From: a bacterium
Lineage (GTDB): Bacteria > Myxococcota_A > Bradymonadia > UBA7976 > UBA1532
Direction of reading: 5' to 3'
Length of the DNA: 44,015 bases
NCBI GenBank assembly: GCA_030427205.1
Contig: JAUHXC010000011.1
Location: 1 to 44,015 of the forward strand
This document shows positions 1 through 44,015 of this stretch, in pieces. The position numbers were made by a program, and so were the translations under genes. The notes under the pieces were generated by a model. That model was not told the origin of the DNA. It saw only the letters and a list, made by a program, of their open reading frames with translations, and did no database searches. Numbering within the stretch: the stretch's first letter is position 1; each line of letters starts with the position of its first letter.

Positions 1-945
1 GGCGGTGTTGATCAACCGAGCGGGCTCGTTGGTCCCGTCGGCGGCGATCTCGGCGAGTGCTGTCCCAGGCGGGGGTCCCGTCGACGGCGTTCGCCATGAA
101 GTCACTTCGCTCGATGGTCCCGTCGGCGGCGATCCGGGTGAGCGCTGTCCCAGACGGGGGTCCCGTCGACGGCGTTCGCCATGAAGTCACTTCGCTCGAT
201 GGTCCCGTCGGCGGCGATCTCGGCGAGCGCTGTCCCAGACGGGGGTCCCGTCGACGGCGTTCGCGATGAAGTGAGTTCGCTCGATGGTCCCGTCGGCGGC
301 GATCTCGGCGAGCGCTGTCCCAGGCGGGGGTCCCGTCGACGGCGGTTGTGATGCACTGCGTTCCCTCGGAGGCCCCGTCGGCGGCGATCCGGGCGAGCGC
401 TGTCCCAGGCGGGGGTCCCGTCGACGGCGTTCGCCATGAAGTGAGTTCGCTCGATGGTCCCGTCGGCGGCGATCCGGGCGAGTGCCGTCCCAGACGGGGG
501 TCCCGTCGACGGCGTTCGCCATGAAGTGAGTTCGCTCGATGGCCCCGTCGGCGGCGATCCGGGCGAGCGCTGTCCCAGACGGGGGTCCCGTCGACGGCGT
601 TCGCCATGAAGTCACTTCGCTCGATGGTCCCGTCGGCGGCGATCCGGGCGAGTGCCGTCCCAGACGGGGGTCCCGTCGACGGCGTTCGCGATGAAGTCAG
701 GTCGCTCGATGGTCCCGTCGGCGGCGATCCGGGCGAGCGCTGTCCCAGACGGGGGTCCCGTCGACGGCGTTCGCCATGAAGTCAGTTCGCTCGATGGTCC
801 CGTCGGCAGCGATCCGGCCGAGCGCCGTCCCAGGCGGGGGTCCCGTCGACGGCGGTTCTGATGAGCTGCGTTCCCTCGGAGGTCCCGTCGACGGCGATCT
901 GACGAAGCATCGTTCCGGAAGGGGGCCCCGCCGACGACGGCTCTC
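1..945. repeat. Tandem array of an 85-bp unit, about 11 copies (unit starts at 11, 96, 181, 266, 351, 436, 521, 606, 691, 776, 861; degenerate tail to ~972). Each unit carries the 10-bp perfect palindrome CCGTCGACGG overlapping the palindrome GACGGGggtCCCGTC, plus an internal ~42/43-bp half-repeat (ggtcccgtcgRcggcgWtc).
   Basis: Exact 85-bp periodicity of the atgaagtcacttcgctcgatgg motif read directly in the sequence. Units are ~90% identical with point variants. 85 is not a multiple of 3 and stops occur in all frames across units, so the array is non-coding. Confidence 0.9.
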
Positions 946-972
946 GTGAACTGCGTGCGCTCGCTGGTTCCA

Positions 973-2625
973 TCAGAGGTTGCGCCGCAGCACCGTCGGG
1001 CTCCAGATGTCTTTGCGGGTGGGCGTGAGCCAGGTCGCCGCGGGGAACGGTACGCCGGTGTGGTCGGCGACGTCCTTGGCGAACCTGGTGCAGTTGTACT
1101 CGAGCAGGCTGTAGTCCTTGGGGCTGCGGTACTGGTCGTAGGCGAACTTCAGGCCGGTCTTCCAGCGGTCGAAAGGCACCGGGACGCGCCGGCTGCGGGC
1201 CATGTCTTCGGTCGCGCTGTGGGTCTCGGGGTGCGAGACGCGGCCGGGCACCGCGTCGAAGGGGCTGTCTCCCGTGGCGCCGGGGTACAGGCCGAAGCTG
1301 CGCGCGTCGGCGGTCTGCCCGGTGCTCGTCTCGGTGTGGAAGCTGACCCAGGTGTGGCCCACGCCGGCCGCCATCAGCCCCGCGACGTAGTCCTCTTTGC
1401 GTTCCTTGCGGGCCCGCGGCGTATCGTCCGTGCCCGGCGGGGCCGGCTGCCAGTCCTCGGTGAACTCGTCGGCCACCTCTCGGGCCGCCTCGTCCTTGAT
1501 CTCGCCGCCCGTCTTACGGGTGAACCACTGCATCGCCTTCATGCGGGACCGCTTGATCGCGAAGGTGTCGTAGCGCTCATGCCCGGTGACGGCGTGGATG
1601 TTGAAGACATAGGTCATGTCGTCGGCGGCGTCTTCGGGCAGGGCGCGCACCGCGTCGCGCCAGGCATCGAACCGCGCGACCCGATCGGGCTTGCGCTGCA
1701 GCCGCCCGCGGTCCCAGTCGACGCTCTCGATCAGCGCGCGCGCCGCGGCGACCTTGCGCTGCTTGTCGCGGCCGCCGGCGCCCTCGTTGGCCGCAATGTA
1801 TTTGCGCGCCTGGGCCTCGATGGCGTTGTGCAGCACCTGCCGCCGGGTCGCCGCGTCGGCTGCGTCCCCGGCGATCGCGTGCCACTGTTCGACGAGGCCG
1901 AGCAGCGCTTTGTACTTGCCCCGCGACGACGGGGCGCCGCCGTAGGCCCGCATGTCGTCGACGGTGATCAGGCATTGCACCACCGGCGCGCTCGGCCGGC
2001 CCAACGTCGGCGGCCGGCCGGGCCGGCGCACCCCGGACTGCTGCACCGCGTGGGCGATCTCGTGGCGCAGCACCGCCTGCCCGCTGCGGGTCTCGACGGC
2101 GCAGCGGGCGGGGTCGAGCCAGATGGTCCGGCCGACGGTGGCCGCGGTGGCGCCGAGCCCGCGGGTGACCTCGGCGGCGCGGCGGTCGCTGTGCAGCCGG
2201 ATGCCGCTCAGGTCGACGCCGAAGCGGGGTTCGAGGCTGCGGCGCAGGTGCGCCGAGAGCGGGCGGCCACGCTCGAAGCCGCGGCGGATGGCGGCGCCGG
2301 TCTCGGCGTCGACGGGCGCGCCGCCACGGGGCCGCGGTCCGCGGGCCGGCGGCGGCGCGCGGCCGCCCGCGGGCTGAGGGCGGTCGGGCGCGGTGCGCTC
2401 GGCGGCGCGATGGGCCGCGTCTTCGAACCGATCGTCGGCCGGGCGTACGGTGAGGCCGGGGTCGGTGGCGGGGGTCGCGGCGGCCCGCATCCGCCGCAGC
2501 AGGGCGCCGACGCTGCGGTTGCCCATGCCGCGCCCGGCGTCATGCCCGGCGCCATGTTCGGCGTTGGCGCGCCGGGCGCCGGTCTCGCCCGGCCGCTTGG
2601 CGATGGCTCTGGTCGCGCGGGTCAT
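973..2625 (-). CDS. DUF4157 domain protein (zincin-like HExxH motif LRHEIAHAVQQ preceded by FGVDLSGIRLH...LGATAATVG) with a C-terminal region resembling a PPPDE/permuted-papain cysteine peptidase (H..SFG...P then YSLLEYNCTRF). No signal peptide or TM; effector or toxin-like.
   Basis: Full ORF with codon bias consistent with neighbours. DUF4157 signature block recognised (GxDLSxVRxH ... LGAxAxTxG ... HE[IL]AHVVQQ). Ordered His-before-Cys motifs at the C-terminus match the PPPDE/DeSI pattern. GGGGAG RBS 4 nt upstream of the ATG at 2625. Confidence 0.75.
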   Translation of the reverse strand: MTRATRAIAKRPGETGARRANAEHGAGHDAGRGMGNRSVGALLRRMRAAATPATDPGLTVRPADDRFEDAAHRAAERTAPDRPQPAGGRAPPPARGPRPRGGAPVDAETGAAIRRGFERGRPLSAHLRRSLEPRFGVDLSGIRLHSDRRAAEVTRGLGATAATVGRTIWLDPARCAVETRSGQAVLRHEIAHAVQQSGVRRPGRPPTLGRPSAPVVQCLITVDDMRAYGGAPSSRGKYKALLGLVEQWHAIAGDAADAATRRQVLHNAIEAQARKYIAANEGAGGRDKQRKVAAARALIESVDWDRGRLQRKPDRVARFDAWRDAVRALPEDAADDMTYVFNIHAVTGHERYDTFAIKRSRMKAMQWFTRKTGGEIKDEAAREVADEFTEDWQPAPPGTDDTPRARKERKEDYVAGLMAAGVGHTWVSFHTETSTGQTADARSFGLYPGATGDSPFDAVPGRVSHPETHSATEDMARSRRVPVPFDRWKTGLKFAYDQYRSPKDYSLLEYNCTRFAKDVADHTGVPFPAATWLTPTRKDIWSPTVLRRNL

Positions 2626-2705
2626 GGCTCTCCCCGAGGCGTCGGAACAGCGTAGACCAGCGCTACGCCGCTGAACAGGTGGCCCGCCAGGGCCGCCGGG
2701 GGCGT

Positions 2706-3980
2706 TCAGGGGGCGTCTTCGTCGTACGGCGCGGCCTCGGGCTGCGCCGGTATCGGATCGAGCGCGGGCGGGGCATCGGGGGTCGCGGGCGGGGCATCTT
2801 CGGGCGCGGTCGAGGGGTCGCCGGGCGCTGCGGGTGGCTCCGCGGGCGCCGCGGGCGGCGGTTCGGCCCGGTCGACGGCATTACGCAGCTGCTGCAGCGG
2901 GTCGACGGTGCGGGCGCGGAAGGCGGCGCGCAGCACCTCGGCGGACAAGCCGTCGGCCTGCTCGGCGTCGACGTGCGCCCCGTTGCCGGCGGCGGCGATG
3001 GCCCGATGCTGGGGGCGCACGAGGCGGTCGTGCTCGCGGGTGATGCCCCGGCGGCGGCCGTAGCCCGGCGGCGGGGTCGAGAGCATGTAGATCCGGCCGC
3101 CGGCGGCGGCGAAGCGGCGGGCGGTGTCGAGGCAGGGGCCCGCGCCGGGGTCGTCGGCGGCGGCGTCGCTGGTGGTGAGAATCAGCTTGATGGCGCCGGG
3201 TCGCCAGCGGGCCTTCTCCGCGGCGCCGAGGCCGCCGCAGAGCCACTCGGGGCGGTCGTCGTCGACGCCGGTGCTGGTGGCCTCGATGCCGGCGAGGAAG
3301 TCGGCGAGCTCGGCGGCGTCGGCGGTCAGCGGGTGCTGTTCGAGGCGCATGCCGGGGGCCTCGCGGCGGTCGCGGAAGACGATGGCGCCGACCCGGGCGG
3401 TGGGGCTGACGACGCGCAGGGTGTCGACGGTGGCCCGCAGGTTGCGCCGGGTGGCGTCGAGGCCGGCGGCCATGGACGCGGTGCCGTCGATGACGAGCAT
3501 GACGTCGACGGGGCGGGCGGTCAGCGGGTCGAGCTCGCCGAGCACGGCGCGCACGCTCTGGTCGAGTGCGGCGGCGCGTCCGCTGGCCTGCTGCGCCCGC
3601 TGCTCGCTGGTGGCCAGGGCGGCGGTGAGGGCCTCTTTGTCGGCGATGAGGCCGTCGCGCTCGGCGAGCAGGCGGTCGCGATCGGCCTGCAGGGCGGCGA
3701 GGGCCACGCTGGCTTCGCTGGCGGCGCCGCTGGCCCGGCGGGCGGCGGCCTCGGCGATCCGCTTGCGGTCGAGGGCGGCGATACGCGCCGATTCGGCTCG
3801 GGCCCGGGCCTCGGCCTCGGCCACCAGCGAGTCGCGGGCGTCGGTGAGCGAGGTGCGGATGTGCATCACCGCGACGAGGAAGAGCAGCAGCACGCAGCCG
3901 AGCGCGGTGGTCAGGATGTCGGCCAGCGAGGTGCCGAAGACCTCGGCGCCTCGGCGGCCGTCGCGGCGGCGGCGGCTCAT
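2706..3980 (-). CDS. MotB/ExbD/TolR-like single-TM protein (N-terminal Arg-rich cytoplasmic stretch, TM helix SLADILTTALGCVLLLFLV with the conserved Asp) followed by a periplasmic coiled coil, a von Willebrand factor A (vWA) domain (VMLVIDGTASM...) and a Pro/Ala-rich tail.
   Basis: The ORF track gives 2706..4670, but its first 230 aa are an Arg-rich out-of-frame read-through of the upstream gene. The true start is the ATG at 3980 (MSRRRRDG...), forming an ATGA overlap with the upstream stop at 3977-3979. The TM motif AD[IF][LM]T[TA]A resembles E. coli MotB YADFMTAMMAFF (recalled from memory) around the proton-conducting Asp32. The vWA block DGTASM plus downstream hydrophobic strands is typical. 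Confidence 0.7.
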   Translation of the reverse strand: MSRRRRDGRRGAEVFGTSLADILTTALGCVLLLFLVAVMHIRTSLTDARDSLVAEAEARARAESARIAALDRKRIAEAAARRASGAASEASVALAALQADRDRLLAERDGLIADKEALTAALATSEQRAQQASGRAAALDQSVRAVLGELDPLTARPVDVMLVIDGTASMAAGLDATRRNLRATVDTLRVVSPTARVGAIVFRDRREAPGMRLEQHPLTADAAELADFLAGIEATSTGVDDDRPEWLCGGLGAAEKARWRPGAIKLILTTSDAAADDPGAGPCLDTARRFAAAGGRIYMLSTPPPGYGRRRGITREHDRLVRPQHRAIAAAGNGAHVDAEQADGLSAEVLRAAFRARTVDPLQQLRNAVDRAEPPPAAPAEPPAAPGDPSTAPEDAPPATPDAPPALDPIPAQPEAAPYDEDAP

Positions 3981-5173
3981 CGCTCGGGCCCGAAGGGGCC
4001 GTCGTCGCTTTCGAGGTCGCCGTCGCCCATGGTGTAGGGGGTCGAGGTCTCGCCTTCGGGCAGGTCGAGCCGGGTCGAGGGGCCGACGGCGTAGCCCCGG
4101 GTCGGCTGGCGGGGGCGGGCCGGCGCGCCTTCGCGGCGCACGATGAGCGGCTGCTCGCCCTGGCGGCGCAGGGCGCCGAGCTCGTGCTGCAGCCGGGGCA
4201 GCGCGGCGCGGGTCTCGCGGGCGGCCTGCACCAGCTCGGTGACGGCGCCGTCGATGGGCGGCAGGGCTTCGAGGCGGCGGGCGACGGCGGCGAGCGCGGT
4301 GTCGATGGCCTGCATGCTGCGCTCGATGCGGGCGACGGTCTCGGCCTGGCGGTCGAGGGCGGCCTCGGCGGGGGTCTGCTGGGCGAGGCCGGCCAGGTCG
4401 AGGCGCTGCACGTAGCCGGCGCCCAGGTCGCGCTCGATGCGCTCGAGCAGGCGCTTGTCGCGGCCTTCGAGGCCCACTTCGAGCAGCTTGAGCGGCACGA
4501 CGAGCGCCAGGGCGAGCAGGGTGGTGTCGAAGGCGACCGCGAGCCCGGTCACCGCGGGGATGAGCGCGGCGAGGTCGTCGCCGACGCCGGTGATGACCCC
4601 GTCGAAGCTGGCGATGGCCCCGGCCATGCCGACGACGGTGCCCAGGAAGCCCGACAGCGGCAGCAGCCACATGGCGGCGGTGAGCGGGCGGTAGTCGTCC
4701 TCGACCCGGGCGTGGGCCCGGTCGACGGCCTGGGTGGCGGCTTCGAGCAGCTCGTCGCGGGTGGGGCGCTGGCTGCGGAAGTAGCTGAGGACGGCGTAGA
4801 GCACATCACCGGCGAGGGTGTCGCGCAGGCGGGTGAGCACCTCGAGGCGGCCGGGCAGCTCGCTGCGATCGACGGCGCCGTGCCGCAGCTCGCGGCAGGC
4901 GTCGAGGGCCCGGCGCTCGCCGGCGTGCACCACGAGGCGGCGCAGGATGTGGCCCACGCCCCAGAAGAAGAGGCCGACGGTCAGCGGCTGGCTGAAGCCG
5001 CGATCCCAAAGCAGCGTATGCAGCCGGGTCTCGGGGGCGAGCGCGTCGACGGCGAAGAAGAGCCCGGCGGTGCCGGCGACGGCGGCGAGCAGGGGGATGA
5101 AGCGGGTCCAGCCGCCGACGAGGGCGGCGGCGCCGCGGGAGGCGGTGAGTTGGCGGGGGTGGGCGATGTCCAT
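3977..5173 (-). CDS. MotA/TolQ/ExbB proton-channel family protein with 4 TM helices and a ~150-aa C-terminal cytoplasmic coiled-coil tail.
   Basis: Signature LLPLSGFLGTVVGMAGAIASF...AALIPAVTGLAVAFDTTLLALALVVPLKLL matches the MotA/ExbB TM3-TM4 channel motif. The ORF track start is 5233. The ATG at 5173 (MDIAHP) has a GGGAG RBS 6 nt upstream and is preferred. The stop overlaps the downstream start (ATGA). Confidence 0.75.
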   Translation of the reverse strand: MDIAHPRQLTASRGAAALVGGWTRFIPLLAAVAGTAGLFFAVDALAPETRLHTLLWDRGFSQPLTVGLFFWGVGHILRRLVVHAGERRALDACRELRHGAVDRSELPGRLEVLTRLRDTLAGDVLYAVLSYFRSQRPTRDELLEAATQAVDRAHARVEDDYRPLTAAMWLLPLSGFLGTVVGMAGAIASFDGVITGVGDDLAALIPAVTGLAVAFDTTLLALALVVPLKLLEVGLEGRDKRLLERIERDLGAGYVQRLDLAGLAQQTPAEAALDRQAETVARIERSMQAIDTALAAVARRLEALPPIDGAVTELVQAARETRAALPRLQHELGALRRQGEQPLIVRREGAPARPRQPTRGYAVGPSTRLDLPEGETSTPYTMGDGDLESDDGPFGPER

Positions 5174-5247
5174 GGGCGGCTCCCGCGGTGTGGGGTCGCC
5201 CATAGAATCAGCGGCGGGGGCCGATTTGTTCAACCGGCCCGCCGATT

Positions 5248-5420
5248 AGGGCTTGGAAGGAAATTACTCGGACCCGCGAGGGCGTGAGCTCGGCCCCCAG
5301 TCGCCAGCGCCCCCGCAGCCGGCGACGCAGTCGTACCAGAGGTACGGCGAGGAGTCGGCGAGGAGGCAAGCGGCGAATGGGGGTCGAGATCGCGGCCGCA
5401 GCCCGAGTAATTTGCTGACA
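5248..5420. repeat. Imperfect ~23-bp inverted repeat (gggcttgGAAGGAAATTACTCGG ... CCGAGTAATTTGCTGACaagccc; an 11-bp perfect core AAATTACTCGG/CCGAGTAATTT plus a 7-bp outer match) flanking a ~125-bp segment. The arms are locally AT-rich in a 70% GC background. An internal small hairpin CGTACCagaGGTACG is present.
   Basis: Read directly from the sequence. Lies between the stop of the giant LTD gene (5426) and the start of the motA-like gene (5173), both on the minus strand. Confidence 0.6.
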
Positions 5421-5425
5421 AGCCC

Positions 5426-8400
5426 TTACATCGGCTCGCCGCAGAACGCGCCGAACTCGTCATCGACGCAGACGAAGTCGAAGTCGGCGCAGTTGTCGGT
5501 GAAGTTGACCCGGTACTCGCAGGTGGGCTGGCCGTCGTCGCCGACGACGCACTGCCCGTCGCCGCCGTAGAAGGCGACGGTGGTGGGGTCCTGGCAGAAG
5601 GCCGGCGGCGGGTCGAAGCAGAAGACGTCGGCGCAGGGGTCGCGCACGATGTCGAGGTCGATGGCCGCCTCGGCGGAGTAGCCGTTCTCGAGCCCGTCGC
5701 TGTCGCAATAGGCCCAGGTGCGCCCGCCGTCGACGCTGAAGCGGAAGGCCATGTCGTAGGCCCCGCTCACCGGCTGGCCGGGGTCGAACGAGGCGGTGTA
5801 CTCGTCGTAGGCGGGCGTGCCGCGGTCGTCGCCGTTGTAGCCGGGGGTGTCGATGGCCGGGGTCCAGCTCCAGTCGAGGTTGCCGGCGGGGTCCGATCCG
5901 CGCGGCCCGTAGCCGCCCTCGGCGACGAGCAGGCCGTCGAGGTCGACGAGCGGGGAGCGGTCGGTGATGCCGGCCTCGAAGACCAGGCCGGTGACTTCGA
6001 GCGGCGGGTTGAAGCCGCCGGCCTGCCACTCGGTGGGCACGACGGGGAAGTTGAAGCGGCAGTCGTCGACGGTGACGTCGACCTCGGGGCACTGCGGGTT
6101 GGGCAGGCCGGGGGTGCCGAGGTGGTCGAGCGCGGCGTCGCCGCCGGGGTCGGCGAAGTAGACCACCTCGCCGAGGCACCAGTTGATGCCCTCGTCGTTG
6201 GCGTCGAAGTCGTAGGCGTCGGGGTCGAGGCTGATCGAGGCCGCCGAGGCGTCGGGGAAGGTGAAGCCGTCGTCGTAGCCGAAGGTGTCGACGAGCGCCG
6301 CGCCGCAGTACAGGTTGAGCCGGCCGGCGGCGTTGGGCAGGGCGAAGTCGAAGGTCTGCGCGACCTGCAGCCCGCCGTTGACTTCGGGGTCGGCGGAGCG
6401 GGCGAGCAGCGCGACGCCGCCGGCGGCGAGGTTGATCGTCAGCCGGGTCGAGGCGCCGCCTTCGAGGCCCATGGTGCAGCCGTCGAGCACGAGGTCGCGG
6501 TCGGTGGTATTGGTCAGCTCGATCCACTCGGCCTGGTTCTCGGCGAGCACGCCCTGGGGGTCGTAGAGCATCTCGCTGAAGACCACGTCGCCCTCGCCGG
6601 CGATGGCGTCGGGCGATACGCAGCGCCCCGCGGCGCAGGCCTGTCCGATCGCGCCGCAGTCGACGAGGTCGAAGTCGTAATCACAGGTCGCGGCGTCGTC
6701 GACGATGTTGCACGTGCCGAGCGCGTGGTAGGCGGCGACGGTGGTGGCGTCGAGGCACTCGTCTTCGGGCACGTCGACGCACGGGTTGGGGTCGCAGGCC
6801 CCGAGGTTGTCGCCGCACGAGGGGTTGGGCTGCCCGGGGGTGCCGAAGTGCGGCGGGTCGCCGTCGAAGTAGGCCCCGGTGGCGTTGCACCACGCCTCGC
6901 CGAGGTCGTTGAGCTCGGCGTCGACGAAGTCGGGGTCGAGCTGGTAGGCCACCGCGGGGATGTTGCCCGGGAAGCCGGCGAGCGCGTAGTCGACCGCGTC
7001 GATGGTGGTCTGCCCGCAGCGCAGCTCGACGATGTCGCCGCCGTTGTTGAGGCTGAAGTTGAAGATGCCGTCGGGCGCGATGCCGCCGTTGGCCGCCGGG
7101 TTGAGCGAGCGGGCGAAGAGCAGGATCGCGTCGGCGGGCACGAGCAGGTCGCCCACCGCGAGCCCGTTGGCGCGGTCGCGCACCTCGCACCCGGCGAGGT
7201 CGAGCAGCTCGCCGCTGACGTTGATCAGCTCGAACCACTCGCCGGCCTGCTCGTCGATCTCACCTTCGGTATTGCGCTGGATCTCGTTGACGACGATGTC
7301 GCCCGGCTCGGGGGCCCGGGCGCCGGCGGCGTCGCAGAGGCCGTCGACGCAGCCGGCGGCCCCGCAGTCTTCGCGGATCTCTTCGGGCGGGATGCACACC
7401 GGCTCGCCGTCGACCGCTTCGCACGCGGTGACCCCGTAGCTGACGGCGACGTCGCCCTCGCAGAAGGCGGCGGGCGCGTCGGCGCAGGGGTTGGGGTCGC
7501 AGGGGTCGCCCGCCGGGCACTCGCGGTTGGGCAGCCGCGGGGTGCCGAGGTGCTCGGGGTCGAAGATGTAGGGGTCTTCGGCGAGGCACCAGTTGCGGCC
7601 GAGGTCGTTCTGCTGGGCGTCGAGCCGGTTGCTCGAGAGGTTGATCGAGGCCGCCCGCGCGTCGGGGAAGGCGCCGCCGTCGTCGTAGTTGACGGTGTCG
7701 ATCAGCGCGCCGTCGCAGCGCAGGTTGACCTCGTCGCCGCCGTTGGTCAGCGAGAAGTCGAAGGTGCCGTCGACCTCTTGCAGGCCGCCGTTGAGGATCG
7801 GGTCGTCGACCCGGGCGAAGAGCGCGTAGCCCCGCGCGGCGATCTCGACGCCGGCGATGGGGGTGCCGCTCGCCGAGTCGGCGATCTCGCAGCCGTCGAG
7901 GCTGAGCGGGGTGTCGGTGGTGTTGTACAGCTCGATCCACTCGGCGAAGTTCTCGTCGAGCCCGTTGTGCGGGTCGTAGAGGATCTCGCTGACGATGACC
8001 TCGCCCGGCGCGGGGAGCCGCGCCCCGCCGCAGGCGCCGTTGACGCACTGCGCGTCGACGCAGTCTTCGCGCTGCTCGGGGTAGTCGCAGGTGGCGAGGC
8101 CGATGGCGTCGACGCCGCAGACGCCCACGTCGGGGTAGGTCACGGCGGTGTTGCCGTCGCAGACGCTGACCGGCGGGTTCACGCAGGGGTTGGGCGCGCA
8201 GGGGTTGGCCGGCGGGTCGACCACCAGCCGCCCGGCGTCTTCGACCCGGTAGCCGTCCGACGAGCCGGCGTCGCCGCTGTCGCAGACCTGCCAGGTGCGG
8301 CCGCCGTCGACGCTGAAGCGGAAGGCGAGGTCGTACTCGCCGGGGATCGGCATGACCACGTCGGCGCGGTACTCGTCGTTATTGGGCTCGCCGAGCCCGC

Positions 8401-11400
8401 CGGCGCCGTCGTAGTCGGCGTTGGGGAAGCCGGGGGTCCAGACCCACTCGGGGTTGTCCATGGGCAGCGAGCCGTCGGGGCCGTAGCCCACCGCGGCCAG
8501 GATGAGCCCGGTGCCGTCGTTGAGCGGGCTGAGGTCGGTGATGCCCTCTTCGTAGATCCGGCCGTAGACGATCTGCACGGTCTCGAACTCGGCCTGCAGC
8601 TCGCTGGGGAACTGCAGCCGGCAGAAGTCGACCTCGCTGTCGCACGGCGGGTTGGGCGCGCCGGGCGAGCCCCACTGCGCCGGGTCGACCGAGTAGCGGG
8701 TGCGCGAGGGGCACCAGCTGGCCGGGTCGTCGTTGAGCGCGGGGTCGACGGCGCCGTCGCGCAGCTGGATCGAGAACCCGCGCACCGGCGGGAAGCCGCC
8801 GCGCTCGTCGTAGGTCACCGTGTCGACGATGATGCCGCCGCACGAGACGGTGAGGCTGTCGTCGGTATTGTTGAGGCCGAAGTCGAAGACGCCGCGCACG
8901 TTCTCCAGGCCGCCGTTGACCGCCGGGTCGGCGCTGCGGGCGAAGACGGCGTACTCGCCGACCTCGATCTCGACGTCGTCGGCCGGGCTCTCGTTGTTGG
9001 CGTCGGCGAAGACGCAGGTGCGCATCGACAGCGGCGCGTCGCTGGCGTTGTACAGCTCGAAGTACTCGGCGGTGTTGTCTTCGAGGCCGTCGTGCGGGTC
9101 GTAGAGGATCTCGGTGATGACCAGATCGCCGGGCAGCGGGTCGCGCACCTCGCCGCGCACGCAGGCCCCGTCGGCGCAGCCGAGCGGGCAGGCCGTGATC
9201 TCTTCGGCGTACTCGCAGACCGGCAGCCCGCCTTCGTCGGCGCAGGCGCCGACGGCGGCGTAGGCCACCTCGGTGTCGGCGTCGCGGCACTCGGACGGCG
9301 GCGGCTCGTCGCACGGGTTGGGCAGGCAGGGGTCGGCCGGGTCGCCGACGACGACGTGGCCGGCGTCGGCGGGCTGGTAGCCGTTGATCGAGCCCGGCTC
9401 GCGGTCGCAGAAGGCGTAGCTGCGGCCGTCGTCGGCGCTGAAGCGCCAGGCGACGTCGTAGCGGCCGGGCGGCAGGTCGGCGAGGGTCGCGCGGTAGGTG
9501 TCGGCGTTGGCGGCGTCGTTCTCCGGGTCGCCCTGGCCGACCATCCAGACCCAGGTGCGGTCCTGGGTGGGGTCGCTGCCCGCCGGGCCGTAGCCCACGC
9601 CGCCGCGCAGCCGCACGTCGGCGTCGACGCCGCGGCTGCGGTCGGTGATGCCGGCGGCGACGAGCAGCGCGGTGCTCTCGACGTCTTCGCCGAGCGCGAC
9701 GTTGGCCTCGTCGGGGCTGAGCAGGGTGCAGATCGTCAGCGTGGGGCAGCTCGGGTTGGGCCCGCCGGGCGTGCCGTGGTGGTCGCCGCCGGGCGCGTCG
9801 AAGTAGACCGGCAGGGTGCGGCACCAGTTGGCGCCGATGTCGTTGGTGAACGCGCCGGTCTGGTCGGGGTCGAGGGAGACGCTGTAGGCGGTCGCCGCGG
9901 GGAAGTTGCCGCCGACGTCGTAGGCCACCGCGTCGATCTCGACGCCATCGCAGGTCAGCGCGATGCGGTCGCCCTCGTTGCCCAGGCCGAAGTCGAAGGT
10001 GCCCTGGGCCTGCAGCCCGCCGTTGGCCGCCGGGTCGCCGTTGCGGGCGAGCAGCACGTAGCCGCCGGGCGCGACGTTGATCGCGCCGAGGGCCGAGGTA
10101 TTGCCGGCGTCGTCGCCGATGGTGCACCCGTCGAGGCCCACCTCGCGGTCGCTGGCGTTGTACAGCTCGATCCACTCGCCGTCGGCGTCGGCGAGGTCGC
10201 CGGTGGCGTCGTAGAGGAACTCGGTGATCACCGCCTCGCCCACCGCGGGCGGCGCGGCGGGCACGAAGCACTCGCCGTCGATGCAGCGGGCGCCGGGCGG
10301 GCATTCGAGCCGGTCTTCGGGCCAATTGCACTGCGCCTGACCGTCGACCGCCTCGCAGACGCCGGGGTCGCGGGGGCTGATGATGGTGACGCCGTCGTCG
10401 GCGCAGCGCGGCGCGGGCGGCGGCGGGCAGACGAAGCCGTCGCACAGGTCGCCGCCGACGGGGATGGCCTCGAGCTGGCCGGCGTTGCGCGGCTGGTAGC
10501 CGTCCTCCGATCCGGCGCCGAGGTCGCAGTAGGTCCAGGTCTCGCCGCGGTCGAGGCTGACCCGCCACGCGTAGTCGTAATCACCCGGCGCGGGCACGGT
10601 CAGCTCGGCGACGTACTCGTCGTTGTCGGGCTCGCCGCGGGCGGCGCCGTCCCACTCGGGGTTGCCGGCGCCGGCGACCCACTGCCAGTCGGCGTTGCCC
10701 GCCGGGTCGGAGCCGTCGGGGCCATGGCCCGCCTCGGCGATCAGCCCGGGGATGAAGTCGACCTCGGGCGTGTCATCGGTCCAGGTGGCTTCGTAGAGCA
10801 CGCCGAAGACCTCGAAGGTGGTGCCTTCTTCGGCGCGCACCGCCTCGGGGAACTGCAGCCGGCAGTAGTCGATGCTCGGCGGCGGGCAGGCGGGGTTGGC
10901 CGCGCCGGGCGTGCCGCGGTGGGCGCCGGCTTCGCCCGGCTCGCCGAAGTAGACGTCGCCGTCGGCGGCCGGGCACCAGCCGGGCCCGTCGTCGTTGGCG
11001 CCGGCGTCGCGCACCGACGGGTCGAGGCTCAGCGAGGCGCCCGAGACCGGCACGAAGCCGTTCTGGGTGTAGTCGACCTCGTCGACGTCGAGGCCGTTGC
11101 AGCGGATGCCGAACAGGTCGCCGTCGTTGCCGAGGCGGAATTCGAAGGTGGCGGCGACGTCGACGCCGCCGTTGACCTCGCGGTCGGCGCTGTGGCCGAG
11201 CACGATGCGCCCGCCGGCGGGGATGAGCCCGCCCGCGAGCACCTCGACGTTGCCGTCGTCGTAGACCTCGCAGCCGCCCAGATAGCGCGGGCCGTCGGCG
11301 AGGTTGAGCAGCTCGACCCACTCGGCGTCGCCGTCGGAGAGCGGGTCGACGGCGTCGTAGAGGATCTCGGTGATGATCACTTCGCCTTCGCCCGGGTTGG

Positions 11401-12559
11401 GGGCGAGGTCGACGCAGGCGCCCTGCTCGCAGCGGCCGCCGGCGGCGGCGCAGTCCTGGCGGCTCTCTTCGTCGTGGGTGCACTGCGCTTCGCCGTCGAC
11501 GGCTTCGCAGGCGCCGGCGGGGGCGTAGGTCACCGCGTCGTCGCCCTCACAGGCGGCCGGCGGCGCCTCGGCGCAGGGGTCGTCGTCGCAGGCGCCGGCC
11601 AGCGCGGTCAGGGTGCCGGTCTGCTCGTCCTGGAAGCCGTTCTCCGAGCCGTCGAGGTCGCAGCGCAGCCAGCTCGCCCCGCCGTCGAGGCTGAAGCGGT
11701 AGCTCAGCGCGTAGACCCCGGGGGCCGGCGCGTCGACGGTGGCGAGGTACTGGTCGAAGCCGGGGGCGCCGGCCTCTTCGGCGCTCCAGGCGGGGTCGGC
11801 CTCGGCGCGGGCCCACATGGGGGCGTCGGCGCCTTCGGCCATCCAGCCGGCTTCGGCGACGAGGTCGAGGTCGGCGTCGACGCCGTCGGTCAGGTCGGTC
11901 AGGCCGGCCTCGAAGACGCGGCCGGCGAGGGTCACCGGGCTGCCGGCGAAGACCTCGATCTCCGCCGGGCCGGCGAAGATGCAGGCGTCGGCGACGACGT
12001 CGGCCACGCAGCCGCCATCCTGGCAGGTCTGGCGGGCCGGGCAGGCCTGCGCGCTGCCCTCGTAGCGGCACTCGGCGCTGCCGTCGACCACCTCGCAGGT
12101 GCCGTCGTCGCCGAATGTGACCACCTCGCCGTTCTCATTGCACGCGGGGCCCGGCGGGCTGTCGCAGACCACGTCGGCGCAGAGGTCGACGTCGGCGACA
12201 CAGGTATTGTTGTCGAGGTCGCAGGTCTCGCCGTCGTCGCACTCGGCGTCGTCGGTGCAGCAGCCTTCGATCGGCTCGACGACGCACTCGCCCTCGACGC
12301 AGCGGCCCTCGCCGCAGACGGCGTCGACGGCGCATTGCACGTCTTCGGTGCAGGGCGGCGGCCCGACGTCGGGTTCGGGGCCGGGGTCCATGTCCGGCTC
12401 GGGTCCGGGGGTGACGTCGGGCTCGGGCTCCGGCGTACCGTCGGTCTCCATGTCGACGACCGGGCCGGTATCGGCCGCGGTCCCATCGCCGTCGTCGCAG
12501 CCGGCGGCGACCATCATCAATCCGATGGTCGCCAGGGCCACCCACGCTCTGCGCTGCAT
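5426..12559 (-). CDS. Giant (2377 aa) surface lipoprotein with ~6 tandem modules. Each module is a Cys-rich segment (CxxNPC...C...C), a lamin-tail domain (LTD; ITEILYDP.G.D..EWIELYN) and a conserved ~120-aa beta-rich domain (AGYGPDGSDP...DEY.A.L..P.PG.YD.AFRFS.DGG.TW..CD).
   Basis: Lipoprotein signal MQRRAWVALATIGLMMVAAGC (lipobox) starts at the ATG at 12559, with an AGGGGG RBS 5 nt upstream. The ORF track's upstream extension to 12646 is less likely. The LTD motif repeats about 6 times. The long plus-strand ORF 6122..12628 is an antisense artefact. Confidence 0.85.
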   Translation of the reverse strand: MQRRAWVALATIGLMMVAAGCDDGDGTAADTGPVVDMETDGTPEPEPDVTPGPEPDMDPGPEPDVGPPPCTEDVQCAVDAVCGEGRCVEGECVVEPIEGCCTDDAECDDGETCDLDNNTCVADVDLCADVVCDSPPGPACNENGEVVTFGDDGTCEVVDGSAECRYEGSAQACPARQTCQDGGCVADVVADACIFAGPAEIEVFAGSPVTLAGRVFEAGLTDLTDGVDADLDLVAEAGWMAEGADAPMWARAEADPAWSAEEAGAPGFDQYLATVDAPAPGVYALSYRFSLDGGASWLRCDLDGSENGFQDEQTGTLTALAGACDDDPCAEAPPAACEGDDAVTYAPAGACEAVDGEAQCTHDEESRQDCAAAGGRCEQGACVDLAPNPGEGEVIITEILYDAVDPLSDGDAEWVELLNLADGPRYLGGCEVYDDGNVEVLAGGLIPAGGRIVLGHSADREVNGGVDVAATFEFRLGNDGDLFGIRCNGLDVDEVDYTQNGFVPVSGASLSLDPSVRDAGANDDGPGWCPAADGDVYFGEPGEAGAHRGTPGAANPACPPPSIDYCRLQFPEAVRAEEGTTFEVFGVLYEATWTDDTPEVDFIPGLIAEAGHGPDGSDPAGNADWQWVAGAGNPEWDGAARGEPDNDEYVAELTVPAPGDYDYAWRVSLDRGETWTYCDLGAGSEDGYQPRNAGQLEAIPVGGDLCDGFVCPPPPAPRCADDGVTIISPRDPGVCEAVDGQAQCNWPEDRLECPPGARCIDGECFVPAAPPAVGEAVITEFLYDATGDLADADGEWIELYNASDREVGLDGCTIGDDAGNTSALGAINVAPGGYVLLARNGDPAANGGLQAQGTFDFGLGNEGDRIALTCDGVEIDAVAYDVGGNFPAATAYSVSLDPDQTGAFTNDIGANWCRTLPVYFDAPGGDHHGTPGGPNPSCPTLTICTLLSPDEANVALGEDVESTALLVAAGITDRSRGVDADVRLRGGVGYGPAGSDPTQDRTWVWMVGQGDPENDAANADTYRATLADLPPGRYDVAWRFSADDGRSYAFCDREPGSINGYQPADAGHVVVGDPADPCLPNPCDEPPPSECRDADTEVAYAAVGACADEGGLPVCEYAEEITACPLGCADGACVRGEVRDPLPGDLVITEILYDPHDGLEDNTAEYFELYNASDAPLSMRTCVFADANNESPADDVEIEVGEYAVFARSADPAVNGGLENVRGVFDFGLNNTDDSLTVSCGGIIVDTVTYDERGGFPPVRGFSIQLRDGAVDPALNDDPASWCPSRTRYSVDPAQWGSPGAPNPPCDSEVDFCRLQFPSELQAEFETVQIVYGRIYEEGITDLSPLNDGTGLILAAVGYGPDGSLPMDNPEWVWTPGFPNADYDGAGGLGEPNNDEYRADVVMPIPGEYDLAFRFSVDGGRTWQVCDSGDAGSSDGYRVEDAGRLVVDPPANPCAPNPCVNPPVSVCDGNTAVTYPDVGVCGVDAIGLATCDYPEQREDCVDAQCVNGACGGARLPAPGEVIVSEILYDPHNGLDENFAEWIELYNTTDTPLSLDGCEIADSASGTPIAGVEIAARGYALFARVDDPILNGGLQEVDGTFDFSLTNGGDEVNLRCDGALIDTVNYDDGGAFPDARAASINLSSNRLDAQQNDLGRNWCLAEDPYIFDPEHLGTPRLPNRECPAGDPCDPNPCADAPAAFCEGDVAVSYGVTACEAVDGEPVCIPPEEIREDCGAAGCVDGLCDAAGARAPEPGDIVVNEIQRNTEGEIDEQAGEWFELINVSGELLDLAGCEVRDRANGLAVGDLLVPADAILLFARSLNPAANGGIAPDGIFNFSLNNGGDIVELRCGQTTIDAVDYALAGFPGNIPAVAYQLDPDFVDAELNDLGEAWCNATGAYFDGDPPHFGTPGQPNPSCGDNLGACDPNPCVDVPEDECLDATTVAAYHALGTCNIVDDAATCDYDFDLVDCGAIGQACAAGRCVSPDAIAGEGDVVFSEMLYDPQGVLAENQAEWIELTNTTDRDLVLDGCTMGLEGGASTRLTINLAAGGVALLARSADPEVNGGLQVAQTFDFALPNAAGRLNLYCGAALVDTFGYDDGFTFPDASAASISLDPDAYDFDANDEGINWCLGEVVYFADPGGDAALDHLGTPGLPNPQCPEVDVTVDDCRFNFPVVPTEWQAGGFNPPLEVTGLVFEAGITDRSPLVDLDGLLVAEGGYGPRGSDPAGNLDWSWTPAIDTPGYNGDDRGTPAYDEYTASFDPGQPVSGAYDMAFRFSVDGGRTWAYCDSDGLENGYSAEAAIDLDIVRDPCADVFCFDPPPAFCQDPTTVAFYGGDGQCVVGDDGQPTCEYRVNFTDNCADFDFVCVDDEFGAFCGEPM

Positions 12560-12697
12560 CCGTCCCCCTCGTTCGCGTCTCGGTGGTTCGCGTCGTATTG
12601 GTCGATTCACGCGCGGATGATGTGGTGACGGCGCGATGCGAGTCAAACGACGGGTCGGTGACGGACGCGAGGGCGCGCGGCGCCGCGCCGAACGGGG

Positions 12698-13999
12698 TCA
12701 GAGCTTCTCGTAGTCGGCCGGCTCGTCGGCCGGCGCCGGGCGCTCGACGGGGCGCGCGTCCCGGGGTCTTACCGGGCGCCTCGGGCGGGGTCGCACCGGG
12801 CGCTCGGCGGGCGGGCGGGCAGCGGGCGTCGTCGTCTTGCGCGGGCGCAGGGGGCGGGCGGCGTCGGGCTTCGCATCGGGCGCCGCTGCGTCGACGGGCG
12901 CGGGCGCCGCGTCGGGCGCGGCGGCGTCGGGTACGGCCGCGTCGGGCGCGGCGGCGGCGGGCTGGGCGGCGGGCTGCACCGCGGCGGTCAACGGGTCCGC
13001 GGGCGGCGGCGCGGTCGTCGCCGGCGCGCCGTCGCGCAGCAGCAGGAAGACGACGACGATCGCCAACGCCGCCACCGCGGCGATCCAGGGCCACGGCGTC
13101 GGGCGGGCGGGCGGCGGCTCGAGCGGCGCGTCGATCGCCGGCCGCGCGCTGGGCGGCGGCGGGCCGTCCATGCGCGGCAGCGGGCCGGTGCTGACCATGG
13201 TGTCCGACATCGGCCGCCCGCTGGGGGTGAGCCCGATCGAGACCGCGCGCTCGATCGGACCGAGCACCGCGACCGCCGAGGGCGGGCGCTGGCCGGGCGA
13301 GCGACGGCAGAGCCCGTCGAGCACCTCGAGCAGCGGCAGCGGCACGCCGGGCAGGGGCCGATGGGCGGCCTCGGTGGGCGACAGGCCGCCGAGCAGCGCC
13401 CGGCCGATCACGCCCAGCGCGTACAGATCGGTGCGCGCCTCGACCGGCGCGGCGTCACGCTGCTCGGGCGCGGCCCAGGGGCTCGTGCCGTAGGCGAAGG
13501 GGGTCTCGGCCAGCCCGACGCCCGCGAGCCGCACGTAGTCGGCGCGGCCGGTCGTCTGCTGCAGCAGGATGCATTCGGGTCGCAGGCCGCCGTGAAAGAG
13601 GCCGCGTCCGTGGGCTTCGGCGAGCACCCGCGTGAGCTGGCGCAGGATGTCGGCGACCCGGTCGGGCGGCTGGGCCTGGCCCATCAGCGCGCTGAGCGGC
13701 TCGCCTTCGACGCGGCTCTCGACGAGATAGAGCCCCGTCTCGCCCGCGCCGGCGTCGAGCACCGGCACCACCGCGGGGTGGTCGAAGCCGACGACCCGCT
13801 GCAGGGTGCGCTTGAGGCGCATGGCCTCGGCGGTGCCGCCCGGCGCCTGATGCACGATCACCCGGCGCCCGGTGGGCAGATACACCGCCTCGTGCGATCC
13901 ATCGGCCCTGCGGTCGCCGAGTCGATAGCGACCGTCGAGCGTCACCCCGCCGAAGTCGGCGGTCTCGCGTCCTCTGTCCACGGGGGCAGCACACCGCAA
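12698..13999 (-). CDS. Membrane-anchored pseudokinase. It has a Ser/Thr protein-kinase-like fold with degenerate catalytic motifs (VIVHQ instead of VAIK; HGGLRPECILL instead of HRDLKPENIL; LAGVGLAE instead of DFG; APE and D.YALG retained). A TM helix (WPWIAAVAALAIVVVFLLL) and a Pro/Ala/Arg-rich tail follow.
   Basis: Kinase subdomain order recognisable, but the catalytic Asp, the DFG Asp and the VAIK Lys are all substituted. Confidence 0.65.
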   Translation of the reverse strand: MRCAAPVDRGRETADFGGVTLDGRYRLGDRRADGSHEAVYLPTGRRVIVHQAPGGTAEAMRLKRTLQRVVGFDHPAVVPVLDAGAGETGLYLVESRVEGEPLSALMGQAQPPDRVADILRQLTRVLAEAHGRGLFHGGLRPECILLQQTTGRADYVRLAGVGLAETPFAYGTSPWAAPEQRDAAPVEARTDLYALGVIGRALLGGLSPTEAAHRPLPGVPLPLLEVLDGLCRRSPGQRPPSAVAVLGPIERAVSIGLTPSGRPMSDTMVSTGPLPRMDGPPPPSARPAIDAPLEPPPARPTPWPWIAAVAALAIVVVFLLLRDGAPATTAPPPADPLTAAVQPAAQPAAAAPDAAVPDAAAPDAAPAPVDAAAPDAKPDAARPLRPRKTTTPAARPPAERPVRPRPRRPVRPRDARPVERPAPADEPADYEKL

Positions 14000-14059
14000 T
14001 TCGGGTGCCGGTGCAAGAAAGTCGAACGCCGCGCGGGGCGCCGTCGATCGGCGCGGTCG

Positions 14060-15322
14060 TCAGTCGCGGGGCGTGATGCGCAGCACCTGATGGTTCCAGG
14101 CGTCGGCGATCCACAGGTTGCCCTCGGGGCCGACCTCGATGCCCATCAGCGCGCCCTCTTCGAGGCCGGTGTCGAGGTAGTCGAGGACCTCGCCGGTGCT
14201 GATGGAGATGCCCCAGATGCGGCCGGTGGCGTTGTCGCCGACGAAGAGCACGTCGCCGTCTTGCGCCAGGCCGCTGGGCGCGAGCAGCTCGGGGTGTTCG
14301 AAGAGGGTCATCATCGGCGCGTGGTCGGTGACGAGGTTGAGCACGGTGCCCGGCTCGATGGAGGGCAGCCGCCGCTCTTCGGAGCCGAGGGTGGTGTCGA
14401 AGATCGCGACCCGGGCGTTGCCGGTGTCGGCGATGTAGAGCATCTTCTCGTCGTGGTCGAAGACCATGTGCGAGGGCACGTCGGGGGTGCGCTGCACCTC
14501 GCCGACGGCGTAGCGGGTGATGATGCCGTCGGAGTGGTCGTCGAAGCCGGGCCCGTGGTCGATGCGGAAGTCGTTGCGGGCGATGGAGCCGGTCAGCCCC
14601 TCGAAGACCCAGTAGATGTTGTCCCGCTCCCAGGCGATGCCCATGCACAGCGGCGACTCGTGCAGCATGTCGAGGTGCGAGCCGAGGTCGTCGCCAACGA
14701 ACGCCACCGCGTCGGGGTTGGTGCGGGCGTAGACGTCGAGGTCCGAGGGCCACAGCGACGGGCCCATGAAGTCGTTGGGCTCACCCTGGCCGTTGTAGGT
14801 GTTGCGCGACTCCTGGCAGGTGCCGAACGTGCCCGGCGCGCCGAAGTCGATCGACGAGACCTCCTCCATGAAGTGCAGCGCGAAGGGGTCGATGAGGTGC
14901 ACCGAGTCCTGCTCGGGCGTGCCCGGATCCCAGACGATGGTCGTCGAGTCGTCGAAGCGGTTGACGATCCACAGCTCGGGGGTCTCGCTGTGCGGGTTGA
15001 ACGCCAGGTCGCGGGGCACGGCGAGGCCGTCGGGGCGCCGCTGGACCATCGTGCGCATGCGCACGTTCGAGACGCTGTGGCCGCCGTTGCCGAGGATCGC
15101 CAGCCCGGCGGGCTCGGGCTCGGGCTCCGGTTCGGGATCGGCCTCCGGCTCGGGCATCGCCTCCGGCTCGGGCATCGCCTCCGGTTCGGGCATCGCCTCG
15201 GGCTCCTGGTCGCCGGGCGTGATGACGATCGGATCGTCGTCGCCGCCGCCGTCATCGGCGGGCGCGCAGCCCCATGCGGCCAGCGCCGCGAGCGTCAATC
15301 CCCAGAGCGCAGTTCGCTTCAT
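14060..15322 (-). CDS. Secreted beta-propeller (NHL-repeat-like) lipoprotein with an N-terminal acidic Pro-Glu linker (EPEAMPEPEAMPEPEAMPEPEADPEPEPEPEP).
   Basis: Lipoprotein signal MKRTALWGLTLAALAAWGC from the ATG at 15322 (AGAGGA RBS). The ORF track's long upstream extension to 17161 overlaps the opposite-strand peptidase gene and is rejected. NHL-type motif NLWIADAWNHQVLRI near the C-terminus. Confidence 0.65.
   Translation of the reverse strand: MKRTALWGLTLAALAAWGCAPADDGGGDDDPIVITPGDQEPEAMPEPEAMPEPEAMPEPEADPEPEPEPEPAGLAILGNGGHSVSNVRMRTMVQRRPDGLAVPRDLAFNPHSETPELWIVNRFDDSTTIVWDPGTPEQDSVHLIDPFALHFMEEVSSIDFGAPGTFGTCQESRNTYNGQGEPNDFMGPSLWPSDLDVYARTNPDAVAFVGDDLGSHLDMLHESPLCMGIAWERDNIYWVFEGLTGSIARNDFRIDHGPGFDDHSDGIITRYAVGEVQRTPDVPSHMVFDHDEKMLYIADTGNARVAIFDTTLGSEERRLPSIEPGTVLNLVTDHAPMMTLFEHPELLAPSGLAQDGDVLFVGDNATGRIWGISISTGEVLDYLDTGLEEGALMGIEVGPEGNLWIADAWNHQVLRITPRD
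15105..15215. repeat. Short 18-bp tandem DNA repeat (cggctcgggcatcgcctc, about 4 copies) encoding the EPEAMP linker inside the lipoprotein CDS; a potential length-variable tract.
   Basis: Direct repetition visible at 15120-15200. Confidence 0.6.
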
Positions 15323-15523
15323 CGTGTCCTCTTCGATTGTCTGCCGGACGACCGGCCGAGGCCGGACCGTTTGGATAGCGATCACCCGCAGACGGTTGCA
15401 AGGATCAATCCGATCGTCCGCTGACGGCGCGCTGCCGCCCGGCCGCGCGCCGCGATTGGCCCCGCCTCGGACGGTGTGCGATGCTGCGCCGCCCATGCCC
15501 CCTGCCCCCCGCGGAGCCAGCCG

Positions 15524-16972
15524 ATGAGCGATTCGCCGACGATGCCCGAGCCCGAGCCGGCCGCCACCACCCGCCACCGTACGACCATCGGCGGTCGCAC
15601 GATCGCCTACACTGCCACCGCCGGCACCGTGCGCCTGAGCCGAAAGGACGGTACGCCGCGGGCCGATATGTTCTACGTGGCCTTCACCGCCGACGGGGTC
15701 GACGACCTCAGCGAGCGGCCGATCACCTTCGCCTTCAACGGCGGCCCCGGATCGTCGTCGGTGTGGCTGCAGCTCGGCGCCCTCGGCCCGCGGCGGGTCG
15801 ACCTGCCCGATACCGTGGCTCCGCCGCCGCCGCCCTATCGGCTGGTGGACAACGCCTTCGGGGTGCTCGACAAGACCGATCTGGTGTTCATCGACCCGGT
15901 GGCGACGGGCTTCAGCCGGGCGGCCGAGGGGCGGGAGCAGGACTTCTTCAACATCGAGGGCGACGTCGACGCGGTGGTCGAGTTCGTCTGGCGCTACATC
16001 ACGCAGAATCAGCGCTGGAACAGCCCGCGGTTCCTGGCGGGCGAGAGCTATGGCACGACCCGCGCGGCGGGCCTCGCCCGGCGCCTGCAGGAGCGGGGCA
16101 TCGTGCTCAACGGGCTGGTGCTGTTGAGCCTGGCCCTCGACTTCCAGACGTTCCTCTTCGAGGCGGGCAACGAGCTGCCCTACGTGCTGTATCTGCCGAG
16201 CTACGCCGCGGTCGCCGCCTATCACGGGCAGCTCGCCGAGCAGCCGGCCGATCTGACGGCGTTCCTCGACGAGGTGCGAGCCTTCGCCTACGACGAGTAC
16301 GCCCCCGCGCTGATGCACGGCGCCCGGCTCGACCCCGAGCGGCGCGCGGCGGTCGTCGACAAGCTCGCCCGCTATACCGGCCTCGACGCCGAGACCGTCG
16401 ATCGGCTCGATCTGCGGGTGGACTATCTGCGCTTCGCCAAGGGGCTGCTCGACCGGGTGGGGCATACGGTGGGCCGGCTCGACGCGCGTTATACGGGGCC
16501 CGACCTCGACCCGCACCACCCGCAGCTGCAGCGCGACCCGAGCTACGACGCGCCGCTGGGGGCCTACACCGCGCTGATCAACGACTATCTGCGGCGGGTG
16601 CTGCGCTACGAGGCCCCCGAGGCGGGCTATACGGTGCTGTCGATGGAGGTCAACCGGGCGTGGAGCTGGGCCGAGAAGAGCCGCATGGGGCACCCGAGCC
16701 TGGCCGACGATCTGCGGCGCACGCTGGTGGCCAACCCGCACCTCAAGGTGATCATCCTCAACGGGCTGTATGACCTGGCGACGCCGTTCTTCGCCGCGGA
16801 GTACACCGTCGATCACCTGCGGCTCGAGCCCGAGCAGCGGGCGAACATCGAGCTGGCCTACTACGAGGCGGGGCACATGATGTACTTCCACCCGCCCTCG
16901 CTGAAGCAGATGCGGGCCGATCTGGCCCGCTTCTACGACACCGCGGCGCCGCCGGCCGCGCAGAAGGGCTGA
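15524..16972 (+). CDS. Serine carboxypeptidase, peptidase family S10 (motifs FNGGPGSSS and GESYG).
   Basis: ATG at 15524 (MSDSPTM) with GGAG 8 nt upstream. The active-site Ser motif GESYG and the oxyanion-region NGGPGSSS are classical S10 features. Confidence 0.8.
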   Translation: MSDSPTMPEPEPAATTRHRTTIGGRTIAYTATAGTVRLSRKDGTPRADMFYVAFTADGVDDLSERPITFAFNGGPGSSSVWLQLGALGPRRVDLPDTVAPPPPPYRLVDNAFGVLDKTDLVFIDPVATGFSRAAEGREQDFFNIEGDVDAVVEFVWRYITQNQRWNSPRFLAGESYGTTRAAGLARRLQERGIVLNGLVLLSLALDFQTFLFEAGNELPYVLYLPSYAAVAAYHGQLAEQPADLTAFLDEVRAFAYDEYAPALMHGARLDPERRAAVVDKLARYTGLDAETVDRLDLRVDYLRFAKGLLDRVGHTVGRLDARYTGPDLDPHHPQLQRDPSYDAPLGAYTALINDYLRRVLRYEAPEAGYTVLSMEVNRAWSWAEKSRMGHPSLADDLRRTLVANPHLKVIILNGLYDLATPFFAAEYTVDHLRLEPEQRANIELAYYEAGHMMYFHPPSLKQMRADLARFYDTAAPPAAQKG

Positions 16973-16976
16973 CCGG

Positions 16977-18683
16977 CTACTCCTTCTCGTAGGGCGCCCA
17001 GTAGGGGGCGTGGTTGCCGCCCTGGGTGTTCTGGCCCGGCATCCAGAACGCGGGGGCCGACGGGTCGCCATCCTCGGCGAGCGGGTCGATGCCGGTGACC
17101 CAGATCTGGGGCCGCGGCTCGGTGTCCTGGTCGAGCGGGTCGTTGGGCACCACCCGGCCATAGGCCCGCAGGCTGGTGAACGCCAGCCAGACCCGGCCCG
17201 CGCCCTGGATCGGCGCCCACTTGGGCCAGCTGTTGCCCATCAGCTCGGCCATGTTGGCCCGGTCGAGCCGGATCGGCGGCATGGCCCCCTCGGCGTCGAT
17301 GAGCCACAGGTCGAGGTTGGGGTTGATGCGCTCGCCGTCCATGCCGCCGTTGCCCGGGTCGTCGCCGACGCCGTTGTAGGCGATCCAGCGGCCGTCGGGC
17401 GAGAAGGCCGGCCGATCCCAGCTGCGGTCGTCGGTGCGCTCGACGAGCAGCTCGGGCGGCGTGGGCCACGCGCCGCGGTCCATCGTCCACTTGCCGATGC
17501 TGCCCAGCGGGATCTGCTCGGCGACGGGCACCGCGAAGCCGCCGATGACGCCGACGATGTGCTCGCCCTGCCACGACCAGTCGGGCGCACCGGCCGCGGG
17601 CAGGTCGGGGTGCGAGGGCAGCGGGTCGACCGGGTCTTCGCCGTCGGGCGGCCCGTTGCCCGGCAGCGCGTCGAGCAGCGCCCCGGTCTCGGCGGAGCTG
17701 AGCTGCAGCCGGCCGCCCGAGGTGGCCACGAGCTGGATGCCGTCGGGCGCGAAGCTGGGGAAGACGCCGATCCGCTCGCCGCCCGGATAGAACGGCACGC
17801 TCGGCGCGTCGATGGCCACCGCCTCGAGGTTGCCGGCGGGGAATCCGAAGGAGCGGGTATACGCCATGCGGGTGCCGTCGCGGCTGACGGCGTGGCAGCC
17901 GTAGCAGAAGGCGCCCGGCACCCGGTCGGGGGTCAGGAAGCGCTCGGCCTCGCGGTCGTTGACCGGCAGCCGGGCGATGCCGCCCATGCCCGTATCGAAG
18001 TAGTACACCGCGCCCTTGAGCTGGCCTTCGTCGATCTCGAGGGGCAGCACCGTCGCCTCGCAGACCGGCTGGTCGGGGCCGCGGTACTCGCGCACGGTGA
18101 CCTCGAGCAGGCCGTCGTCGGTGCGCGCGGCGGCCTCCTTGAGCAGCGTCCAGGGGGCCTCGGCGGGCACGAGGTGGTCGGCGGCGGTATACCAGCGCAC
18201 GCTGGCGTCGGCGGTCTGCATCACCACCTCGAAGAGCAGGTCCCCCTGGCGGCGGCCCGGATCCCACTGGAAGTCGACGCCTTCGATGTTGCGCGGCAGC
18301 GCGGTGTTCGCCTCGGGGTAGATCACCACCGGCGGGTCGGCGCACTCGCCCTCGGGGGCCGCGGCGAAGCGCTCGGGCGCGTCTTCGGGGCCGTCGACGA
18401 TCACCACGTCGCCCATGGGCACCGGCGTCGGCACCGCGTCGGGGTCGTCGACCTCGGCGTCGAGCTGGGGCAGGCCCTCGTCGCCCGCAAGCGGCGCGCC
18501 GTCGAGCAGGGTCAGCATCATGTCGGCCTCGGCGTCGACGATGATCGCGGCGTCGAGCGAGGCGCCGGCGTCGTCGGCGGCGGCCTCGTCGTCACAGCCG
18601 ACGAGCACGAGGGGCAGAGCGCACAGCGCGGTGAACAGGGTGGTGGACAGCGCGGTGGACAGGGCAGCGCGGGCGGGGGCCAT
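16977..18683 (-). CDS. Lipoprotein with TolB-like PD40/WD40-like beta-propeller repeats (PAFSPDGRWIAYN, FAPDGIQLV). Contains a single CYGCH (CxxCH) motif.
   Basis: Signal plus lipobox MAPARAALSTALSTTLFTALCALPLVLVGC. PD40 repeat signatures present. The heme-binding significance of CxxCH is uncertain. Confidence 0.6.
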   Translation of the reverse strand: MAPARAALSTALSTTLFTALCALPLVLVGCDDEAAADDAGASLDAAIIVDAEADMMLTLLDGAPLAGDEGLPQLDAEVDDPDAVPTPVPMGDVVIVDGPEDAPERFAAAPEGECADPPVVIYPEANTALPRNIEGVDFQWDPGRRQGDLLFEVVMQTADASVRWYTAADHLVPAEAPWTLLKEAAARTDDGLLEVTVREYRGPDQPVCEATVLPLEIDEGQLKGAVYYFDTGMGGIARLPVNDREAERFLTPDRVPGAFCYGCHAVSRDGTRMAYTRSFGFPAGNLEAVAIDAPSVPFYPGGERIGVFPSFAPDGIQLVATSGGRLQLSSAETGALLDALPGNGPPDGEDPVDPLPSHPDLPAAGAPDWSWQGEHIVGVIGGFAVPVAEQIPLGSIGKWTMDRGAWPTPPELLVERTDDRSWDRPAFSPDGRWIAYNGVGDDPGNGGMDGERINPNLDLWLIDAEGAMPPIRLDRANMAELMGNSWPKWAPIQGAGRVWLAFTSLRAYGRVVPNDPLDQDTEPRPQIWVTGIDPLAEDGDPSAPAFWMPGQNTQGGNHAPYWAPYEKE

Positions 18684-18817
18684 CGACGTCTCCGGGTCGG
18701 TTGCGGCGGCGGCACCTTATCAATCGGCCTCGGTCCGTGTCAGCAGGCCGACTGCATCTGGCCGCGAGGCCCCGCCGTTGGTATGCACTGGACCGGACCG
18801 TCGACAGGAGGTGCCCC

Positions 18818-20629
18818 GTGCAGCCGACCATCCCCGCGCGCCTGATGGCCAACGCCCGCCGCTTCGGCGACCGCCCCGCGGTGCATCATCAGGGCCCCGA
18901 CGGCGAGTGGCGCGCGCTGAACTGGGCCGACTACGCCGCCCGCGCCCGCGCGTTCGGCGGGGCGTTGATCGCCCGCGGCGTCGAGCCGGGGCAGGCGGTG
19001 GGCATCCTGGCCAACAACCGGGTCGAGTGGCTGATCGCGGCGCTGGGCGCGCTGGCGGCGGGCGCGGTGCCCGTCGGCATCTATCCGACGCTGCTCTCGG
19101 AGCAGGTGGCCTACGTGCTGGGCCATTGCCGCGCCCGGCTGGTGGTGGTCGAAGACGCCGAGCAGTGGGCCAAGATCACCGCGGCGGTCGACGGCGCGAA
19201 GCTCGACGCGGGCCTGCGCGGGGCGGTCATCGACGCCGACGGGCTGCCGTCGGCGGACCTCGAATCAGGGCGGGTCGTGCCCTTCTCGACGCTGCTCGAC
19301 GAGGGGGCCGGGCGGGACGACGAGGTGGCCGCCCGCACCGCCGCGTTGAAGCCCGACGACCGGGCGACGCTGATCTACACCAGCGGCACCACCGGCACCC
19401 CCAAGGGCGTCGTGCTGACCCACCACAACCTGGCGTGGACCGCCGGCCGGGCCCCGCACATGATCGACCCGGCGCCCGGACCCGACGACGTGATGGTCTC
19501 GTATCTGCCGCTGAGCCACATCGCCGAGCAGATGCTCTCGGTGCACGTCGCCGTCACCTGGGGCTTCCCGATCTGGATCTGCGCCCGCCTCGAGCACCTG
19601 CGCGAGGTGCTGCCGGTGGCCCGGCCGACGATCTTCATGGGCGTGCCCCGGGTCTGGGAGAAGTTCAAGGCGGCCCTCGAGGGGCGGCTGGGTGAGCTGA
19701 CCGGCGCCAAGGGCCTCATCGCGCAGTGGGCGCTGGCGGTGGGCGCGCAGGCGGGCCCGGTCATCCTCGACGAGGGCCCGCCGAGCGGCTGGCTCGGGCT
19801 GCGCCACCGCGTCGCCGCGCGGATCTTCTTCGGCCCGCTGCGGGCGCGGCTCGGCCTCGATCGACTGCGCATGGCCATCACCGGCGCCGCGCCGCTCGGC
19901 GACGACGTCGCCCGCTTCTTCCTGGGGCTGGGCATCGTGCTGCACGAGGTCTACGGGCAATCCGAGGCCAGCGGGCCGACCAGCTTCGCCCGCAACGTGC
20001 CCGGCGAGCGGCGCTTCGGCACCGTGGGCAAACCCATCGCCGGCGTCGAGGTGCGCATCGCCGACGACGGCGAGATCTGCGTGCGCGGGGGCAATGTCTT
20101 CGCCGGCTACCTCGACGACCCCGAGGCCACCGCCGCGACGCTGATCGACGGCTGGCTGCACAGCGGCGACCTCGGCGCGCTCGACGCCGACGGCTTCCTG
20201 CGGATCACCGGCCGCAAGAAGGACCTCATCATCACCGCCGGCGGCAAGAACGTCGGGCCCGGGGCCATCGAGTCGGCGCTCAAGGCCATCGACGGCATCG
20301 CCCACGCGGTGGTGATCGGCGATCGACGCAAGTACCTCGCGGCGGTGATGACCCTCGAGCCGGAGGGCGCCGCCCGGCTCGCTGGCGGCCGCGGCTGGCC
20401 GACCGACATCGCCGCGCTGTCGCGCCACGAGGGTTTCCACGCCCACGTACAGGCCGCCGTCGACGCGATCAACCACGACGAGCCGCGCTACGCGCAGGTC
20501 AAGCGCTTCGCGCTGCTGCCCGGCGAGTTCACCGTCGATGGGGGCGAATTGACCCCGACGCAGAAGGTCAAGCGGCGGGTGGTCGACGAGAAGTACCGCG
20601 CTGTCATCGACGGCCTCTATCCCGGCTGA
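18818..20629 (+). CDS. AMP-dependent synthetase/ligase, long-chain fatty-acid--CoA ligase-like (FadD family).
   Basis: AMP-binding motif IYTSGTTGTPKGVVLTHHNL and downstream adenylate-forming motifs. GTG start at 18818 preceded by AGGAGG 7 nt upstream; the ORF track's upstream extension is unlikely. Confidence 0.8.
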   Translation: MQPTIPARLMANARRFGDRPAVHHQGPDGEWRALNWADYAARARAFGGALIARGVEPGQAVGILANNRVEWLIAALGALAAGAVPVGIYPTLLSEQVAYVLGHCRARLVVVEDAEQWAKITAAVDGAKLDAGLRGAVIDADGLPSADLESGRVVPFSTLLDEGAGRDDEVAARTAALKPDDRATLIYTSGTTGTPKGVVLTHHNLAWTAGRAPHMIDPAPGPDDVMVSYLPLSHIAEQMLSVHVAVTWGFPIWICARLEHLREVLPVARPTIFMGVPRVWEKFKAALEGRLGELTGAKGLIAQWALAVGAQAGPVILDEGPPSGWLGLRHRVAARIFFGPLRARLGLDRLRMAITGAAPLGDDVARFFLGLGIVLHEVYGQSEASGPTSFARNVPGERRFGTVGKPIAGVEVRIADDGEICVRGGNVFAGYLDDPEATAATLIDGWLHSGDLGALDADGFLRITGRKKDLIITAGGKNVGPGAIESALKAIDGIAHAVVIGDRRKYLAAVMTLEPEGAARLAGGRGWPTDIAALSRHEGFHAHVQAAVDAINHDEPRYAQVKRFALLPGEFTVDGGELTPTQKVKRRVVDEKYRAVIDGLYPG

Positions 20630-20639
20630 CCGGGCTGAC

Positions 20640-20869
20640 CGCTTCCTCCGACCGGAAACCACGCGAAGCCACGTAGCGACAACCCCGTAGTACCTACGTT
20701 TCGTGGCAGAAGGGGTCACCGACGGTCAGGTTCAGAACGTATCCGACCGTCCGCGTCTCTACCTAAGATCAAGCCCCCGTGGTTTGGCTCTATAACCATC
20801 TGTTACTTGCAAATCTCCGCTATCCGCCGGCCGCTGCCCCGACCGGCGCACCTCAACCAGGAGGACCCC
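20640..20869 (+). promoter_or_regulatory. Locally low-GC intergenic region upstream of the XRE regulator gene. Contains the perfect palindrome CGTAGTACCTACG (20685-20697) with an extra ACGTAG half-site at 20671-20676, and a TATAAC element at ~20793.
   Basis: Base composition drops relative to flanks. Palindrome read directly. AGGAGG RBS 7 nt before the ATG at 20870. Confidence 0.35.
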
Positions 20870-21388
20870 ATGCCCGCCGAAAAGCCGCTCCCGCCTCGCA
20901 GCCCGCGCACCCGCCGGCGCCAGATGTCGCATCCCGTCGCCCCCGGCCGCGCGATCGTGCAGTACGAGACCTTCGGACAGATCCTGTTCCGTCGGCGCAA
21001 GGAGCTGCGCATGACCCAGAGCCAGCTCGCCCGCAAGATCGGGGTCCAGCCCAACTACATCGTCTATCTCGAGAAGGGCGAGCGGCGCCCGAGTGACCGC
21101 ACCGTTCGAAAGGTGGCCGACGCCCTCGGCCTCGACCGCGGTGAGATGTACCTCGCAGCGAACCCTCAGATCCGCGAGTTCCTCGACGTCAACGACCAGA
21201 ACGAGGTGCACAACGACGACCTGCCCGACGGGCTGCAGGCGTTGATCGACGACGCGGAGCTCTGCGAGCAGATGGGCATCACCGACGACGAGATCGCGCT
21301 CGTCTCGCAGGTGCGCTTCGCCGGCCGCTCGACCCGCAAGCAGCAGTACCTGTCGCTCATCCTCAACATCCGGTACATCTTCGCCTGA
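20870..21388 (+). CDS. XRE-family helix-turn-helix transcriptional regulator (HTH: MTQSQLARKIGVQPNYIVYLEKGERRPSDRTVRKVADALGL) with an acidic C-terminal domain.
   Basis: Canonical Cro/C1-type HTH signature; strong RBS. Confidence 0.7.
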   Translation: MPAEKPLPPRSPRTRRRQMSHPVAPGRAIVQYETFGQILFRRRKELRMTQSQLARKIGVQPNYIVYLEKGERRPSDRTVRKVADALGLDRGEMYLAANPQIREFLDVNDQNEVHNDDLPDGLQALIDDAELCEQMGITDDEIALVSQVRFAGRSTRKQQYLSLILNIRYIFA

Positions 21389-21392
21389 GCGA

Positions 21393-21413
21393 CGCCCGCA
21401 CGGCGCGCGGGCG
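21393..21413 (+). terminator. GC-rich hairpin CGCCCGC-acggcgc-GCGGGCG immediately after the regulator stop codon; no U-tract.
   Basis: 7-bp perfect stem read directly. The absent T-tract makes an intrinsic terminator uncertain. Confidence 0.2.
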
Positions 21414-21467
21414 GGCGCGTCAACGGCAGGTCGCGGCGGAGGTCCCCCCTCGGCCGCAGGAGGTCGC

Positions 21468-22205
21468 ATGGGCATTCTCACCGGTCCGACCGCCGCGGTA
21501 CGCGGCGCAAAGCTGCTGCTCGAACACAAGAGCCTCGTGCCGCTCGCGCTGCTGCCGGCCGGGGTGGCGTGCGTCCTCTCCTTCGTCGGCATCTGGGCCG
21601 CCTTCCGCTTCGGCGACGTCACCGCGGCCATCTGGCCCGACGCGCCGGAGAACTGGCTGCTCTACGCGCTGTGGTGGATCGGCGGCACGCTGACCCAGAT
21701 CGCCGCCGCCATCGGCGCGCTGATCATCACCCCGTGGCTGGTGATGCTGGTCGGGCTGCCGCTGTGCGGTCCGCTCGCGGAGAAAGCCGACGAGCTGCTC
21801 GGCGGCATGCCCTCCGACGGCGGCTTCTGGGGCGACATCGTCGCCAGCCTGCGCTCGACGGCGGGCATGACCGCGCTGGGGCTGGTGGGGGCCATCCTCT
21901 TCTTCCTCATGGGCCTCATCCCGGTGGTCGGGCTGGTCACCACCCCCTTCGTGACCTTCGTCTGGACCCCGATCTTCCTGTGCTTCGACCTCTACGATCC
22001 GGTGCTCGCCCGGCGGAAGTTCCGCTTCCGCCGCAAGCTGCGGGCGGTGACCGGGCGCCCGCTCACCGGCATCAGCGTCGGCCTGACCGGCATGGCGTTG
22101 ATGTCGATCCCGCTGGTGAACCTCTTCGGTCTGCCGGTCGCGGTGCTCGGCGGGGTGGTCGCGGTGCGCGAGCTGGAAGACGCCGAGAAGCTGCCCGCCG
22201 AGTAG
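21468..22205 (+). CDS. EI24/CysZ-like (DUF540) polytopic inner-membrane protein.
   Basis: 4-6 TM helices with the conserved FFL.GLIP..G...PF arrangement typical of the CysZ/EI24 family. AGGAGG RBS 5 nt upstream. Confidence 0.55.
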   Translation: MGILTGPTAAVRGAKLLLEHKSLVPLALLPAGVACVLSFVGIWAAFRFGDVTAAIWPDAPENWLLYALWWIGGTLTQIAAAIGALIITPWLVMLVGLPLCGPLAEKADELLGGMPSDGGFWGDIVASLRSTAGMTALGLVGAILFFLMGLIPVVGLVTTPFVTFVWTPIFLCFDLYDPVLARRKFRFRRKLRAVTGRPLTGISVGLTGMALMSIPLVNLFGLPVAVLGGVVAVRELEDAEKLPAE

Positions 22206-22317
22206 ACGGGCCGGCGCCGCGCGGGCACCGCGGCAGAAAACTTCCCCGGCCGTTGGTTGTCCTCAGCCTCGAATCGGCGGTATGACGCCCCACCCACCCC
22301 AGGAGAGGGGACCCCCC

Positions 22318-23037
22318 ATGGCTCGACAAGCCCCCCAGCCCGGTGACGAGATCGACCTCGACGCGTGGCTCACCGAAGACGGCGAAGACGCCGCGCCGCC
22401 GCCCCGCCGGGGGGTGACGATGCGCCACCCGCTGATGTTGCTCGCGGTCTTGGGGGTGGCGGTCTTCCTCTTCGTCGAGAGCTGGCCCCGCACCGCCTAC
22501 ATGATCGCCGAGCCGATCGAGTGCGGCGACATCTCCCAGCGGCCGCACCTGCGGCAGAGCACGCCCGAGACCCTGCCCGAGCTGCCCACCGACGGCCTGT
22601 GCCGGCTCAAGGGGGTCTCGCAGTCCCGGGGCAACCTGGCCACCGGCGAGCCGCGGGAAGATACCGAAGACCCCTACGAGAAGAACGCCGGGCGCAAGAT
22701 CTACGTGAAGCTCTTCGGCGATCGGGTCTTCGCCGTCCTGCCCGCCGACCGCGAGGTCATCGGCTATCGCCTGCGCAACGAAGGGCTGGTGGGCTACGAG
22801 ATCGACGCCGTCGGCCGCTTGTTCGACCCCGACGCGGTCGAAGGCTACGCCGATACTGCCCGCACCCTGCGCCTGAAGTTCTCGCTGGGCAGCGACCAGC
22901 CGCTGCGCATCTTCGACGCCACCGACGATCCCGCCGACCGCTGGCCCTACGCGATCATCTCGGTGGTGCTGCTGCTGACCGCGCTGCTGGCGGCCTTCGG
23001 GCTGCTGCGCATGGTGCTCGGGGCGCGGCGACGCTGA
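22318..23037 (+). CDS. Hypothetical bitopic membrane protein (TM near residue 45 and a C-terminal TM) with a central soluble domain of unknown function.
   Basis: ATG at 22318 with an AGGAGAGGGG RBS. Two hydrophobic helices; no recognisable domain. Confidence 0.5.
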   Translation: MARQAPQPGDEIDLDAWLTEDGEDAAPPPRRGVTMRHPLMLLAVLGVAVFLFVESWPRTAYMIAEPIECGDISQRPHLRQSTPETLPELPTDGLCRLKGVSQSRGNLATGEPREDTEDPYEKNAGRKIYVKLFGDRVFAVLPADREVIGYRLRNEGLVGYEIDAVGRLFDPDAVEGYADTARTLRLKFSLGSDQPLRIFDATDDPADRWPYAIISVVLLLTALLAAFGLLRMVLGARRR

Positions 23038-23055
23038 GCGCCGCGGCGGGTCGGG

Positions 23056-25707
23056 CTACTCGCCCGGCTGGTAGGTCGACAGCGCGCGGGTCAGATCGGG
23101 CGGCAGCCGGCCGTCGGCGGCGACCAGCGGCTGCACCCGCGGGCCGAGCAGCAGGCCAGCGGTCGGGCCATCGACCGGCACCCGGGCCACCGGCACGTAG
23201 GGCAGCGCCTCGAGCAGCGCCTCTTCGATCTTGCCGTAGAGCGCGCCCCGCGCCGTGGCGTCGGTCGTGGCGGACGCCTCGCCGATCCATGCGGTGATCT
23301 CGGTGCCGTCGACGCCCGGGCCACGCTCGACGAGCCGGGCCAGCGTGCGCAGGAAGGGCAGCGGATCGCCGCCGATGCGGCCATCGGCCACCTGCACGAA
23401 GACCGCGTCGAGCTGCCGATCGGCCAGCGTCGAGCGCAGCTGGTCGCGGCTGATGATGCTGAGCACGACCTTGAGCCCGATCGCCCGCAGCTGCGAGGCG
23501 AGCACCCCGGCCACCGCCTGGTCGCCTTCGATGGTGCCGAGCAGCAGCGGCGCGGTGGAGTCCACCTCGGCCATCAGCGCCCGGGCCCGATCGAGGTCGT
23601 AGGCCAGGGCGTCGGCATCGGCAGCGAAGCCGAGCTGGCCCGCTTCGAGGATGCGGTGCTGGGGCTCGACCGCCCGGGCCAGCGCGCCGGCCAGCTTCGC
23701 CCGATCGAGGGCCAGCGCGATGGCGCGGCGGACGCGGGCGTCGCTCTGGGGTCCATCGCCGAGGAAGAGCAAGCCGTAGTGAGCCATGGCGCCGGCGTCG
23801 ACCAGCGGCGCCGCCCGCACCCGATCGGACGCCGCCTTCAGCGCCGGCTGCATCGCGCGCGGATCGGCGAACACCTCGGCCGCCAGCGGCACCCGGGCCA
23901 GATCGAGGCGTTCGGCGCTCACCGCCGCCAGCGCCGCCGCGGCGCTCTCGACGCGGTCGATGTTGAGCACGGCCGGGCCGGCGGTGTTCTTCCAGCGACC
24001 CTCGGCGGCGCGGACGAGGCGGTATTCGCCGTCGTGCGGCGCCGATTCGAAGCGGAAGGCGCCGCTGCCCACCGGGCGATTGAAGCGCCGCGGGTCGTCG
24101 CACTCGTCGATGCCGGCGGGCAGCAGCCGCACCGCGCCGAGCGGGTGCACCGCGTAGGCCCTCGGCCGGGTATAGACCACCTCGACGCCGCCGGTGGGCA
24201 GCGCGGTGACCGACCGCACCCCATCGTCGGCGAGGCCGGTGGTGAAGCGGCGGGCGTACTCGATCGACCACGCCAGATCGGCGTCGGCGGCCGGGCGGCC
24301 GCCTTCGACGCAGGGGTGATCGTGAAAGTGCACGCCCTCGGCCAGCGAGACCTGCACCCGGGTGCCGTCGGGGGCCGCCGTCCAGCGGCCCACCGCGCCG
24401 GGGGCCGGGTTGCCGTCGGGCTTGATGCGAACCAGCCGCTCGACGACGAGGTCGATGACCATCGAGGAGGCGCTGTCGGTCGCGGGGTAGGTCTCGAGGA
24501 TGCCGCGGTCGGTCGTCCAGCCCATGGTCAGCTCGAGCGGGCCGGCGGGCGCGGGCGCTGCGGGCGGCGCGGTGGGCTGGGGCCCGGGCGCGGCGGTCTC
24601 GGGCGCGACGCTCGGGGCCGGCACCGGCTCGGGGGCGCGCACGAACATCGCATACAGCGCGCCGAGGCAGCCGGCGAGCAGCACGCCCACCACCCCGAAG
24701 AGCAGCCAGTTGGTGCGCTGCTCCTGGCTCATCGGCGGCGGCGCTTCTTCTTCGGTGCCGTGGCTGATGATCGCGGTGGCGAAGACCGGCGTATCGTCGC
24801 CGCCGGGCCGCCGCACGATCGGCGCGCTGACCGCGCCGCTGAACGGCGCGATCGCCGCCCGCATGGCGCCCGCGTGCACGTAGCGATCGGAGGGTTTCTT
24901 GGCCAGCGACTTGTGGATCACCGCCTGCAGCCCCTCGGGCGCCACGTCGGCGTCGGGCGGGGTCGCGTCGCGGTGCTGCTGCATGATCGCGATGGCGCTC
25001 TTGCCGGTGAACGGCAGCCGACCCTGGATCAAACGGAAGAGCAGCACGCCCACCGCGTAGATGTCGGTCGCCGGGCCGATCTCCTTCTGGTCGATCTGCT
25101 CGGGCGCCATGTACGTCGGCGTGCCCAGGGTCAGGCCCATGCGGGTGATGCGCTTGCCCTGGGCGTCCTCCTCGAGGATGCGGGCGATGCCGAAGTCGAG
25201 CACCCGCACCGTCTCGCGGCCGTCGGGGCCGAGCACGAGCATGATGTTCGACGGGTTGATGTCGCGGTGCACGATGCCGCGGCCGTGGGCGTCCTGCAGC
25301 GCCTGCAATATCTGGGTGCACAGCTCGATGGCCCGAGCCACCGTCACCGCGCCCTCGCCGTCGAGCAGCTGCTGCAGCGAGCGCCCGTGGATGAGCTCCT
25401 GCACGATGAAGACGATGCCGTCGGGCTCTTCGCCGCAGTCGAGCAGCCGCACCGCGTAGGGGGTGTCCATCTGGGCCATGACCCGGGCTTCGCGCATGAA
25501 GCGCGCCCGGCTGGCCTCGGCGCTCTCGGCGTCGGTCAGCTGCGGGTGCAGCACCTTCACCGCCACCTCGCGGTCGGCGATGCGGGCGCGATAGACCGCG
25601 CCGAACGTGCCCTTGGCCAGGGGGGCCTGGATGATATAGCGCCCGCCCAGGGCCCGCCCGATGAGCGGATCGCTTTCGACGTTGGGGTCGTCCGGCGGCG
25701 TCACCAC
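23056..25707 (-). CDS. Ser/Thr protein kinase (catalytically competent: [23 protein letters not shown]) - TM helix - extracytoplasmic solute-binding protein family 5 (peptide/nickel SBP-like) domain.
   Basis: All Hanks kinase motifs intact in the N-terminal 290 aa. A single TM helix ([23 protein letters not shown]) follows. The C-terminal ~480 aa show the SBP_bac_5 pattern (MGWTTD...ETYPATD..., [15 protein letters not shown]). GTG start at 25707. Confidence 0.75.
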
Positions 25708-25866
25708 GGTCCTCCGAGCATTCGCGCCGCGGGGCCTTCGGGCGGCGGACGGTCAACCGCCGGCGCTCGCCCGGAATCGGGCCCCACTCCGGGGGGGATC
25801 CTAACCGGGATCGTGCCGGATCGCATCAATCGCGAATCCGGCCCGCTCCACGGCCGGATGGACTCT

Positions 25867-26691
25867 TCAGATCCGGCGGTGGTCGCGCAGCGGGATCGAG
25901 CGGCGCACCGCGGCGGTGCGCTCGGGGTCGATCTCCGCCAGACACAGCCCCTCGCCATGCCCGCGATCGGCGAGCACCACGCCCCACGGGTCGATGATGA
26001 CGCTGTGCCCGTAGCTGCGCCGCTTGCCCTCCGCGTCGTGGGTCCCCCACTGCGCCGGCGCCAGCACGTGGCACTCGGTCTCGATGGCCCGGGCCCGCAG
26101 CAGCGCGTGCCAGTGGTCCTTGCCGGTGGTCAGGGTGAACGCCGACGGGATGCAGATGATGTCGGCGCCTTTGTCGACCAGGGCCCGGTACAGCTCGGGG
26201 AAGCGCAGGTCGTAGCAGATCGACAGGCCGATGTTGCCCAGCGCCGTCTCGGCGACGACGACCTCGTCGCCGGGCGCGATGGTGTCCGACTCGCGGATGG
26301 TCAACCCGCCGGGCACGTCGACGTCGAAGAGGTGCATCTTGCGGTAGGCCGCGAGGCGCTGCCCATCGGGGCCGAAGAGGATGCTCGTATTGTGGCAGCG
26401 CGTCTTGTCGATCTCACCGCCGGGCAGGATGCGCCGCTCGGCGAGGCTGCCCACCAGCAGGTGGATCGACAGCTCATCGGCCAGGGCCGCGAACCGCCGG
26501 GCGATGGGCCCGTCGATGCCCTCGGCGAGGTCGACCTTGTGAAACTGCGGGCCGAGGAACGCGGTGTTCTCCGGGGTGGCGACGAACGCCGCGCCGAGCC
26601 GGGCCGCGCGCCGGATCTGATGCTCGGCGGTCTCCAGGTTGCGCTGGATGTCGGTGGTGCAACGGAGCTGGACGCAGGCGGCGAGGAACAT
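25867..26691 (-). CDS. Carbon-nitrogen hydrolase (nitrilase/amidase superfamily) protein.
   Basis: CN-hydrolase catalytic triad context: E (ATPENT), K (YRKMHLFD), C (GLSICYDLRFPE). Start at the ATG at 26691 (MFLAACVQLRCTT). Confidence 0.8.
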   Translation of the reverse strand: MFLAACVQLRCTTDIQRNLETAEHQIRRAARLGAAFVATPENTAFLGPQFHKVDLAEGIDGPIARRFAALADELSIHLLVGSLAERRILPGGEIDKTRCHNTSILFGPDGQRLAAYRKMHLFDVDVPGGLTIRESDTIAPGDEVVVAETALGNIGLSICYDLRFPELYRALVDKGADIICIPSAFTLTTGKDHWHALLRARAIETECHVLAPAQWGTHDAEGKRRSYGHSVIIDPWGVVLADRGHGEGLCLAEIDPERTAAVRRSIPLRDHRRI

Positions 26692-26824
26692 CGGGACCCC
26701 CGTGAGGTGAAGCGAATGCCGGCATTGTGGTGGCCCCGCCCCGGCGGTGGCAAGGGGCCCGACCGCAGCGCGCCCCATGGTAGATTGTCACCCGCCGATA
26801 CGACGCCGCGCCCGCTGGAGCCCG

Positions 26825-27742
26825 ATGAACCGCATCTCCGACATCGAGATCTTCGTCGCCATCGTGGCCGACGGCAGCTTCACCGCCGCCGCGCGGCGCC
26901 TGGGCGTCAGCAAGTCCCACGTCAGCCGCCAGATACAGGCCCTCGAAGACCGCCTCGGCGCCCGGCTGCTCGACCGCACGACCCGCACCGTGCGGCCCAC
27001 GGACGCCGGGCTCGAGTTCAATACCCGGGCGCTGAAGGTGCTCGCAGAGCTCGACGAGGCCGAGCGGGCGGTGCGCGACCTGCAGAGCGAGCCGCGGGGG
27101 GTCCTGCGCGTCGGGGCGCCGGTCTCGTTCGGGCTGCGCTACGTGGCCCCCGCGGTGGCGTCCTTCATGAGCCGCTGGCCCGAGCTGCGGGTCGAGGCGT
27201 CCTACAGCGACGAGCGGGTGGACGTCATCGGCGACGGCTTCGACGTCGTGGTGCGCATCGGCCAGCTCGCCGACTCGAGCCTCATCGTGCGCCGGCTGGC
27301 CCGCACCCGGGCCCACATCGTCGGCAGCCCGGCCTACTTCGACCGCCATGGCGCACCCGAGACCCCCGATGCGCTCGCCGACCACGCCTGCCTGCGCTAC
27401 GCGCATCAGCTCAGCGGACACGGCTGGACCCTTTGGGGCCCCGACGGCGAGCGCACCGTGCGTATCGACGGGCCGCTGCTCGCCGACAACGGCGACGCGC
27501 TGCTCGTCGCCGCCTGCGCGGGCCTCGGGCTGGCCTACATGCCCGACTTCTTCGTCGGCGAAGACGTCGCCTCGGGCGCGCTGCGCACCGCCCTCGACGA
27601 CTGGACCACCCGCGAGGTGCCGGTGGCCGCGCTCTACCCCCACAACCGCCACCTCTCGGCCAAGGTCCGGCTGTTCGTCGACCACCTCGCCGAGACGCTG
27701 CGCGCCCGGCCCTGGCGCCGCGACGCCGAGGGGCAGGCGTGA
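26825..27742 (+). CDS. LysR-family transcriptional regulator, divergently oriented to the nitrilase gene.
   Basis: N-terminal wHTH FVAIVADGSFTAAARRLGVSKSHVSRQIQALEDRLGARLLDRTTR is a canonical LysR signature, and a LysR substrate-binding domain follows. Classic divergent arrangement with its probable target. Confidence 0.85.
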   Translation: MNRISDIEIFVAIVADGSFTAAARRLGVSKSHVSRQIQALEDRLGARLLDRTTRTVRPTDAGLEFNTRALKVLAELDEAERAVRDLQSEPRGVLRVGAPVSFGLRYVAPAVASFMSRWPELRVEASYSDERVDVIGDGFDVVVRIGQLADSSLIVRRLARTRAHIVGSPAYFDRHGAPETPDALADHACLRYAHQLSGHGWTLWGPDGERTVRIDGPLLADNGDALLVAACAGLGLAYMPDFFVGEDVASGALRTALDDWTTREVPVAALYPHNRHLSAKVRLFVDHLAETLRARPWRRDAEGQA

Positions 27743-27961
27743 TTTTCTGGAGCGTATTTCCGCTTTGCTTTCGCGCAGTTGATTCTTCGACGAGATTTTT
27801 TCTCCGACCGGGGAACTAAATCGGGCGGCGCCTCGTTTCACCCACCGAGACGACGGAGCACCTCCTTCCCCCAGCAACTCCCCCGCTCCGCAGTCTCACG
27901 GGTGATTCACACCCGGCCCGACCCCGTTGCTCCCCCGACGCGGTCAGGCCGAATCACCCCG

Positions 27962-28025
27962 CCCGGGTCCGGTCTCACTGCTCTCTCCCCCTCCCGAGCC
28001 AGACCGGACCCGGGTCCCCTTTTCT
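27962..28025 (+). terminator. Perfect 14-bp inverted repeat CCCGGGTCCGGTCT / AGACCGGACCCGGG with a 25-nt C/U-rich loop, followed by TCCCCTTTTCTCC. An intrinsic-terminator-like element, or the 3' end of a small RNA.
   Basis: Read directly. Sits 220 bp downstream of the lysR-like stop, in a 540-bp non-coding gap. Confidence 0.35.
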
Positions 28026-28034
28026 CCTCCCCTC

Positions 28035-28074
28035 TTCGACAGACGCCCGCAGTCTTTCGACAGACGTCCGCACT
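28035..28074 (+). promoter_or_regulatory. Two 19-bp direct repeats TTCGACAGACG[C/T]CCGCA[G/C]T phased 21 bp apart; candidate binding site for a dimeric regulator ~200 bp upstream of the giant TPR gene. A possible extended -10 (TGGTATATG) lies at ~28168.
   Basis: Direct repeats read directly. Two-helical-turn phasing is typical of response-regulator or tandem-dimer sites. Confidence 0.3.
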
Positions 28075-28281
28075 CGCCGGCGCGCGTGGTGCGCCCGCGA
28101 TGCCCATCGACACCGGGTCGACCGGCGCAGCGCGAGGCACATGGAGCACCTTCCCTTTTTGCCGCTGGCCGCCCATGGTATATGCTGCCGTCGAGCCCGT
28201 CCGGGGCCTCGATCCCGACGACTCTGAAACCGCTCACCCGACGGTCGATGCGCCGCTCCGAAATGGCGCGGAGCGTCGGCC

Positions 28282-31200
28282 ATGACCCGCTCGGATCGCA
28301 TGCCCACACCCCGCGATACGATGACCCTGCGACTCGGTGAGCCGTCGCGGATCGATCCGCCCGACGCGCGCTTCTGGGTGCAGCACTGCGCGCAGCTGCA
28401 GCGGCGGGCGGCGGGCATGCGGGCGTCGGTCGAGCAGGCGCGGCTCCACGGGCAGCGGGCGTATGTGCTCGACGAGATGCTCGATGACCGCGCGGCGGCC
28501 GAAGAGGCGTGGAAGGCGGCGCTCGTGGCCCAGCCGGGTTATCTGCCCGCGCTGCTCGCCCTGCGCGATCGGGCCCTGGAGAGCGACGCCCGCAGCCTCG
28601 CCGAGACCCTGGCCGACGTGCACCTGCCGGCGCTGGCCGACAGCGAAGACGTCGACCGGCGGGACATCGCCGAGCTCGCGGCCTTCTTCGGGCTGATCTG
28701 GCTCTTCCGCTGGCCCGACGCCGACCGCGCCGCCCACGCGCTGCTGCGGCTCGAGGCGGTGGGCGATCCGCTGGGGCTGGCCGAGCGGCTGCTGCACCTG
28801 TGCCTCGACGGCGCCGGGCAGGTGACCCGGTGGCGGGCGCGCGCCGAGCGACTCGAAGGGCCCGAGCGCGCCGCGCTGCTCGCCGAGCTCGGCCGGCACC
28901 TCGTCGACGACCCCGACGTGGCCGCCGAGGGCTGGCAGCTGCTCGCCGAGGCCGCCGGGGCCGACCCTGTCGCCGGCTGGTATCGCGTCGAGCAGGCGCT
29001 GGTCATGGGCGAACCCAGCGCGTTGGCCCGGGCGCTCGAGACCCTCGCGGGCCTCTGCGAAGGGGTCGGGGCGGCCATCCTGCGATTCCTCGCCGCCGAG
29101 ATCTGGGAGCTGGTGCTGGGCCAGGTCGACAAGGCCGAAGCGCTCTACGCGCAGGTCACCGGCGGCGGCCTGCGGGCGGCCATCGCGCTCAAGCAGATCG
29201 TCAGCGACGCCCGCCAGTTCTCCGACGACCCGCTCGGCATGTCGGCCAGCCTGGCCGAGCAGGCCGACAGCATCGGCGACGCGCGCCTCGAGGCGGTGCT
29301 CTACCTGCGCGCGGCCCAGCTCGCCGCGGTGGCCAACGACAGCGCGAGGGCGCGCGACGCGGCCGGCGCGGCGCTCGAGCGCTGGCCGGAGGACGACCGC
29401 GCGCGCCATCTGGTCGAACGCATCGTCTGGCAGGCCGCCGAGTGGCACGACCTGCGGGCCCTCATCAACCGCGCCGCCGGCGGCGACATCGCCCGGCTGC
29501 TGCGGGCGGCCATCCTCGAGCACGCCGTGCAGGAGCCGGCCAGCGCCCTCGGCGCGCTCGGATCGGCGACCAGCGAGGCCCCCGAGCTGCTGCACCTGCG
29601 CACGCGGCAGCGGCTCTCGCAGCACCTCGTGGCCGGCGACGACCTGCGCGAAGCCGAGGCCCGGGTGCGGGCGTGGCAATACGAGGCCAACCTGCTCGAC
29701 GCCAGCGACCGACGGGCCGAGCTGTACCTGCGCATCGCCCGCTTCTATCTGGCCCATACGGCGCAGCACGAGAAGGCGCTGACCTACCTCTTCTGGGCCC
29801 TCGATCGCGACCCGAAGAACCTCACCGTGCTGCGCATCATCGAGCACTGCTGCCGCCAGACCGGCCGCCAAGGTCCGCTGGTGAAGGCGCTCGACCAGAC
29901 CGTCGAGCTGCTCGACCGCCCCGCCGACCGCTTCCCGCTGCGCCGTGAGCTGGCCGAGATCCAGGCCGCCGCGGGCGCGCCGACCGATACCCTCGTCGAC
30001 CTCTACCGGGCCGCGCTCGCCGAAGAGCCGACCGACGCCAGCACCCAGGCCGACCTCGAGCGGCTCTATCGCCACGCCCGGCGCCACGACGACCTCAAGG
30101 GCCTCTACGAGCAGATGCTGCGCAGCGCCGACGGCCCCGAGGCGCGGGCCTCGGTCGCGGTGCGCTTCGGCCCGCTGCTCGTCGAGCAGTTCGACGACGC
30201 GGTGGCCGCGCTGCGGCTCTACGACCGGGTCATGCCCGATACCCCCGACGGCCCGCTGCGCTCGCGGCTGGAGATGCTGCAGACCGAAGCCGCCGCCGCC
30301 GGTGGGCTCTCCGGCAGCCTGCCGGCGCTCAACACCGTCGAGATCGAAGCCCTCGAGCGCTCCTCGATGGACTTCGACTTCGGCGAGGCCGACATCGACG
30401 AGCTGCTGACGGTGGTCTCCGACCCCCGGGCCGAGTCCGATCCGGGCGAGATCGCGCCGCCGCCGCTGCCGCCGCTGCTGCCGATGGCGCCCACCGAGGT
30501 CGACAGCAAGATCCGCAGCCCGCTGCCCACCGACGAGGTCCGCGCCGCCGACGCCGTGCGGCCGGCCGATCGACCCTCGGGGCGCACCGGCCTGCTCGAC
30601 TCGGGCCGGGCCGCGGTGCCGCCGCCGCTCGACGTCGACGACGAGATCGAGTTCTTCGAATTCGAGGTGGACGAAGACGACGCCGAGCTGAACGGCTCGG
30701 TCGAGCTCTCGCCCGAAGACCTCGCCGAGGCCGGCCCGCCGCCGCCGGCGCCCATCACCGACCGCACGACCGGCTTCCTCGGCGCCGAGCGCGCCGGCGA
30801 GGGCAAGCGCGACCGCAGCCGGGCGGTCATCGCCCGCAAGCTGCGCCGCAGCCGCAACAAGCAGCCCACCGACGAGTTCGCCGACTTCGGCGAGCCGTCG
30901 CTGGTCGAAGCGGTCGAGATGTACGGCGCCGCCGAAGACTTCGATACCCGGCTGCGGGCCGTCGCCGAGCTGGCCCGGCGCTACGAGGCCGCCGGCCGAC
31001 CGCTCGAAGCCATCCGCGCGTGGCGCACCGTGCTCGGCTTCCGGGCCGGTGACGGCGAGGCCATCCGCCACCTCGAGCAGCTCTACCGCAGCACCGAAGA
31101 CTGGCGCGGGCTGGTGGAGATATTGGCCGGCGAGGCCACCCGCACCGGCGACCGGGCCCGGCGGCAGGCGCTGCTCTTGGAGGTCGCCCGGCTCGAATGG

Positions 31201-34200
31201 CGGGCGCTGGAAGACGCCGGGGCCGCGGTCAACCACTTCCTCGAAGCCCTCGACCTGGGCGTCGTCGACCGCGAGACCATCGCCGAGCTCGCCGGCGCGG
31301 TGCGCGCGGTCAAGCGCTGGCCGGCCTACGTCGACGCGCTGGCCCGGGCCGGCCTCGACGACCCGGCGCACATGAGCCCCGAGGGCGCCATCGACCTCGG
31401 CCGGGTCCACCTCTACGAGCTCAGCGACCCGGCGCGGGCGGTGCCCTACCTCGTCACCGCGGCGCGGGCGCTGCCCGAGCGGGTCGACATCGCCGCCGAC
31501 CTGGCCGAAGCCCGGGCGGGCCTGGGCGAGGTCGACCGGGCGGTGGCGCTCTTGACCCGGGCGATCCAGGCGGCCGTCGACCTCGGCCCCGACGCGCGCA
31601 ACGTGCTGCGCCTGCGCCTCGCCCGACTGTACGAAGAGCACGCCGCCGACAGCCGGGGCGCCTTGCACGTCTACCGCGACGCGCTGGCCGAGGGGCTGTC
31701 CGACCCGGCGGTACTCGACCGCGTCGACCACCTGGCCACCGCCGCCGAGGACTGGCACACCCTCGCCGCCGTGCTCGAGCGCAACCTCGAAGAGGCCCGC
31801 GGCGGCGACCCCGAAGAGGTGCGCCCGATCGCCATCCGCCAGGGCCAGCTGCTGCTCAAGCGCCTCGAGCGCCCGCGAGAGGCCGCCACCGCCTTCGTCG
31901 AAGCCTACGTGCTCGACCCGGCCGACGAAGGCGTCTTCCGGCTCGTCGAGGGCATCCTGCGCAAGCACCCCGACCCGGCGCTGCAGGCGCGGCTCTACGC
32001 CGCCTGGCTCGACGGCGGCGAGCGCAGCCTCAAAGAGCGGCTGACGATGTCGCTGCGGCTGGTGGCGGCCCACGAGGCCGAAGGCCGGCTCGACGCGGCC
32101 GCCGAAGTGCTCGAAGAGCTGCGGGCGCGCATGCCGAACGACGGCGAAGTGCTCGCCGCGCTCGAGCGGGTCTACCAGAAGGCCGGCCGCTGGGACGAGC
32201 TGGTGCAGATGTACCACCAGGCCCTCGACACCACCGGCGACCCCCAGATCCGGGGGCGCCAGCTGCGGCGGCTGGCGCGAGCGTACGAGGTCGGCCTGCG
32301 CGACCTGCCCCGGGCCACCGAGGTCTACCAGACGCTCTTCGCCGAGCAGCCCGACGATACGACCACCCTCAAGGCGCTCGCCCGACTGCTCGAAGGCCAG
32401 AAGCGCTGGGACGAGCTGCTCGAGATCAGCACCCGCGAGCTGGCGCTGACCGACAAGCCGCGGCAGAAGGCGTTCATCCACTTCCGCATGGGCAGCCTGC
32501 ACGAGTCGCAGCTCGGCGATCACGCGGCGGCCGGCGCGGCGTACCACCGCGCGCTGGAGCTCGACCCGCGCTGCTTCCCGGCGCTGCACGGCCTGCGCGA
32601 GCTGGCGGCCAACGCCGGCGACTGGCCGACGGTGGTCGCCCACCTCGGCCGCGAGCTCGAGCTGTGGGACGAACCCAAGGAGCGCGCGGCGGTGCTCTCG
32701 CGCATCGGCGAGATCTACGAGCGCCAGCTCGACGACACCGCCGAGGCCGACGCCCACTACGCCCGGGCGCTCGATACCCACGCCGGCTGCATCCCCGCCG
32801 CCCGGGCCCTCGCCCGCCGCGCGTGGCAGGCCGGCGACTGGGAGGCCGCCGCGCCGCACCTGCAGGTGCTCACCAACCAGAACCTCGACAAGCTGCCCCG
32901 CTCGACGTCGAGCAAGCTCTTCTATCGGCGCGGCGTCGTCGCCCGCAACCTGGGCCGGCAGCTCGAGGCCATCGAGAGCCTCAAGCTCGCGCTGGAGTTC
33001 GACGGCAGCAACGCCGAGGCGCTGCACGCGCTGGTCGAGACCTACGCCGGCCAGGGGACCGACGACGACGGGCTCTCGGCGCTGCTCAAGCAGCTCGCCG
33101 AGAACCGCGCGACCCACGTCGAAGCCGGGCGCATGGACGAGGTGGCCCGCATCGACGTGCTCTCGGGGCTCGCCGCCGAGCATCAGCTGCGCCTCGACGA
33201 CGCGGAGGACGCCTACCGCCGCGCCTGCGAGGCCCGCCCCGACGACCCCGACGTGCTGCGGCCGCTGATCGAGCTGCTGCTCAAGCGCCGCCTGTGGAGC
33301 GACGCCACCGCCGCGCTGCGCACCTTCGCCGACCGCTTCTTCGACGCCGCCCTCGACCGGGCCGACGCGCGGGCCGCCTGGGTCGACGCCACCTTCTGGG
33401 AGGGCGAGATCTGGTCCGACATGGCCGTCGACCCGGCCCGGGCCATCGCCTGCTACGCCGCGGTGCTCGCCGTCGACCCCGACAACCGCGAGGCCCGCTA
33501 CCGCACCGCGCAGTGCCACTACCTGATGGGCGTCTTCGACGAAGCCGCCGAGATCGTCGACGAGCTGCTGACCCACGGCGGGCTGCCCGCCGGCGAGCGG
33601 GCGCGCTACACCTTCTATCGGGGGCGTATCGAGCAGGTCGGGCTGCACGACGAGGGCGCCGCCCGCGCGCTCTACGCCGAGGCGCTGCAGGTCGACCGCC
33701 ACTGCGCCCGGGCGCTCATCGCCCTCGGCCGCAGCCTGCTCGACGCCGACGAGACCGACGGCGTCGTCGACCTGCTGCGCGAGCATCAGGCCCTCATCGA
33801 GGCCCCCGACGACGGCGACCCCGACCTGGCGGCGCTCAAGACCTTCGCCGCCGGCGTCTGGCACCGCCACGGGCAGAGCGACGTGGCCTTGCGCCTGCTC
33901 ACGCCGCTGGCCCAGGGCATCACCGCCGGCGCCCGCGACGCCCGCTTCTGCCTCGCCCGGGTGCACGAGAGCCGCGGCGGGTTCGACGCCGCCGCCGCCC
34001 AGCTCGAGCGGACCCTGGCCGACGACGTCTGCGACATCGCCGCGCTGCGGGCCCTCGCCGGGCTGCGCATGCGCCAGGGCGACGACGAGCGCGCGCTGTG
34101 GGTGCTGTCGGTGCTCGAGCTCTACGGCGCGCTGAACCCCGACGAGCGGGTGACGTGGGGCACCCTGCGCGACCGCAACCGCAAGCAGCGCGACCGCGGG

Positions 34201-35004
34201 GGCCACACCCTCGCCGACGGCGTCTTGGAGCGGGTGATGCTGCACCCGTCGTTCAAGAGCCCGCTGGTCACGCTGATGGCGTTGTGCGCCGACGACCGCC
34301 CCATCCGGCCGCCGCCCACGCTGCGCCGCGCCGAGCGGGTCAACGGCCAGCGGCACACCTTCACCCTCGAGCTCGAGGCGGTGCAGAGCCTGCTCGGCTA
34401 TCGCGACTTCGACCTCTACTTCATCGGCGACCACCCCGAGCTGGTGGCGCTGTGGCCCGCCGAGCCGCCGTTGATGGTGCTCGGCGCGCCGGCGCTCGGC
34501 GACCGCTGCACCACCGCCGAGCGCCGGTTTCTGGTGGGCCGGGCGGCGTTCTACGGCAAAGCCGGGCTGACTCGACTGCACGACGCCGGCCCCGAGCAGG
34601 CCCTCGACCGCATCGCCCGGGTCGGCGGCCTCGTCAGCCGCCGGGCCGACCTCGATCGCCGCACCGACCCGCTGCTCGCCGGCCTGCCCGACCGCGCCAT
34701 CGACACCATCGCCGAGCTGGTGCAGCGGGTGGGTGAGCACACCCTGCCGCCGCTCTACACCGGCGAGCAGGCGTTGACCGGCGTCGCGTGCACCGCCGAC
34801 CGCGCGGGCCTGCTGGCGAGCGGGTCCTTGCGGGCCGCCGTCGAGATGCTCACCCGCCACGCGGGGGTCGGCGAGACCATCGAGCGCGGCGACGACCTCG
34901 GCTGGGCGGTGCGCAGCGGGTCGCGGCTGCGCGACCTGGTCAAGTATGCTCTCTCCGACGCGTTCACCGAGCTCCGCGCCGAAGCGGGCCTCGGGATCTC
35001 GTAG
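28282..35004 (+). CDS. Giant (2240 aa) tetratricopeptide-repeat (TPR) protein with a central acidic/Pro-rich low-complexity region (aa ~690-860).
   Basis: Dozens of TPR-like 34-aa units (e.g. AYHRALELDPRCFPALHGLRELAANAGDW; ADAHYARALDTHAGCIPAARALARRAW). The minus-strand ORF 28234..35019 is an antisense artefact. Confidence 0.8.
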   Translation: MTRSDRMPTPRDTMTLRLGEPSRIDPPDARFWVQHCAQLQRRAAGMRASVEQARLHGQRAYVLDEMLDDRAAAEEAWKAALVAQPGYLPALLALRDRALESDARSLAETLADVHLPALADSEDVDRRDIAELAAFFGLIWLFRWPDADRAAHALLRLEAVGDPLGLAERLLHLCLDGAGQVTRWRARAERLEGPERAALLAELGRHLVDDPDVAAEGWQLLAEAAGADPVAGWYRVEQALVMGEPSALARALETLAGLCEGVGAAILRFLAAEIWELVLGQVDKAEALYAQVTGGGLRAAIALKQIVSDARQFSDDPLGMSASLAEQADSIGDARLEAVLYLRAAQLAAVANDSARARDAAGAALERWPEDDRARHLVERIVWQAAEWHDLRALINRAAGGDIARLLRAAILEHAVQEPASALGALGSATSEAPELLHLRTRQRLSQHLVAGDDLREAEARVRAWQYEANLLDASDRRAELYLRIARFYLAHTAQHEKALTYLFWALDRDPKNLTVLRIIEHCCRQTGRQGPLVKALDQTVELLDRPADRFPLRRELAEIQAAAGAPTDTLVDLYRAALAEEPTDASTQADLERLYRHARRHDDLKGLYEQMLRSADGPEARASVAVRFGPLLVEQFDDAVAALRLYDRVMPDTPDGPLRSRLEMLQTEAAAAGGLSGSLPALNTVEIEALERSSMDFDFGEADIDELLTVVSDPRAESDPGEIAPPPLPPLLPMAPTEVDSKIRSPLPTDEVRAADAVRPADRPSGRTGLLDSGRAAVPPPLDVDDEIEFFEFEVDEDDAELNGSVELSPEDLAEAGPPPPAPITDRTTGFLGAERAGEGKRDRSRAVIARKLRRSRNKQPTDEFADFGEPSLVEAVEMYGAAEDFDTRLRAVAELARRYEAAGRPLEAIRAWRTVLGFRAGDGEAIRHLEQLYRSTEDWRGLVEILAGEATRTGDRARRQALLLEVARLEWRALEDAGAAVNHFLEALDLGVVDRETIAELAGAVRAVKRWPAYVDALARAGLDDPAHMSPEGAIDLGRVHLYELSDPARAVPYLVTAARALPERVDIAADLAEARAGLGEVDRAVALLTRAIQAAVDLGPDARNVLRLRLARLYEEHAADSRGALHVYRDALAEGLSDPAVLDRVDHLATAAEDWHTLAAVLERNLEEARGGDPEEVRPIAIRQGQLLLKRLERPREAATAFVEAYVLDPADEGVFRLVEGILRKHPDPALQARLYAAWLDGGERSLKERLTMSLRLVAAHEAEGRLDAAAEVLEELRARMPNDGEVLAALERVYQKAGRWDELVQMYHQALDTTGDPQIRGRQLRRLARAYEVGLRDLPRATEVYQTLFAEQPDDTTTLKALARLLEGQKRWDELLEISTRELALTDKPRQKAFIHFRMGSLHESQLGDHAAAGAAYHRALELDPRCFPALHGLRELAANAGDWPTVVAHLGRELELWDEPKERAAVLSRIGEIYERQLDDTAEADAHYARALDTHAGCIPAARALARRAWQAGDWEAAAPHLQVLTNQNLDKLPRSTSSKLFYRRGVVARNLGRQLEAIESLKLALEFDGSNAEALHALVETYAGQGTDDDGLSALLKQLAENRATHVEAGRMDEVARIDVLSGLAAEHQLRLDDAEDAYRRACEARPDDPDVLRPLIELLLKRRLWSDATAALRTFADRFFDAALDRADARAAWVDATFWEGEIWSDMAVDPARAIACYAAVLAVDPDNREARYRTAQCHYLMGVFDEAAEIVDELLTHGGLPAGERARYTFYRGRIEQVGLHDEGAARALYAEALQVDRHCARALIALGRSLLDADETDGVVDLLREHQALIEAPDDGDPDLAALKTFAAGVWHRHGQSDVALRLLTPLAQGITAGARDARFCLARVHESRGGFDAAAAQLERTLADDVCDIAALRALAGLRMRQGDDERALWVLSVLELYGALNPDERVTWGTLRDRNRKQRDRGGHTLADGVLERVMLHPSFKSPLVTLMALCADDRPIRPPPTLRRAERVNGQRHTFTLELEAVQSLLGYRDFDLYFIGDHPELVALWPAEPPLMVLGAPALGDRCTTAERRFLVGRAAFYGKAGLTRLHDAGPEQALDRIARVGGLVSRRADLDRRTDPLLAGLPDRAIDTIAELVQRVGEHTLPPLYTGEQALTGVACTADRAGLLASGSLRAAVEMLTRHAGVGETIERGDDLGWAVRSGSRLRDLVKYALSDAFTELRAEAGLGIS

Positions 35005-35042
35005 GCGCAATCGGTACACGGACCCACAGACCGGCGAGCGGT

Positions 35043-35855
35043 ATGTCCAAGAAGTTCTCCCTGGGTGCCAATACGGTCGAAGACGTCACCTTCCTCAAGG
35101 TCAGCGGCGTCGTCGACGAGGACAACACCCTCGCCAAGAGCCTCAAGAAGATCGACGGCCGCACCGTGGTCATCGACCTCAGCGGGGTCGAGCGCATCAA
35201 CAGCTGCGGGGTGCGCGACTGGGTCAACTGGCTCAACGACCTCGACGCCAAGGGCAAGCGGGTCGTGCTGGTGCGCTGCAGCCCGTGCATCGTCAATCAG
35301 GTCAACCTGGTCAACAACTTCGTCGGGCGCGGCCGGGTGAAGAGCTTCTTCGCCCCCTACTTCTGCCCGCGCTGCGACACCGAGCAGCTCAAGCTCCTGC
35401 AGGTCGAAGACTTCGCCGGTATGGACCGCCCGCGGGCCCCCGACGTGCGCGGCGACGGCTGTCAGCAGGCCCGCTGCGAGATGGAGTTCGACGACCTCGA
35501 GGCGGCCTACTTCGCCTTCCTGCCGCGCAATACCGGCCAGGTGGTCGACACCGGCCTCAAGAGCCTGCTCGACGACCTCAGCCCTTCGATCCGCGACCGC
35601 ATCAAGCGGCTCGACAGCGTGCAGCAGAACGCCGACCCGGAGAAGACGCCCATCAGCGGCATGTACAGCCCGCTGACCGTCACCCGGACCCAGCTGAGCA
35701 TCAACAAAGGCGGCGCGCCGGCCGACGAGGCGCCCGAAGCGCAGACCGAGCAGGTGCGCACCCGCAGCAGCCTGGGCGTGATCCTGACCGCCGCGGCGCT
35801 GCTGCTCGTCGGCGGGCTCATCGCCTACGTCGTATTCTTCATCGGGGGGGGCTGA
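35043..35855 (+). CDS. STAS-domain (anti-sigma-factor antagonist-like) protein fused to a 4-Cys zinc-ribbon (CPRC...CQQARC) and a C-terminal TM anchor.
   Basis: STAS signature VVIDLSGVERINSCGVRDWVNWLNDL. Cys pairs in the CxxC...CxxC arrangement. C-terminal hydrophobic helix LGVILTAAALLLVGGLIAYVVFFIGG. The ORF track's upstream extension is rejected; ATG at 35043. Confidence 0.65.
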   Translation: MSKKFSLGANTVEDVTFLKVSGVVDEDNTLAKSLKKIDGRTVVIDLSGVERINSCGVRDWVNWLNDLDAKGKRVVLVRCSPCIVNQVNLVNNFVGRGRVKSFFAPYFCPRCDTEQLKLLQVEDFAGMDRPRAPDVRGDGCQQARCEMEFDDLEAAYFAFLPRNTGQVVDTGLKSLLDDLSPSIRDRIKRLDSVQQNADPEKTPISGMYSPLTVTRTQLSINKGGAPADEAPEAQTEQVRTRSSLGVILTAAALLLVGGLIAYVVFFIGGG

Positions 35856-35856
35856 G

Positions 35857-36372
35857 GTGGCCGACGATACGCTCGACCGCATCCGCGACGTGGGCGCGGT
35901 GTTCATCGACCCCTGGGTCGCCGTCGACCGCAGCGGCGAGGTGGTCGACTTCAACCCGCACTTCCGGGCCCTGCACAACCGACAGAACGCCCGCAAGCTG
36001 CAGGGCAGCCCGCTGTCGACCTACGTGCACCTCGACCTGCCCGTCGACCCCGTCGCGCAGTGCCTCGAAGAGGGCAAGCCGGTGCGCTACGACGAGATCC
36101 AGGTCACCATCGAAGGCGAAGAGGCCGCCCGGCCGTTCATCATCAGCGCCGCGCCCGTCGGCAGCGGCCACGTGCTGCTGCTGCTGCGCGACGTCTCCGA
36201 CGCCGCCGCCGTGCAGCGCAAATACAAGACGATGCTCGACCGCGAGACCAAGGAGAAAGAGCGCCTGCAGGACGAGATCGGCCGCAAGACCAAAGAGCTC
36301 GTCGACACCAACATGGAGCTCAACCGCACCCAGAAAGAGCTGATGCGGTTCAAGAAGGGGCTCTTCGGCTGA
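35857..36372 (+). CDS. Small PAS-like sensor domain protein with a C-terminal coiled coil.
   Basis: PAS-like fold pattern (GAVFIDPWVAVDRSGEVVDFNPHFRAL...); charged heptad-rich tail. GTG start 1 nt after the upstream stop, and its stop overlaps the next start (TGATG). Confidence 0.5.
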   Translation: MADDTLDRIRDVGAVFIDPWVAVDRSGEVVDFNPHFRALHNRQNARKLQGSPLSTYVHLDLPVDPVAQCLEEGKPVRYDEIQVTIEGEEAARPFIISAAPVGSGHVLLLLRDVSDAAAVQRKYKTMLDRETKEKERLQDEIGRKTKELVDTNMELNRTQKELMRFKKGLFG

Positions 36373-37940
36373 TGCTCAAGTCGCTCAACAGCCTGCCCAT
36401 CAGCTTCAAGCTGATGATCACCACGACGCTGCTCCTGCTCTTCACCGTGGGCCTCTATGGCGCGATGAACGTGCAGAACCTGGGCGCGGCCTACGACGAC
36501 TCCCGCCGCGACCAGGAGGAGCTGACCCTGCAGGCGGCGACCCAGAGCGCGCGCAACGTCACCACCCTGCTCGCGTTCTCCGCCCGCTCGTTCATCGCCG
36601 CGACCGCCTACGGCGACATCCAGAACCTGCTCGACACCCTCACCGAAGACGACCCGCGGCTGGTCTACGCCCGGGTGTACGACGGCGACACCCCGGTGGC
36701 CACCCAGGGCGACCCCGACAAGGCGCTGGCCAATACCCAGCGCTTCGCCGACGCCCGGGTCGAGACCACCAAAGGCGTCGAGGTGCTCACCCGCGACGGC
36801 GAGCTGCACATGGTGCGGGTCGAGGTGCCCTTCGAAGGCGCCGAGGGCAAGGTGGAGATCGGCCGCTCGATCGCCGAGATCAACGAGCACAACGCGCGCA
36901 TCCGCGAGGCCACCGCCAAGAGCCGCAAGGCGGCGACCATCAACGCGCTGTTCGTCGGCGGCATGATCATCCTGCTCGGGGTGGTGCTCAACATCCTGCA
37001 GGCCCTGCGCATCAGCCGGCCCATCCGCGAGCTGACCGACAGCGTCGAGCGCATCGCCCACGGCGACCTCGGCGAGCGGGCGGTGGTCGACAGCACCGAC
37101 GAGATCGGCGTGCTCGGGCGCAACTTCAACTACATGGCCGAGCGGCTCGGCATCCTCATCAAAGAGACCGAAGAGCGGGCGACCTACGAGAAGGAGATGG
37201 AGGTCGCCCGCATCATCCAGGAGTCGCTGCTGCCGCCCAACCGGCTGATCACCCGCGGCGACTTCCAGTTCGCCGGCTTCTTCAAGAGCGCGAGCATCTG
37301 CGGCGGCGACTGGTGGAACTTCGCCGAGATCAGCGACGGCCGGCTCTTGCTGCTCATCGGCGACGTGACCGGCCACGGCGTCTCGTCGGCGATGATCACC
37401 GCCGCCGCCAAGTCGTGCTGCGATACCCTGCGCCACGTCACCGAAGGCGAGCTGACGGTCACCTTCCTGCTCGAAGAGCTCAACAAGACCATCTACGAGG
37501 CCGCCAACCGCCGCTTCGTGATGACCTTCTTCGCCACCATCATCGACCCCGCCGAGCGCACGCTGACCTTCAGCAACGCCGGCCACAACTTCCCGCTGCT
37601 CTTCCGGGCCAACCCCGCCGACGGCGAGCCGGCCATCGTGCCGCTCATCACCCGCGGCAACCGGCTGGGCGACGTGATGGACAGCCGCTTCCTCGAGCGC
37701 ACCGTGCCCTACGGCAAGGACGACGTCATCGTCTGGTACACCGACGGCATCACCGAGGGCCTGGGCAAGACCGGCGACGAGTACGGCGAGAAGCGCTTCC
37801 GGCGCAGCATCCGCTCGGCCCTCGACCGCCCCGCCGACCAGATCCTCGACAAGATCCTGGGCGACGCCGAGGCCTACTTCGCCGACTTCGCGCACCCCGA
37901 GGACGACATCACCCTCGTCGTGGGCCGCTTCACCGGCTGA
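36372..37940 (+). CDS. Membrane sensor Ser/Thr phosphatase of the PP2C/SpoIIE (RsbU-like) family: TM - periplasmic domain - TM - HAMP - PP2C.
   Basis: HAMP (ISRPIRELTDSVERIAHGDLGERAVVDSTDEIGVLGRNFNYMAERL) and SpoIIE/PP2C motifs (GGDWW, GDVTGHGVSSAM, YTDGITE, DDITLVVGRF). The ORF track's upstream extension is rejected; ATG at 36372. Confidence 0.8.
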   Translation: MLKSLNSLPISFKLMITTTLLLLFTVGLYGAMNVQNLGAAYDDSRRDQEELTLQAATQSARNVTTLLAFSARSFIAATAYGDIQNLLDTLTEDDPRLVYARVYDGDTPVATQGDPDKALANTQRFADARVETTKGVEVLTRDGELHMVRVEVPFEGAEGKVEIGRSIAEINEHNARIREATAKSRKAATINALFVGGMIILLGVVLNILQALRISRPIRELTDSVERIAHGDLGERAVVDSTDEIGVLGRNFNYMAERLGILIKETEERATYEKEMEVARIIQESLLPPNRLITRGDFQFAGFFKSASICGGDWWNFAEISDGRLLLLIGDVTGHGVSSAMITAAAKSCCDTLRHVTEGELTVTFLLEELNKTIYEAANRRFVMTFFATIIDPAERTLTFSNAGHNFPLLFRANPADGEPAIVPLITRGNRLGDVMDSRFLERTVPYGKDDVIVWYTDGITEGLGKTGDEYGEKRFRRSIRSALDRPADQILDKILGDAEAYFADFAHPEDDITLVVGRFTG

Positions 37941-37956
37941 AGACGCGCAACCGGCC

Positions 37957-39120
37957 TCAACGCCCTGGCATGACCGGCACGCAGACGCCCGCTTCACAGC
38001 GTCCGCTCGCCCCACAGTCGTCGTCGACGACGCACTCGGACGGCGGCGGCATCGCGGGGCACGGCCCGTCGACGAACTCGAGCACCCAATCCCCCGCGTC
38101 GCCCCGGAAGCCGTCGACGAAGACGAAGTAGGTCACCCCCGCCGCGGCCATCACCCGCACCTGGGCCTGGAACGGGTCGCGGCCGAAGCCGTCGTCCCGG
38201 CAGACCACCTCCGACGCCGGATCGGCGCATGCGGTGCGCACGTGCAGCACGCTGTCATAGGCCGAGCCCATGGTGCTCAGGCAGACGTCGGCGTCGCGGT
38301 CCAGCTCGAAGCGCAGGGCCACCTCGGGCGCGTCGGCCCCGTCCGCGCAGCGCGCGCCGACCTCGTCCGCCGCGCCGCGGGTCGTGCCGCGATATACACC
38401 GAACGCCGGCATCGGCCGCGGATCGATACACGCCTGCGGGCCCGGATCGGGTACGCAGCGCCCATCCTCGCAGAGCTCGCCCGGCGGGCAGTCGACGTCC
38501 GCGGCGCACGCCGCCGGCTCGCAGGCGCCCGCGGCGCACACCTCGCCCACCGGGCAGCCGGCGTCGTCGAGGCAATCCGGCGCACCGCACGCCCCATCGC
38601 GGCAGATCGTACCGTCGGGGCACTCGACGTCGTCGACGCAGCCCGGCTCGACGCACGCCCCATCGCGACAGAGCGCCGCGCCGGGACACGGCGTATCGGG
38701 GCCGCACTCGGGCGGATCGACACAGCGCTGCGCCCGGCAGACGAGCGCGTCGGGGCAGTCGGCGTCCACCCGACAGCCCGAGCGCAGGCAGCGCCCGTCG
38801 CGGCAGATCGCGCCGTCGTCGCAGTCGGTGTCCATCACGCACCCGTCGGGCGGCGCACAGCGCCCGTCGCGACAGACCTCGGGGTCGACGCACGGCGGCC
38901 CGTCGCCGCACATCGGCGCGGCGCCGTCCACAACCGCGTCGACCACAGCACCGTCCACAACGGCGCCGTCCGGCTCGATGTCCGGCGCGTCCGCATCGGC
39001 CGGCGCGGCGCCCGACGCCATGTCGACCTGCGGCGGAGCGTCGTCGCCCGCTCCAGCGTCGCATCCGCTCGCCGCCAGCAGCAGCGCGATCCACAGGGTT
39101 TTCGCCCGGCCCATGCTCAC
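37957..39120 (-). CDS. Lipoprotein with ~9 myxobacterial-type Cys-rich repeats (DCPDGxxCRDGxC) and a C-terminal beta-sandwich (PPC-like) domain.
   Basis: Lipobox LLLAASGC. Regular C-x4-C-x-DG-x-C periodicity. Confidence 0.7.
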   Translation of the reverse strand: MSMGRAKTLWIALLLAASGCDAGAGDDAPPQVDMASGAAPADADAPDIEPDGAVVDGAVVDAVVDGAAPMCGDGPPCVDPEVCRDGRCAPPDGCVMDTDCDDGAICRDGRCLRSGCRVDADCPDALVCRAQRCVDPPECGPDTPCPGAALCRDGACVEPGCVDDVECPDGTICRDGACGAPDCLDDAGCPVGEVCAAGACEPAACAADVDCPPGELCEDGRCVPDPGPQACIDPRPMPAFGVYRGTTRGAADEVGARCADGADAPEVALRFELDRDADVCLSTMGSAYDSVLHVRTACADPASEVVCRDDGFGRDPFQAQVRVMAAAGVTYFVFVDGFRGDAGDWVLEFVDGPCPAMPPPSECVVDDDCGASGRCEAGVCVPVMPGR

Positions 39121-39226
39121 CTCCTCGTCTCGCTACCCGATGTCGCCACCCGCGCCAGCTGTTCACCCGGTCGGCGCGGGCGCCCACGGGCTGGCAGTGC
39201 CCGGCCGCAGGGGGTAGAGTCGCCCT

Positions 39227-41764
39227 ATGCCGACGCGCCTCCGCCCCCATCTGCGACGTGTACCGACCGCGATCGCCTCTCTGGGCCTCGGGGCGGCCCT
39301 CTGCGGGCCGATCGTGTTCGACCCGGCACCGGTATACGCCCAAGGGCGATACCAGGCCCAGGGCGCCGCCCAGCGGCACTTCCAGGACGGCGAGCAGGCC
39401 CTGGCCGAAGCCGAAGAGGCCCGCGAGGACGGCGACGACGCCGAGGCCCGCGGCCACTTCGGCGACGCGATCGACGCCTTCGAGAAGGCCATCGACGTCG
39501 ACCCGGATTACGTCGACGCCTACGCCCGCCTGGGCCGGGTGCTCTACGACCTCGACCGCCCGGCCGCCGCCATCCCGGTGCTCGAAGCGGGCCTCGCCCG
39601 CGCCGCCGACAGCGAGGAGATCAAGTTCTGGCTGGGCCAGCACCTGCTGCGGGCGGCGCAGGCCGCGAACGCCGACGAGGCCGCCCGCGGTCGGGTCTCC
39701 GAGGCGATCACGCTGCTCGAGGGCGTCGCGAGCGGCAGCGACCGGTTCCCCGAGGTGCACCTCGTCCTCGGCAATCACTACTACGACAAGGGGCGCTTCG
39801 ACCGATCGAGCGCCGCCTACGGGCGCTACCTCGAAGAGCGCCCCGACGCCATCCAGGCCCGCGCGCGGCTGGGCAACGCCCTCGTGCGCCAGGAGCGCTT
39901 CGAAGAGGCGTTGACCGCCTTCGAGCGGGTGCGCGAGGCCGACCCGGACAACGTGGCGGTGCTGGTCAACATCGGCACCGCGCACCTGCGGCTGGCCCGC
40001 TACGACGCCGCGGCGAAGACCCTCGAAGCGGCGCTGGAGCGGGACGGCGATCGGGAGAGCGCGCGCTTCGGGCTGGCCTATGCCCACTTCGCCGCCGCGC
40101 GCCACGCCGAGGCAAAGCCGCACTTCGCCCGCTTCGTCTCCAAGAGCCCCGACAGCTTCAACGGCCGCTACTTCGGCGGCTCGGCGCTGATGGCCCTCGG
40201 CGACGACGACGCCGCGCTGCCCGAGCTGACCCGGGCCGCCGAGCTGCGCCCCGACGTGGCCCAGCCGCACTACAAGATCGGCATCATCCACCTGCGCAAC
40301 GGCCGCACCGACGCCGCCCGCACGGCGCTGAAGGCCGCCGAGGCGATCAAGCCGCAGAACCCGTGGGTGCTCTCGGCGCTGGGCACCGCCGAGCGGCAGC
40401 AGGGGCGCCTGCCCGAGGCGCTGGCCCTGCACCAGCAGGCGGTCGAGCAGGCCTCGACCTTCGAGAAGGGCGCGCGCATGGCCCGGCTGCACGCGACGCT
40501 CGCCCGCACCGCCGAGGCCGCCGGCCAGCTCGATCTCGCGCGCAAGACGATCGCCGCCGCCCTCGACGGCGGCGCCGACGACCCGTGGGTCGCGCAGTCG
40601 GCGCGCGCGGTCCTGACCCGGCTCGCGCGGCGCAGCGCCGAAGCGGGCGACCTCGAGCGCGCCCGCGAGGACTGGCGCCGGGCGCTGGCCCTCGCCCCCG
40701 ACGATCCGACGCTGCGCGCCGGCCTCGCCGCGCTCGACGCGGCCGCCGGCAAGCCGCAGGACGCCCTGAAGCGGGTGCAGTCGATCGCCCAGCGTGATCT
40801 GGCCGCGGTGAAGGCCGCCACCGCGCGGGCCCGCTTCGGCGCGGGTCAATACGCCGAGGCCGCCCGGGCCTACGCCGAGGTGGACGACCCGGCCATCGCC
40901 GCCGCCGGCGCGGGCGCTGCGCTGCTCGGCGCCGCGATCGACGATCCGACGCAGATCGACGCGGCGGTCGAGCAGCTCGATCGGGCCCGCGCCCTCGCCG
41001 ACGAGGCCAAGCAGCCGGCCCCCGAGGTCCGTCGCAATCAGGCGCTGGCCCACCTGCGCAAACTCGGCGCGCGGGTCGACGGCACCGAGAGCGTGCGGCG
41101 GGCGGTGGGCAACGCCGAACATCTGCCGCCGGCGGACGCTGCGCGGGCGCACTACGCGGCGTTGGTCGTGGCCTTGCGCCGGGGCAGCGCCCGCGACGCC
41201 GAGGCCCAGCTGACCCTGATGACCCGCGCGCTGCGCGAGGCGCCCGACGGCGCCGAGGTCTTCGACCGCAAGCTGGGCCGGCGCCACGTCGACCTGCTGA
41301 CCGCCTACGTCAACGTGCTGCAGAAGAACGACGATCGGGCGCGCAAGGTGCTCGACAGCCTGCGCGAGTCGCGCCGTGGCCGCACCGAGGCCGGCCAGCT
41401 GATGCGCATCGTGCAGCACCGCCTGGGCCGGCAGGCGGTGATCAAGGGCGACATCAAGGCGGCGCGCAAGCACTTCGACGCGGCCCGGGCCCTGGGCGAG
41501 ACCGACGCGCTGCGCAACGATCTGGCCGTGCTCGACTGGCTGAGCGGGCGCCGCGGCGCGCAGCTCGACGTCTGGCGCGGGCTGGCCCGCAAGGTGCGCG
41601 CGGCGCGCTTCAACCACGCGGTGGCCCTCGAGGCCGCCGGGCGTCACGAAGAGGCCTGGCGAGCGTTCGTGCAGGCGGCGGAGGCCGGCGGTCCGCAGGC
41701 GCAGAAGGCCGCCGAGATCGCCGACGCCAAGCGCCGGGTCTTCGGCTTCGGAGGCGGCGAGTGA
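39227..41764 (+). CDS. Secreted TPR-repeat protein (845 aa) with an N-terminal signal peptide.
   Basis: Signal peptide then TPR units (AIDAFEKAIDVDPDYVDAYARLGRVLYDLDRPAAAIPVLEAGL...). The antisense ORF 38255..41647 is rejected. Confidence 0.75.
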   Translation: MPTRLRPHLRRVPTAIASLGLGAALCGPIVFDPAPVYAQGRYQAQGAAQRHFQDGEQALAEAEEAREDGDDAEARGHFGDAIDAFEKAIDVDPDYVDAYARLGRVLYDLDRPAAAIPVLEAGLARAADSEEIKFWLGQHLLRAAQAANADEAARGRVSEAITLLEGVASGSDRFPEVHLVLGNHYYDKGRFDRSSAAYGRYLEERPDAIQARARLGNALVRQERFEEALTAFERVREADPDNVAVLVNIGTAHLRLARYDAAAKTLEAALERDGDRESARFGLAYAHFAAARHAEAKPHFARFVSKSPDSFNGRYFGGSALMALGDDDAALPELTRAAELRPDVAQPHYKIGIIHLRNGRTDAARTALKAAEAIKPQNPWVLSALGTAERQQGRLPEALALHQQAVEQASTFEKGARMARLHATLARTAEAAGQLDLARKTIAAALDGGADDPWVAQSARAVLTRLARRSAEAGDLERAREDWRRALALAPDDPTLRAGLAALDAAAGKPQDALKRVQSIAQRDLAAVKAATARARFGAGQYAEAARAYAEVDDPAIAAAGAGAALLGAAIDDPTQIDAAVEQLDRARALADEAKQPAPEVRRNQALAHLRKLGARVDGTESVRRAVGNAEHLPPADAARAHYAALVVALRRGSARDAEAQLTLMTRALREAPDGAEVFDRKLGRRHVDLLTAYVNVLQKNDDRARKVLDSLRESRRGRTEAGQLMRIVQHRLGRQAVIKGDIKAARKHFDAARALGETDALRNDLAVLDWLSGRRGAQLDVWRGLARKVRAARFNHAVALEAAGRHEEAWRAFVQAAEAGGPQAQKAAEIADAKRRVFGFGGGE

Positions 41765-42717
41765 GCAGGCTGCGCCCGATGATCGCCCGGTGGCTCTGCG
41801 TCGCGTGGCTCTGCGCCGCGTGCGCGCTGGGTACGCTGTGGGCCCCGCCGGCGGCGGCGCAGACCGCCGACGACGGCCAGACCCTGGTGGTCGGGGTCTA
41901 CGCCCCGCACATGTACTTCGCCAACTCCATCGCCCGCAGCGAGTACGCCGAGCAGCTCGCCGCCGGCCTGGGCCGGGTCACCGGTCTGAGCTTCCGCGGT
42001 CGCGGCTTCAGCACCCAGGGCGAGTTCGCCAATCAGGTCGCCGCAGGCCAGCTGCACTTCGCGCTCGTCGACGCGCAGCATCAGATCGAGCGGGGCTACG
42101 AGGCCCTGGCGCAAGGCACGTTCAACGGGCGGCCGACCCTGCCGATGGTGCTGGTGGCCGGCTCGGGTTCGAGCGTGGCCGATCTGGCCGGCAAGGGCCT
42201 CGCCCGGGTCAAGCTCGGCCGCGGCGACGAGGGCTTCATCGTCAACTTCCTGCTGCAGAATCAGGTCGAGCCCGACTTCTTCGGTCAGGCCCGCACCGTG
42301 CGCGACGTGCAGGGCGCGCTCTCGCTGGTCAAGCTGGGCAAGGCCGACGGCGCGTTCGTCTACAAGGGCATCGCGCCGGGCATCTTCACCAGCCGCCCGG
42401 TGCCGCTGCCGGTCTTCGTGCGCACCGCCACCGTGCCGGCCGGCGTCGAGCAGAAGGTGCGTCAAGCGGTGCTCGGCCTGACGGTGCCCAGCCGTGTCGT
42501 GCGCGGCTTCAGCGCCTATCGGGCCGACATCCACAAGGGGCTGCGCGGCGCGCTGCGGGCCAAGCCCCGCGGCCCGGGCAACCGCCCGGTGCTCAGCCGC
42601 GGGGGTCTCGACCTGCCGCGCATCGCCGCGGCGCTCGTCGTGGGCGATACGCCGCCGCAGCTGCCGCCGGTCGCCGGCGAGCTGCCCACCACCGACCCGC
42701 CGCCCGATCTGTATTGA
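41761..42717 (+). CDS. Secreted periplasmic substrate-binding-like protein (PhnD/SsuA-type fold suspected), translationally coupled to the upstream TPR gene.
   Basis: Signal peptide WLCVAWLCAACALGTLWAPPAAAQ. GTG start overlapping the upstream TGA (GTGA). Family assignment is tentative. Confidence 0.45.
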   Translation: MSRLRPMIARWLCVAWLCAACALGTLWAPPAAAQTADDGQTLVVGVYAPHMYFANSIARSEYAEQLAAGLGRVTGLSFRGRGFSTQGEFANQVAAGQLHFALVDAQHQIERGYEALAQGTFNGRPTLPMVLVAGSGSSVADLAGKGLARVKLGRGDEGFIVNFLLQNQVEPDFFGQARTVRDVQGALSLVKLGKADGAFVYKGIAPGIFTSRPVPLPVFVRTATVPAGVEQKVRQAVLGLTVPSRVVRGFSAYRADIHKGLRGALRAKPRGPGNRPVLSRGGLDLPRIAAALVVGDTPPQLPPVAGELPTTDPPPDLY

Positions 42718-42727
42718 GGGGCTCTGC

Positions 42728-43696
42728 TTGAGCGCACATACCCCCCGCATCCTGCTCTTCGGCGAAGAGCTGCGCCTGCGCGCCACCCGCCGGGTCGCGG
42801 TCTGCTTCGGCGGGCAGGTGACGCTCGAAGAAGACCCCGGCCGCGTCGTGGCGCGGGCGGCGGGCTTCGACCCGCACATCGTCGTCTTCGACCTCGACCA
42901 CGCCGGCCCCGCGGCGCTGAGCCTGGCGCAGCAGGTCGCCGACGCGTCGCCCGGCGGCCAGATGGTCATCGTCTGCCACCCGTCGCCGCCCGATCAGATC
43001 GAGGCGCTGCTCGGCAAGCCGTGGTTCGGGCATCTGCTCGGGCTCGAGAGCCCGTGGTTCATGGAGGAGATGGGGGCCACCCTCGCCCGGCTCAGCGGCG
43101 AGGCCCTCTTCGGGCTACATCGCCACCTGCCGTGGGGATCGCGGGTGCTGTCGACCACGGTGACCTCGAGCGCGCAGAAGGCGGCGCTCTTCGATCGGAT
43201 CGAGTCGTACATGGCCGACATCGGCGTGCGCGGGCGGCTGGTGCGGCGGCTGCACGACGTGGCCGACGAGATGCTGATGAACGCGGTCTACGACGCGCCG
43301 ACCGATCGGGCGACCGGCGAGCACATCTACGCCGCCCTGCCGCGCACGACCCGGGTCGACCTGCCGCCGGGCAGCCGCCCGGTCTTCAGCTACGGCAGCG
43401 ACGGCAAGGTCTTCGCGCTGAGCATCAGCGATCCGTTCGGCGGGCTGACCCCCGACATCCTCAAGCGCTACATCGCCAAGGGCTTGCGTCGAGGCAACGA
43501 CCAGATCGACGACAAGGCGGGCGGGGCCGGGCTGGGGCTGTACTTCCTCTTCCAGAGCCTCAACAGCCTGACGCTGTACCTCGAGCCGGGCGCGCGCACC
43601 GAGATGGTGGGGCTCGTCGACATCCGGGGCAGCTTCCGCGACGTCTTGCAGAGCCCGAAGGCGCTCAACATCTACGTGCGCCCGGCCGGCGCGTGA
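42728..43696 (+). CDS. Receiver-like (REC-like) N-terminal domain fused to a GHKL/HATPase_c ATPase of the RsbW/SpoIIAB anti-sigma Ser kinase type; no HisKA domain.
   Basis: TTG start with a GAGGGG RBS 7 nt upstream. N-box EMLMNAVYDA, G1 SDPFGG and G2 GGAGLGLYFLF are present. The N-terminus has a CheY-like strand/helix pattern (RILLFGEE...VVFDLD) but the phospho-acceptor is unverified. Confidence 0.5.
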   Translation: MSAHTPRILLFGEELRLRATRRVAVCFGGQVTLEEDPGRVVARAAGFDPHIVVFDLDHAGPAALSLAQQVADASPGGQMVIVCHPSPPDQIEALLGKPWFGHLLGLESPWFMEEMGATLARLSGEALFGLHRHLPWGSRVLSTTVTSSAQKAALFDRIESYMADIGVRGRLVRRLHDVADEMLMNAVYDAPTDRATGEHIYAALPRTTRVDLPPGSRPVFSYGSDGKVFALSISDPFGGLTPDILKRYIAKGLRRGNDQIDDKAGGAGLGLYFLFQSLNSLTLYLEPGARTEMVGLVDIRGSFRDVLQSPKALNIYVRPAGA

Positions 43697-43706
43697 GGGA
43701 GATCCG

Positions 43707-44015
43707 ATGAGCCAGGTGGTGGTGGTCGATCGCATCGAAGGCGAGACCGCGGTGCTCTCGCCGGTGGCCGGCGGGCCGCCGTTCGACTGTCCGCTGGCGT
43801 GGCTGCCCGAGACGCTGGCCGAGGGCGCGACCCTGCGCCTCGCGCGGGTCCCCGAGGCGGGCATCGCCCGGCTCAAGAAGGTCGACGAAGCCGGGGTGGT
43901 CATCGCCCTGCCCGACGGCAGCACCCTCGGCCTGCGCCCCGAGCTGCTGCCGCCCGGCTTGTCGGAGGGCGAGGCGCTGGCCTTCGTCGAGGCCCCCGAC
44001 GTCGAGAACCAGCGC
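43707..44015 (+). CDS. DUF3006-like small protein, partial (3' end truncated by the window).
   Basis: GAGGGAG RBS 6 nt upstream of the ATG. N-terminal VVVDRIEGETAVL pattern typical of DUF3006. Confidence 0.4.
   Translation, partial: MSQVVVVDRIEGETAVLSPVAGGPPFDCPLAWLPETLAEGATLRLARVPEAGIARLKKVDEAGVVIALPDGSTLGLRPELLPPGLSEGEALAFVEAPDVENQR

What the first reader, a model, noticed from the sequence alone, without database searches (positions are those of the whole stretch)
1..972. Eleven tandem 85-bp palindrome-rich repeats at the 3' side of the DUF4157 gene
Periodicity is exactly 85 bp and units are ~90% identical. Each unit has nested palindromes (CCGTCGACGG, GACGGGggtCCCGTC) and an internal half-repeat, so every unit can form stable hairpins. 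The period is not divisible by 3 and variant units carry stops, so the array is non-coding. It is not a CRISPR array because there are no unique spacers. The position at the contig edge suggests it interrupts assemblies. It could be a REP/BIME-like structured minisatellite, a transcriptional insulator or terminator array for the convergent effector gene, or a recombination hotspot.
Basis: seen in the sequence. Interest (0 to 1): 0.55.

Follow-up and report, generated by a model that had tools for sequence, protein, structure and literature searches.

The report
Non-coding 85-bp minisatellite beside toxin gene
A real, rare array of about eleven and a half 85-base repeats starts on the stop codon of an intact toxin-like gene in an uncultured high-GC bacterium; it is not translated, and what is conserved is a short palindromic DNA motif kept at a fixed spacing of about four helical turns, so it is most likely a row of protein-recognition sites and not the hairpin or terminator array first proposed.

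Summary
Window 1-978 is an indel-free tandem array with an 85-bp period (TRF score 1372, 10.3 copies plus degenerate edge copies). Its last degenerate unit overlaps the TGA of an intact 550-aa DUF4157/eCIS_core gene (973-2625, minus strand). Each unit is a 43-bp and a 42-bp half, and both halves carry the core GGYCCCGTCGRC around the palindrome CCGTCGRCGG.

On the minus strand each unit reads as 28 codons with gene-like codon usage plus one extra base, a "ghost frame". Translation is unlikely. Substitutions are spread evenly over codon positions, half the units carry TGA in a second frame, and no in-frame protein family was found among 1.84 billion representative proteins.

The only relative is P0123, an NCBI ORF that runs through about 14 units of 85 nt and then about 7 inverted units. 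Across all unit types the cores and their spacing stay fixed while one linker has fallen to random identity. The constraint is therefore on nucleotides and spacing.

Hairpins are not conserved and mostly fold no better than shuffled sequence. There are no U-tract terminators, no unique spacers, and no dispersed copies.

Best reading: a phased array of protein-recognition sites, sopC/iteron-like in architecture and MIRU-like in position (confidence 0.37). Main rival: a functionless VNTR.

The parts
1..978 (.). Tandem array of about 11.5 units of 85 bp. Each unit is a 43-bp half plus a 42-bp half. There are no indels. The array runs off the left end of the window.
   Evidence: TRF; in-register listing and identity per unit; core matches against shuffles.
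31..46 (+). Core 1, GGTCCCGTCGGCGGCG, containing the imperfect palindrome CCGTCGGCGG. It recurs every 85 bp: 31, 116, 201 ... 796, 881.
   Evidence: Columns 1-12 of alignment A2 are invariant except columns 3 and 11.
71..89 (+). Core 2, GGGGGTCCCGTCGACGGCG, made of a G5 run plus the perfect palindrome CCGTCGACGG. It recurs every 85 bp (71 ... 836, degenerate at 921), always 43 bp after core 1 and 42 bp before the next core 1.
   Evidence: Columns 41-59 of A2 are almost invariant.
65..837 (-). Nine complete ghost-frame units. Each is 28 codons, (S/P)GTALARIAADGTIERSDFMANAVDGTP, followed by one extra base at the C5 run, so the frame is lost by +1 in every unit.
   Evidence: Codon-usage log-likelihood ratio is +6.7 to +12.3 per unit; for the consensus unit it is +8.0 in this frame against -16 and -19 in the other two frames.
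279..363 (.). B-type variant unit, with linker 2 reading GGTTGTGATGCACTGCGTTCCCTCGGA. A second B-type unit lies at 789-873. This is the type shared with the related array inside P0123.
874..978 (.). Degenerate edge units: 68% identity at 874-958, then a ~20-nt remnant. The 42/43 spacing is kept. The last remnant supplies the gene's final codons and its stop.
   Evidence: sequence.
973..2625 (-). Intact DUF4157/eCIS_core gene of 550 aa. The C-terminal region has a weak papain-like/PPPDE signature. It is colinear to within 4-6 residues of its end with its only homologue, P0002.
   Evidence: GC3 frame plot.
782..973 (-). 63-aa ORF whose ATG (971-973) overlaps the gene's TGA (973-975) as TGATG. 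It runs into the array and stops at a frame-B TGA. Its first 46 codons are not coding-like (LLR -3).
   Evidence: The exact product is not on record.

Best explanation
The array is a non-coding minisatellite. The feature under selection is a roughly 16-bp double-stranded DNA core built around the 10-bp palindrome CCGTCGRCGG. At least 22 copies sit in direct orientation, alternately 43 and 42 bp apart, which is about four helical turns, so all copies face the same side of the helix.

Most likely reading (inferred, not shown): the cores are recognition sites for a sequence-specific, probably dimeric, DNA-binding protein. That protein could be a host or element factor assembling a nucleoprotein platform, as on sopC or iterons, or the enzyme that propagates the repeat. 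The linkers are free to drift.

The array would grow, shrink and homogenise by replication slippage or unequal recombination. This is also inferred, from the 92-99% identity of central units against 68% at the edge.

The gene-like 28-codon frame on the minus strand is read as a relic of the founder unit's origin in coding DNA, not as a frame that is translated.
For: Shown:
1. All 13 unit types align without a single gap: ten full window units, the edge unit, and the two unit consensuses reconstructed from P0123. 36 of 85 columns are invariant and they cluster in the two cores.
2. Linker 2 of the A-type unit and of P0123 array 2 match at 8 of 26 positions, which is the random level, yet both are exactly 26 nt. 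The 43/42 spacing also survives in the 68%-identical edge unit.
3. Inside the cores, 10 of 12 third-codon positions of the ghost frame are invariant, including the disfavoured Gly codon GGG. The constraint is therefore on nucleotides, not on amino acids.
4. Substitutions fall 9:6:7 over codon positions among the window's units. They fall 6:4:5 between the window's edge unit and the P0123 unit (hand count).
5. RNA structure does not explain the conservation. There are no compensatory pairs, and single-unit z-scores run from -1.96 to +1.2.
6. The related arrays keep the 85-nt period. P0123 has an 85-aa period because its ORF reads all three frames in turn, and an 85-nt cyclic sequence reproduces it.

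Context:
7. The architecture matches F-plasmid sopC: 12 direct 43-bp repeats, each with a 16-bp inverted repeat bound by SopB (PMC3177203 abstract).
8. A related MAG carries two unrelated arrays with a 42-bp period and palindromic cores.
Against: - No binding protein is identified. The visible flank encodes a DUF4157 toxin-like protein, a VWA-like protein and a MotA/ExbB-like protein. No ParA/ParB, Rep or obvious HTH gene was seen. The other flank is missing.
- The family is tiny: this array plus two arrays on one other NCBI contig, which may even belong to the same genome.
- The P0123 unit sequences are reconstructions from a three-frame translation, not read DNA.
- Length conservation could partly reflect inheritance from one founder, since indels are rarer than substitutions.
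- Core 1 is an imperfect palindrome in nearly all units.
Confidence: 0.37

Rival explanations
1. A functionless or selfish VNTR. A founder 85-bp dimer was amplified by slippage or unequal crossing-over. The cores look conserved only because the arrays are young or were exchanged horizontally, and the array has no role for the cell.
For: - Central units are 92-99% identical and edge units are degenerate, the usual picture of concerted evolution.
- The family is extremely rare in public data.
- The gene plus array is absent from the syntenic site of an approximately 80%-identical relative, so it is dispensable there.
- No partner gene is identified.
Against: - Substitution rate is strongly uneven along the unit: invariant cores against a linker at random identity.
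- Exact length is retained in every type despite that divergence.
- A ~42-bp period recurs in unrelated arrays of a related genome.
Confidence: 0.3
2. An RNA-level or single-strand element. This would be a structured 3'-UTR that stabilises or terminates the toxin mRNA in the way REP elements do, or an antisense plus-strand structured RNA or ssDNA hairpin array.
For: - The array starts at the gene's stop codon, so read-through transcription is likely.
- Three A-type units fold better than shuffles as plus-strand RNA (z -4.9), with several G.U pairs that would be C.A mismatches on the other strand.
- RNAalifold draws a core1:core2 stem kept in all 13 sequences.
Against: - The sense (minus) strand is not unusually structured: z -1.1 for three units and -0.39 for one.
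- Units of the related arrays fold no better than shuffles on either strand, z -0.13 to +1.2.
- There are 0 compensatory pairs.
- There is no stem plus U-tract and no Rfam match.
- The multi-unit z-score is inflated because repeats of a palindrome pair with each other.
Confidence: 0.12
3. A coding element. Either it is the decayed 5' part of a repeat-protein gene downstream of the toxin (for example an immunity-type or beta-propeller-like protein), or it is a live gene read by serial +1 frameshifting at ACC-CCC-N in every unit.
For: - Frame A has gene-like codon usage: LLR +6.7 to +12.3 per unit, against a mean of 12.1 for true coding windows. Only 0.6% of off-frame windows exceed +3.
- Frame A has no stop in any unit.
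- An ATG overlaps the upstream TGA.
- The +1 site sits at the same CCC-N in all unit types.
- There is a weak resemblance to delta-60/DUF5122-type motifs, FMxNAVDG.
Against: - There is no purifying selection in frame A, and third positions in the cores are as invariant as first and second positions.
- No in-frame 84-nt relative was found in a 5.8-billion-protein word search or a full HMMER scan of 1.84 billion representatives.
- The 43-nt half is already present in the oldest edge unit and in every array type, so there is no trace of an in-frame ancestor.
- Ten or more consecutive frameshifts would need near-100% efficiency each, and no stimulator such as a rare codon, stop codon or SD-like element follows or precedes the site (sequence).
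- The delta-60 hits are a short motif multiplied by many repeats. The Pfam hit had no individually significant stretch.
- The ATG-proximal 46 codons are not coding-like, LLR -3.
Confidence: 0.1
4. A minisatellite phase switch. Because 85 leaves a remainder of 1 when divided by 3, gain or loss of one unit shifts the frame of the ORF that starts at the coupled ATG. This would change where it terminates and whether ribosomes arrive in frame at whatever lies beyond the array.
For: - The TGATG overlap couples an ORF to the toxin gene.
- TGA occurs only in frame B and only in some units, so ORF length depends on register.
- The unit length is strictly conserved at 3n+1 in all arrays.
Against: - The downstream flank is unknown.
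- Stops occur in all three registers of this array, so no register reads through.
- The start of the ORF is not coding-like.
- No copy-number polymorphism data are available.
Confidence: 0.05
5. An assembly or sequencing artefact, such as a collapsed or looped repeat or a systematic homopolymer error that turns an 84-nt unit into 85.
For: The array sits at the window edge. An independent assembly stops 145 nt into it. At k=55, 67 k-mers are repeated.
Against: - The first two C5 runs are reproduced by the independent k-mer assembly.
- No k-mer of 99 or more is repeated.
- A related array with the same 85-nt period lies inside a 111-kb contig with unique sequence on both sides.
Confidence: 0.03

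Closest known systems
MIRU (mycobacterial interspersed repetitive units), the intercistronic minisatellites of Mycobacterium
   Same: - Direct tandem units in the 40-100 bp range, in a high-GC bacterium.
- Internal GC-rich inverted repeats.
- The terminal repeat overlaps the adjacent gene, and a small ORF is coupled to its stop codon (here TGATG).
- The unit length need not be a multiple of 3.
MIRU features are taken from PMC3184786.
   Different: - No demonstrated dispersal to tens of loci. One locus here and one double locus on another contig.
- A different lineage.
- Sequence similarity to MIRU was not tested.
- Co-transcription with a downstream gene is unknown because the far flank is missing.
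- The 43/42 two-core substructure is not a described MIRU feature (my knowledge).
F-plasmid sopC centromere and iteron-type binding-site arrays
   Same: Direct repeats about 43 bp apart, each carrying an inverted repeat. The motif is conserved, the linkers are variable and the phasing is strict. sopC is 12 x 43 bp with a 16-bp inverted repeat bound by SopB (PMC3177203 abstract).
   Different: - No parA/parB or rep gene in the visible flank.
- The palindrome is 10 bp.
- Two alternating unit types give an 85-bp super-period.
- The upstream neighbour is a toxin-like gene.
- Binding is untested.
REP/BIME elements
   Same: GC-rich palindromic motif clustered immediately 3' of a gene, with a comparable super-period of roughly 80-90 bp for a pair of motifs (my knowledge).
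   Different: - Cores are in direct orientation, not alternating.
- No dispersed copies.
- The stem-loop is neither conserved nor better than shuffles.
- No RAYT gene was seen.
Protein-coding tandem repeats of the delta-60/DUF5122 beta-propeller type
   Same: The ghost frame contains a DGT...F.ANAVDG motif that resembles the conserved part of these repeats.
   Different: - The real repeats are about 60 aa and in frame. Here the unit is 28 codons plus 1 nt.
- There is no selection at the protein level.
- The similarity is a short motif whose score is multiplied by repetition.

Membership tests
MIRU-like intercistronic minisatellite | Direct tandem units of about 40-100 bp | tested here: met
   85-bp period, 10.3 or more copies, 0% indels.
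MIRU-like intercistronic minisatellite | Repeat ends overlap the stop/start codons of adjacent genes, with a small coupled ORF | tested here: met
   The edge repeat supplies the TGA at 973-975. The ATG at 971-973 overlaps it as TGATG and opens a 63-aa ORF. Only the proximal end is visible.
MIRU-like intercistronic minisatellite | Lies between co-oriented genes of one operon and is co-transcribed | not testable with these tools
   The far flank lies beyond window position 1 and could not be fetched. No expression data.
MIRU-like intercistronic minisatellite | Dispersed at tens of loci per genome | tested here: inconclusive
   No further copy in the other 43 kb. Two arrays on one other NCBI contig, genome unknown. 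None in the GTDB representative, JGI metagenome or IMG/VR scans.
REP/BIME | Conserved imperfect palindrome that forms a stable stem-loop | tested here: not met
   The GACGGG/CCCGTC stem is lost in the edge unit and in the P0123 arrays. Unit z-scores are -1.96 to +1.2. There are 0 compensatory pairs.
REP/BIME | Successive REPs in alternating orientation within a cluster | tested here: not met
   All 21 core matches are on the same strand.
REP/BIME | Hundreds of dispersed copies and a cognate RAYT transposase | tested here: inconclusive
   No dispersed copy in 44 kb. The whole genome is not available and no RAYT was looked for beyond the window's large ORFs.
CRISPR array | Constant repeats separated by unique spacers | tested here: not met
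   The two linkers alternate and recur in every unit.
sopC/iteron-type binding-site array | Direct repeats at a fixed helical phase, each with an inverted-repeat motif | tested here: met
   Cores 43 and 42 bp apart in every unit type, each with CCGTCGRCGG.
sopC/iteron-type binding-site array | Adjacent gene for the cognate binding protein (ParB/SopB, Rep) | tested here: not met
   The visible flank holds DUF4157, VWA-like and MotA/ExbB-like genes. The other flank is not testable.
sopC/iteron-type binding-site array | Specific protein binding to the motif | not testable with these tools
   Needs EMSA, DAP-seq or ChIP.
Intrinsic terminator array | GC-rich stem followed by a U-tract | tested here: not met
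   0 terminator-like sites in 1-3000 on either strand.
Protein-coding tandem repeat (delta-60/DUF5122-like) | Unit length divisible by 3 and one open frame through the array | tested here: not met
   Period 85. Every minus-strand register is interrupted. Frame A is lost by +1 in each unit.
Protein-coding tandem repeat (delta-60/DUF5122-like) | Significant match to the family model | tested here: inconclusive
   PF17164 scores 34.6 bits (cut-off 27) only on an artificial frame-corrected concatenate, with no individually significant stretch. Hits in the representative library are 8-20-aa motifs repeated 5-11 times.
Protein-coding tandem repeat (delta-60/DUF5122-like) | Purifying selection in the reading frame | tested here: not met
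   Variable sites fall 9:6:7 over codon positions, and 6:4:5 against the P0123 unit. Third positions in the cores are invariant.
Programmed +1 ribosomal frameshift site | Slippery P-site codon plus a stimulator (slow A-site codon, stop, or upstream SD-like element) | tested here: inconclusive
   CCC-N is conserved at the shift point. However, the 0-frame next codons (GTC, GCC, TTC) are common, and no SD-like element is seen by reading the sequence.

The most novel reading that the evidence does not exclude
The strict 3n+1 unit length is itself functional. Under this reading the array is a minisatellite phase switch: gain or loss of a single 85-bp unit rotates the reading frame of the ORF translationally coupled to the toxin gene (TGATG) through three states. 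That would reset where it terminates (TGA exists only in one frame of some units) and whether ribosomes reach a downstream cistron in frame. It would be phase variation driven by a large structured repeat instead of a 1-7-nt microsatellite. The still more radical version, serial +1 frameshifting at ACC-CCC-N to make a 28-aa-repeat protein, is nearly excluded by the neutral substitution pattern.
Probability: 0.05. Interest if true: 0.7.

Novelty: new member of a known kind. Interest (0 to 1): 0.4.

Why it matters
If the cores are protein-recognition sites, this would be a new chromosomal, toxin-adjacent example of a phased binding-site array in an uncultured high-GC lineage, with a testable motif (GGYCCCGTCGRC at 43/42 bp).

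There are also practical lessons:
- In 73%-GC genomes a non-coding minisatellite can carry a convincing reading frame and be annotated as a large hypothetical protein. P0123 is 596 aa and reads three frames and then the reverse complement.
- Unit lengths not divisible by 3 do not by themselves reveal what is conserved.
- Such arrays break short-read assemblies next to cargo genes.

As it stands, this is a well-characterised curiosity of unknown function, not a surprise for specialists.

Tried and rejected
Searches for relatives of the repeat:
- A frame-corrected conceptual repeat protein found no hit in the 5.8-billion-protein word search.
- A loose degenerate DNA pattern that tolerates 84-88-nt units matched 10 times in the window. 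It matched 0 times in GTDB representative genomes, JGI metagenomes and IMG/VR.
- blastn against plasmids found nothing.
- A second metagenome scan with paired cores found only L007, an unrelated 45-bp array that shares GTCGAGGGGACCCCC by design of the pattern.
- A viral scan for paired cores gave 21 loci, each with one isolated pair (spacing a multiple of 3 in most), and no arrays, so these are chance matches.

Attempts to see the far flank all failed:
- Exact look-ups of array ORFs.
- The orthologue route through the neighbour of the syntenic relative.
- Direct look-up of P0123.
- tblastn of P0123's unique ends against the window and L004 gave only noise.

Readings considered and dropped:
- The only homologue of the DUF4157 protein (P0002, 37% identity) has an oxidoreductase gene downstream and no array.
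- Reading the array as an 85-aa repeat through all three frames. Frames B and C have LLR -16 and -19, and 5 of 10 units carry TGA in frame B.
- Homology between the window unit and the 42-bp arrays of L004. Alignment scores are at the shuffle level.
- Rfam gave nothing meaningful.
Full report

Yes. Tandem Repeats Finder reports one dominant array at 24-899: period 85, 10.3 copies, 91% matches, no indels, score 1372. It also reports a 42-bp sub-period at its right edge.

Printed in register, the repeat runs from window position 1 to about 978. Ungapped identity to the consensus is 0.86-0.99 for ten units and 0.68 for the unit at 874-958. The first ~20 nt of the unit at 959 are still recognisable. 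Random 85-mers from the window average 0.30 and never exceed 0.48.

The 19-nt core matches 21 times with up to 3 mismatches, against 0.28 expected from shuffles. Successive matches are alternately 43 and 42 bp apart.

An independent Logan assembly of run ERR3428543 (L001, 2,344 bp) reproduces the upstream gene and the first 145 nt of the array, including two C5 runs, and then ends inside the array. The longest exact repeat within the array is 80 bp and no k-mer of 99 or more recurs. The order of units is therefore resolvable with ordinary reads, but beyond the first 145 nt it rests on one assembly.

Whether position 1 is a true contig end cannot be checked. The gene's NCBI contig is 275,942 bp, and DNA to the left of the window could not be retrieved.

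**2. Surroundings**

The window is 73% GC. The GC3 frame plot shows a clear minus-strand gene at 973-2625 and no stable phase inside the array.

That gene encodes a 550-aa protein with a Pfam eCIS_core/DUF4157 domain (E 8.8e-22, residues 122-198). It also has a weak PPPDE/papain-like signature near its C-terminus. It is colinear with its only detectable homologue, P0002 (37% identity), to within 4-6 residues of both C-termini, so it is intact.

The array does not lie beyond the gene. Its last degenerate repeat supplies the final codons and the TGA at 973-975. An ATG at 971-973 overlaps that stop as TGATG and opens a 63-aa ORF (782-973) running into the array.

P0002's locus has an oxidoreductase gene downstream and no array.

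A related MAG contig (L004, JAUHYW010000030) is 78-84% identical in nucleotide sequence and syntenic with window 12664-2850. The match then stops, so the DUF4157 gene and the array are absent from that position.

The gene content includes Ser/Thr kinases, TPR proteins and a 2,423-aa lamin-tail-domain protein. More distant homologues of a neighbour's gene carry Myxococcota labels. Together these suggest an uncultured Myxococcota-like organism; this is an inference.

**3. A ghost reading frame**

On the minus strand, the same direction as the toxin gene, every unit reads as 28 codons: (S/P)GTALARIAADGTIERSDFMANAVDGTP. This is two 14-codon halves, each starting DGT. One extra base follows at the run ACC-CCC-N, so the frame is lost by +1 in each unit.

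I built a codon-usage log-likelihood ratio (LLR) trained on the window's own genes. Frame A scores +6.7 to +12.3 per unit, and +8.0 for the consensus unit. True 28-codon coding windows average 12.1 (sd 7.4). Off-frame windows average -27, and only 0.6% of them exceed +3. The other two frames of the consensus unit score -16 and -19. Frame A therefore looks like coding DNA of this genome.

Everything else argues against translation:
- Variable sites among the window's units fall 9:6:7 over codon positions.
- Five of ten units carry TGA in frame B, and each of the three registers through the array is interrupted.
- The first 46 codons after the coupled ATG are not coding-like, with LLR -3.
- A frame-corrected conceptual protein finds nothing in the 5.8-billion-protein word search.
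- A profile of ten real frame-A translations (A1) was searched with HMMER against 1.84 billion representatives. It finds no in-frame family.
- The Pfam DUF5122 hit is 34.6 bits but has no individually significant stretch. The library hits P0124-P0136 are 8-20-residue motifs such as FMTNAVDG or AADGTxxGSEF, multiplied by 5-11 repeats. I do not accept them as homology.

**4. The one true relative**

The strong hit is P0123: 596 aa, E 3e-46, from an NCBI contig of 111,306 bp. It has an 85-residue period. The motif GPP(S/P)G recurs at residues 75, 160, 245 and 330, because the ORF reads successive 85-nt units in frames A, B and C in turn.

After about 14 units the ORF continues through about 7 units whose translation matches the window's plus-strand frames (GVPSTA..., GPVDGV..., RRGSRRRR). 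That is an inverted array of the same family. Unique sequence lies at both ends of the ORF.

A cyclic Viterbi reconstruction finds an 85-nt sequence for each array whose triple translation reproduces the consensus. The cost is 43 mismatched residue instances for array 1 and 15 for array 2.

The 85-nt period is therefore conserved at a second locus. Whether that locus is in the same genome or another is unknown. P0123 itself is best read as an annotation artefact of high-GC DNA.

**5. What is conserved**

I placed ten window units, the edge unit and the two reconstructed units in register. MAFFT introduces no gap. 36 of 85 columns are invariant, and they cluster in two cores:
- Core 1: GG(T/C)CCCGTCG(G)C.
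- Core 2: GGGGG(T/C)CCC(G)(T)CGACG(G)CG.

Linker 1 of P0123 array 2 is still about 60% identical to the window's (hand count). Linker 2 is at 8 of 26, the random level, yet has exactly the same length.

Mapping frame-A codons onto the cores, 10 of 12 third positions are invariant across all types. This includes GGG, which is a disfavoured Gly codon here with LLR -0.51. The window's edge unit and the P0123 array 1 unit differ at 6:4:5 first:second:third positions (hand count).

The constraint is therefore on nucleotides in the cores and on their spacing, not on an encoded peptide.

**6. Structure is not the explanation**

Three A-type units fold better than shuffles as plus-strand RNA (z -4.9), but not as the sense minus strand (z -1.1). 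For single units the picture is weaker:
- A-type unit: z -1.96 on the plus strand and -0.39 on the minus strand.
- P0123 array 1 unit: z +1.2 and +0.75.
- P0123 array 2 unit: z -0.13 and +0.82.

RNAalifold pairs core 1 with core 2, which any direct repeat of a palindrome allows. It finds no pair with a compensatory change.

No stem plus U-tract exists in 1-3000, and Rfam gives nothing.

**7. Most likely mechanism**

Shown:
- A non-coding array with an 85 (43+42) bp period.
- Nucleotide-level conservation of a palindromic core.
- Strict spacing despite linker turnover.
- Direct orientation of all cores.

Inferred:
- The cores are recognition sites for a sequence-specific, probably dimeric, protein acting on duplex DNA.
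- At 42.5 bp, about four helical turns, all sites face one side of the helix, as in F-plasmid sopC. sopC is 12 x 43 bp, each repeat with a 16-bp inverted repeat bound by SopB (PMC3177203).
- The array expands, contracts and homogenises by slippage or unequal recombination: central units are 92-99% identical and the edge unit 68%.
- The founder unit was probably captured from coding DNA, which would explain the ghost frame.

I put this at 0.37. It lacks a candidate protein, because the visible flank has none, and it rests on three arrays, two of them reconstructed.

The main rival is a functionless VNTR (0.30). It explains the rarity and the absence from the syntenic relative, but not the uneven substitution rate or the length conservation.

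Other rivals:
- An RNA or terminator role: 0.12.
- A coding relic or serial +1 frameshifting: 0.10. The live-recoding share is very small.
- A copy-number phase switch: 0.05.
- An artefact: 0.03.

**8. Comparison with known kinds**

In position and form the array most resembles MIRUs. These are 40-100-bp direct repeats in a high-GC genome with GC-rich internal inverted repeats, ends that overlap the adjacent genes, and small ORFs (PMC3184786). Dispersal and co-transcription, which define that family, could not be shown.

In architecture it resembles sopC or iteron arrays, but no partner gene is visible.

It fails two REP/BIME criteria, orientation and a conserved stem-loop. Dispersal could be checked only within this 44-kb window, where no further copy was seen. 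It also fails the CRISPR criterion of unique spacers.

I found no report of such arrays in myxobacteria in the searchable literature.

I file it as a new member of a known kind, the bacterial intergenic minisatellite with a palindromic core. Interest is moderate at 0.4. It is real, rare and oddly constrained, but its function is unknown and nothing in it overturns expectation.

Noticed in passing
L004:17998-18363 and L004:18434-18665: The related MAG contig carries two adjacent intergenic tandem arrays with a 42-bp period (84- and 126-bp super-periods). Both are built on the palindromic core GGTCGGACCCG and start about 30 nt after the stop of a plus-strand ORF (17294-17968). They show no detectable sequence similarity to the window's unit. 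The same ~42-bp phasing therefore recurs in unrelated arrays of this lineage.
   Followed up: partly
window:2626-2850, and L004:12306-12440: Synteny with the relative L004 ends at window ~2850, at the 3' end of the VWA-like gene. In L004 a di-haem cytochrome c peroxidase gene follows directly. The DUF4157 gene plus the array therefore looks like a lineage-specific insertion or replacement.
   Followed up: partly
P0123 (NCBI protein of 596 aa, on a contig of 111,306 bp; DNA not retrievable): This annotated protein is almost certainly not a real gene product. It reads about 14 units of 85 nt in all three frames and then about 7 units of an inverted array. This is an example of high-GC minisatellites being called as large ORFs. 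It also shows two arrays of the family meeting in opposite orientation.
   Followed up: yes
L007:534-1488 (Ga0065711_1093991): A 45-bp tandem array of 20 copies and 85% matches, containing GGTCGAGGGGACCCCC. It was found only because it satisfies the paired-core pattern. It is in frame (15 aa, TGKVEGTPGLVPIPS) in long ORFs on both strands and is unrelated to the finding.
   Followed up: partly
window:5426-12697 (minus strand): A 2,423-aa protein with five lamin-tail-domain (LTD) matches (E 7e-68). Extensive internal DNA self-similarity is visible as many off-diagonal blastn matches to the orthologue in L004.
   Followed up: no
window:2758-2828: A 21-bp tandem repeat of 3.4 copies, TCGGGCGCGGGCGGGGCATCG. 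It lies inside the long minus-strand ORF 2706-4670, which carries weak VWA matches, and just beyond the point where synteny with L004 ends. Its coding status was not checked.
   Followed up: no
window:973-1130 (C-terminus of the DUF4157 protein, residues ~500-550): The motif LLEYNCTRFAKDV gives a weak PPPDE/Peptidase_C97 match (E 0.18) and is conserved in P0002 as NCTTFTRDI. This suggests a papain-like cysteine peptidase effector domain.
   Followed up: no
window:1-30: The leftmost partial unit, GGCGGTGTTGATCAACCGAGCGG, is a third and more divergent linker-2 variant (frame A ...GTNEPARLINTA). Edge units are usually the most diverged, so the far end of the array may lie close to the window's left end.
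   Followed up: no

Follow-up and report, generated by a model that had tools for sequence, protein, structure and literature searches.

The gene at positions 973 to 2625 of the analysed DNA (the window, 44,015 nucleotides in full) raised the question of whether its product works together with the MotA-like and vWA proteins encoded just upstream or belongs to another system. Our preferred answer, to which we assign a probability of about 0.6, is that its product belongs to the DUF4157 class and serves as cargo or effector of contractile injection systems, extracellular or cytoplasmic (eCIS/CIS), which are phage-tail-like machines that fire such proteins into other cells; the copy here would be an orphan.

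Gene and domain layout of the product

The following features were assigned to the gene and to the N-terminal and middle parts of the protein.

973..2625, minus strand: complete gene for a DUF4157-led, effector-like multidomain protein of 550 aa (ORF list and translation)
2628..2635, minus strand: Shine-Dalgarno-like GGGGAGAG, 2 nt upstream of the ATG (sequence reading)
2323..2625, minus strand: residues 1-101, Ala/Arg/Gly/Pro-rich, predicted disordered (AF2 and composition)
2026..2322, minus strand: residues 102-200, DUF4157 / eCIS_core, PF13699 (Pfam and AF2)
2050..2064, minus strand: HEIAH, residues 188-192, zincin-type HExxH of DUF4157 (translation)
1645..1980, minus strand: residues 216-327, four-helix bundle of the membrane-localization-domain (MLD/4HBM) type

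The reading frame started with ATG at 2623-2625 and ended with TGA at 973-975, and its GC content at third codon positions (GC3, 0.90) was coding-like. Horizontal transfer was considered on compositional grounds and dropped, the GC3 being at the low end of but inside the range of the window (0.86-0.97). An identical protein was present in NCBI and Logan records; the other copy of the gene was found in one 2.3-kb Logan contig, broken within the repeat array described below. No hydrophobic segment was detected in the product (maximum 19-residue Kyte-Doolittle mean of 0.76), which therefore contains neither a Sec signal nor a transmembrane (TM) helix, and NCBIfam and PADLOC searches gave zero matches for it. 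The intact reading frame, the lack of a signal peptide and all the motifs quoted in a preliminary description of this DNA were thus recovered (FGVDLSGIRLH...LRHEIAHAVQQ at residues 135-196, GHTWVSFHTE..SFGLYPG at 423-449, and YSLLEYNCTRFAKDV at 505-519).

In the full-length AF2 model (pLDDT 82) the N-terminus was disordered and was followed by DUF4157, a bundle of helices and an alpha/beta domain; pLDDT was high over residues 102-550 and below 50 at residues 2-54 and 88-100. Residues 1-101 were of low complexity (A 21%, R 19%, G 14%, P 11%). The match to PF13699 (DUF4157, whose name is now eCIS_core) covered residues 122-198 and profile positions 1-77 of 79 (E 8.8e-22, 77.5 bits vs. a cut-off of 22), and the pLDDT of this domain was about 90-96. 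The HEIAH aligned with the family consensus LLAHELTHxxQQ. The DUF4157 block named in the preliminary description was confirmed by Pfam, and its HExxH is intact in the 550-aa protein.

The bundle at residues 216-327 had been overlooked in the earlier domain layout, which was otherwise right in placing DUF4157 ahead of a C-terminal domain. It is a homologue of the MLDs found in TcdA/B, PMT and MARTX RID. The 550-aa protein itself gave no match to PF11647 (MLD) in the Pfam search; 9 of 80 relatives did so (best E 2.3e-6), and the scores among the five relatives listed were 14-19 bits vs. a cut-off of 35.

As modelled, the order of a disordered N-terminus, DUF4157 and a variable C-terminal domain matches the architecture known for eCIS cargo (bioRxiv 10.64898/2026.05.27.728243; PMC8213781; PMC11297309). 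Residues 1-101 sit at the position of the 'loading sequence' of such cargo, and we infer a putative loading role by analogy with Cgo1 and Cgo2 of AlgoCIS.

The C-terminal Cys/His domain

Three features define the C-terminal part of the protein.

976..1614, minus strand: residues 338-550, permuted NlpC/P60-papain-like Cys/His domain, conserved core at about residues 401-549
1354..1356, minus strand: His424 codon, GHTWV 'H-box', predicted catalytic histidine, invariant in both alignments
1090..1092, minus strand: Cys512 codon, YNCT 'NC' motif, predicted nucleophile, invariant in both alignments

The ordered His and Cys noted in the preliminary description are not due to chance: H424 and C512 were invariant across alignments of 46 and 80 homologues. 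The motif around Cys512 aligned with the NC motifs of DeSI (NCNTF) and TseH (NCMTF), and S443 and D467, both of which are conserved in 90% or more of the members, are candidate third catalytic residues. By its likeness in fold and by having the catalytic His before the Cys, the domain belongs with the permuted NlpC/P60 (H-box/NC) superfamily (TseH, YiiX, LRAT/PLAAT, Lnb, RID), and the conserved His-then-Cys dyad in a permuted papain fold that marks PPPDE-type proteins was likewise found.

Membership of the PPPDE family itself, as proposed earlier together with a cysteine peptidase activity, was not borne out. Scores for PF05903 (PPPDE / Peptidase_C97) were 12.1 bits with the whole protein and 15.5 with the domain alone, below the cut-off of 29.2, and the matches were weak in 18 of 46 relatives (best E 1.8e-4). 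Weak matches to Lnb_N, an acyltransferase domain, occurred in 19 of the 46, and the Pfam TseH family was touched by one. The closest solved structure was that of TseH, not DeSI; PPPDE structures in the PDB were reached by the family profile only, a single-sequence phmmer search of the PDB found nothing, and Foldseek against the PDB returned noise alone (E > 0.2). With PPPDE below its cut-off, TseH closest and Lnb_N matched equally often, peptidase action is therefore only one possible chemistry.

Each of the known proteins with this fold differed from the 550-aa protein in other respects. TseH, a Vibrio cholerae T6SS effector and NlpC/P60-family cysteine hydrolase (PDB 6v98), shared just 15-17% identity with it (profile E 0.07), carries neither DUF4157 nor an MLD, is delivered by the T6SS and has an adjacent immunity gene; its third catalytic residue is Glu81, whereas the counterparts here are candidates only. 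The Rho-inactivation domain of MARTX (RID, PDB 5xn7) lies as an effector inside a giant autoprocessing toxin and is not a DUF4157 protein, and the sequence likeness of its catalytic part was undetectable by HMMER, so that the N-epsilon-fatty-acyltransferase activity of RID is not to be assumed for the 550-aa protein. PPPDE/DeSI proteins (PF05903, MEROPS C97; PDB 3ebq, 2wp7) are single-domain eukaryotic and viral deSUMOylases and deubiquitinases, unlike this multidomain protein.

Homologue loci and the effector reading

An exhaustive HMMER search gathered 114 clusters of the C-terminal family at 50% identity, with members from Myxococcota-like, Chloroflexota, cyanobacterial and other sequences; it was required because word-indexed searches with the C-terminal 336 aa or the domain alignment returned self or two matches. 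In the genome-collection scan the initial alignment was overly diverse, and a narrower one gave 6 loci. DUF4157 stood at the N-terminus of 64 of the 114 representatives (55 of 80 by Pfam).

Genes of contractile injection systems lay alongside 7 of 17 homologue loci, despite short contigs, and some homologues sat in arrays of DUF4157 genes or effectors.

L003: embedded in an entire eCIS operon (AAA+/WHD, Pvc16_N, sheath, two tube genes, VgrG)
L004, L019 and L020: adjoining Pvc16, sheath or tube genes
L017 and L025: adjoining the eCIS AAA+ gene (AAA+/WHD)
L021: a weaker AAA+ match, which may be generic

[quoted passage not shown] The 550-aa protein resembles AlgoCIS Cgo1/Cgo2 and EAT14 in its disordered N-terminus, DUF4157 HExxH, variable enzymatic C-terminal domain and lack of a Sec signal, and its homologues likewise occur in eCIS operons and DUF4157 gene arrays. 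Unlike them, the putative cargo gene at 973-2625 has no eCIS gene in the 41 kb covered on one side; moreover, its MLD-like bundle and permuted NlpC/P60 domain are not among the described EAT toxin domains.

As eCIS-type cargo, the protein could act as follows. Its basic, disordered N-terminus of around 100 residues would be the loading signal for the AAA+ ATPase of the injection system, as suggested by Cgo1/Cgo2, and the zincin-like DUF4157 module with its HEIAH may serve as an accessory for processing or refolding the toxin or for holding it inactive. After delivery, the MLD-like bundle, recognised by fold and homology, would carry the protein onto an anionic membrane surface, lipid binding being suggested by TcdB, PMT and MARTX. 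In the permuted NlpC/P60 domain, which has the fold and the invariant dyad, Cys512 and His424 would then form a thioester acyl-enzyme, leading either to amide or isopeptide hydrolysis, as in TseH and DeSI, or to a fatty acyl group being transferred to or removed from a substrate near the membrane, as in RID, Lnb and PLAAT.

A bolder and tentative proposal, which we hold to be rather doubtful, is that proteins combining DUF4157, MLD and permuted NlpC/P60 make up an undescribed family of injection effectors, docking through the MLD on the membrane of the target cell, as RID does, and carrying out RID-like Cys-His fatty acylation or deacylation of membrane-proximal proteins. If true, RID-type lipid-modifying chemistry would be among the activities that environmental and predatory bacteria deliver by eCIS. 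One formerly 'dark' C-terminal region of DUF4157 effectors is now assigned to a family with invariant His and Cys and a TseH/PPPDE/RID-like fold, and the MLD-type bundle, hitherto known from large clostridial, Pasteurella and MARTX toxins, is now found in eCIS-type cargo. H424, C512 and the MLD are concrete targets for mutation, and the protein is a candidate scaffold for the payloads of engineered injection systems.

Searches of window positions 2626-44015 (41 kb, on one side; on the other the 0.96-kb array is followed by the window end) revealed no homologues of sheath, tube, baseplate, AAA+/WHD or Pvc16 genes, and no second DUF4157 gene was present within these 41 kb. Two of the homologues (L016 and L022) were also orphans, amid housekeeping genes. 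We counted both observations against the cargo model, together with the short co-directional gap to the vWA gene and the occurrence of DUF4157 away from CIS loci.

The alternative that survives best, unlikely as it seems, is a cell-envelope hydrolase independent of any injection system. This could be an antibacterial peptidoglycan amidase or endopeptidase like TseH/Tse1, reaching its target through lysis, outer-membrane vesicles or myxobacterial predation, or else a housekeeping wall-remodelling enzyme with DUF4157 as regulator, as proposed near mycobacterial ripC; DUF4157 does occur outside CIS contexts, for instance beside ripC (PMC12067865). A protein of this kind would, however, need to reach the periplasm, for which neither a signal peptide nor a TM segment is available, and the MLD-type membrane-targeting bundle is typical of toxins acting inside cells. 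The repeated presence of family members inside eCIS operons and effector arrays also argues against it, as does the immunity search proposed in the preliminary description, which yielded no conserved adjacent candidate in the window or in five homologue flanks; the small ORFs beside these five were mutually unrelated and absent from the window.

More improbable still, the Cys/His domain and DUF4157 might together be a processing or release module, the real toxin being the C-terminal tail of relatives, in which case the tail-less protein of the window could be inactive. Tails of more than 100 aa past the domain were found in 71 of the 114 representatives and fell into several unrelated clusters, the pattern of a constant module with polymorphic tips. 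Against this, 26 of the 114, among them the subclade of the target itself (P0002, P0003, P0005, P0007, P0016), stop at the domain with the invariant residues intact, and no recognisable toxin domains were found in the tails of relatives.

The MotA-vWA neighbours and the repeat array

Returning to the orphan-cargo reading, the genes and elements flanking 973-2625 were the following.

2706..3980, minus strand: upstream neighbour, 424 aa, with a MotB/ExbD-like TM segment with Asp (SLADILTT), coiled coil, vWA and Pro-rich tail
3977..5233, minus strand: MotA/ExbB-family proton-channel protein (PF01618, E 8.9e-8; the NCBI start is the ATG at 5173)
2665..2716, minus strand: GC-rich hairpin over the vWA stop codon, without a U tract (RNA fold of 2615-2725, z-score only -1.6)
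11..960, no strand: non-coding array in which an 85-bp unit is repeated in tandem at least 10 times, adjoining the gene's stop codon and extending to the window edge

The MotA-like and vWA genes constitute a genuine stator-like unit, as indicated by PF01618, the Asp-bearing TM partner and the overlap of the MotA-like stop with the vWA start as ATGA. Pfam matches of the vWA neighbour to VWA/VWA_2 were weak, and its orthologues carry PF00092; the MotA-like protein had 75 homologues, and those with a source name were all from Myxococcota/Myxococcales. Likeness to Zorya ZorAB and to 5:2 MotAB/ExbBD stators was confined to these neighbours (a MotA_ExbB protein and an overlapping partner with a single Asp-bearing TM), whereas, in contrast to ZorAB, the partner ends in a vWA and not in a peptidoglycan-binding domain, and conservation of the pair does not extend to the DUF4157 gene.

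As described previously, the gene at 973-2625 is co-directional with the pair and separated from the vWA gene by exactly 80 bp (2626-2705). A consensus scan recognised neither promoter nor terminator in this gap, where the RNA fold was uninformative; given the same strand and the short gap, co-transcription is therefore possible. Three other Myxococcota assemblies also have the conserved pair, and what lies downstream differs in each: CCP_MauG, a fructosamine kinase or unrelated ORFs. In the nearest relative (protein identity of about 80% for MotA and 82% for vWA), nucleotide synteny stopped at about window position 2850, just short of the gene. PADLOC, Zorya included, provided no model for the MotA-like, vWA or DUF4157 protein at E up to 0.1.

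The earlier idea that the pair has this protein as its effector or cargo, in a Zorya-like module of three genes, is thus hardly credible in spite of the shared strand, the 80-bp gap with neither promoter nor terminator detected and the genuine stator-like pair: it fails because none of the 17 homologue loci had MotA or vWA neighbours, an observation that the preliminary description had itself named as telling against it, while 7 of the 17 had contractile-injection-system genes, and the three pairs without the gene, the synteny break, the absence of a PADLOC match, the gene's own Shine-Dalgarno site and the hairpin over the vWA stop codon all point the same way. Rather than belonging to the pair, the gene seems to have been added next to it in a lineage-specific way. 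Judging from the genome comparison, it is an orphan copy at a synteny break, functionally untied to the conserved pair. The tempting stator link is thereby removed, and the MotA-vWA pair stands as a conserved Myxococcota module.

Beyond the stop codon of the gene, ORFs within the 85-bp array were rejected as coding because 85 is not a multiple of 3 and the GC3 signal was absent, and the array had no Rfam match. TRF gave a period of 85, 10.3 copies, 91% matches and zero indels, in agreement with the repeat and pattern searches.

Domain organization of the DUF4157 protein

The target gene is an intact ORF with a coding-like pattern of codon-position GC (GC3 of 0.90; the sequence is 73% GC), and GGGGAGAG stands 2 bases upstream of its ATG, as read from the sequence. 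The features concerned are:

973-2625, minus strand: target, 550 codons, ATG start, TGA stop
2706-5233, minus strand: two-gene unit of a MotA/ExbB-family protein and a vWA partner, with an ATGA overlap (vWA ATG, MotA stop)
11-960: tandem array of an 85-bp unit, head-to-tail, at least 10 copies, 91% matches, no indels

The preliminary description of this gene was correct, since the ORF, motifs, Pfam match, hydrophobicity and neighbours all checked out. The motifs quoted in it were all found in the translation, and its DUF4157 assignment was confirmed by PF13699 (residues 122-198, E = 8.8e-22; currently named "eCIS core domain", formerly DUF4157), with HEIAH at residues 188-192. The hydrophobicity scan detected no stretch fit for a signal peptide or a transmembrane helix, and the co-directional upstream neighbour lies across an 80-bp gap, as described. 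The full-length predicted model (pLDDT of 82 overall) comprised the following segments:

residues 2-54 and 88-100: disordered N-terminus (pLDDT below 50)
residues about 102-200: DUF4157 fold, confident
residues 222-327: helical bundle
residues 338-419: one strand plus helices
residues 424-549: predicted catalytic core

Word-indexed homologue searches with the target returned the target protein alone; when 1.84 billion cluster representatives were searched exhaustively with HMMER (E up to 1e-3), 114 proteins were obtained that share a domain of about 130-150 residues, which corresponds to target residues 401-549. Conservation was read from two alignments, one of 46 domain sequences and another of 80 full-length proteins. 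G423, H424, G445, G461, and C512 were invariant in both, Y505 and P543 were also invariant among the full-length proteins, and W426, S443, P448, P466, D467, N511, and F515 were at least 90% conserved in the latter set. Family motifs were vGHtWV, SFGFwP, vPGxVxhPD, and YxLxxYNCTxFA. With the family profile, the top PDB matches were the two PPPDE structures (3ebq, E = 3.7e-4; 2wp7, E = 5e-4), followed by TseH (0.07) and Tse1-type amidases (about 0.5), and the NC motif of the family aligned with the NC motifs of DeSI (NCNTF) and TseH (NCMTF). When members were scanned one by one, Lnb_N (ex-DUF4105, a lipoprotein N-acyltransferase domain) gave weak matches in 19 of 46 and PPPDE in 18 of 46, all under the curated cut-offs.

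The proposal of a permuted papain fold with His preceding Cys thus held at the superfamily level, through the profile matches and the invariant H424 and C512, whereas membership of PPPDE did not, as PF05903 scored 12 bits against the whole target (E = 0.18, near the Cys) vs. a cut-off of 29.2. The C-terminal enzyme is a permuted NlpC/P60 Cys/His domain with H424 and C512 as predicted catalytic residues, and its nearest solved relative is the T6SS effector TseH. Members of the superfamily act as amidases, isopeptidases, acyltransferases, or depalmitoylases, and the sequence of the target does not discriminate among such chemistries.

The middle region holds a domain absent from the preliminary description. 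Residues 216-302 had homologous regions in 28 of 114 representatives (iterated HMM), always about 180-225 residues ahead of the catalytic domain. The Pfam membrane localization domain (MLD, PF11647) had matches in nine of the 80 family members, the best at E = 2.3e-6, and these matches fell within the homologous region in the five members with mapped coordinates. Nearly all PDB matches of the profile of this region were MLD-bearing toxins, at their MLD residues (TcdB, 3.6e-4; isolated MARTX MLD, 3.9e-4; TcdA, 1.7e-3; and, more weakly, RRSP, 0.017; RID, the MARTX Rho-inactivation domain, 0.031; PMT MLD, 0.084). Each of these lines is marginal by itself; in combination, they are best read as an MLD-type bundle. 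RID likewise joins an MLD to a papain-like domain in which His precedes Cys (PMC6315884). The C-terminal region, previously unannotated, is thereby resolved into two parts, a membrane-targeting bundle of MLD-like type and a Cys/His enzyme of permuted NlpC/P60 type, and it is for this domain assignment and the RID-like architecture that the target is of some interest.

Probable link with extracellular contractile injection systems

Among the core markers of extracellular contractile injection systems (eCIS) is DUF4157, which usually stands N-terminal to variable toxin domains (PMC11297309; PMC8213781; bioRxiv 10.64898/2026.05.27.728243). [quoted passage not shown] This layout is exactly shared by the target, as known here from its sequence and predicted model. 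DUF4157 preceded the His/Cys domain in 64 of 114 representatives (55 of 80 by Pfam). Loci carrying homologues were organized as follows:

L003 (Anaerolineae MAG): complete eCIS operon, homologue between an AAA+/WHD ATPase and Pvc16_N, sheath, tube, tube, VgrG
L004, L019, L020: Pvc16, sheath or tube genes beside the homologue
L017 (1-22826, JGI metagenome 3300021179) and L018: eight consecutive DUF4157 (eCIS_core) genes right after the eCIS AAA+/WHD ATPase gene
L025: eCIS ATPase fragment adjoining the homologue
L021: weaker AAA+ match, perhaps just a generic AAA protein
L006, L007: DUF4157 arrays
L016, L022: orphan homologues amid housekeeping genes

Injection-system genes were thus found at 7 of 17 homologue loci in spite of short contigs, a count that includes the weaker match of L021. 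The target-type permuted domain occurred in three of the eight DUF4157 genes of L017. Window positions 2626-44015 yielded neither a second DUF4157 gene nor any homologue of sheath, tube, baseplate, ATPase or Pvc16 genes. The target is probably (about 0.6) an orphan injection-system effector of the DUF4157 class.

Heterogeneous tails of more than 100 aa extended beyond the Cys/His domain in 71 of 114 representatives (listing P0004-P0113); they formed several mutually unrelated clusters (largest, n = 17) and carried no Pfam annotation. Given these tails in most relatives, there is a minor probability that the Cys/His domain is a constant processing module and not the toxin. The subclade of the target ends at the Cys/His domain, with no extra tail. 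No conserved immunity-like neighbour appeared in the window or among the small ORFs flanking five homologues.

Small unannotated ORFs were scattered between the DUF4157 genes of L017 and L018. The 11-kb contig L006 (Pseudanabaena sp. "Roaring Creek", 1-10954) has five large co-directional ORFs, of which four carry DUF4157; this looks like a polymorphic effector array, and no injection-system structural gene was found on the contig.

MotA-vWA neighbours and the 85-bp repeat array

The vWA partner (424 aa) combines a single Asp-bearing transmembrane segment with a coiled coil; it also matches vWA weakly and ends in a Pro-rich tail. The MotA-like protein had 75 detectable homologues, and those with a named source were from Myxococcota or Myxococcales. 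The target had been proposed as a possible effector or cargo of this pair, but the pair was conserved without it in three other Myxococcota assemblies with long contigs (MotA, then vWA partner, 4-bp overlap), where the following gene differed in each (CCP_MauG, fructosamine kinase, unannotated ORFs), and neither MotA nor vWA genes occurred at any of the 17 homologue loci. Within this sample, the absence of MotA-like genes beside homologues is an outcome that the preliminary description had itself named as refuting its proposal. Nor did the comparison with Zorya hold, as no PADLOC model, Zorya included, matched the MotA-like, vWA or DUF4157 protein. The target thus lends no support to a new stator-coupled effector module. 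It may be co-transcribed with the pair: a consensus scan of the 80-bp gap found no promoter or terminator, and a GC-rich hairpin across the vWA stop codon was statistically not unusual by RNA folding.

In the closest relative, GCA_030426085.1 (protein identity of about 80% for MotA and 82% for vWA), collinearity with the window covers a giant LTD-repeat gene, MotA, and vWA; it extends from window position 12664 to about 2850, where similarity is lost inside the vWA Pro-rich tail. Because synteny stops there, this comparison marks both the target gene and the repeat array that follows it as lineage-specific at this position.

The Pro/Ala-rich C-terminal tail of vWA (2709-2850, minus strand) holds a 21-bp tandem repeat (2758-2828) where orthologue similarity is lost. 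Directly upstream of the pair, 5426-12646 (minus strand) encodes a protein of about 2400 aa with repeated Cys-rich modules; its L009 orthologue carries lamin-tail annotations (PF00932, LTD), and the closest relative keeps the gene in synteny with the pair, at 78% nucleotide identity.

The 85-bp array lies at the synteny break and abuts the target stop codon. Within each unit there are two half-units, similar to each other and each built on a GGTCCCGTCG(A/G)CGGCG core. A coding nature was rejected, the period not being divisible by 3 and coding GC3 signal being absent, and there was no Rfam match. No further copies were found in the window or fetched loci, except at the end of L001, a short Logan contig that breaks within the array. 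Over about 0.96 kb the array runs off the window edge, and it probably continues beyond position 1.

Follow-up and report, generated by a model that had tools for sequence, protein, structure and literature searches.

Gene organization of the locus

The window analysed here is the whole 44,015-nucleotide stretch of contig JAUHXC010000011.1. GC3 frame analysis and inspection of start codons resolved positions 973–15322 into six minus-strand genes, here termed G1 to G6 in the direction of transcription. No other same-strand run in the window is as long; the other modelled genes (15476–27742 and 37957–41764) mostly alternate between strands. A previous sequence-only reading of this DNA had proposed six consecutive co-oriented genes in this interval, which we confirm: its ends coincide exactly with the stop codon of G6 and the start codon of G1. 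Its domain calls for all six genes are likewise borne out by Pfam, the VWA match of G5 lying below the cut-off in the window protein, above it in homologues and being further supported by the fold. The same reading described the gaps as short, which is only partly right, since they measure 60, 138, ~252 (G3–G4), −4 (G4–G5) and 80 nt.

G1 (14060–15322, 420 aa) encodes an NHL-repeat beta-propeller lipoprotein with the lipobox LAAWGC, a Pfam NHL match (E 3e-10) and an acidic (M)PEPEA linker. G2 (12698–13999, 433 aa) encodes a membrane-anchored protein with a degenerate Hanks kinase domain (Pfam Pkinase, E 1e-9), one transmembrane (TM) helix and an Ala/Pro-rich tail ending in DYEKL. With the canonical kinase–SBP_bac_5 gene at 23056–25707, the other of the two kinase-fold genes in the window, as a reference, the VAIK lysine of G2 is replaced by histidine (VIVHQ), HRD by HGG (HGGLRPEC) and DFG by GVG. 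The catalytic Lys, the HRD Asp and the DFG Asp are thus all lost, and the earlier designation of G2 as a pseudokinase was correct; the same losses occur in an equally degenerate ortholog at a related locus (L095, 59% identity). G3 (5426–12559, 2377 aa) is a giant acidic lipoprotein (lipobox VAAGC) in which Pfam finds LTD in six stretches (E 6e-68). Its six LTD domains alternate with Cys-rich modules and Asp-box-like domains, and its composition comprises 109 Cys, no Lys and 18.6% Asp+Glu. [quoted passage not shown] G6 (973–2625, 550 aa) carries the eCIS_core domain, formerly DUF4157 (E 9e-22, residues 122–198), with its HExxH motif reading HEIAH.

The codon usage of the block is unremarkable: GC3 values of 0.93–0.97 and codon distances of 0.05–0.13 in the six genes lie within the range of the flanks (0.89–0.97 and 0.04–0.17), so the island signature that had been envisaged is not seen in GC content or codon usage. 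No tRNA genes were found in the window. Inspection of the intergenic regions identified a weak terminator-like hairpin between G1 and G2 (14042–14025), a weak promoter-like site upstream of G3 (12646–12617) and, by folding, a stable hairpin 3' of the G5 stop; the scans revealed no strong intrinsic terminator anywhere within the six-gene run. The counts obtained in the promoter and terminator scans and by intergenic folding are close to shuffle expectation (z-scores −1.5 to +0.6) and do not mark operon boundaries.

The G4–G5 pair

The product of G4 matches PF01618 (MotA_ExbB) with 32.4 bits against a gathering cut-off of 22.9, and this domain is present in all G4 homologues. Four membrane helices are predicted, together with a cytoplasmic C-terminal helical hairpin tail of ~70–100 residues, and the membrane core has a fold like that of solved TolQ, ExbB or MotA. 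G4 matches TolQ and ExbB better than ZorA. When PDB sequences were searched with the G4 family profile, the only matches were designed coiled coils, obtained via the tail. Residues T179 (GFLGTVVGM) and T217/T218 (AFDTTLL) lie in TolQ-like motifs and are invariant among 24 sequences; we take these threonines of the last two TM helices, by motif similarity, to be the counterparts of the pore-lining T145 and T178 of TolQ. G4 is probably a TolQ-like ion channel, the A subunit of the MotA/TolQ/ExbB family, and would assemble as a pentamer.

G5 consists, in order, of an Arg-rich N-terminus, a TM helix, a continuous helix to residue 150, a vWA domain and a Pro-rich tail. The TM helix carries the invariant Asp21 (SLADILTTALGC), and the helix motif SLADILTTALGCVLLLFLV resembles the MotB motif around Asp32. 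Across 23 G5 homologues D21, D165-x-T167-x-S169, T237 and D272 are invariant, and the MIDAS is intact. The AF2 model comprises a helix at residues 20–150 and an alpha/beta domain at 158–372; in this model a helix of ~110 residues separates the membrane from the vWA domain and would span ~16 nm if extended. Foldseek relates G5 to the vWA domains of SpaC, BatB, CMG2/TEM8 and integrin beta (E 1e-8). No OmpA-like peptidoglycan-binding domain was found in G5, for which Pfam finds VWA alone and the fold is that of a vWA domain.

The linkage of the two genes was assessed in ~25 related Myxococcota loci, all retrieved via G4 or G5. A G5 homologue lies immediately 3' of G4 in every one of them, at G4 identities of 34–81%, and among these loci G4–G5 is the sole invariably linked pair. 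The G5 ATG overlaps the G4 stop (ATGA, −4 nt), and the same −4 gap occurs in most complete Myxococcota loci. In the window, as in all relatives, G4 is followed by a single vWA gene and not by a heterologous pair. No TolR/ExbD/MotB-type gene adjoins G4–G5, either in the window or at the loci with called genes, and no ExbD, TolR or OmpA-type domain was found among the six window genes or their immediate neighbours. The two genes thus make up a translationally coupled module that occurs across Myxococcota, and their products are probably the two parts of a proton-driven envelope motor. When neighbouring ORFs from 21 loci were compared all against all, the comparison identified no further conserved partner of the pair beyond subclades, a lower bound as the GC3 filter lost some true genes.

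G5 is also homologous to a wider family of TM-helix/coiled-coil/vWA proteins, which includes an alphaproteobacterial member. Distant full-length homologues align with an hhalign probability of 99.9% (E 1e-35), and the TM-helix Asp is invariant in them as well. A kinase/FHA/PP2C context is known from two distant loci only. In the first (L099), the gene order is kinase–MotA–FHA–PP2C–FHA–vWA–kinase; in the second (L100), kinase–FHA–MotA adjoins the vWA gene. These clusters lend some support to the idea of a signalling role, whereas kinase proximity within Myxococcota is weak evidence because Ser/Thr kinases are very common there (two kinase-fold genes in 44 kb). Distant MotA-like loci (23–36% identity) in Planctomycetota, Verrucomicrobiota and Cyanobacteria were set aside as a guide to the G5 family, as they have a different partner family: the downstream products are TM/coiled-coil proteins of 150–330 aa with no Pfam domain and mostly without an Asp in the TM helix.

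Conservation of the neighbouring genes

In L001 (68% identity), and in L090 and L095 (about 50%), the gene immediately upstream of G4 is an ortholog of G3, so that the order G3–G4–G5 is found in four lineages including the window, all with G4 identities of at least 69%. In L001 the three genes are kept with both flanks different. The window shares the order G2–G3–G4–G5 with L095, even though protein identities there are down to 50–70% and the flanking genes of the cluster differ on both sides. The same order probably recurs in L090, where the contig holds only the C-terminal half of G2; this upstream fragment shares the MSDT(M/I)(V/I)STGPLP motif, the TM helix and the C-terminal YEKL with G2. 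Neither G2 nor G3 is found in L087 (77% G4 identity) or L094 (70%), and G3 is also missing at all sampled loci with 60% identity or less; the motor thus does not need G3. As the G3–G4 spacing is ~252 nt in the window versus 70–77 nt in relatives, co-transcription of G3 with G4 is uncertain here. A G2-anchored metagenome scan for G1–G2 or G2–G3 linkage returned three distant kinases only, which say nothing on either linkage. Among the loci sampled, the proposed combination of a giant surface protein, a pseudokinase and an energy-transducing module holds for one subclade only (G4 identity of at least 69%).

These observations bear on whether only G4 and G5 are functionally linked, the other four genes being ordinary neighbours whose shared orientation and partial conservation reflect recent shared ancestry of close genomes. 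No neighbour is conserved outside the subclade, the absence of both genes from L087 and L094 is as this explanation would predict, and the gaps of 138 and ~252 nt leave room for separate promoters, with the promoter-like site noted above upstream of G3. Nevertheless, L095 retains four genes at substantial protein divergence in a different setting, L001 retains three with both flanks changed, and, in unrelated lineages, kinase, FHA and PP2C genes flank the distant homologues of G4–G5. We consider it unlikely, if still a serious alternative, that the functional unit ends with the pair.

The outer genes behave differently. G1 has no homologue in any related locus sampled, and in L095 the G2 ortholog is preceded by a gene for 116 aa only; G1 is a local neighbour outside the conserved cluster. 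A search of 5.8 billion proteins returned only two relatives of G6, which also has no match among PDB sequences and no counterpart downstream of G5 in L001, L087, L092 or L095. Its C-terminal domain contains a conserved His (GHTWVSF) and Cys (YNCTRF), both kept in the relative P0138, and the Cys motif gives a weak match to Peptidase_C97/PPPDE (E 0.074). In L094 the slot after G5 is occupied by a DUF4157+Zeta_toxin+ART protein, which aligns with G6 in the DUF4157 domain only; a DUF4157 gene accordingly lies beside the pair in two of the ~25 loci. Toxins associated with extracellular contractile injection systems (eCIS) combine an N-terminal DUF4157 domain with a differing C-terminal domain (PMC8213781; Nat Commun 2021). 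On its sequence, G6 is a candidate polymorphic effector and a local addition. Of the trio of MotA-like, MotB–vWA and DUF4157 genes recognized earlier, the first two form a true pair, whereas the third position is variable and toxin-like.

The sequence-only reading had suggested that the block could be a surface-sensing island, here taken to mean one operon of six genes encoding a single surface-sensing machine. Their co-orientation, the presence of two lipoproteins, a pseudokinase and a motor, and the lack of strong intrinsic terminators within the block are consistent with such an operon. Synteny, however, retains G4–G5 always and G2–G3 in one subclade, while G1 and G6 are conserved with the rest in no relative; in addition, the terminator-like hairpin follows G1, the stable hairpin follows the G5 stop, and G6 comes from a fast-evolving, toxin-associated family. 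We regard a single six-gene machine as very unlikely.

The other early suggestion was a defence island. In such a conflict or defence island, a Zorya-like G4–G5 motor would sense envelope perturbation, G6 would be a toxin-like effector and the pseudokinase a regulator. The DUF4157 toxin-type genes after G5 here and in L094 (there with Zeta_toxin and ART) fit this idea, as do an IS110 transposase and an AAA_15/AAA_21 ATPase upstream in L094 and a SIR2_2 gene adjoining the L099 cluster. PADLOC, however, gave no match for G1, G3, G4, G5 or G6 and only generic kinase models for G2, and no ZorC-, ZorD- or ZorE-like genes were found in the window. NCBIfam similarly returned nothing for G4–G6, sub-threshold matches for G1 and G3, and generic kinase models for G2. 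Furthermore, G4 is closer to TolQ/ExbB than to ZorA, with a tail far below the length of that of ZorA; the head of G5 is a vWA domain and not the peptidoglycan-binding domain of ZorB; DUF4157 genes are rare beside the pair, compositional island signals are absent, and G4–G5 is a stable chromosomal feature phylum-wide. A defence function is highly improbable on these grounds.

A candidate vWA motor and related systems

We favour, with moderate confidence, a composite block: a trans-envelope vWA motor core, G2 and G3 as subclade accessories, and G1 and G6 as unrelated neighbours. In this composite block, G4 would be the TolQ/ExbB-like inner-membrane channel, and G5 would fill the role of TolR/ExbD/MotB, its N-terminal helix placing the proton-binding Asp within the G4 pentamer. 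Proton flow through a putative 5:2 G4:G5 complex would turn or pull the helical shaft of G5, which would position two MIDAS-containing vWA heads, replacing a peptidoglycan-binding domain, near the outer membrane. These heads may bind an acidic ligand via the metal site and pass force on. G3 would then be an envelope partner or cargo that contacts the vWA heads of G5, and G2 a cytoplasmic scaffold or motor regulator that contacts G4. G6 may be a polymorphic effector of the DUF4157 type, inserted at a position where one other lineage carries a different DUF4157 toxin.

A bolder version would make G2–G5 an undescribed trans-envelope mechanotransduction machine, in which the motor turns the ~16 nm shaft, the integrin-like vWA heads grip G3, and load is read or set by kinase-fold proteins; the cytoplasmic readout may be provided by the pseudokinase here and by active kinase/FHA/PP2C sets in distant relatives. 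We hold this version to be unlikely. If true, the machine would be a bacterial analogue of integrin-type outside-in/inside-out signalling. To our knowledge, diderm bacteria have no means of delivering energy to their outer envelope other than ion-driven 5:2 motors (Mot, Tol, Ton, Gld/Por, Agl, Zor). New output modules of such motors have each revealed a new cellular process.

Among the characterized motors, MotAB/PomAB stators have translationally coupled A and B genes, as do G4 and G5, but a MotB-type B subunit carries an OmpA-like domain where G5 carries vWA. TolQR–TolA and ExbBD–TonB use a separate transducer, whereas none is present here and G5 itself carries both shaft and binding head; G4 further differs from TolQ/ExbB by an extra N-terminal helix pair and its C-terminal helical tail. 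Zorya ZorAB is set apart by the much longer tail of its A subunit, its peptidoglycan-binding domain in place of a vWA head, and the ZorC/ZorD/ZorE partners and PADLOC match that this locus lacks. G6 shares its architecture with eCIS-associated DUF4157 toxins (PMC8213781), and no eCIS sheath, tube, baseplate or spike domains were found among the 16 window genes scanned. The Deinococcus DRA0331–0334 operon is described in its abstract as encoding a vWA protein, a kinase, an FHA protein and a PP2C phosphatase (bioRxiv 10.64898/2026.01.23.701218). As far as that abstract goes, the likeness lies in the linkage of vWA to kinase-fold, FHA and PP2C genes in L099/L100 and to a pseudokinase here; the abstract lists no MotA/TolQ-like subunit, and the window has no FHA or PP2C gene, while the kinase-fold protein of the cluster, G2, is catalytically dead. 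The gene contexts seen in the distant relatives suggest that such motors are linked to Ser/Thr phospho-signalling.

The closest counterpart is a class described in 'Origin and Evolution of Bacterial Periplasmic Force Transducers' (PMC12204202; Mol Biol Evol 2025), whose section 8 reports TolQ-like genes that tightly co-occur with TM-anchored vWA genes bearing a conserved Asp, with no TolR. Genomes and AF3 models are the sole basis on which this class was predicted; the vWA proteins are proposed to rotate in the pentamer. [quoted passage not shown] The published pairs differ in mostly, not universally, including two heterologous vWA genes and in occurring mainly in Proteobacteria and Verrucomicrobia, whereas a single vWA gene is present here, in Myxococcota. 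The main text of PMC12204202 never uses the word 'coiled', while G5 has a ~110-residue helix before its vWA domain; nor does that study report a link to a giant LTD lipoprotein or a pseudokinase, both of which are present at this locus. For the TolQ-like/vWA class, proposed in 2025, the locus offers candidates, with G3 as a possible ligand or cargo and G2 as a possible cytoplasmic partner. Should the links to G2 and G3 reflect shared ancestry only, the locus would still be a clean Myxococcota example of this motor class.

Composition and synteny of the minus-strand block

The window has a G+C content of ~73%, which crowds raw lists of ORFs with spurious frames; gene models were taken from a GC3 frame plot together with a check of start codons and ribosome-binding sites. 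These bear out six minus-strand genes within 973-15322: G1 (14060-15322), a lipoprotein with NHL repeats; G2 (12698-13999), with a protein-kinase fold; G3 (5426-12559), a 2377-aa lipoprotein with six lamin-tail domains; G4 (3977-5173), a MotA_ExbB protein; G5 (2706-3980), a VWA protein; and G6 (973-2625), an eCIS_core (DUF4157) protein. Pfam matched the domain call that the sequence-only reading had made for each of them. Its wording of 'short gaps' needs qualifying, as the successive gaps from G1 to G6 are 60, 138, ~252, -4 and 80 nt. The gene run is thus real and correctly described; its interpretation, as a single surface-sensing or defence island, needs trimming.

Related loci were collected by exact look-ups of G4 and G5 homologues and by a pattern scan, with one genome per species, and all six window proteins were searched against every collected locus with tblastn. 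In this sampling, anchored on G4 or G5 throughout, G4 is immediately followed by a G5 homologue in every Myxococcota locus (G4 identity 34-81%), and the 4-nt overlap of the two genes is common to most of these loci; G4 and G5 are translationally coupled. The nearest relatives, all of them MAGs, carry the label Myxococcales, Myxococcota or Nannocystaceae, and conservation among the closest lineages is graded. Locus L001 (G4 identity 81%) carries a GST gene, G3, G4 and G5, then a MauG-type peroxidase gene; L095 (70%) carries a 116-aa gene, a G2 ortholog, G3, G4 and G5, then opposite-strand genes; and L090 (69%) a G2-like fragment, then G3, G4 and the start of G5. L087 (77%), L094 (70%) and L092 (60%) have neither G2 nor G3. 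By tblastn, G1 recurs in none of the related loci and G6 is absent from the others. Comparative synteny, proposed earlier as a check on the island, therefore upholds a constant G4-G5 linkage, with G2-G3 upstream in a subclade, and leaves G1 and G6 as local genes. Furthermore, the six genes cannot be told apart from their flanks by GC3 or synonymous codon usage, and the window contains no tRNA genes and no Rfam matches. Promoter, terminator and folding scans of the intergenic sequence gave no clear operon boundaries.

Owing to the graded synteny and flank-like composition, the block is neither an acquired island nor a six-gene unit; a single machine built from all six genes, for which their common orientation would speak, is now very improbable. 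The block is a phylum-wide pair, G4-G5, with a subclade-specific upstream pair, G2-G3, and local neighbours, G1 and G6. No neighbour besides G4-G5 was conserved family-wide when neighbouring ORFs of 21 related loci were compared, and the functional link might be limited to this pair, with the remainder reflecting shared ancestry; we regard this as unlikely. For the block as a whole we favour, with some confidence, the layered explanation of a core motor, subclade partners and local neighbours.

The G4-G5 pair

G4 has a TolQ fold with conserved Thr residues. Its family alignment contains the invariant motifs GFLGTVVGM and AFDTTLLALALVVPLK. Beyond the last membrane helix, residues 268-340 form a helical hairpin in the cytoplasm, and a P-x4-R motif is conserved in this part of the protein. 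In the homologue alignment of G5, an N-terminal Arg-rich segment is followed by the invariant FGTSLADILTTALGCVLLLF, which is similar to the Asp-bearing helices of MotB, TolR and ExbD. The predicted structure of G5 consists of an uninterrupted helix (20-150) and an alpha/beta domain (158-372); ~110 residues of the helix lie beyond the membrane in this model, corresponding to ~16 nm if extended. Foldseek groups the alpha/beta domain with the vWA domains of SpaC, BatB, CMG2/TEM8 and integrin beta, and the MIDAS residues D165, T167, S169, T237 and D272 are invariant among G5 homologues. The positive-inside rule places the vWA head in the periplasm. No TolR, ExbD or MotB gene is found near G4-G5, and it is very probable that these two proteins form the core motor pair. 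In such a motor, two G5 helices would be enclosed by five G4 subunits, and proton flow would turn or pull the G5 coiled coil. The two vWA heads would then stand ~16 nm from the inner membrane and may, through the metal site, bind a ligand at an acidic residue and exert force on it.

The genome scan (at least 563 matches, 80 kept) also recovered a large family of MotA-like proteins 23-36% identical to G4 (L020-L086, e.g. L020:7023-9173), which spans Planctomycetota, Verrucomicrobiota, Cyanobacteria and Calditrichota. In each case the next gene encodes a partner of 150-330 aa, in which the TM motif SLFPFLSILAC, for the most part lacking Asp, precedes a coiled coil; the C-terminal region that follows has no Pfam match.

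Neighbours of the pair

G3 consists of 18.6% Asp+Glu and contains 109 Cys and no Lys in its 2377 residues, versus a Lys content of 0.3-3.3% in the window's other proteins. Its orthologs (L001:2788-9930 and L090:919-8202) have 0 and 2 Lys, respectively, and also 109 Cys, and in all three proteins Asp-Asp directly follows the lipobox Cys. Lysine avoidance is conserved in this giant envelope protein. In the subclade that carries it, G3 would be the obvious candidate ligand of the vWA heads. Two further proteins of the window, both unrelated to G3, are a second giant of 2240 aa with a TPR-rich C-terminal half (28282-35004) and a protein of 387 aa (37957-39120) that contains DUF7107/EB modules and 10% Cys.

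Aligned with a canonical kinase of the same window, G2 is missing the catalytic Lys, the HRD Asp and the DFG Asp, and is therefore a pseudokinase, as it had been labelled. The ortholog in L095 (59% identical) likewise keeps the degenerate motifs, and the L090 fragment upstream of G3 has the juxtamembrane motif, TM helix and terminal YEKL of G2. A metagenome scan anchored on G2 yielded nothing informative on its linkage. The site of action of G2 would be cytoplasmic, perhaps on the tail of G4.

A search of 5.8 billion proteins turned up just two relatives of G6. In L094, an 861-aa protein with DUF4157, Zeta_toxin and ADP-ribosyltransferase domains (11370-13955) occupies the position of G6, 103 nt downstream of the G5 ortholog, and aligns with G6 in the DUF4157 domain alone; an IS110 transposase and an AAA_15/AAA_21 ATPase are encoded upstream. 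Effectors of the DUF4157 type may thus share a variable slot beside the motor pair. Residues ~420-520 of G6 contain a His motif (VGHTWVSFHT) and a Cys motif (EYNCTRFAKD), both kept in P0138, its sole full-length relative. The C-terminal part weakly matches the catalytic Cys region of PPPDE/Peptidase_C97 (E 0.074) and, judged from these motifs, may be an effector domain of the papain-like cysteine peptidase type.

The G6 stop is directly followed by a tandem array (24-899) of an 85-nt unit, with 10.3 copies, 91% matches and no indels, which may extend past the left window edge. The unit length is not divisible by 3 and GC3 periodicity is absent; the minus strand of each unit encodes a plausible ~28-aa motif, GTALARIAADGTIERTHFMANAVDGTPVWD, which is broken once per unit by a frame slip of 1 nt. 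Compared with shuffled sequences, folding is much stronger on the plus strand (z -4.9) but not on the minus strand (z -1.1), an Rfam search of the array gave no match, and a Logan contig with the same G6 breaks where the array begins. Three origins are conceivable for it: amplification of a frameshifted repeat pseudogene, a structured non-coding array, or an artefact of assembly.

Distant relatives and known systems

A profile search of the G5 family against 1.84 billion representatives found ~16 close representatives and, below them, many distant matches, including full-length proteins (320-370 aa) that combine an Asp helix, a coiled coil and a vWA domain as G5 does; one of these is labelled Alphaproteobacteria. 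Profile-profile comparison of the G5 family with the distant homologues gave 99.9% probability (E 1e-35, 334 columns). Genomic context was seen for two of them. In L099 (83-11095, on a 3.7-Mb contig), a TM-helix vWA gene stands between Ser/Thr kinase-Sel1, MotA_ExbB, FHA, PP2C and FHA/YscD genes on one side and kinase-WD40 and SIR2_2 genes on the other; in L100, an alphaproteobacterial MAG, kinase-FGE-sulfatase, FHA-like and MotA_ExbB genes share one strand and the vWA gene is divergent. A full-text search combining vWA, FHA, PP2C, MotA and kinase found no paper on such a cluster. Kinase genes also lie within a few kb of the pair in several Myxococcota loci (L003/L007, L010 and L013), which counts for little since kinases are abundant in this phylum. 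Because L095 keeps a degenerate G2 and kinase genes lie near both distant homologues, a recurrent link of vWA motors with kinase-fold proteins is plausible but not established; it lends the signalling role proposed earlier for the block a measure of support.

G4-G5 is not Zorya, since PADLOC gave no match and the window lacks the partner genes; a defence or toxin island of Zorya type, to which the toxin domains beside the pair in L094 would be congenial, is a very unlikely reading of the block. Nor is the pair a flagellar stator, since it lacks a peptidoglycan-binding domain. A closer counterpart is the published class of TolQ-like/vWA proteins, whose transpore helix carries a conserved Asp predicted within a ring of Thr residues; its authors proposed that the vWA proteins rotate inside a pentamer and transduce force, and stated their function to be unknown (PMC12204202). 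The published vWA genes are mostly heterologous pairs, mainly from Proteobacteria and Verrucomicrobia (PMC12204202). Compared by description, G4-G5 shares all features tested but one with this class, and differs in having a single vWA gene, in Myxococcota. Set beside it by these described features, G4-G5 is a variant of the TolQ-like/vWA motor class proposed in 2025, for which the G2 pseudokinase and the giant lamin-tail lipoprotein G3 provide testable, subclade-specific candidate partners.

Follow-up and report, generated by a model that had tools for sequence, protein, structure and literature searches.

A TolQ/ExbB-type gene coupled to a transmembrane-Asp vWA gene in Myxococcota probably encodes an ion-driven envelope motor

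The window analyzed here, a stretch of 44,015 nucleotides taken as a whole, contains an overlapping gene pair, A and B, whose products probably form a 5:2 motor powered by the PMF, with a B dimer tipped by vWA heads (a reading to which we give a probability of about 70%). Protein A belongs to the family of channel subunits that includes MotA, TolQ and ExbB, and protein B joins a single transmembrane (TM) helix with an invariant Asp to a long periplasmic coiled coil and a vWA domain.

Both genes (Table 1) are located on the minus strand, an observation that was absent from the earlier note on this DNA. They are clearly coding, since GC3 (A, 0.96; B, 0.94) is far from GC2 (A, 0.51; B, 0.59). The stop codon of A and the start codon of B share an ATGA, from which translational coupling had been proposed. 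The same 4-bp overlap recurs in the called genes of five related loci (L001, L002, L004, L005, and L007) and in most of the others, and the suggested survey of gene neighborhoods revealed one B gene directly after A in 24/24 related loci. The two genes are translationally coupled and always adjacent. None of these 24 loci contained a tolR, exbD, or motB gene or a third conserved gene beside the pair, the neighbors being housekeeping or variable genes, and no flagellar genes were found near the pair in the window. The intergenic region upstream of gene A (positions 5174 to 5425, ∼250 bp) gave no match to a sigma-70-type promoter. Homologs of A fell into 81 clusters and those of B into 55. The clade of pairs to which the window belongs is small: all 16 reference-genome matches were from Myxococcota or unclassified MAGs, every named one being a Myxococcota MAG, and the pair had no match in a plasmid collection.

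Table 1. Features of the A-B gene pair and of the encoded proteins, with positions in the window
Feature	Position	Strand	Basis
Gene A, MotA/TolQ/ExbB-type subunit, 398 aa	3977..5173; stop codon 3977-3979	-	Pfam, AF2, Foldseek, homologs
Gene B, single-pass TM-Asp, coiled-coil and vWA protein, 424 aa	2706..3980; stop codon 2706-2708	-	Homologs, AF2, Foldseek
ATGA overlap, gene A stop and gene B start	3977..3980	-	Sequence; recurs in related loci
GGGAG Shine-Dalgarno-like motif upstream of gene A ATG	5180..5184	-	Read off sequence
TM1, N-terminal hydrophobic helix, A residues 24-45	5039..5104	-	Kyte-Doolittle peak 28-46; AF2 helix 21-45
Second, weaker hydrophobic helix, A residues 61-80	4934..4993	-	Invariant Q62, T65, L68, G72; AF2 helix 61-97
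Channel helix with WLLPLSGFLGTVVGM motif, A residues 166-190	4604..4678	-	Invariant 26/26 and 7/7; T179 = TolQ T145
Last TM helix with GLAVAFDTTLLALALVVPLK motif, A residues 201-229	4487..4573	-	T218 = TolQ T178; conservation and hhalign
Cytoplasmic tail, A residues 230-398	3980..4486	-	AF2: helical extension, two ~35-residue helices, disordered acidic end
Tail-end motif E-x-P-L/I-x-I/V-x-R, A residues 336-347	4133..4168	-	P342 and R347 invariant, 26 sequences
Basic cytoplasmic N-terminus MSRRRRDGRRGAEVFG, B residues 1-16	3933..3980	-	6 Lys/Arg in 16
TM "transpore" helix, B residues 17-40	3861..3932; Asp21 codon 3918-3920	-	Invariant columns
Periplasmic coiled-coil stalk, continuous with TM helix, B residues 41-156	3513..3860	-	AF2; heptad phase
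Integrin-beta-I-like vWA domain, B residues 157-372	2865..3512	-	Invariant columns; PDB profile alignment; Foldseek
Pro/Ala-rich low-complexity C-terminal tail, B residues 373-424	2709..2864	-	pLDDT 55-75; not conserved

The channel motif that the earlier note had read in protein A was recovered by Pfam, with MotA_ExbB (PF01618) matching residues 123 to 242 at 32.5 bits (cutoff, 22.9; E, 8e-8). This domain is carried by nearly all 81 clusters of A homologs, and the homologs begin at the same Met-Asp. Alignment with Escherichia coli TolQ by hhalign placed GFLGTVVGM of A on GLFGTVWGI and paired T179 with T145 and T218 with T178. Both threonines are invariant in 26/26 homologs and in 7/7 of a further set, and D216 is invariant within the clade whose A subunits carry a tail. 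The AF2 model of A (pLDDT, 82) was compared with the PDB using Foldseek, and the best 47 matches were all chains of TolQ, ExbB, ZorA, MotA, or PomA, although the best E value (2.3e-3) is weak, with a target TM-score of ∼0.6 and 18% identity in the structural alignments. HMMER profiles of A retrieved no solved motor subunit by sequence among the PDB chains. On the evidence of the model, protein A has the TolQ/ExbB/MotA fold, and its sequence retains both pore threonines. TolQ and ExbB ranked best, with MotA chains lower and ZorA chains appearing from rank 23. The description of A as a stator-like MotA/ExbB subunit stands for the family, but the fold is nearer to that of TolQ/ExbB than to that of MotA. 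Residues 61 to 80 fall below the Kyte-Doolittle threshold of 1.6 and probably form TM2, which would give A a MotA-like topology with four TM helices, three being the alternative.

Beyond the last TM helix, A continues for ∼170 residues. AF2 predicted helices at residues 268 to 303 and 309 to 340 followed by disorder, and a PDB profile search with this region gave coiled-coil matches only. Conservation of the tail, terminal motif included, extends down to 26% identity among 26 sequences. A long coiled-coil tail reminiscent of ZorA had been proposed; the helical cytoplasmic tail is present, but it is far shorter than that of ZorA, and the pair lacks both a PADLOC match and Zor effectors.

The N-terminal part of protein B was borne out as first described, that is, a positive-inside N-terminus followed by one MotB-like TM helix with an Asp. 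The first 16 residues contain 6 Lys/Arg, versus 3 in the 20 residues past the TM helix, which supports an N-in topology, and the only hydrophobic segment spans residues 22 to 40. The Asp, D21 in FGTSLADILTTALGCVLLLF, is invariant in 27/27 aligned homologs. Further invariant columns among these 27 sequences are F15, G16, S18, A20, L23, and A26 to F34. The F-x-x-S-x-x-D motif of this helix is common to a wider family, in which the equivalent Asp is likewise invariant (10/10 members). The SHLS motif is absent from the TM sequence of B, SLADILTTALGCVLLLFLVAV. Alignment with TolR by hhalign placed D21 on TolR D23, but this covered 42 N-terminal columns only and was not significant (E, 0.046; probability, 1%).

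The AF2 model of B (pLDDT, 85) consists of one continuous helix from residue 20 to 150, with pLDDT values of 74 to 97 from residue 31 on, and a vWA fold from residue 158 to 372. A single heptad phase dominates the stalk, where 25 of the 33 a/d positions are hydrophobic or Ala. In the model, the stalk is thus one coiled coil of ∼116 residues, roughly 16 nm, that runs on from the TM helix. Comparison of the homologs revealed a feature that is new here: the spacing between the TM Asp and the MIDAS Asp is 116, 123, 137, 144, 151, 158, or 165 residues in 48/53 sequences, all in the same phase modulo 7, so that, as read from the alignment, stalk length shifts by whole heptads only. Such a heptad-locked length is expected of any continuous coiled coil and says nothing about which subunit rotates.

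At its periplasmic end, B carries a vWA head that its sequence identifies as integrin-beta-like and in which no metal-site residue is missing. D165-x-T167-x-S169 and D272 make up the MIDAS-type set, accompanied by a D240-x-D242-x-P244-E245 motif. Profile alignment of integrin beta-3 with B paired PVDvvlviDgtrSM with PVDIYYLMDLSYSM, DrpEW with DAPEG, and vvsDA with FTTDA. Foldseek returned 304 PDB matches at an E value of ≤0.001; the top matches listed are vWA or integrin I-like domains, and the vWA structures matched with E values of 3e-9 to 2e-6. The periplasmic part of B is therefore a coiled coil leading to a vWA domain with a MIDAS site, in place of an OmpA-like or TolR/ExbD-type domain, as had been claimed. 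The profile searches suggested for the pair gave a mixed outcome: MotA_ExbB scored above its cutoff, but Pfam VWA scored below cutoff on the B of the window alone (20.5 and 19.2 bits), PF00092 being found in most homologs, and ExbD (PF02472), MotB_plug (PF13677), and OmpA gave no match for B at an E value of ≤1.

The concept of a motor with a vWA-bearing B subunit is not new. [quoted passage not shown] 4c-d). These TPH-vWA proteins, with Idiomarina loihiensis as the seed, are tethered by a TM helix, co-occur tightly with tolQ-like genes, and were modeled by AF3 as 5:2 complexes; they are mostly encoded by heterologous pairs of vWA genes and are found mainly in Proteobacteria and Verrucomicrobia (PMC12204202). 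The statement in the earlier note that no experimentally characterized system of this kind was known holds, as none was found, but the design itself had already been predicted (PMC12204202). As no function or phenotype has been assigned to the published family (PMC12204202), the refuting condition of the earlier note, that the pair belong to a known family of assigned function, does not apply. The two families are alike in having a TolQ/ExbB-type gene tightly beside a single-pass Asp-TM protein with a periplasmic vWA domain, in lacking a tolR/exbD/motB gene and the SHLS motif, in conserving the threonine ring of the A subunit, and in having no known phenotype (PMC12204202). They differ, in a comparison made by description only, in that the clade of the window has a single vWA gene (24/24 loci) instead of heterologous pairs, is found in Myxococcota, and combines a conserved A tail with a heptad-locked stalk.

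Among the characterized motors, TolQR and ExbBD offer the best structural matches of A, with aligned pore threonines, and likewise have the Asp near the cytoplasmic end of the B-type helix after a basic N-terminus. Unlike these systems, B has neither the TolR/ExbD periplasmic domain nor a Pfam ExbD match, there is no third subunit of the TolA/TonB type, and A carries a C-terminal tail and, probably, one more TM helix at its N-terminus. The MotAB and PomAB stators share with the pair the A5B2 logic, a probable four-TM A subunit, adjacent genes, and a periplasmic domain by which the B subunit would be held in place; B, however, lacks their OmpA-like peptidoglycan-binding domain and plug, MotA is placed below TolQ/ExbB in the fold matching of A, and no flagellar genes accompany the pair. 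The GldLM/PorLM motor, which serves type IX secretion and gliding, is useful as a working analogy and no more. Its B-type subunit, GldM, dimerizes into a long, rigid shaft that rises through the periplasm from the A pentamer; this shaft is made of globular domains, whereas B is a coiled coil with a vWA tip, and no sequence or Pfam relation between GldLM/PorLM and the pair was detected.

A wider set of relatives was found in operons with the order MotA/ExbB-FHA-PP2C-FHA-[TM-Asp vWA]-Ser/Thr kinase (FGE-sulfatase), present in L025, L026, and L028 and partially in L027. Alignment of B with the TM-Asp vWA protein of these operons by hhalign gave a probability of 99.96% (E, 9.7e-39) over 331 columns, including the F-x-x-S-x-x-D motif of the TM helix. 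As judged from this profile alignment, homology between B and the wider family extends over the full length of the protein, a relationship that is new here. The core motifs of A are common to both groups, but the operon A subunits are short (266 to 273 aa) and lack the tail. FHA, PP2C, and kinase genes are not conserved beside the pairs of the window clade (24 loci). When the flanking DNA was covered to at most ∼10 kb from the pair, one family of kinase-like open reading frames was seen in 7/24 loci, ∼5 of them unique, which we estimate to be close to the Myxococcota background.

We infer for the pair a 5:2 stoichiometry, dependence on the PMF, and the nature of its output, and with these its function and the direction of force flow. 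Five A subunits would surround two B helices in an ion-driven inner-membrane motor, where a proton path via D21 of B and the threonine ring of A may drive the relative rotation of A5 and B2. The two vWA heads would bind, through metal ions, an acidic residue in some component of the envelope at about the level of the peptidoglycan or outer membrane, and this binding would fix the rigid B2 stalk as an axle, much as peptidoglycan binding fixes MotB and ZorB. A5 would then turn around B2, and the conserved cytoplasmic tail of A, with its invariant P342 and R347, would be the output, so that engagement of a periplasmic ligand is reported or exploited on the cytoplasmic side. The pair would accordingly be a PMF-powered sensor/transducer of envelope contact and not a nutrient or secretion motor. 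This direction, with B anchored and A plus its tail as the output, is favored tentatively, at somewhat short of even odds. The conserved tail and its terminal motif count for a cytoplasmic output on sequence grounds. Communication with the cytoplasm is also suggested by the wider family: its A subunit has no tail, but cytoplasmic FHA and PP2C proteins and a receptor Ser/Thr kinase are products of the same operon. The 24 loci yielded neither a ligand nor a partner for the tail, nor any other conserved neighbor of the pair.

It is quite possible, though still doubtful, that force flows outward instead, as in the model proposed for the TPH-vWA family (PMC12204202), with A5 as a stationary engine and the B2 coiled coil as a driveshaft that rotates or pulls like GldM or ExbD-TonB. 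The vWA heads would then pass PMF-derived torque or tension to a target in the outer membrane or periplasm, such as an envelope protein that is to be remodeled, unplugged, or moved. The closest solved folds of A favor this reading, because TolQ and ExbB send force outward, and a rigid heptad-locked stalk of ∼16 nm is well suited to carry torque or a pull from one side of the periplasm to the other. Vertically loaded binding is what integrin-type vWA domains sustain, and the metal-site residues of B are intact. The AF3 models and the argument published for the analogous family (PMC12204202) point the same way. Ton, Tol, Agl-Glt, and Gld systems have conserved outer-membrane or periplasmic partners, however, and no such partner gene is conserved beside the pair in 24 loci; an outward transducer also leaves unexplained both the conserved cytoplasmic tail of A and the FHA/PP2C/kinase genes of the wider family. 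It is improbable that the pair is not a motor at all, B being a static receptor or adhesin anchored in the inner membrane, A a degenerate ExbB-like chaperone or scaffold, and the Asp structural, with no ion flow. The small resemblance of A to characterized motors (18% identity in structural alignments and no HMMER match to PDB chains) and the lack of a known energy-dependent phenotype would fit this proposal. Against it, the ion-coupling residues (D21 of B, T179 and T218 of A) are exactly the invariant ones in >26 sequences, down to ∼21% identity, as are the GFxGTVxG and AFxTTLLAL motifs of A, and a buried TM Asp is costly unless functional.

A Zorya-like role in antiphage defense, in which the pair senses perturbation of the envelope at phage entry and the A tail signals to effectors, is very unlikely. 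The pair resembles ZorAB in having an A subunit of the MotA family whose helical cytoplasmic tail past the last TM helix is the putative output, and ZorA chains are among the structural matches of A. Yet PADLOC gave no match for A or B at an E value of ≤1, and the tail is several times shorter than that of ZorA, which extends to residue 729 according to PDB entry titles (delta_435-729). Moreover, B carries a vWA domain where ZorB binds peptidoglycan, no gene resembling ZorC/D/E or another effector is conserved nearby, and the plasmid collection again contributed no match; an identity of the pair with Zorya was rejected on the PADLOC result, the short tail, the vWA domain, and the missing ZorC/D/E. 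We give almost no credence to the pair being a delivery or immunity accessory of the neighboring toxin-like eCIS_core (DUF4157) protein, although that protein is encoded at positions 973 to 2625 on the same strand, 80 bp downstream of the pair, and in L004/L005 the corresponding place is taken by an eCIS_core-Zeta toxin-ART protein. Among the 24 loci this neighbor is limited to the window and the near-identical L004/L005, and L009, with a B 82% identical to that of the window, does not have it. We lean to the view that eCIS_core genes are not enriched beside the pair beyond two lineages.

The 5:2 ion-driven motors (MotAB, ExbBD, TolQR, GldLM, and ZorAB) are a small set of engines that bacteria have put to widely different uses, and new biology has come to light with each new output module. 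Since the rigid stalk of B bears a ligand-binding head of the integrin type, the PMF would here be coupled directly to a specific periplasmic binding event. A more far-reaching reading is a bacterial "powered integrin," in which a rotary engine driven by protons reads out, or loads, the ligand engagement of a metal-dependent integrin-beta-like head on a phase-locked coiled-coil stalk, and the A tail serves as a cytoplasmic signaling arm. We consider this reading unlikely; if true, it would be a new way of coupling the PMF to transmembrane signaling, and the pair would represent, in tailed and self-contained form, an envelope-signaling apparatus of the MotA-vWA-FHA-PP2C-kinase type that is far more widespread and has yet to be described. 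Judging from the sequence homology to these operons, motors of this kind may provide input to Ser/Thr phospho-signaling in several phyla. The window clade is compact, with two genes and no accessory genes, and offers clear mutational targets, namely, D21; T179 and T218; the MIDAS residues D165, T167, and S169; P342 and R347; and the stalk, by adding or removing heptads. This makes it a tractable system for the 2025 prediction that vWA proteins serve as B subunits of motors and for the question of which part rotates. The Pro-rich tail that the earlier note had included in the architecture of B is present in the window but absent or different in most homologs.

Gene A, which encodes the MotA/TolQ/ExbB-type subunit, is followed directly by gene B, which encodes the vWA protein, and an ATGA at 3977-3980 is common to the A stop and the B start. 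The earlier note had proposed this two-gene architecture, with a membrane-embedded Asp in B, and it is confirmed: A scores 32.5 bits against Pfam MotA_ExbB (cutoff 22.9), and B has both the Asp and a vWA fold. Both genes are clearly coding, since GC3 (0.96 for A, 0.94 for B) is far from GC2 (0.51 and 0.59) in each, in a window of 70 to 79% G+C. The A start at 5173 is supported by homologues, which share the same initial Met-Asp; a GGGAG motif lies 6 nt 5' of the A ATG, with a spacer of approximately 250 bp further upstream. A promoter and terminator scan gave no informative sites. Two terminator-like hairpins inside the A coding sequence (0.4 expected in shuffles) probably arise by chance, the coding DNA being GC-rich.

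Features of the window and of other loci (locus prefix given where outside the window)
Feature	Position	Strand	Remarks
Gene A	5173 to 3977	minus	398 aa
Gene B	3980 to 2706	minus	424 aa
Terminator-like hairpins	4973-5076	minus	inside A
eCIS_core (DUF4157, HExxH-like) protein	973-2625	minus	550 aa; 80 bp downstream of B, same strand
Lamin Tail Domain protein	5426-12646	minus	2406 aa; six domains (Pfam LTD, 226 bits); directly upstream of A
Pkinase-like protein	12698-13999	minus	433 aa; partial weak match (38.6 bits, profile positions 54-198); TM segment, Pro/Ala-rich C-terminus
Reading frame, stop to stop	28228-35004	plus	2258 codons; TPR repeats in C-terminal half
Other window genes			carboxypeptidase, acyl-CoA ligase-type enzyme, LysR, kinases, TPR proteins
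MotA_ExbB-FHA-PP2C-vWA-kinase operons	L025:275-9547, L026:83-9401, L028:1-8894; L027:2157-7107		unrelated complete genomes and MAGs
eCIS_core-Zeta toxin-ART polymorphic toxin	L004:11370-13955, L005:6578-9163
Two tandem reverse-transcriptase (RVT_1) genes	L006:32-2174	minus	just upstream of low-GC A-B pair
P0130 and partner	L008:8001-11275
P0131 and partner	L030:5001-9103

The fold of A was explored with an AF2 model built from 26 homologues (pLDDT 82), which displays the long paired helices typical of the MotA/TolQ/ExbB family. In a Foldseek search of the PDB, the best 47 matches were all A subunits of 5:2 motors, with TolQ and ExbB first (E of 2e-3, target TM-score of about 0.6), followed by ZorA, MotA, and PomA. 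Sequence-only similarity to solved motor chains is low; HMMER profiles of the full-length protein and of its core, searched against PDB sequences, returned coiled-coil noise or nothing and no solved motor chain. The link with TolQ comes from Foldseek and from hhalign, which pairs GFLGTVVGM with GLFGTVWGI and GLAVAFDTTLLALALVVP with GIAEALIATAIGLFAAIP of Escherichia coli TolQ (taken from MG1655). This alignment puts T179 and T218 of A at the places of TolQ T145 and T178. Both threonines and their surrounding motifs are invariant in 26/26 family members, and in all seven sequences once far more distant relatives are included.

The hydrophobicity of A reveals three strong segments and a weaker one (residues 61 to 80) that carries the invariant Q62, T65, L68, and G72. 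A MotA-like four-TM topology is likely rather than proven; the C-terminus is cytoplasmic whichever topology holds. The tail past the last TM helix spans approximately 170 residues, which AF2 models as a helical extension that gives way to a pair of ~35-residue helices and then to a disordered acidic end. This cytoplasmic tail is conserved, with P342 and R347 of its terminal motif E-x-P-L/I-x-I/V-x-R invariant down to 26% identity.

Protein B begins with a strongly basic N-terminus (6 Lys/Arg within residues 1 to 16) and has a single TM segment, in which all 27 sequences keep the motif F15-G-x-S18-x-A-D21 and the dozen residues after it unchanged. No ExbD, MotB_plug, or OmpA match was obtained in a Pfam search of B; in a short, nonsignificant N-terminal hhalign alignment with E. 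coli TolR, D21 falls on TolR D23. In the AF2 model (pLDDT 85), residues 20 to 150 form one unbroken helix and residues 158 to 372 a vWA fold. The TM helix thus continues straight into a stalk of about 116 residues, predicted to be periplasmic and, as a helix, estimated at roughly 16 nm.

Foldseek returned 304 PDB matches to B at an E value of ≤0.001, including the pilus adhesin SpaC, BatB, integrin beta subunits, vWF A3, and Rpn10. By sequence, the closest solved structure is the integrin beta-3 I-like domain, against which D165-x-T167-x-S169 of B aligns with the DLSYS of the metal site (MIDAS), D242-x-P-E245 aligns with D-A-P-E, and D272 aligns with the Asp of TTD-A. The metal site is intact: D165, T167, S169, D242, P244, E245, and D272 are all invariant, and D240 nearly so. 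Given this match and its conservation, the head of B is, judging by sequence, a metal-dependent module for ligand binding, of the integrin-beta type. The Pro-rich C-terminus that the earlier note had included in the architecture is present and of low complexity, but it is missing from most homologues and is not counted as functional.

In 48 of the 53 clade members, 116, 123, 137, 144, 151, 158, or 165 residues separate the TM Asp from the first MIDAS Asp, and these spacings are all congruent modulo 7. One phase is common to 7 of the 11 distinct stalk-length classes, for which a hand estimate that takes the classes as independent gives a chance probability of about 1e-3. In B of the window, a single heptad register prevails along the entire stalk, with Ala or hydrophobic residues at 25 of 33 a/d positions versus 11 to 21 in the other registers. 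This indicates that the stalk behaves as a continuous coiled coil in which the register between the membrane helix and the head is kept, a rigid and phase-locked arrangement, as would be expected for a shaft or strut with mechanical coupling. No single stalk phase is common to the wider family of B relatives.

Homologue searches gave 55 clusters for B and 81 for A, many of them on common contigs. Twenty-four loci were fetched, 23 of which carry a relative of the pair, making 24 related loci with the window. Sixteen are from reference genomes (10 titled Myxococcales or Myxococcota, 1 Bradymonadia, 1 Nannocystaceae, and 4 "bacterium"), and two low-GC metagenomic lineages are also included, with an A only 30 to 35% identical to that of the window. 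A survey of these neighborhoods bore out the pairing: the coupling is obligate, A being followed immediately by one B gene in 24/24 loci, usually with a 4-bp overlap. All-against-all ORF clustering of the window and the 24 fetched loci revealed no third conserved gene. A kinase-like ORF family, to which the Pkinase-like protein of the window is related, occurs near the pair in about five unique loci, which we take to be close to the Myxococcota background. The RVT_1 genes beside one low-GC pair probably belong to mobile or retron-like elements that have no relation to it.

The window clade is small, given that an exhaustive HMMER search of 1.84 billion representatives yielded only 21 proteins at an E value of ≤1e-30, about 16 of them full-length. 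It has so far been found only in uncultured bacteria, and the named genome matches are all Myxococcota. A tblastn search of 72,556 plasmids with B and one wider-family member gave no match, and an NCBIfam search gave only noise.

Two groups of TM-tethered vWA proteins beside motor genes have been described (PMC12204202, Mol Biol Evol 2025), so that the idea of the earlier note had been published before, as a computational prediction. The published family, named for its "transpore" helix (TPH-vWA), consists mostly of heterologous vWA pairs, mainly from Proteobacteria and Verrucomicrobia, with no phenotype known (PMC12204202). Compared by description, the window clade fits that definition except for its single vWA gene, different phylum, and tailed A. 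The window pair is a divergent variant of this predicted motor type, to which the present analysis adds a stalk locked in heptads, a metal site of the integrin-beta type, a conserved tail on A, and a kinship to FHA/PP2C/kinase operons.

This kinship emerged from full-length matches to B of 320 to 370 aa (E values of 1e-28 to 1e-20), below the window clade in the same ranking. They share its plan, in which a basic N-terminus precedes a TM helix that carries F-x-x-S-x-x-D, and a coiled coil leads on to a vWA domain with D-x-T-G-S-M and P-E-A. The alignments of the two groups match in hhalign with a probability of 99.96% (E value of 9.7e-39) over 331 columns that cover the TM helix. A profile search with wider-family sequences retrieved >280 proteins, many from complete genomes; among the sources that carry a name are an Alphaproteobacteria MAG and a Bryobacterales MAG. 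Three loci (L025, L026, and L028) have a common operon that runs from MotA_ExbB (267 to 273 aa) through FHA, PP2C, a large FHA protein, and the TM-Asp vWA gene to a Ser/Thr kinase with a fused FGE-sulfatase or WD40 part. L025 and L028 have additional small FHA genes ahead of MotA_ExbB. In L027, MotA_ExbB divergently adjoins the vWA gene, and a kinase lies close by. The short A proteins of these operons keep the core motifs of the window A and lack its tail. Type VI secretion uses a PpkA(vWA)-PppA-Fha1 logic, which the operon resembles; it differs by adding a 5:2-motor subunit. Literature searches for an FHA/PP2C/vWA/MotA system or operon found nothing.

By these likenesses, five A subunits would surround two B helices (A5B2), protons would flow via D21 and the Thr ring, and A and B would rotate relative to each other; a static, non-motor receptor is an unlikely reading of the pair. 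Our preferred reading, held tentatively at a probability of about 0.4, follows the logic of MotAB and ZorAB: the vWA heads would anchor B2 on an envelope ligand, A5 would rotate, and the A tail would be the output. This direction is favored because the cytoplasmic tail of A is conserved and because the tail-less relatives are embedded in cytoplasmic phospho-signaling operons. Nearly as likely, and still a doubtful proposition, is the model of the 2025 paper (PMC12204202), an outward driveshaft or puller with the logic of TolQR, ExbBD, and GldLM. The best fold matches of A and the shaft-like stalk of B speak for it, whereas no conserved envelope partner gene accompanies the pair.

Zorya-type defense is unlikely, and this or any other catalogued defense system was rejected because a PADLOC search gave no match for either protein. 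A role tied to the eCIS_core protein that adjoins B is likewise unlikely, this neighbor being present in two lineages only and missing elsewhere. No Pfam model matches the C-terminal part of the window protein, and the polymorphic toxin of the second lineage occupies the matching position beside a 65%-identical relative.

The distant MotA/ExbB-like proteins P0130 and P0131 are 25 to 28% identical to A. Their partners, coupled by a 4-bp overlap, are long single-pass proteins (692 and 882 aa) with a TM helix without Asp (SLFPFLAVL...), no Pfam domain, and a long disordered middle rich in Gly, Ser, and Pro. Lacking the TM Asp and the vWA domain, these loci were rejected as members of the A-B system, and the partners look like a different, uncharacterized type.

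Elsewhere, the window resembles ordinary chromosomal DNA. The first ~1,300 residues of the long plus-strand frame have no Pfam match, and the Pkinase-like protein may be a pseudokinase. The Lamin Tail Domain protein has a hydrophobic segment at its N-terminus that by eye resembles a signal or lipoprotein sequence, and Cys-rich modules and a further repeated module are interspersed among its domains. In L009, whose B is the nearest to that of the window, a homologue of this protein is also located upstream of A.

Follow-up and report, generated by a model that had tools for sequence, protein, structure and literature searches.

The window analysed here is a stretch of bacterial DNA of 44,015 nucleotides. 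On its minus strand it carries a gene for a membrane-bound pseudokinase, which is followed directly by the gene for a giant lipoprotein with LTD domains and preceded by the gene for a beta-propeller lipoprotein with NHL repeats (Table 1). Both gene-order statements of the original prediction hold. It had placed the pseudokinase immediately upstream of the giant lipoprotein gene, and the Ser/Thr kinase with a periplasmic SBP domain, which it had reported from elsewhere in the window, could be assigned as an intact kinase with Pkinase and SBP_bac_5 domains.

The pseudokinase ORF has a coding-type composition (GC3 = 0.92) and can be read in a longer form from a TTG codon. The database copy of the protein (P0001) and all orthologues begin at the position equivalent to the GTG at 13981, the orthologues with MDRGRET.. 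or MNGGR.., and thus this GTG is probably the true start. Residue numbers are counted from the TTG at 13999 (433-aa form) unless 427-aa numbering is stated.

Table 1. Genes, protein segments and promoter-like elements at the pseudokinase locus, in order of position.
Feature	Position	Strand	Evidence and remarks
Giant LTD lipoprotein gene	5426..12559	-	2377 aa; six LTD domains; lipobox VAAGC; Pfam LTD 6e-68, 6 stretches
LTD-gene promoter-like element GTCAC..CCGTCG-TTGACT-N18-CATCAT	12617..12662	-	Conservation; sigma-70-like match
Pseudokinase gene	12698..13981	-	427 aa from probable GTG start 13981; stop codon 12698-12700
Pseudokinase ORF, longer form	12698..13999	-	433 aa from TTG 13999
C-terminal Y-E-K-L-COOH	12701-12712	-	Invariant in the family
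Periplasmic disordered tail	12701..13036	-	112 aa; 25% Pro, 29% Ala; pLDDT about 50; no secondary structure
Single transmembrane helix WPWIAAVAALAIVVVFLLL	13037..13093	-	Hydropathy, flank charges, AF2
Juxtamembrane motif R262-P-M-S-D-T267	13199..13216	-	Consensus R[AP]M[SAG]D[TA]; R262, M264 and D266 invariant
Cytoplasmic Hanks-type pseudokinase domain	13235..13945	-	About residues 19-255; Pfam, phmmer, AF2, Foldseek, dN/dS
Retained APE motif A177-P178-E179	13463..13471	-	No variation within the family or the 60-sequence alignment
G160-V161-G162 in place of DFG	13514..13522	-	Multiple alignment with active kinases; orthologues G[VLI]G or ELG
H136-G137-G138 in place of HRD	13586..13594	-	Alignments; HG[GA] invariant in all orthologues
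His50 codon at the VAIK lysine position	13850..13852	-	Aligns to RRVAVK of PknA; orthologues H/R/W/S
Conserved intergenic element CTTTCTTGC..N..TTGCGGTGTG	13982..14021	-	Promoter-like; abuts the pseudokinase start codon
NHL-repeat beta-propeller lipoprotein gene	14060..15322	-	Pfam NHL; upstream neighbour in the closer clade
Pkinase-SBP_bac_5 kinase gene	23056..25707		Pkinase and SBP_bac_5 domains, intact

A kinase fold without catalytic residues

The kinase fold is supported by several lines of evidence. The protein matches the Pfam profile Pkinase (PF00069) with 38.6 bits at a cut-off of 31.7 (E = 1e-9), and a phmmer search against PDB yields PknA (3e-13) and PknB (1e-12) from Mycobacterium tuberculosis. 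The AF2 model has a pLDDT above 90 across about residues 20-250 (about 230 residues) and is bilobal. Its top Foldseek match is PknA (4ow8, E = 1.3e-15, TM-score 0.74 relative to the target), and PknA, PknI and PknF are matched at E-values of about 1e-13 to 1e-15. The skeleton of the kinase is kept, namely the His of HRD, the Asp of alphaF, and the Glu of APE together with its Arg partner in alphaI. Invariant structural residues within the family are H136, D191, E179, R238 and D82. On the back face of the N-lobe, R24 and D82 are retained as equivalents of R10 and D76 from PknB. The most invariant patch of the head is RRSPxQRPPSAVAVL, which spans alphaH-alphaI. Retention of the fold and of the APE motif, as originally predicted, is thus borne out.

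The per-motif inspection of the kinase alignment, which had been proposed as a check, revealed that the catalytic motifs have been replaced. VAIK is represented by V47-I-V-H50 and HRDxKxxN by H136-G-G-L-R-P-E-C143, so that the catalytic-loop Lys has become Arg140 and the catalytic Asn has become Cys143. The substitutions of the VAIK Lys, the HRD Asp and the DFG Asp had all been recognized in the original prediction, but the DFG triplet, given there as VGL, is GVG and had been shifted by one residue.

Further losses became evident in addition to those noted before. The Gly-rich loop is missing and the Glu of alphaC is replaced by Thr65. The segment between beta3 and alphaC is shorter by about 7-8 residues, the activation loop after GVG is shorter by 15 residues, and the alphaG region has likewise suffered a 15-residue deletion. 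The catalytic triad, the Gly-rich loop and the alphaC Glu, which together characterize active Ser/Thr kinases, are lacking here and in all orthologues. With the VAIK Lys, the HRD Asp and the DFG Asp missing while the fold is kept, the protein corresponds to the sequence definition of a pseudokinase.

Orthologues and purifying selection

Ten orthologues with 45-77% sequence identity originate from Myxococcales MAGs and metagenomes. Eight of them were found in a search of 5.8 billion proteins and one is a GTDB genome locus; the tenth is the window protein itself in its database copy. An intact catalytic motif, which would have spoken against the original prediction, is found in none of the ten. 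In all of them, HRD is represented by HG[GA] and DFG by either G[VLI]G or ELG, and V-[IVR]-[VLM]-[HRWS] is the family pattern at beta3. The former catalytic positions drift among the orthologues, with H, R, W or S at the Lys position and C, D, S or A at the Asn position, as would be expected of a cleft that is not used. Within the first 251 residues, 88 positions are invariant.

For two close pairs, dN/dS was computed by the Nei-Gojobori method. The kinase-like domain has values of 0.10 (P0006/P0007) and 0.13 (P0005/P0008), while the tail has values of 0.38-0.93 in the same pairs. Values for distant pairs climb to 0.3-0.6 and were discounted, because a GC3 of about 95% compresses the synonymous sites and because of saturation. 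Purifying selection thus acts on the dead domain, and random decay or a sequencing error is therefore excluded. This is in line with the original prediction, which had considered the pattern not to be random decay and had proposed to check if orthologues keep the substitutions. With substitutions that are conserved and a domain that is under purifying selection, the pseudokinase has been retained for function.

The family is discrete. In the search of 5.8 billion proteins, eight orthologue clusters are followed by a gap in E-value from 1e-63 to 1e-17, and an exhaustive HMM search recovered only 3 family representatives among 1.84 billion. Protein, HMM and GTDB searches revealed no orthologues outside a few uncultured Myxococcales lineages. 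The family descends from a lineage of active myxobacterial kinases with which it shares a QQxxGxxDYVK hairpin. The heads of a distant subfamily (P0200) are about 35-40% identical.

Membrane topology and genomic neighbours

The transmembrane helix comprises 19 hydrophobic residues (303-321, mean Kyte-Doolittle value of 2.6) and is modelled by AF2 as a helix at 297-316 (427-aa numbering). In all orthologues it is flanked by Arg on the N-side and by acidic residues on the C-side, which points to an N-in orientation. The kinase-like domain lies in the cytoplasm, and behind it come the single transmembrane helix and a periplasmic tail. The designation as a membrane pseudokinase is thus confirmed by the kinase-fold matches, the lost catalytic residues and the hydrophobic helix. 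The juxtamembrane motif stands out in a linker which is otherwise variable and has a pLDDT of about 50. A similar motif, AMSLTD, occurs in the distant P0200 subfamily.

Across the family, the tail is 100-140 aa long. Its first half is acidic and its second half is basic. Among the ORFs of 80 aa or more that the window and the fetched loci (about 300 kb) contain, only members of the pseudokinase family terminate in YE[KR]L-stop. C-termini from the distant P0200 subfamily are YERL, YLRL or YQRL, so that Yx[KR]L-COOH is kept. This conservation suggests that the YEKL-COOH terminus may have a functional role.

An LTD gene follows the pseudokinase in six of the eight lineages that have readable downstream sequence. 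Orthologous LTD genes (51-52% identity) are found at loci L001 and L004, homologous LTD N-termini at L005, L010 and L011, and the gene is absent downstream of the pseudokinase in the P0003/L015 and P0009 lineages. Upstream, orthologues of the NHL lipoprotein gene occur in the closer clade at L008 (80% identity), L011 and L015 (73%). In the more distant clade the pseudokinase is preceded by genes for a TPR protein and a small lipoprotein; tblastn at 1e-3 detected no homologue of either one in the 44-kb window. No universal neighbour of the pseudokinase exists across the loci compared.

Two intergenic elements are conserved. The one adjacent to the pseudokinase start codon is preserved in the alignment of the window with L011 and L008 and also in the more distant clade; it may be a promoter, which would imply a very short leader or none. 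A sigma-54 promoter, for which CGGCAC-N5-TTGC just upstream of the pseudokinase start is a good match, was considered and rejected, because its GGCAC half is conserved neither in L011 nor in L008; the conserved bases fit instead a sigma-70-like element that abuts the start. The element in front of the LTD gene is the sole sigma-70-like match in its region and is nearly invariant in five orthologous intergenic regions which have otherwise diverged. As the LTD gene has a conserved promoter-like element of its own, co-transcription with the pseudokinase is not implied, and the link between the two genes may be only loose.

The window also codes for a HAMP-SpoIIE (PP2C) phosphatase. A gene of the MotA/ExbB family, with its own MotB-like partner, is found 7.5 kb downstream of the pseudokinase both in the window and in L004. 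The Pkinase-SBP_bac_5 kinase was considered as a conserved partner kinase, but no orthologue is found near the pseudokinase at any other locus; a kinase in L015 matches it at the domain level only (40% identity). A role in anti-phage defence was considered and rejected, since the PADLOC and NCBIfam matches of the pseudokinase (PD-T4-6, MkoA, MAD6, PglW) are generic kinase-domain matches far below the family cut-offs; the neighbouring genes gave no matches to PADLOC or NCBIfam. Pairing with an ECF sigma/anti-sigma system was also rejected, as no sigma-70 r2 or r4 domain occurs among the scanned window genes or in the Pfam lists for the orthologous loci.

Proposed role and relation to known pseudokinases

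We consider it likely, though with considerable reservation, that this bitopic inner-membrane Hanks-type pseudokinase has been selected for a non-catalytic role in protein interaction; almost certainly it would neither phosphorylate nor bind ATP. A scaffold or an adaptor that functions without catalysis is most likely, and we infer the "scaffold or allosteric" role in the same sense as the original prediction. Although the small family itself is undescribed, its kind is well known, as pseudokinases are established as common in bacteria. EssB/YukC and MviN are examples of transmembrane pseudokinases in which each of the three motifs is degraded and which serve as scaffolds (PMC12599244, PMC9600267).

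The cytoplasmic head may act as a rigid docking or allosteric module in which the kinase skeleton has been retained. The tail would be long enough for crossing the periplasm, and its C-terminal YEKL peptide could dock on a partner in the envelope. The best candidates for this partner are the products of the adjacent genes: the giant LTD lipoprotein or the one with NHL repeats and, for the other clade, the TPR protein and the small lipoprotein. In this way the pseudokinase would link a structure in the envelope or at the surface with partners in the cytoplasm, comparable to the scaffolding of the type VIIb secretion system by EssB/YukC.

A more specific version of this proposal is a long shot. 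It would be a new type of trans-envelope tether, in which a dead kinase head carries a TonB-like polyampholyte Pro spacer and an invariant Y-x-[KR]-L-COOH terminus that plugs into an outer-envelope partner, either the giant LTD surface lipoprotein or the neighbouring periplasmic TPR or NHL proteins, in some lineages alongside an adjacent motor of MotA/ExbB and MotB-like-VWA proteins. If this were true, a pseudokinase fold would report or control, across both membranes, what state a surface structure is in.

Among the alternatives, the one that survives best is a function in Hanks-kinase signalling, as a decoy, substrate or allosteric partner without tethering to the envelope, so that the tail would be a spacer only. 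The head might use the back face of its N-lobe to dimerize with an active receptor kinase, for example the Pkinase-SBP_bac_5 protein, or phosphorylated Thr267 might recruit an FHA protein as in MviN, which provides a precedent (PMC12599244). The retained R24 and D82, an invariant TGR turn at the position equivalent to L33 of PknB, the conserved juxtamembrane motif, and the presence of an active kinase and a PP2C phosphatase in the window are consistent with such a function. However, neither an active kinase nor an FHA gene is syntenic across the orthologous loci, Thr267 is replaced by Ala in P0002, and the invariant YEKL terminus is left unexplained, so that we regard this function as possible but rather unlikely.

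It is far less probable that the protein is an atypical active enzyme, either a kinase with relocated residues (WNK-like) or a fold repurposed for AMPylation as in SelO or for glutamylation as in SidJ. There are precedents (PMC12599244, PMC6858067), polar residues near beta7-beta8 (Q147, Q148, R152, D154, R157) are invariant, and two distant relatives, P0150 and P0200, retain one Asp each (HGD/DPG and DVG). However, active myxobacterial kinases already have the hairpin that is invariant here as QQxxGRxDYVRL (P0125: IQQLRGEPDYVKVLDFG); it is inherited from them and is thus not a new active site. In addition, no cleft position has a conserved Lys or Asp, the Gly-loop is missing, the ex-catalytic positions drift, and the activation segment, which would bind the substrate, has been cut short. 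That an ordinary receptor Ser/Thr kinase is decaying here as a pseudogene, or has been altered by a sequencing or assembly artefact, might account for the joint loss of many catalytic residues in sequences which all come from MAGs or metagenome contigs; in one of them (P0008/L004) the C-terminus is frameshifted and the LTD gene is split. In practice this is refuted by ten independent assemblies, in which the ORF is intact and carries identical substitutions as well as the three shared deletions, by the low domain dN/dS (0.10-0.13), and by the invariant C-terminal motif.

The non-catalytic scaffold or adaptor that we favour extends a known class and does not introduce a new principle. Bacterial pseudokinases are numerous, yet hardly any has a known function, and a recent review lists seven annotated bacterial families, none of them myxobacterial (PMC12599244). 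The family described here exemplifies them cleanly: degradation is complete, purifying selection is clear and the architecture is simple. Experimental follow-up is limited as all members are from uncultured organisms; a particularly sharp handle is provided by the invariant four-residue motif that ends the periplasmic spacer and by the recurrent giant LTD lipoprotein neighbour. A partner, if found, would reveal how a diderm bacterium employs a dead kinase domain as a transmembrane adaptor.

A close architectural parallel is with EssB/YukC from the type VIIb secretion system of Firmicutes (PMC9600267, PMC12599244). Both proteins are bitopic and begin with a cytoplasmic pseudokinase, after which one transmembrane helix follows, both have degraded versions of the three catalytic motifs and the Gly-loop together with a shortened activation loop, and both are a scaffold, presumed or proven, for an envelope machine. 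However, EssB has a folded extracellular domain and is encoded in a T7SSb operon (EssC, EsaA, WXG100), whereas the protein described here has a disordered tail with YEKL and a diderm host. Pfam scans of the window genes revealed none of the T7SSb genes (EssC/YukB FtsK-type ATPase, EsaA, WXG100), and EssB is absent among the best 60 sequence matches and the best 50 fold matches, where the closest folds are the active kinases PknA, PknB and PknF.

MviN (Rv3910)/ActPs3 (PMC12599244) is also a membrane-associated Hanks-type protein with three degraded motifs, an activation-loop deletion and conserved residues of the N-lobe dimer interface. It is actinobacterial, fused to a lipid II flippase (MurJ/MviN), and has the replacements VALT, LSIDH and Y--, while the pseudokinase analysed here is a stand-alone protein of 427 aa with one transmembrane helix, HG[GA] and G[VLI]G, and thus falls outside ActPs3. 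The GLW family of Proteobacteria (PMC12599244; bioRxiv 10.1101/2025.01.12.632604) has likewise lost all three catalytic residues and has its transmembrane helix C-terminal to the pseudokinase domain. As defined in PMC12599244, that family is characterized by GLW at HRD and LLLL/W in beta3, and these are not present here (HG[GA], V-x-x-[HRWS]).

The tail resembles TonB, in which a single N-proximal transmembrane helix precedes a Pro-rich spacer whose first half is acidic and whose second half is basic, and a MotA/ExbB-family gene is nearby. However, a TonB C-terminal domain and an SHLS-type transmembrane motif are lacking, and the cytoplasmic part is a pseudokinase of 250 aa rather than a few residues. 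Membership in the TonB family was rejected, as Pfam and NCBIfam gave no TonB_C match, and the likeness concerns the composition of the spacer only. Pseudokinases are also found in Myxococcus xanthus, where they account for 11 of the 99 STPKs according to PMC6791715 (citing Perez et al. 2008). Like the family described here, they are degenerate Hanks-type members of the expanded myxobacterial kinome.

Kinase fold and catalytic motifs

The pseudokinase gene was confirmed on the minus strand at 12698..13999, reading from TTG, with a GC3 of 0.92 that is typical of coding sequence (GC of the window: 73%). A length of 427 aa is most likely, as the database copy of the protein and all orthologues start at the GTG at 13981 (MDRGRETADFGG...); residue numbers used here count from TTG (433 aa), as was implicit in the original prediction.

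The proposed retention of the kinase fold is well supported. The Pfam Pkinase match (38.6 bits, gathering score 31.7, E = 1e-9) spans only profile positions 54-198, and phmmer against PDB sequences aligned residues 18 to 208 with PknA (3e-13) and PknB (1e-12) from M. tuberculosis. An AF2 model computed from a 60-sequence alignment has pLDDT >90 at about residues 20-250, with strands and helices in the order expected for a kinase. In the PDB, Foldseek ranks PknA first (4ow8, E = 1.3e-15, TM-score 0.74 relative to the target) and then PknI, PknS, PknF, and PknG.

Motifs were called from HMMER alignments to PknA/PknB and from a MAFFT alignment that contains the active kinase from the window and two active kinase domains of the myxobacterial type. 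In place of the Gly-rich loop (GxGxFGxV) stands D-G-S-H-E-A-V, VAIK has become V-I-V-H50, the alphaC Glu is replaced by T65, HRDxKxxN corresponds to H136-G-G-L-R-P-E-C143, and DFG to G160-V-G162. The VAIK Lys and the HRD Asp are thus replaced as had been claimed. This also holds for the DFG Asp, but the triplet VGL assigned to it was offset by one residue, the equivalent being GVG. Compared to active kinases, 15 residues are deleted from the activation loop and another 15 at the alphaG site, while the beta3-alphaC segment is 7-8 residues shorter. The structural skeleton is invariant in the family: the HRD His (H136), the alphaF Asp (D191), APE (A177-P-E179) with its partner, the alphaI Arg (R238), and the alphaC-beta4 motif HP...D.G.

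Membrane anchor, tail, and possible role

The pseudokinase has an N-in anchor formed by one TM helix, a disordered periplasmic tail, and an invariant C-terminal tetrapeptide. A linker modelled with low confidence follows the domain; within it, the motif R[AP]M[SAG]D[TA] is conserved (R262, M264, and D266 are invariant). The membrane location had been predicted; in every orthologue, the single hydrophobic helix (residues 303-321) has Arg residues at its N-side and an acidic flank at its C-side, which places the head in the cytoplasm and the tail in the periplasm. The tail (102-144 aa, Pro and Ala about 25% each, pLDDT about 50) is acidic in its first half (net -5 to -10) and mostly basic in its second half (net -1 to +21 when the family and the distantly related P0200 subfamily are taken together). 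Apart from the frameshifted P0008, every core-family orthologue has a tail ending in [DSA]-Y-E-K-L-COOH; the ending in the P0200 subfamily is YERL, YLRL or YQRL. No other ORF of 80 aa or more, in the window or in the fetched loci, has such a C-terminus. As the rest of the tail is the least conserved part, the obvious candidate for a functional element in the periplasm is this terminal peptide.

We propose that the head may be a docking or allosteric module and that the tail would contact an envelope partner via its YEKL-COOH end, with the syntenic LTD lipoprotein as leading candidate. The main alternative is a role that is equally non-catalytic but confined to cytoplasmic kinase signalling, by N-lobe dimerisation or by phosphorylation of a juxtamembrane Thr. 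The family-invariant R24 aligns with the Arg of 'DRY/GRY' in PknA/PknB (PknB R10) and D82 with PknB D76, two sites in the N-lobe back-to-back dimer interface of PknB. The same point about this interface has been made for the pseudokinase MviN (PMC12599244). However, purely cytoplasmic signalling leaves the invariant C-terminus unexplained.

In functional terms, the nearest precedent is the transmembrane pseudokinase EssB/YukC, a monotopic protein that acts as scaffold of the type VIIb secretion system (PMC9600267, PMC12599244) and likewise has degraded versions of all three motifs, of the Gly-loop, and of the activation loop. MviN is a further precedent. The defining features of EssB/YukC, MviN, and the proteobacterial GLW family are not found in our protein. 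[quoted passage not shown] Our protein therefore represents a kind of family already known, but the family itself is new and very small; it is not one of the seven pseudokinase families annotated so far, which include no myxobacterial one. Judged from sequence, a specialist would be mildly surprised only by the tail ending in Yx[KR]L-COOH and by the synteny with the LTD gene.

Conservation and origin of the family

A search of 5.8 billion proteins identified eight orthologue clusters (P0002-P0009, 45-67% identity), without exception from metagenome assemblies or Myxococcales MAGs; a gap in E-value from 1e-63 to 1e-17 separates them from ordinary kinases. When 1.84 billion representatives were searched exhaustively with an HMM, only three belonged to the family, and two distant single-domain relatives (P0150, P0200) were found in addition; 185,579 GTDB species representatives contributed one more orthologue (L015, 77% identity over the domain). 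No orthologue has intact motifs, in line with the original prediction: all carry HG[GA] at HRD and G[VLI]G at DFG (ELG in P0009).

By the Nei-Gojobori method, domain dN/dS is 0.096 for the pair P0006/P0007 (dS 0.19; tail 0.38) and 0.128 for P0005/P0008 (dS 0.05), where the tail value of 0.93 is inflated because the C-terminus of P0008 is frameshifted. Values are higher in more distant pairs, in which the synonymous sites are subject to saturation and compositional constraint. At the sequence level, the protein is a fully degraded, non-catalytic Hanks-type domain under purifying selection. Decay or an artefact is unlikely, given these domain values and substitutions common to all orthologues.

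The VAIK-Lys position is occupied by H/R/W/S and the catalytic Asn position by C/D/S/A, and therefore the cleft positions drift while the scaffold does not. A hairpin preceding the DFG position (LQQTxGRxDYVRL) is invariant in the family. As it also occurs in active kinases of the lineage, such as P0125 (IQQLRGEPDYVKVLDFG, with GxGxxG, K, HRD, and DFG all intact), it is ancestral and not a new active site; this, and the drifting cleft, make cryptic enzymatic activity unlikely. The three deletions are also found in P0150 (HGD...K, DPG) and in the P0200 subfamily (H[YH]G, D[VL]G); each still keeps one Asp, which suggests that the motifs were lost by stepwise degradation.

Gene neighbourhood and intergenic elements

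Features around the pseudokinase and in related loci
Feature	Position	Strand	Remarks
NHL lipoprotein	window 14060..15322	-	first in gene order, before pseudokinase
Pseudokinase upstream element	window 13982..14021	-	CTTGC...TTTG..TGTG; also L011, L008, far-clade loci
LTD upstream element	window 12617..12662	-	GTCAC-N-A-N-CCGTCGTTTGACTC, 17-18 nt later CATCAT or CATAGT
Giant LTD lipoprotein	window 5426..12559	-	six LTD domains; next after pseudokinase
MotA/ExbB-family protein	window 3977..5233	-	after LTD gene
VWA protein	window 2871..3971	-	MotB-like TM segment, coiled coil, VWA domain; after MotA/ExbB gene
eCIS_core protein	window 973..2625	-	last in gene order
Pkinase-SBP_bac_5	window 23056..25707	-	active Ser/Thr kinase
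Second giant gene	window 28282..35004	+	2240 aa
HAMP-SpoIIE	window 36060..37940	+	PP2C-type membrane phosphatase
TPR protein and small lipoprotein	L001 8064..9952; L005 4847..6678; L007 2584..4415; L010 1..1175		far clade, upstream of pseudokinase
Pseudokinase locus L004	10001..18765		Myxococcales MAG GCA_020633515.1
MotA/VWA pair	window 2871..5233; L004 18843..21016	- (window)	70% and 62% identity

As predicted, the pseudokinase gene lies directly upstream of the LTD gene, and this pair recurs in L011, L001-3, L004, L005/6, and L010; the pair is absent in the P0003/L015 lineage and in L007 (L009 is too short to tell). Upstream of the pseudokinase, members of the closer clade (window, L011, L008, L015) have the NHL lipoprotein; in the more distant clade, this position is always taken by a signal-peptide protein with C-terminal TPR region and basic tail and a small conserved lipoprotein (VEAPPPE..RPGPSPEEAAG.VP.LVD.LP....P.GF.AP..PDDPRP), neither of which has a homologue in the 44-kb window. 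The recurrent neighbours are all envelope proteins, but none is universal. In L004 (P0008), the pseudokinase C-terminus is divergent, probably frameshifted, and lacks YEKL, the gene call is truncated at the N-terminus, and the LTD gene is split into ORFs of 410 and 1859 aa, all of which likely reflects errors in the assembly or local decay in this MAG.

The spacer upstream of the LTD gene (130-200 bp) contains a strikingly conserved GTCAC..CCGTCG-TTGACT-N17/18-CAT[CA][AG]T in addition to a GGGGAG-ATG start. The element is nearly invariant in the L001, L005, L010, and L011 spacers despite diverged flanks. Hence, the LTD gene seems to be served by a promoter of its own, and the element is likely a promoter plus an operator for some regulator. 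The pseudokinase upstream element ends only a few bases before the start codon and a Shine-Dalgarno sequence is absent there, which suggests a leaderless transcript or a very short leader. A sigma-54 promoter match at this start is not conserved and was rejected.

The active kinase with SBP domain predicted elsewhere in the window does exist, but shows no linkage to the pseudokinase in other genomes. It may form a phospho-signalling pair with the HAMP-SpoIIE phosphatase, also without synteny to the pseudokinase.

The MotA/ExbB-family protein (418 aa) has a long C-terminal coiled-coil-like extension, and the VWA protein (367 aa) has FGTSLADILTTALG as MotB/ExbD-like TM segment. Their genes, directly downstream of the LTD gene, look like an uncharacterised stator-like two-gene module, for which PADLOC gave zero matches. 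The adjoining eCIS_core protein (550 aa, PF13699, E = 9e-22) has a HEXXH-like domain that is frequent in toxin/effector proteins. The only Pfam domains of the 2240-aa protein are TPR repeats, located in its C-terminal third. The NHL lipoprotein carries an acidic Pro-Glu repeat after the lipobox (three PEPEAM units, then PEPEADPEPEPEPEP), which causes spurious weak matches to TonB, SslE, and PARP profiles.

Follow-up and report, generated by a model that had tools for sequence, protein, structure and literature searches.

The open reading frame at positions 23056–25707 of the minus strand raises the question of whether a single bacterial protein joins a Hanks-type Ser/Thr kinase to a family-5 solute-binding domain across the membrane and, if so, whether its kinase is catalytic and what its binding domain senses. 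The window considered here is the whole 44,015-nt stretch, from a myxobacterium-like genome, in which the gene lies. The coding sequence specifies 883 amino acids from its first GTG and 882 from a second GTG at 25704, with the stop codon at 23056–23058. A GGAGG motif lies 3 nt ahead of the first GTG and 6 nt ahead of the second, and NCBI record P0163, which is the identical protein, is annotated with 882 amino acids; this spacing and the NCBI call make 25704 the probable true start. The codon-position GC of the frame (GC3 0.94) is what genuine genes show in this window, whose GC content is 73%. Orthologues were found in four independent assemblies, the architecture of kinase plus SBP_bac_5 recurring in those of L001, L007/L008, and L009, together with dozens of more distant proteins of like architecture; the fusion is therefore not an artefact, and an assembly chimera or a frameshift was ruled out as its origin. 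The protein has four parts, namely a Pkinase domain (residues 29–277), one transmembrane (TM) helix (335–357), a disordered Pro/Ala linker, and a complete SBP_bac_5 domain (393–883). The fusion of kinase, TM helix, and SBP_bac_5 domain proposed in a first-pass annotation of this DNA was thus borne out by Pfam, the fold model, the single TM helix, a family-wide positive-inside bias, and a clade-specific Cys pair, as detailed below; all features of the protein are on the minus strand.

The TM helix (24637–24705) was identified by hydropathy and in the AF2 model. Its Kyte-Doolittle peak over 19 residues was 2.27 at about residues 335–357, and it was the sole strong hydrophobic stretch between the kinase and SBP domains; the only other window above 1.6 was a borderline 1.61 at residue 734, within the SBP fold. 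AF2 likewise placed one helix at residues 334–356, between disordered segments at 292–334 and 357–378. On the cytoplasmic side, the juxtamembrane segment (residues 291–334, 24706–24837), delimited from AF2 and comparison with L001, was predicted to be disordered (pLDDT <50 at 292–334), and 35 of its 44 positions (80%) were identical in L001. On the extracytoplasmic side, a flexible linker (residues 358–392, 24532–24636), recognized from its Pro/Ala-rich composition and from AF2 (pLDDT <50 at 357–378), shared just 51% identity with L001. An equivalent TM helix was present in 52 of 60 family members, and the N-terminal flanks of these helices carried more Lys and Arg than the C-terminal flanks (mean K+R 3.3 vs 1.8; 37 vs 7 proteins; Wilcoxon p = 7e-7). 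This family-wide bias supports a cytoplasmic catalytic domain and an extracytoplasmic binding domain. The flanks of the window protein itself are charge-neutral (1 vs 1), so its own topology rests on the family trend, the requirement of the kinase for ATP, and the Cys pair. Hydropathy, AF2, and the family bias agree with the single TM helix and non-cytoplasmic C-terminal domain that had been proposed.

The kinase domain is PknB-like and is assigned to the cytoplasm (residues 29–290, 24838–25623; Pfam, PDB matches, and AF2). It matched Pkinase (PF00069) at residues 29–277 with an E-value of 5.9e-44 and 150.9 bits against a cut-off of 31.7, covering profile positions 6–253 of 263; its closest PDB matches were PknB, StkP, and PknA (E about 4e-42), and its AF2 pLDDT was about 90–98 outside the activation loop. 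The NCBIfam model PknB_PASTA_kin (NF033483) scored 246 bits against a cut-off of 450, with a match to the kinase part only (model positions 1–270 of 563), and a Pfam scan found no PASTA domain in the protein. The domain shared 95–97% identity with its two closest orthologues, with dN/dS of 0.06–0.11, and, judged by these substitution rates, it is under very strong purifying selection. The ATP-positioning residues (K51 in VAVK, E73, and D171-F-G) were present and conserved in the orthologues and the family, and D149, N154, APE, and an activation loop with Thr residues were also intact. The Gly-rich loop reads AKGTFGAV, with Ala in place of the first Gly and the other two Gly residues kept; GxGxxG is found in other family members.

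The catalytic loop is atypical. It reads HRDINPSN (residues 147–154, 25246–25269) in alignment with HRDVKPAN of PknB, and it departs from the HRDxKxxN pattern in that Asp149 and Asn154 are kept and the conserved Lys is replaced by Asn151. This Asn was fixed in all four orthologues. Because 118 of the 120 nearest kinase domains keep the Lys and the remaining two have Thr, Asn at this position is, on the sequence comparison, a derived state. Asn, Ser, or Thr was also seen there in other kinases of these genomes (HRDLNPSNV in L001 and HRDISPGN in L017), and no specific description of an HRDxN/S catalytic loop was found in our literature search. The corresponding lysine of PKA, K168, touches the gamma-phosphate, and kcat falls sharply when it is mutated. 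The label of an “active” kinase given at first pass is thus not supported as written: K51, E73, D149, N154, DFG, and APE argue for plausible kinase activity, but phosphotransfer may be slow or absent because the catalytic-loop Lys is replaced by Asn. A fixed Lys-to-Asn change in an otherwise intact and constrained catalytic loop offers a test case for the contribution of that lysine in bacterial kinases.

The ectodomain has the complete fold of a family-5 (cluster C) solute-binding domain (residues 393–883, 23059–24531), as assigned from Pfam, AF2, Foldseek, and profile searches against the PDB. The C-terminal part from about residue 400 to 883, for which family 5 had been proposed, matched SBP_bac_5 (PF00496) above the cut-off (residues 434–788, E-value 1.4e-23, 84.1 bits against 32.4, profile positions 2–359 of 368). 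The AF2 model of the ectodomain (pLDDT 96, pTM 0.93) matched DppA, AapF, NikA, AgaA, and GbpA in Foldseek searches of the PDB (E about 1e-28, TM 0.72–0.75, about 500 aligned columns), with just 15–19% identity to any solved member. The profile search ranked AgaA first (3e-40), followed by AapF, GsiB/YliB, NikA, and DppA, and MppA was among both the fold and the profile matches. Among its closest relatives of solved structure, the ligands are opines, amino-acid derivatives, glutathione, or metal chelates.

The ligand-anchoring residues of DppA, OppA, and NikA were mapped onto the ectodomain with two alignment methods. The Asp that anchors the alpha-amino group of peptides (DppA D408, OppA D419) aligned to G776, a position occupied by P, D, G, R, or H in the family; the adjacent D775 is Gly in L001. 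Among the Arg residues that bind the carboxylate, DppA R355 fell in a segment missing from the family, and OppA R413 aligned to F770. The nickel ligand His416 of NikA aligned to E794 or to a gap, R137 to the missing segment, and R97 to G491 or to a gap, and the NCBIfam model nickel_nikA scored 34.7 bits against a cut-off of 393. By these sequence comparisons, the ectodomain carries the marks of neither the peptide-binding (DppA/OppA/MppA) nor the nickel-binding (NikA) subgroup. The earlier description “oligopeptide/nickel-binding-like” therefore holds at the level of fold and family but not at the level of ligand, as the peptide and nickel anchor residues are gaps or non-conserved and no Opp, Dpp, or Nik permease genes lie nearby. 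Ligand binding by the ectodomain is an assumption because the known anchoring residues are absent, and the fast evolution of the domain (dN/dS 0.47–0.80) could reflect weak constraint instead of tuned ligand recognition. A receptor kinase with an SBP fold should be practical to de-orphanize, since such ectodomains are usually soluble when expressed, lend themselves to thermal-shift or ITC screening, and have a fold whose ligand-binding mode is well studied.

The relatives of this ectodomain indicate where it belongs. An exhaustive HMMER search was run with the ectodomain, and its top matches were long proteins matched at the C-terminus. When the 60 longest close relatives (50%-identity representatives) were scanned with Pfam, SBP_bac_5 was found in all 60, Pkinase in 38, and Guanylate_cyc (class III cyclase) in 19. 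Other searches had a narrower reach: a word-index search with the ectodomain alone returned just 12 free SBPs, all weak matches, and none of the fused family, a profile re-search recovered just the six closest orthologues, and a scan of genome contigs yielded L001 as its single true orthologue, with generic kinases at the five remaining loci. The nearest relative outside the orthologue group was kinase-fused, with an E-value of 2e-80; 2e-8 was the best value that the word-index search gave for a free SBP. An alignment of fused and free SBPs revealed a clade-specific Cys pair (24100–24312), with C466 in an “FHxHPC” insertion and C536 in “GC(E/D)D.” Both Cys residues occurred in 58 of 59 fused proteins and neither in the 31 free SBPs that have no 6-residue insertion; overall, 67 sequences had both, 32 had neither, and one had a single Cys. 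Each of the four orthologues has exactly two Cys residues in its ectodomain, and C466 and C536 probably form a disulfide that stabilizes it. Taken computationally, the comparisons show that the ectodomain belongs to a dedicated sensor clade fused to Hanks kinases or class III cyclases. This one sensor clade with two outputs, phosphorylation and cyclic nucleotide synthesis, is a natural experiment on how a Venus-flytrap domain drives enzymes through flexible tethers. Genes for polysaccharide degradation accompany the cyclase fusions, which suggests that the ligand varies from one member of the clade to another.

The overall plan resembles that of the PASTA-type and other receptor Ser/Thr kinases (STKs; PknB and PknD of M. 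tuberculosis, PrkC of B. subtilis, StkP of S. pneumoniae, and PknS of X. citri), which also have an N-terminal cytoplasmic Hanks kinase, a juxtamembrane linker, one TM helix, and a C-terminal extracytoplasmic sensor, and with which it presumably shares ligand-modulated dimerization and autophosphorylation (PMC6213207, PMC13147305). It differs from them in that the sensor is a 490-residue family-5 fold, rather than PASTA repeats, a beta-propeller, or another known STK sensor, and in that the catalytic loop has no conserved Lys. The ectodomain shares with the transport SBPs (DppA, OppA, MppA, NikA, GsiB, AapF, and AgaA) the Pfam family, the complete fold, and the generic family-5 signature (FH..., A-x-D-[LV]-x-[FYW]-S, PVG(T/S)GPF, and VRRA..A.DR); unlike them, it is neither free nor a lipoprotein, has no permease or ATPase genes alongside, carries the “HPC...GC” Cys pair of its clade, and has no peptide or nickel anchors. 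Histidine kinases of the BvgS/EvgS type (SBP_bac_3) similarly have a bilobed binding fold outside, a membrane anchor of one or a few passes, and a dimerization-dependent catalytic domain inside. Venus-flytrap sensors are also fused in the eukaryotic ANF-receptor guanylyl cyclases and the trypanosome receptor adenylyl cyclases (PMC6027212), and the kinase and cyclase fusions of the present clade parallel the ANF-receptor family. The SBP of the window protein, however, is of family 5 / cluster C, with an extra lobe and about twice the size of an SBP_bac_3 domain or a type-I PBP. In the GlnH-GlnX-PknG system of Actinobacteria, an SBP also supplies an extracellular signal to a Hanks kinase, which controls amino-acid and nitrogen metabolism (PMC8050422, PMC6069109), but there the parts are three separate proteins (a family 3 SBP, the transducer GlnX, and soluble PknG), whereas here they form one polypeptide with a family 5 domain.

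Krupa and Srinivasan (2005) noted an S. coelicolor kinase with a Glu/Gln SBP (PMC1262709), SBP domains in Pfam have a recognized role as sensor domains of receptors (PMC9602780), and the reviews by Matilla and Krell describe stand-alone SBPs that stimulate receptors and, in general terms, SBP domains as sensor domains. Our literature search found no published description of, or experiment on, Pkinase-SBP_bac_5 or Guanylate_cyc-SBP_bac_5 proteins. The receptor is a variant of a known design from an uncharacterized receptor family and embodies no new principle; it adds to the known sensors of receptor kinases and does not overturn current understanding.

With some confidence, we favor a single-pass receptor Ser/Thr kinase in which ligand-controlled association of the ectodomains switches autophosphorylation of the kinase, a mechanism that we infer. 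A small periplasmic ligand, other than a canonical peptide or nickel chelate, would bind between the two lobes of the Venus-flytrap domain, and lobe closure would alter the association of the ectodomains with each other or with a partner. Because both membrane tethers are long and disordered, the most likely route for the signal would be a change in the proximity or dimerization of the cytoplasmic domains, rather than a rigid piston or rotation. Dependence on dimerization is shared by Hanks kinases and class III cyclases, so that the two fusion partners of the clade fit this model. The output would be a switch in trans-autophosphorylation of the activation loop and in the phosphorylation of substrates, a behavior described for PknB, PknD, and PrkC. 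It is typical of bacterial STKs that their extracytoplasmic regions bind ligands and favor dimerization and autophosphorylation (PMC13147305, PMC6213207).

The architecture would be the same if the protein were a pseudokinase or a low-activity scaffold that signals by ligand-controlled partner binding, allostery, or ATP binding or hydrolysis and not by substrate phosphorylation. The derived Asn shared by all four orthologues, the missing first Gly of the Gly-rich loop (AKGTFG), and the importance of the catalytic-loop Lys for kcat in PKA are consistent with such a protein. However, pseudokinases are usually missing several motifs, and here K51, E73, D149, N154, D171-F-G, APE, and the activation-loop Thr residues are all kept in a domain with low dN/dS against its closest orthologues. 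Rio and Bud32-type kinases have Ser or Thr at the Lys position and retain phosphate hydrolysis or transfer, and the recurrence of Asn, Ser, or Thr in the L001 and L017 kinases suggests a tolerated functional variant; we consider a pseudokinase or low-activity scaffold rather unlikely. A different role for the ectodomain, in anchoring or localization, is very unlikely in our estimation. The domain would bind an envelope component, such as murein peptides in the manner of MppA, or a periplasmic protein, and would position or cluster the kinase as PASTA domains do PknB. The murein-tripeptide binder MppA does belong to family 5 and was among the fold and profile matches, the long flexible linker suits a tethered binding module, a fast-evolving surface is compatible with protein-protein interfaces, and PASTA kinases set a precedent for the sensing of envelope fragments and for localization (PMC6213207, PMC6428115). 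On the other hand, the family does not conserve the Asp with which Opp-, Dpp-, and Mpp-type peptide binders anchor the alpha-amino group, the solved structures nearest to it in the profile search (AgaA, AapF, GsiB, and NikA) belong to small-molecule binders, and the cyclase fusions in polysaccharide-degrading loci suggest member-specific ligands.

It is more improbable still that the ectodomain is a tethered transport SBP, feeding an ABC importer encoded elsewhere while the kinase merely reports its occupancy. A transport role was rejected because permease genes are missing: neither the 44-kb window nor the surroundings of the orthologues contained Opp/Dpp-type permease (BPD_transp_1) or oligopeptide ATPase genes, and no permease genes occurred near six other family members, save for an unrelated amino-acid-type ABC system beside P0018. 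Membrane-tethered and permease-fused SBPs do exist, and the profile search returned one, P0169, a fusion of BPD_transp_1 and SBP_bac_5. However, the ABC system that adjoins P0018 is an amino-acid transporter of the SBP_bac_3 type and brings its own binding domain, and the fused clade is set apart from free SBPs by its Cys-bearing insertion and by sequence (2e-80 for the kinase-fused relative against 2e-8 for the free SBP). The ectodomain is anchored by the internal TM helix behind the kinase and not by a signal peptide.

The neighboring genes bear on what such a receptor might sense. Immediately upstream of the kinase gene and on the same strand lies a gene for a carbon-nitrogen hydrolase (25867–26691, minus strand; 274 amino acids from an internal ATG; Pfam, NCBIfam, and PDB). 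It matched CN_hydrolase in Pfam (E-value 2.9e-62, 210.7 bits), and the motifs of the catalytic triad are present in its translation: Glu (ATPEN), Lys (YRKMHLFD), and Cys (ICYDLRFPE). The best NCBIfam match was “deaminated glutathione amidase,” with 192 bits against a cut-off of 500 (another model scored 131 against 355), and the closest solved structures were NitFhit (2.8e-55), mouse Nit2, and yeast Nit3 and Nit2. The gene, which had been taken for a nitrilase downstream of the kinase and divergent from it, thus encodes an amidase of the Nit1/Nit2 branch rather than a nitrilase proper, and it is co-directional with the kinase gene across a 159-bp spacer. Divergence does apply to the LysR-family regulator (26825–27742, plus strand; 305 amino acids from an internal ATG; Pfam HTH_1 and LysR_substrate), though what it diverges from is the hydrolase gene. 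This regulator is YafC-like (233 bits against a cut-off of 470) and 77% identical in L001, where the amidase is 91% identical; both genes adjoin the kinase locus in L007 and L009. The divergent LysR gene, the amidase, and the kinase form a module conserved in four assemblies, including L009, in which all other neighbors are different. The link with the amidase is confined to this one orthologue group, and distant members of the family have other neighbors. A STAS/PAS/HAMP-SpoIIE cluster lies 10 kb away; a link to it found no support, and the L001 and L009 contexts examined do not contain it.

The conserved connection with a Nit-type amidase and a LysR regulator is a concrete place to seek both the ligand and the target of the receptor. 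Given this module, the signal would probably relate to amide metabolism; speculatively, it may be tied to an amide such as 2-oxoglutaramate, 2-oxosuccinamate, or deaminated glutathione. A bolder scenario, which we regard as distinctly unlikely in its entirety, is that the SBP5 subclade with the disulfide-bearing HPC insertion left transport entirely and became a portable ectodomain for single-pass receptors with dimerization-dependent kinases or cyclases, a prokaryotic counterpart of the ANF receptors and receptor kinases. In the present protein, it would sense gamma-glutamyl compounds or amides in the periplasm, and a Lys-less but competent kinase would govern a Nit1/Nit2 amidase pathway, itself under LysR regulation, that serves nitrogen salvage or metabolite repair.

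The intergenic regions of the module also contain conserved elements. Ungapped alignment of the four orthologous loci revealed a block, (A/T)TGATGCG-N14-GGTTAG, in the amidase-kinase spacer (25798–25830, minus strand), which is a candidate promoter or operator of the kinase gene. By eye, the block was a poor fit to a sigma-54 or sigma-70 promoter. The folding of this spacer was unremarkable (z = -1.9), it contained no terminator-like site, and there were no Rfam matches in 22800–27900. In the divergent spacer upstream of the amidase, a sigma-70-like promoter, TTGCCA-N18-CACAAT (26724–26753, minus strand), was the sole promoter-like match in 22800–27000, where 0.0 were expected, and its TTGC and CCACAATG were invariant in the four loci.

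The receptor-kinase ORF proved to lie where the first-pass annotation had placed it (positions 23056–25707, minus strand, GTG start, 883 aa), and its GC3 of 0.94, in a window with a G+C content of about 73%, indicates that it is a real gene in this genome. A GGAGG motif is located just 5′ of two consecutive GTG codons, and the second GTG (position 25704) is probably the true start, because the identical NCBI protein (P0163) is 882 aa long. Pfam detected a PknB-like Pkinase domain (residues 29–277, 150.9 bits against a cut-off of 31.7) and an SBP_bac_5 domain (residues 434–788, 84.1 bits against 32.4), bearing out the annotated Hanks-type kinase and C-terminal solute-binding protein (SBP). The single annotated transmembrane (TM) helix corresponds to the only strong hydrophobic segment between them (residues 335–357); a second window above threshold, at residue 734 only, was borderline and lies within the SBP fold. 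When the full-length protein was modeled with AlphaFold2 (pLDDT 86.8), the kinase and C-terminal domains were both confident, with a disordered juxtamembrane stretch (residues 292–334), a single helix (334–356), and a disordered Pro/Ala linker (357–378) between them. Modeled separately from a 100-sequence alignment, the C-terminal domain reached a pLDDT of 96 and a pTM of 0.93 and aligned along its whole length with solved cluster-C SBPs (E about 1e−28, TM-score 0.72–0.75, 15–19% identity), including H. pylori DppA, AapF, NikA, AgaA, GbpA, and SapA. These results establish the architecture and fold of the receptor kinase.

When the ectodomain alone served as the query in an exhaustive HMMER search against 1.84 billion representatives, the top matches were overwhelmingly long proteins (650–980 aa) in which the matching part was C-terminal. 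Of these, 60 were scanned with Pfam: all contain SBP_bac_5, 38 also Pkinase, and 19 also Guanylate_cyc (class III cyclase). Free transporter-type SBPs ranked lower, their E-values being weaker by tens of orders of magnitude; therefore, the ectodomain belongs to a family-5 subclade dedicated to signaling proteins. A genome scan identified a full-length ortholog with 70% identity in a MAG (locus L001), and a profile search recovered the window protein together with five further orthologs (P0164–P0168), each annotated with Pkinase and SBP_bac_5; one cluster has members under the name “protein kinase [Myxococcales bacterium].” These orthologs and the many relatives with both domains rule out an artefactual fusion. 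In the cyclase fusions of the clade (P0017, P0019, P0021, P0023, P0025, and others), the TM segment lies at about residues 190–205. The gene for one of them, P0017 (positions 5001–7169 of locus L011), immediately follows GH88 and heparinase II/III genes, a hint that the ligand of this member may be a glycan fragment.

The fused proteins have two features in common: their family-5 signature region carries an insertion of six residues (FHxHPC...), and another Cys follows some 70 residues later (GC(E/D)D). Of 59 fused sequences, 58 have both Cys; 31 free SBPs have neither, a lone Cys occurs in just one sequence, and the ectodomain of each of four orthologs contains exactly two Cys. Such a pattern is as would be expected from a structural disulfide and fits an extracytoplasmic, oxidizing location. 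When Lys and Arg were counted in the 15 residues on either side of the TM helix in 52 family members with a clear helix, the mean was 3.3 on the catalytic-domain side versus 1.8 on the SBP side, and 37 proteins had more on the catalytic-domain side versus 7 with the opposite bias (Wilcoxon p = 7e−7). This family-wide excess supports an N-in/C-out topology; the TM flanks of the window's own receptor kinase are charge-neutral.

The neighboring genes had been annotated as a nitrilase and its LysR regulator, both divergent and downstream. The LysR gene (26825–27742, plus strand) is indeed divergent, from the hydrolase gene; the latter (274 aa, true start at about 26691) lies upstream of the kinase on the same strand, with a 159-bp spacer. 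Its top NCBIfam match was “deaminated glutathione amidase,” under the cut-off, and its top PDB matches were NitFhit, Nit2, and Nit3; these matches place it, as a putative amidase, in the Nit1/Nit2 branch and not among nitrilases proper. The LysR–hydrolase–kinase arrangement is kept in L001 (hydrolase 91% and LysR 77% identical), in L007/L008, and in the distant ortholog locus L009 (43% ectodomain identity), where all other neighbors differ, demonstrating a conserved module. A sigma-70-like promoter (TTGCCA-N18-CACAAT, 26724–26753, minus strand) in the divergent spacer upstream of the amidase gene is conserved in all four loci, with TTGC and CCACAATG invariant. Because no terminator-like site was found between the hydrolase and the kinase, their co-transcription is possible. 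The kinase may also have a control site of its own, since an ungapped alignment of the four orthologous loci revealed a conserved block, (A/T)TGATGCG-N14-GGTTAG(G/C), in the amidase–kinase spacer (25798–25830, minus strand). The block had no Rfam match and fits sigma-70 spacing poorly; it could serve as an operator or as a promoter for an alternative sigma factor.

SBP_bac_5 proteins show no clear ligand preference, with peptides, Ni chelates, glutathione, sugars, haem, and opines all known (PMC10443332). The solved relatives closest by profile bind small ligands, namely AgaA (agropinic acid), an aminoserine-bound SBP, and AapF (HEHEAA), as do HbpA, GsiB/YliB, CtaP, and NikA, and DppA and OppA rank after them. 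We aligned E. coli DppA, OppA, NikA, and GsiB to the family by two methods, confirming the residue numbering of the known anchors. The Asp that binds the peptide alpha-amino group (DppA D408/OppA D419) aligned with G776, which is variable across the family (the adjacent D775 is Gly in L001), and the carboxylate-binding Arg residues and NikA His416 fell at gaps or variable positions by both methods. With these anchors absent, the description “oligopeptide/nickel-binding-like” is right for the fold and wrong for the binding site. The ectodomain evolves much faster than the kinase domain: identity to the two closest orthologs is 58–68% versus 95–97%, and dN/dS in three ortholog comparisons is 0.47–0.80 versus 0.06–0.33, the absolute values being uncertain at this GC3. 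Within the same gene pairs (window versus L001 and L007), dS also differs about two-fold (0.22–0.26 in the kinase half, about 0.50 in the ectodomain half), which could be a method artefact at this GC3 or reflect different histories via recombination.

The kinase domain keeps VAVK51, E73, D149, N154, DFG171, APE201, D215, and R275; its catalytic loop reads HRDINPSN, with Asn in place of the Lys of HRDxKxxN. This Asn is fixed in all four orthologs, even at 78% kinase identity, and is a derived state: among the 120 nearest non-orthologous kinase domains, Lys is kept in 118 and replaced by Thr in the other two. The fused family mostly has HRDLKPxN, a few members having Ser. A second, unrelated kinase in L001 (minus strand, about 3140–3170) also has Asn (HRDLNPSNV), suggesting that the replacement is a recurrent one in the paralogous kinases of the lineage. 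Judging from the strong purifying selection, the domain is clearly functional. The receptor is probably an active kinase, and a pseudokinase or low-activity scaffold would be a less likely reading of the cytoplasmic domain. Elsewhere in the window, a 433-aa ORF (12698–13999, minus strand) with a weak partial Pkinase match (E 1e−9, profile positions 54–198) could encode a degenerate kinase or a pseudokinase.

In the proposed mechanism, ligand binding would close the bilobed domain and alter its self-association or its binding of a partner. Given the length and disorder of both membrane tethers in the AlphaFold2 model, the signal would most likely pass via changed proximity or dimerization of the cytoplasmic domains. 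Such a mechanism also suits the use of the sensor clade by class III cyclases, which are obligate dimers. In the kinase, this would lead to trans-autophosphorylation, which is triggered in this way in PknB, PknD, and PrkC (PMC6213207, PMC13147305). By analogy with PknS, for which it has been suggested (PMC13147305), an autoinhibitory ectodomain relieved by the ligand is equally possible.

The receptor kinase is real, coherent, and experimentally tractable, and is unsurprising in principle. Receptor Ser/Thr kinases (STKs) are well known, BvgS-type kinases use SBP folds as fused receptor sensors, and ANF-receptor guanylyl cyclases parallel the cyclase fusions of the sensor clade. To our knowledge, GlnH/GlnX/PknG is the only characterized SBP-to-STK pathway. 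It consists of three separate proteins (PMC8050422). Trypanosome receptor cyclases offer a further parallel to the cyclase fusions (PMC6027212), SBP folds as fused receptor sensors have been described in general statements (PMC9602780), and a kinase with a Glu/Gln SBP is reported from S. coelicolor (PMC1262709). Our literature search turned up no account of a fusion between a family-5 SBP and either a Hanks kinase or a class III cyclase, and the database entries bear just the name “protein kinase.”

Distant family members have as neighbors a prolyl oligopeptidase, an epimerase, an amino-acid ABC system, and a sigma factor; no Opp/Dpp operon surrounded any member examined, and the 44-kb window contains no oligopeptide permease genes and no FHA or PP2C partner adjoining the kinase. 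A STAS/PAS/HAMP-SpoIIE cluster (34788–37940, plus strand) located 10 kb from the kinase looks like a partner-switching system, SpoIIE being a PP2C-type phosphatase. Its PAS (35857–36372) and HAMP-SpoIIE (36060–37940) ORFs overlap by about 310 nt in different frames, reflecting either a later HAMP-SpoIIE start or a frameshift. Convergent with the kinase, with 18 bp between the stop codons, is a gene for a 251-aa protein (22282–23037, plus strand) with hydrophobic segments near both ends and no Pfam or NCBIfam match; it lies outside the conserved module, because tblastn searches of L001 and L009 gave no match. L007/L008 have an unannotated 236-aa gene at the equivalent convergent position. The window also encodes an eCIS_core-domain protein (973–2625, minus strand), a 2406-aa protein with six lamin-tail domains (5426–12646, minus strand), and a 2240-aa TPR protein (28282–35004, plus strand), the last of which is syntenic in L007, beside the LysR gene.
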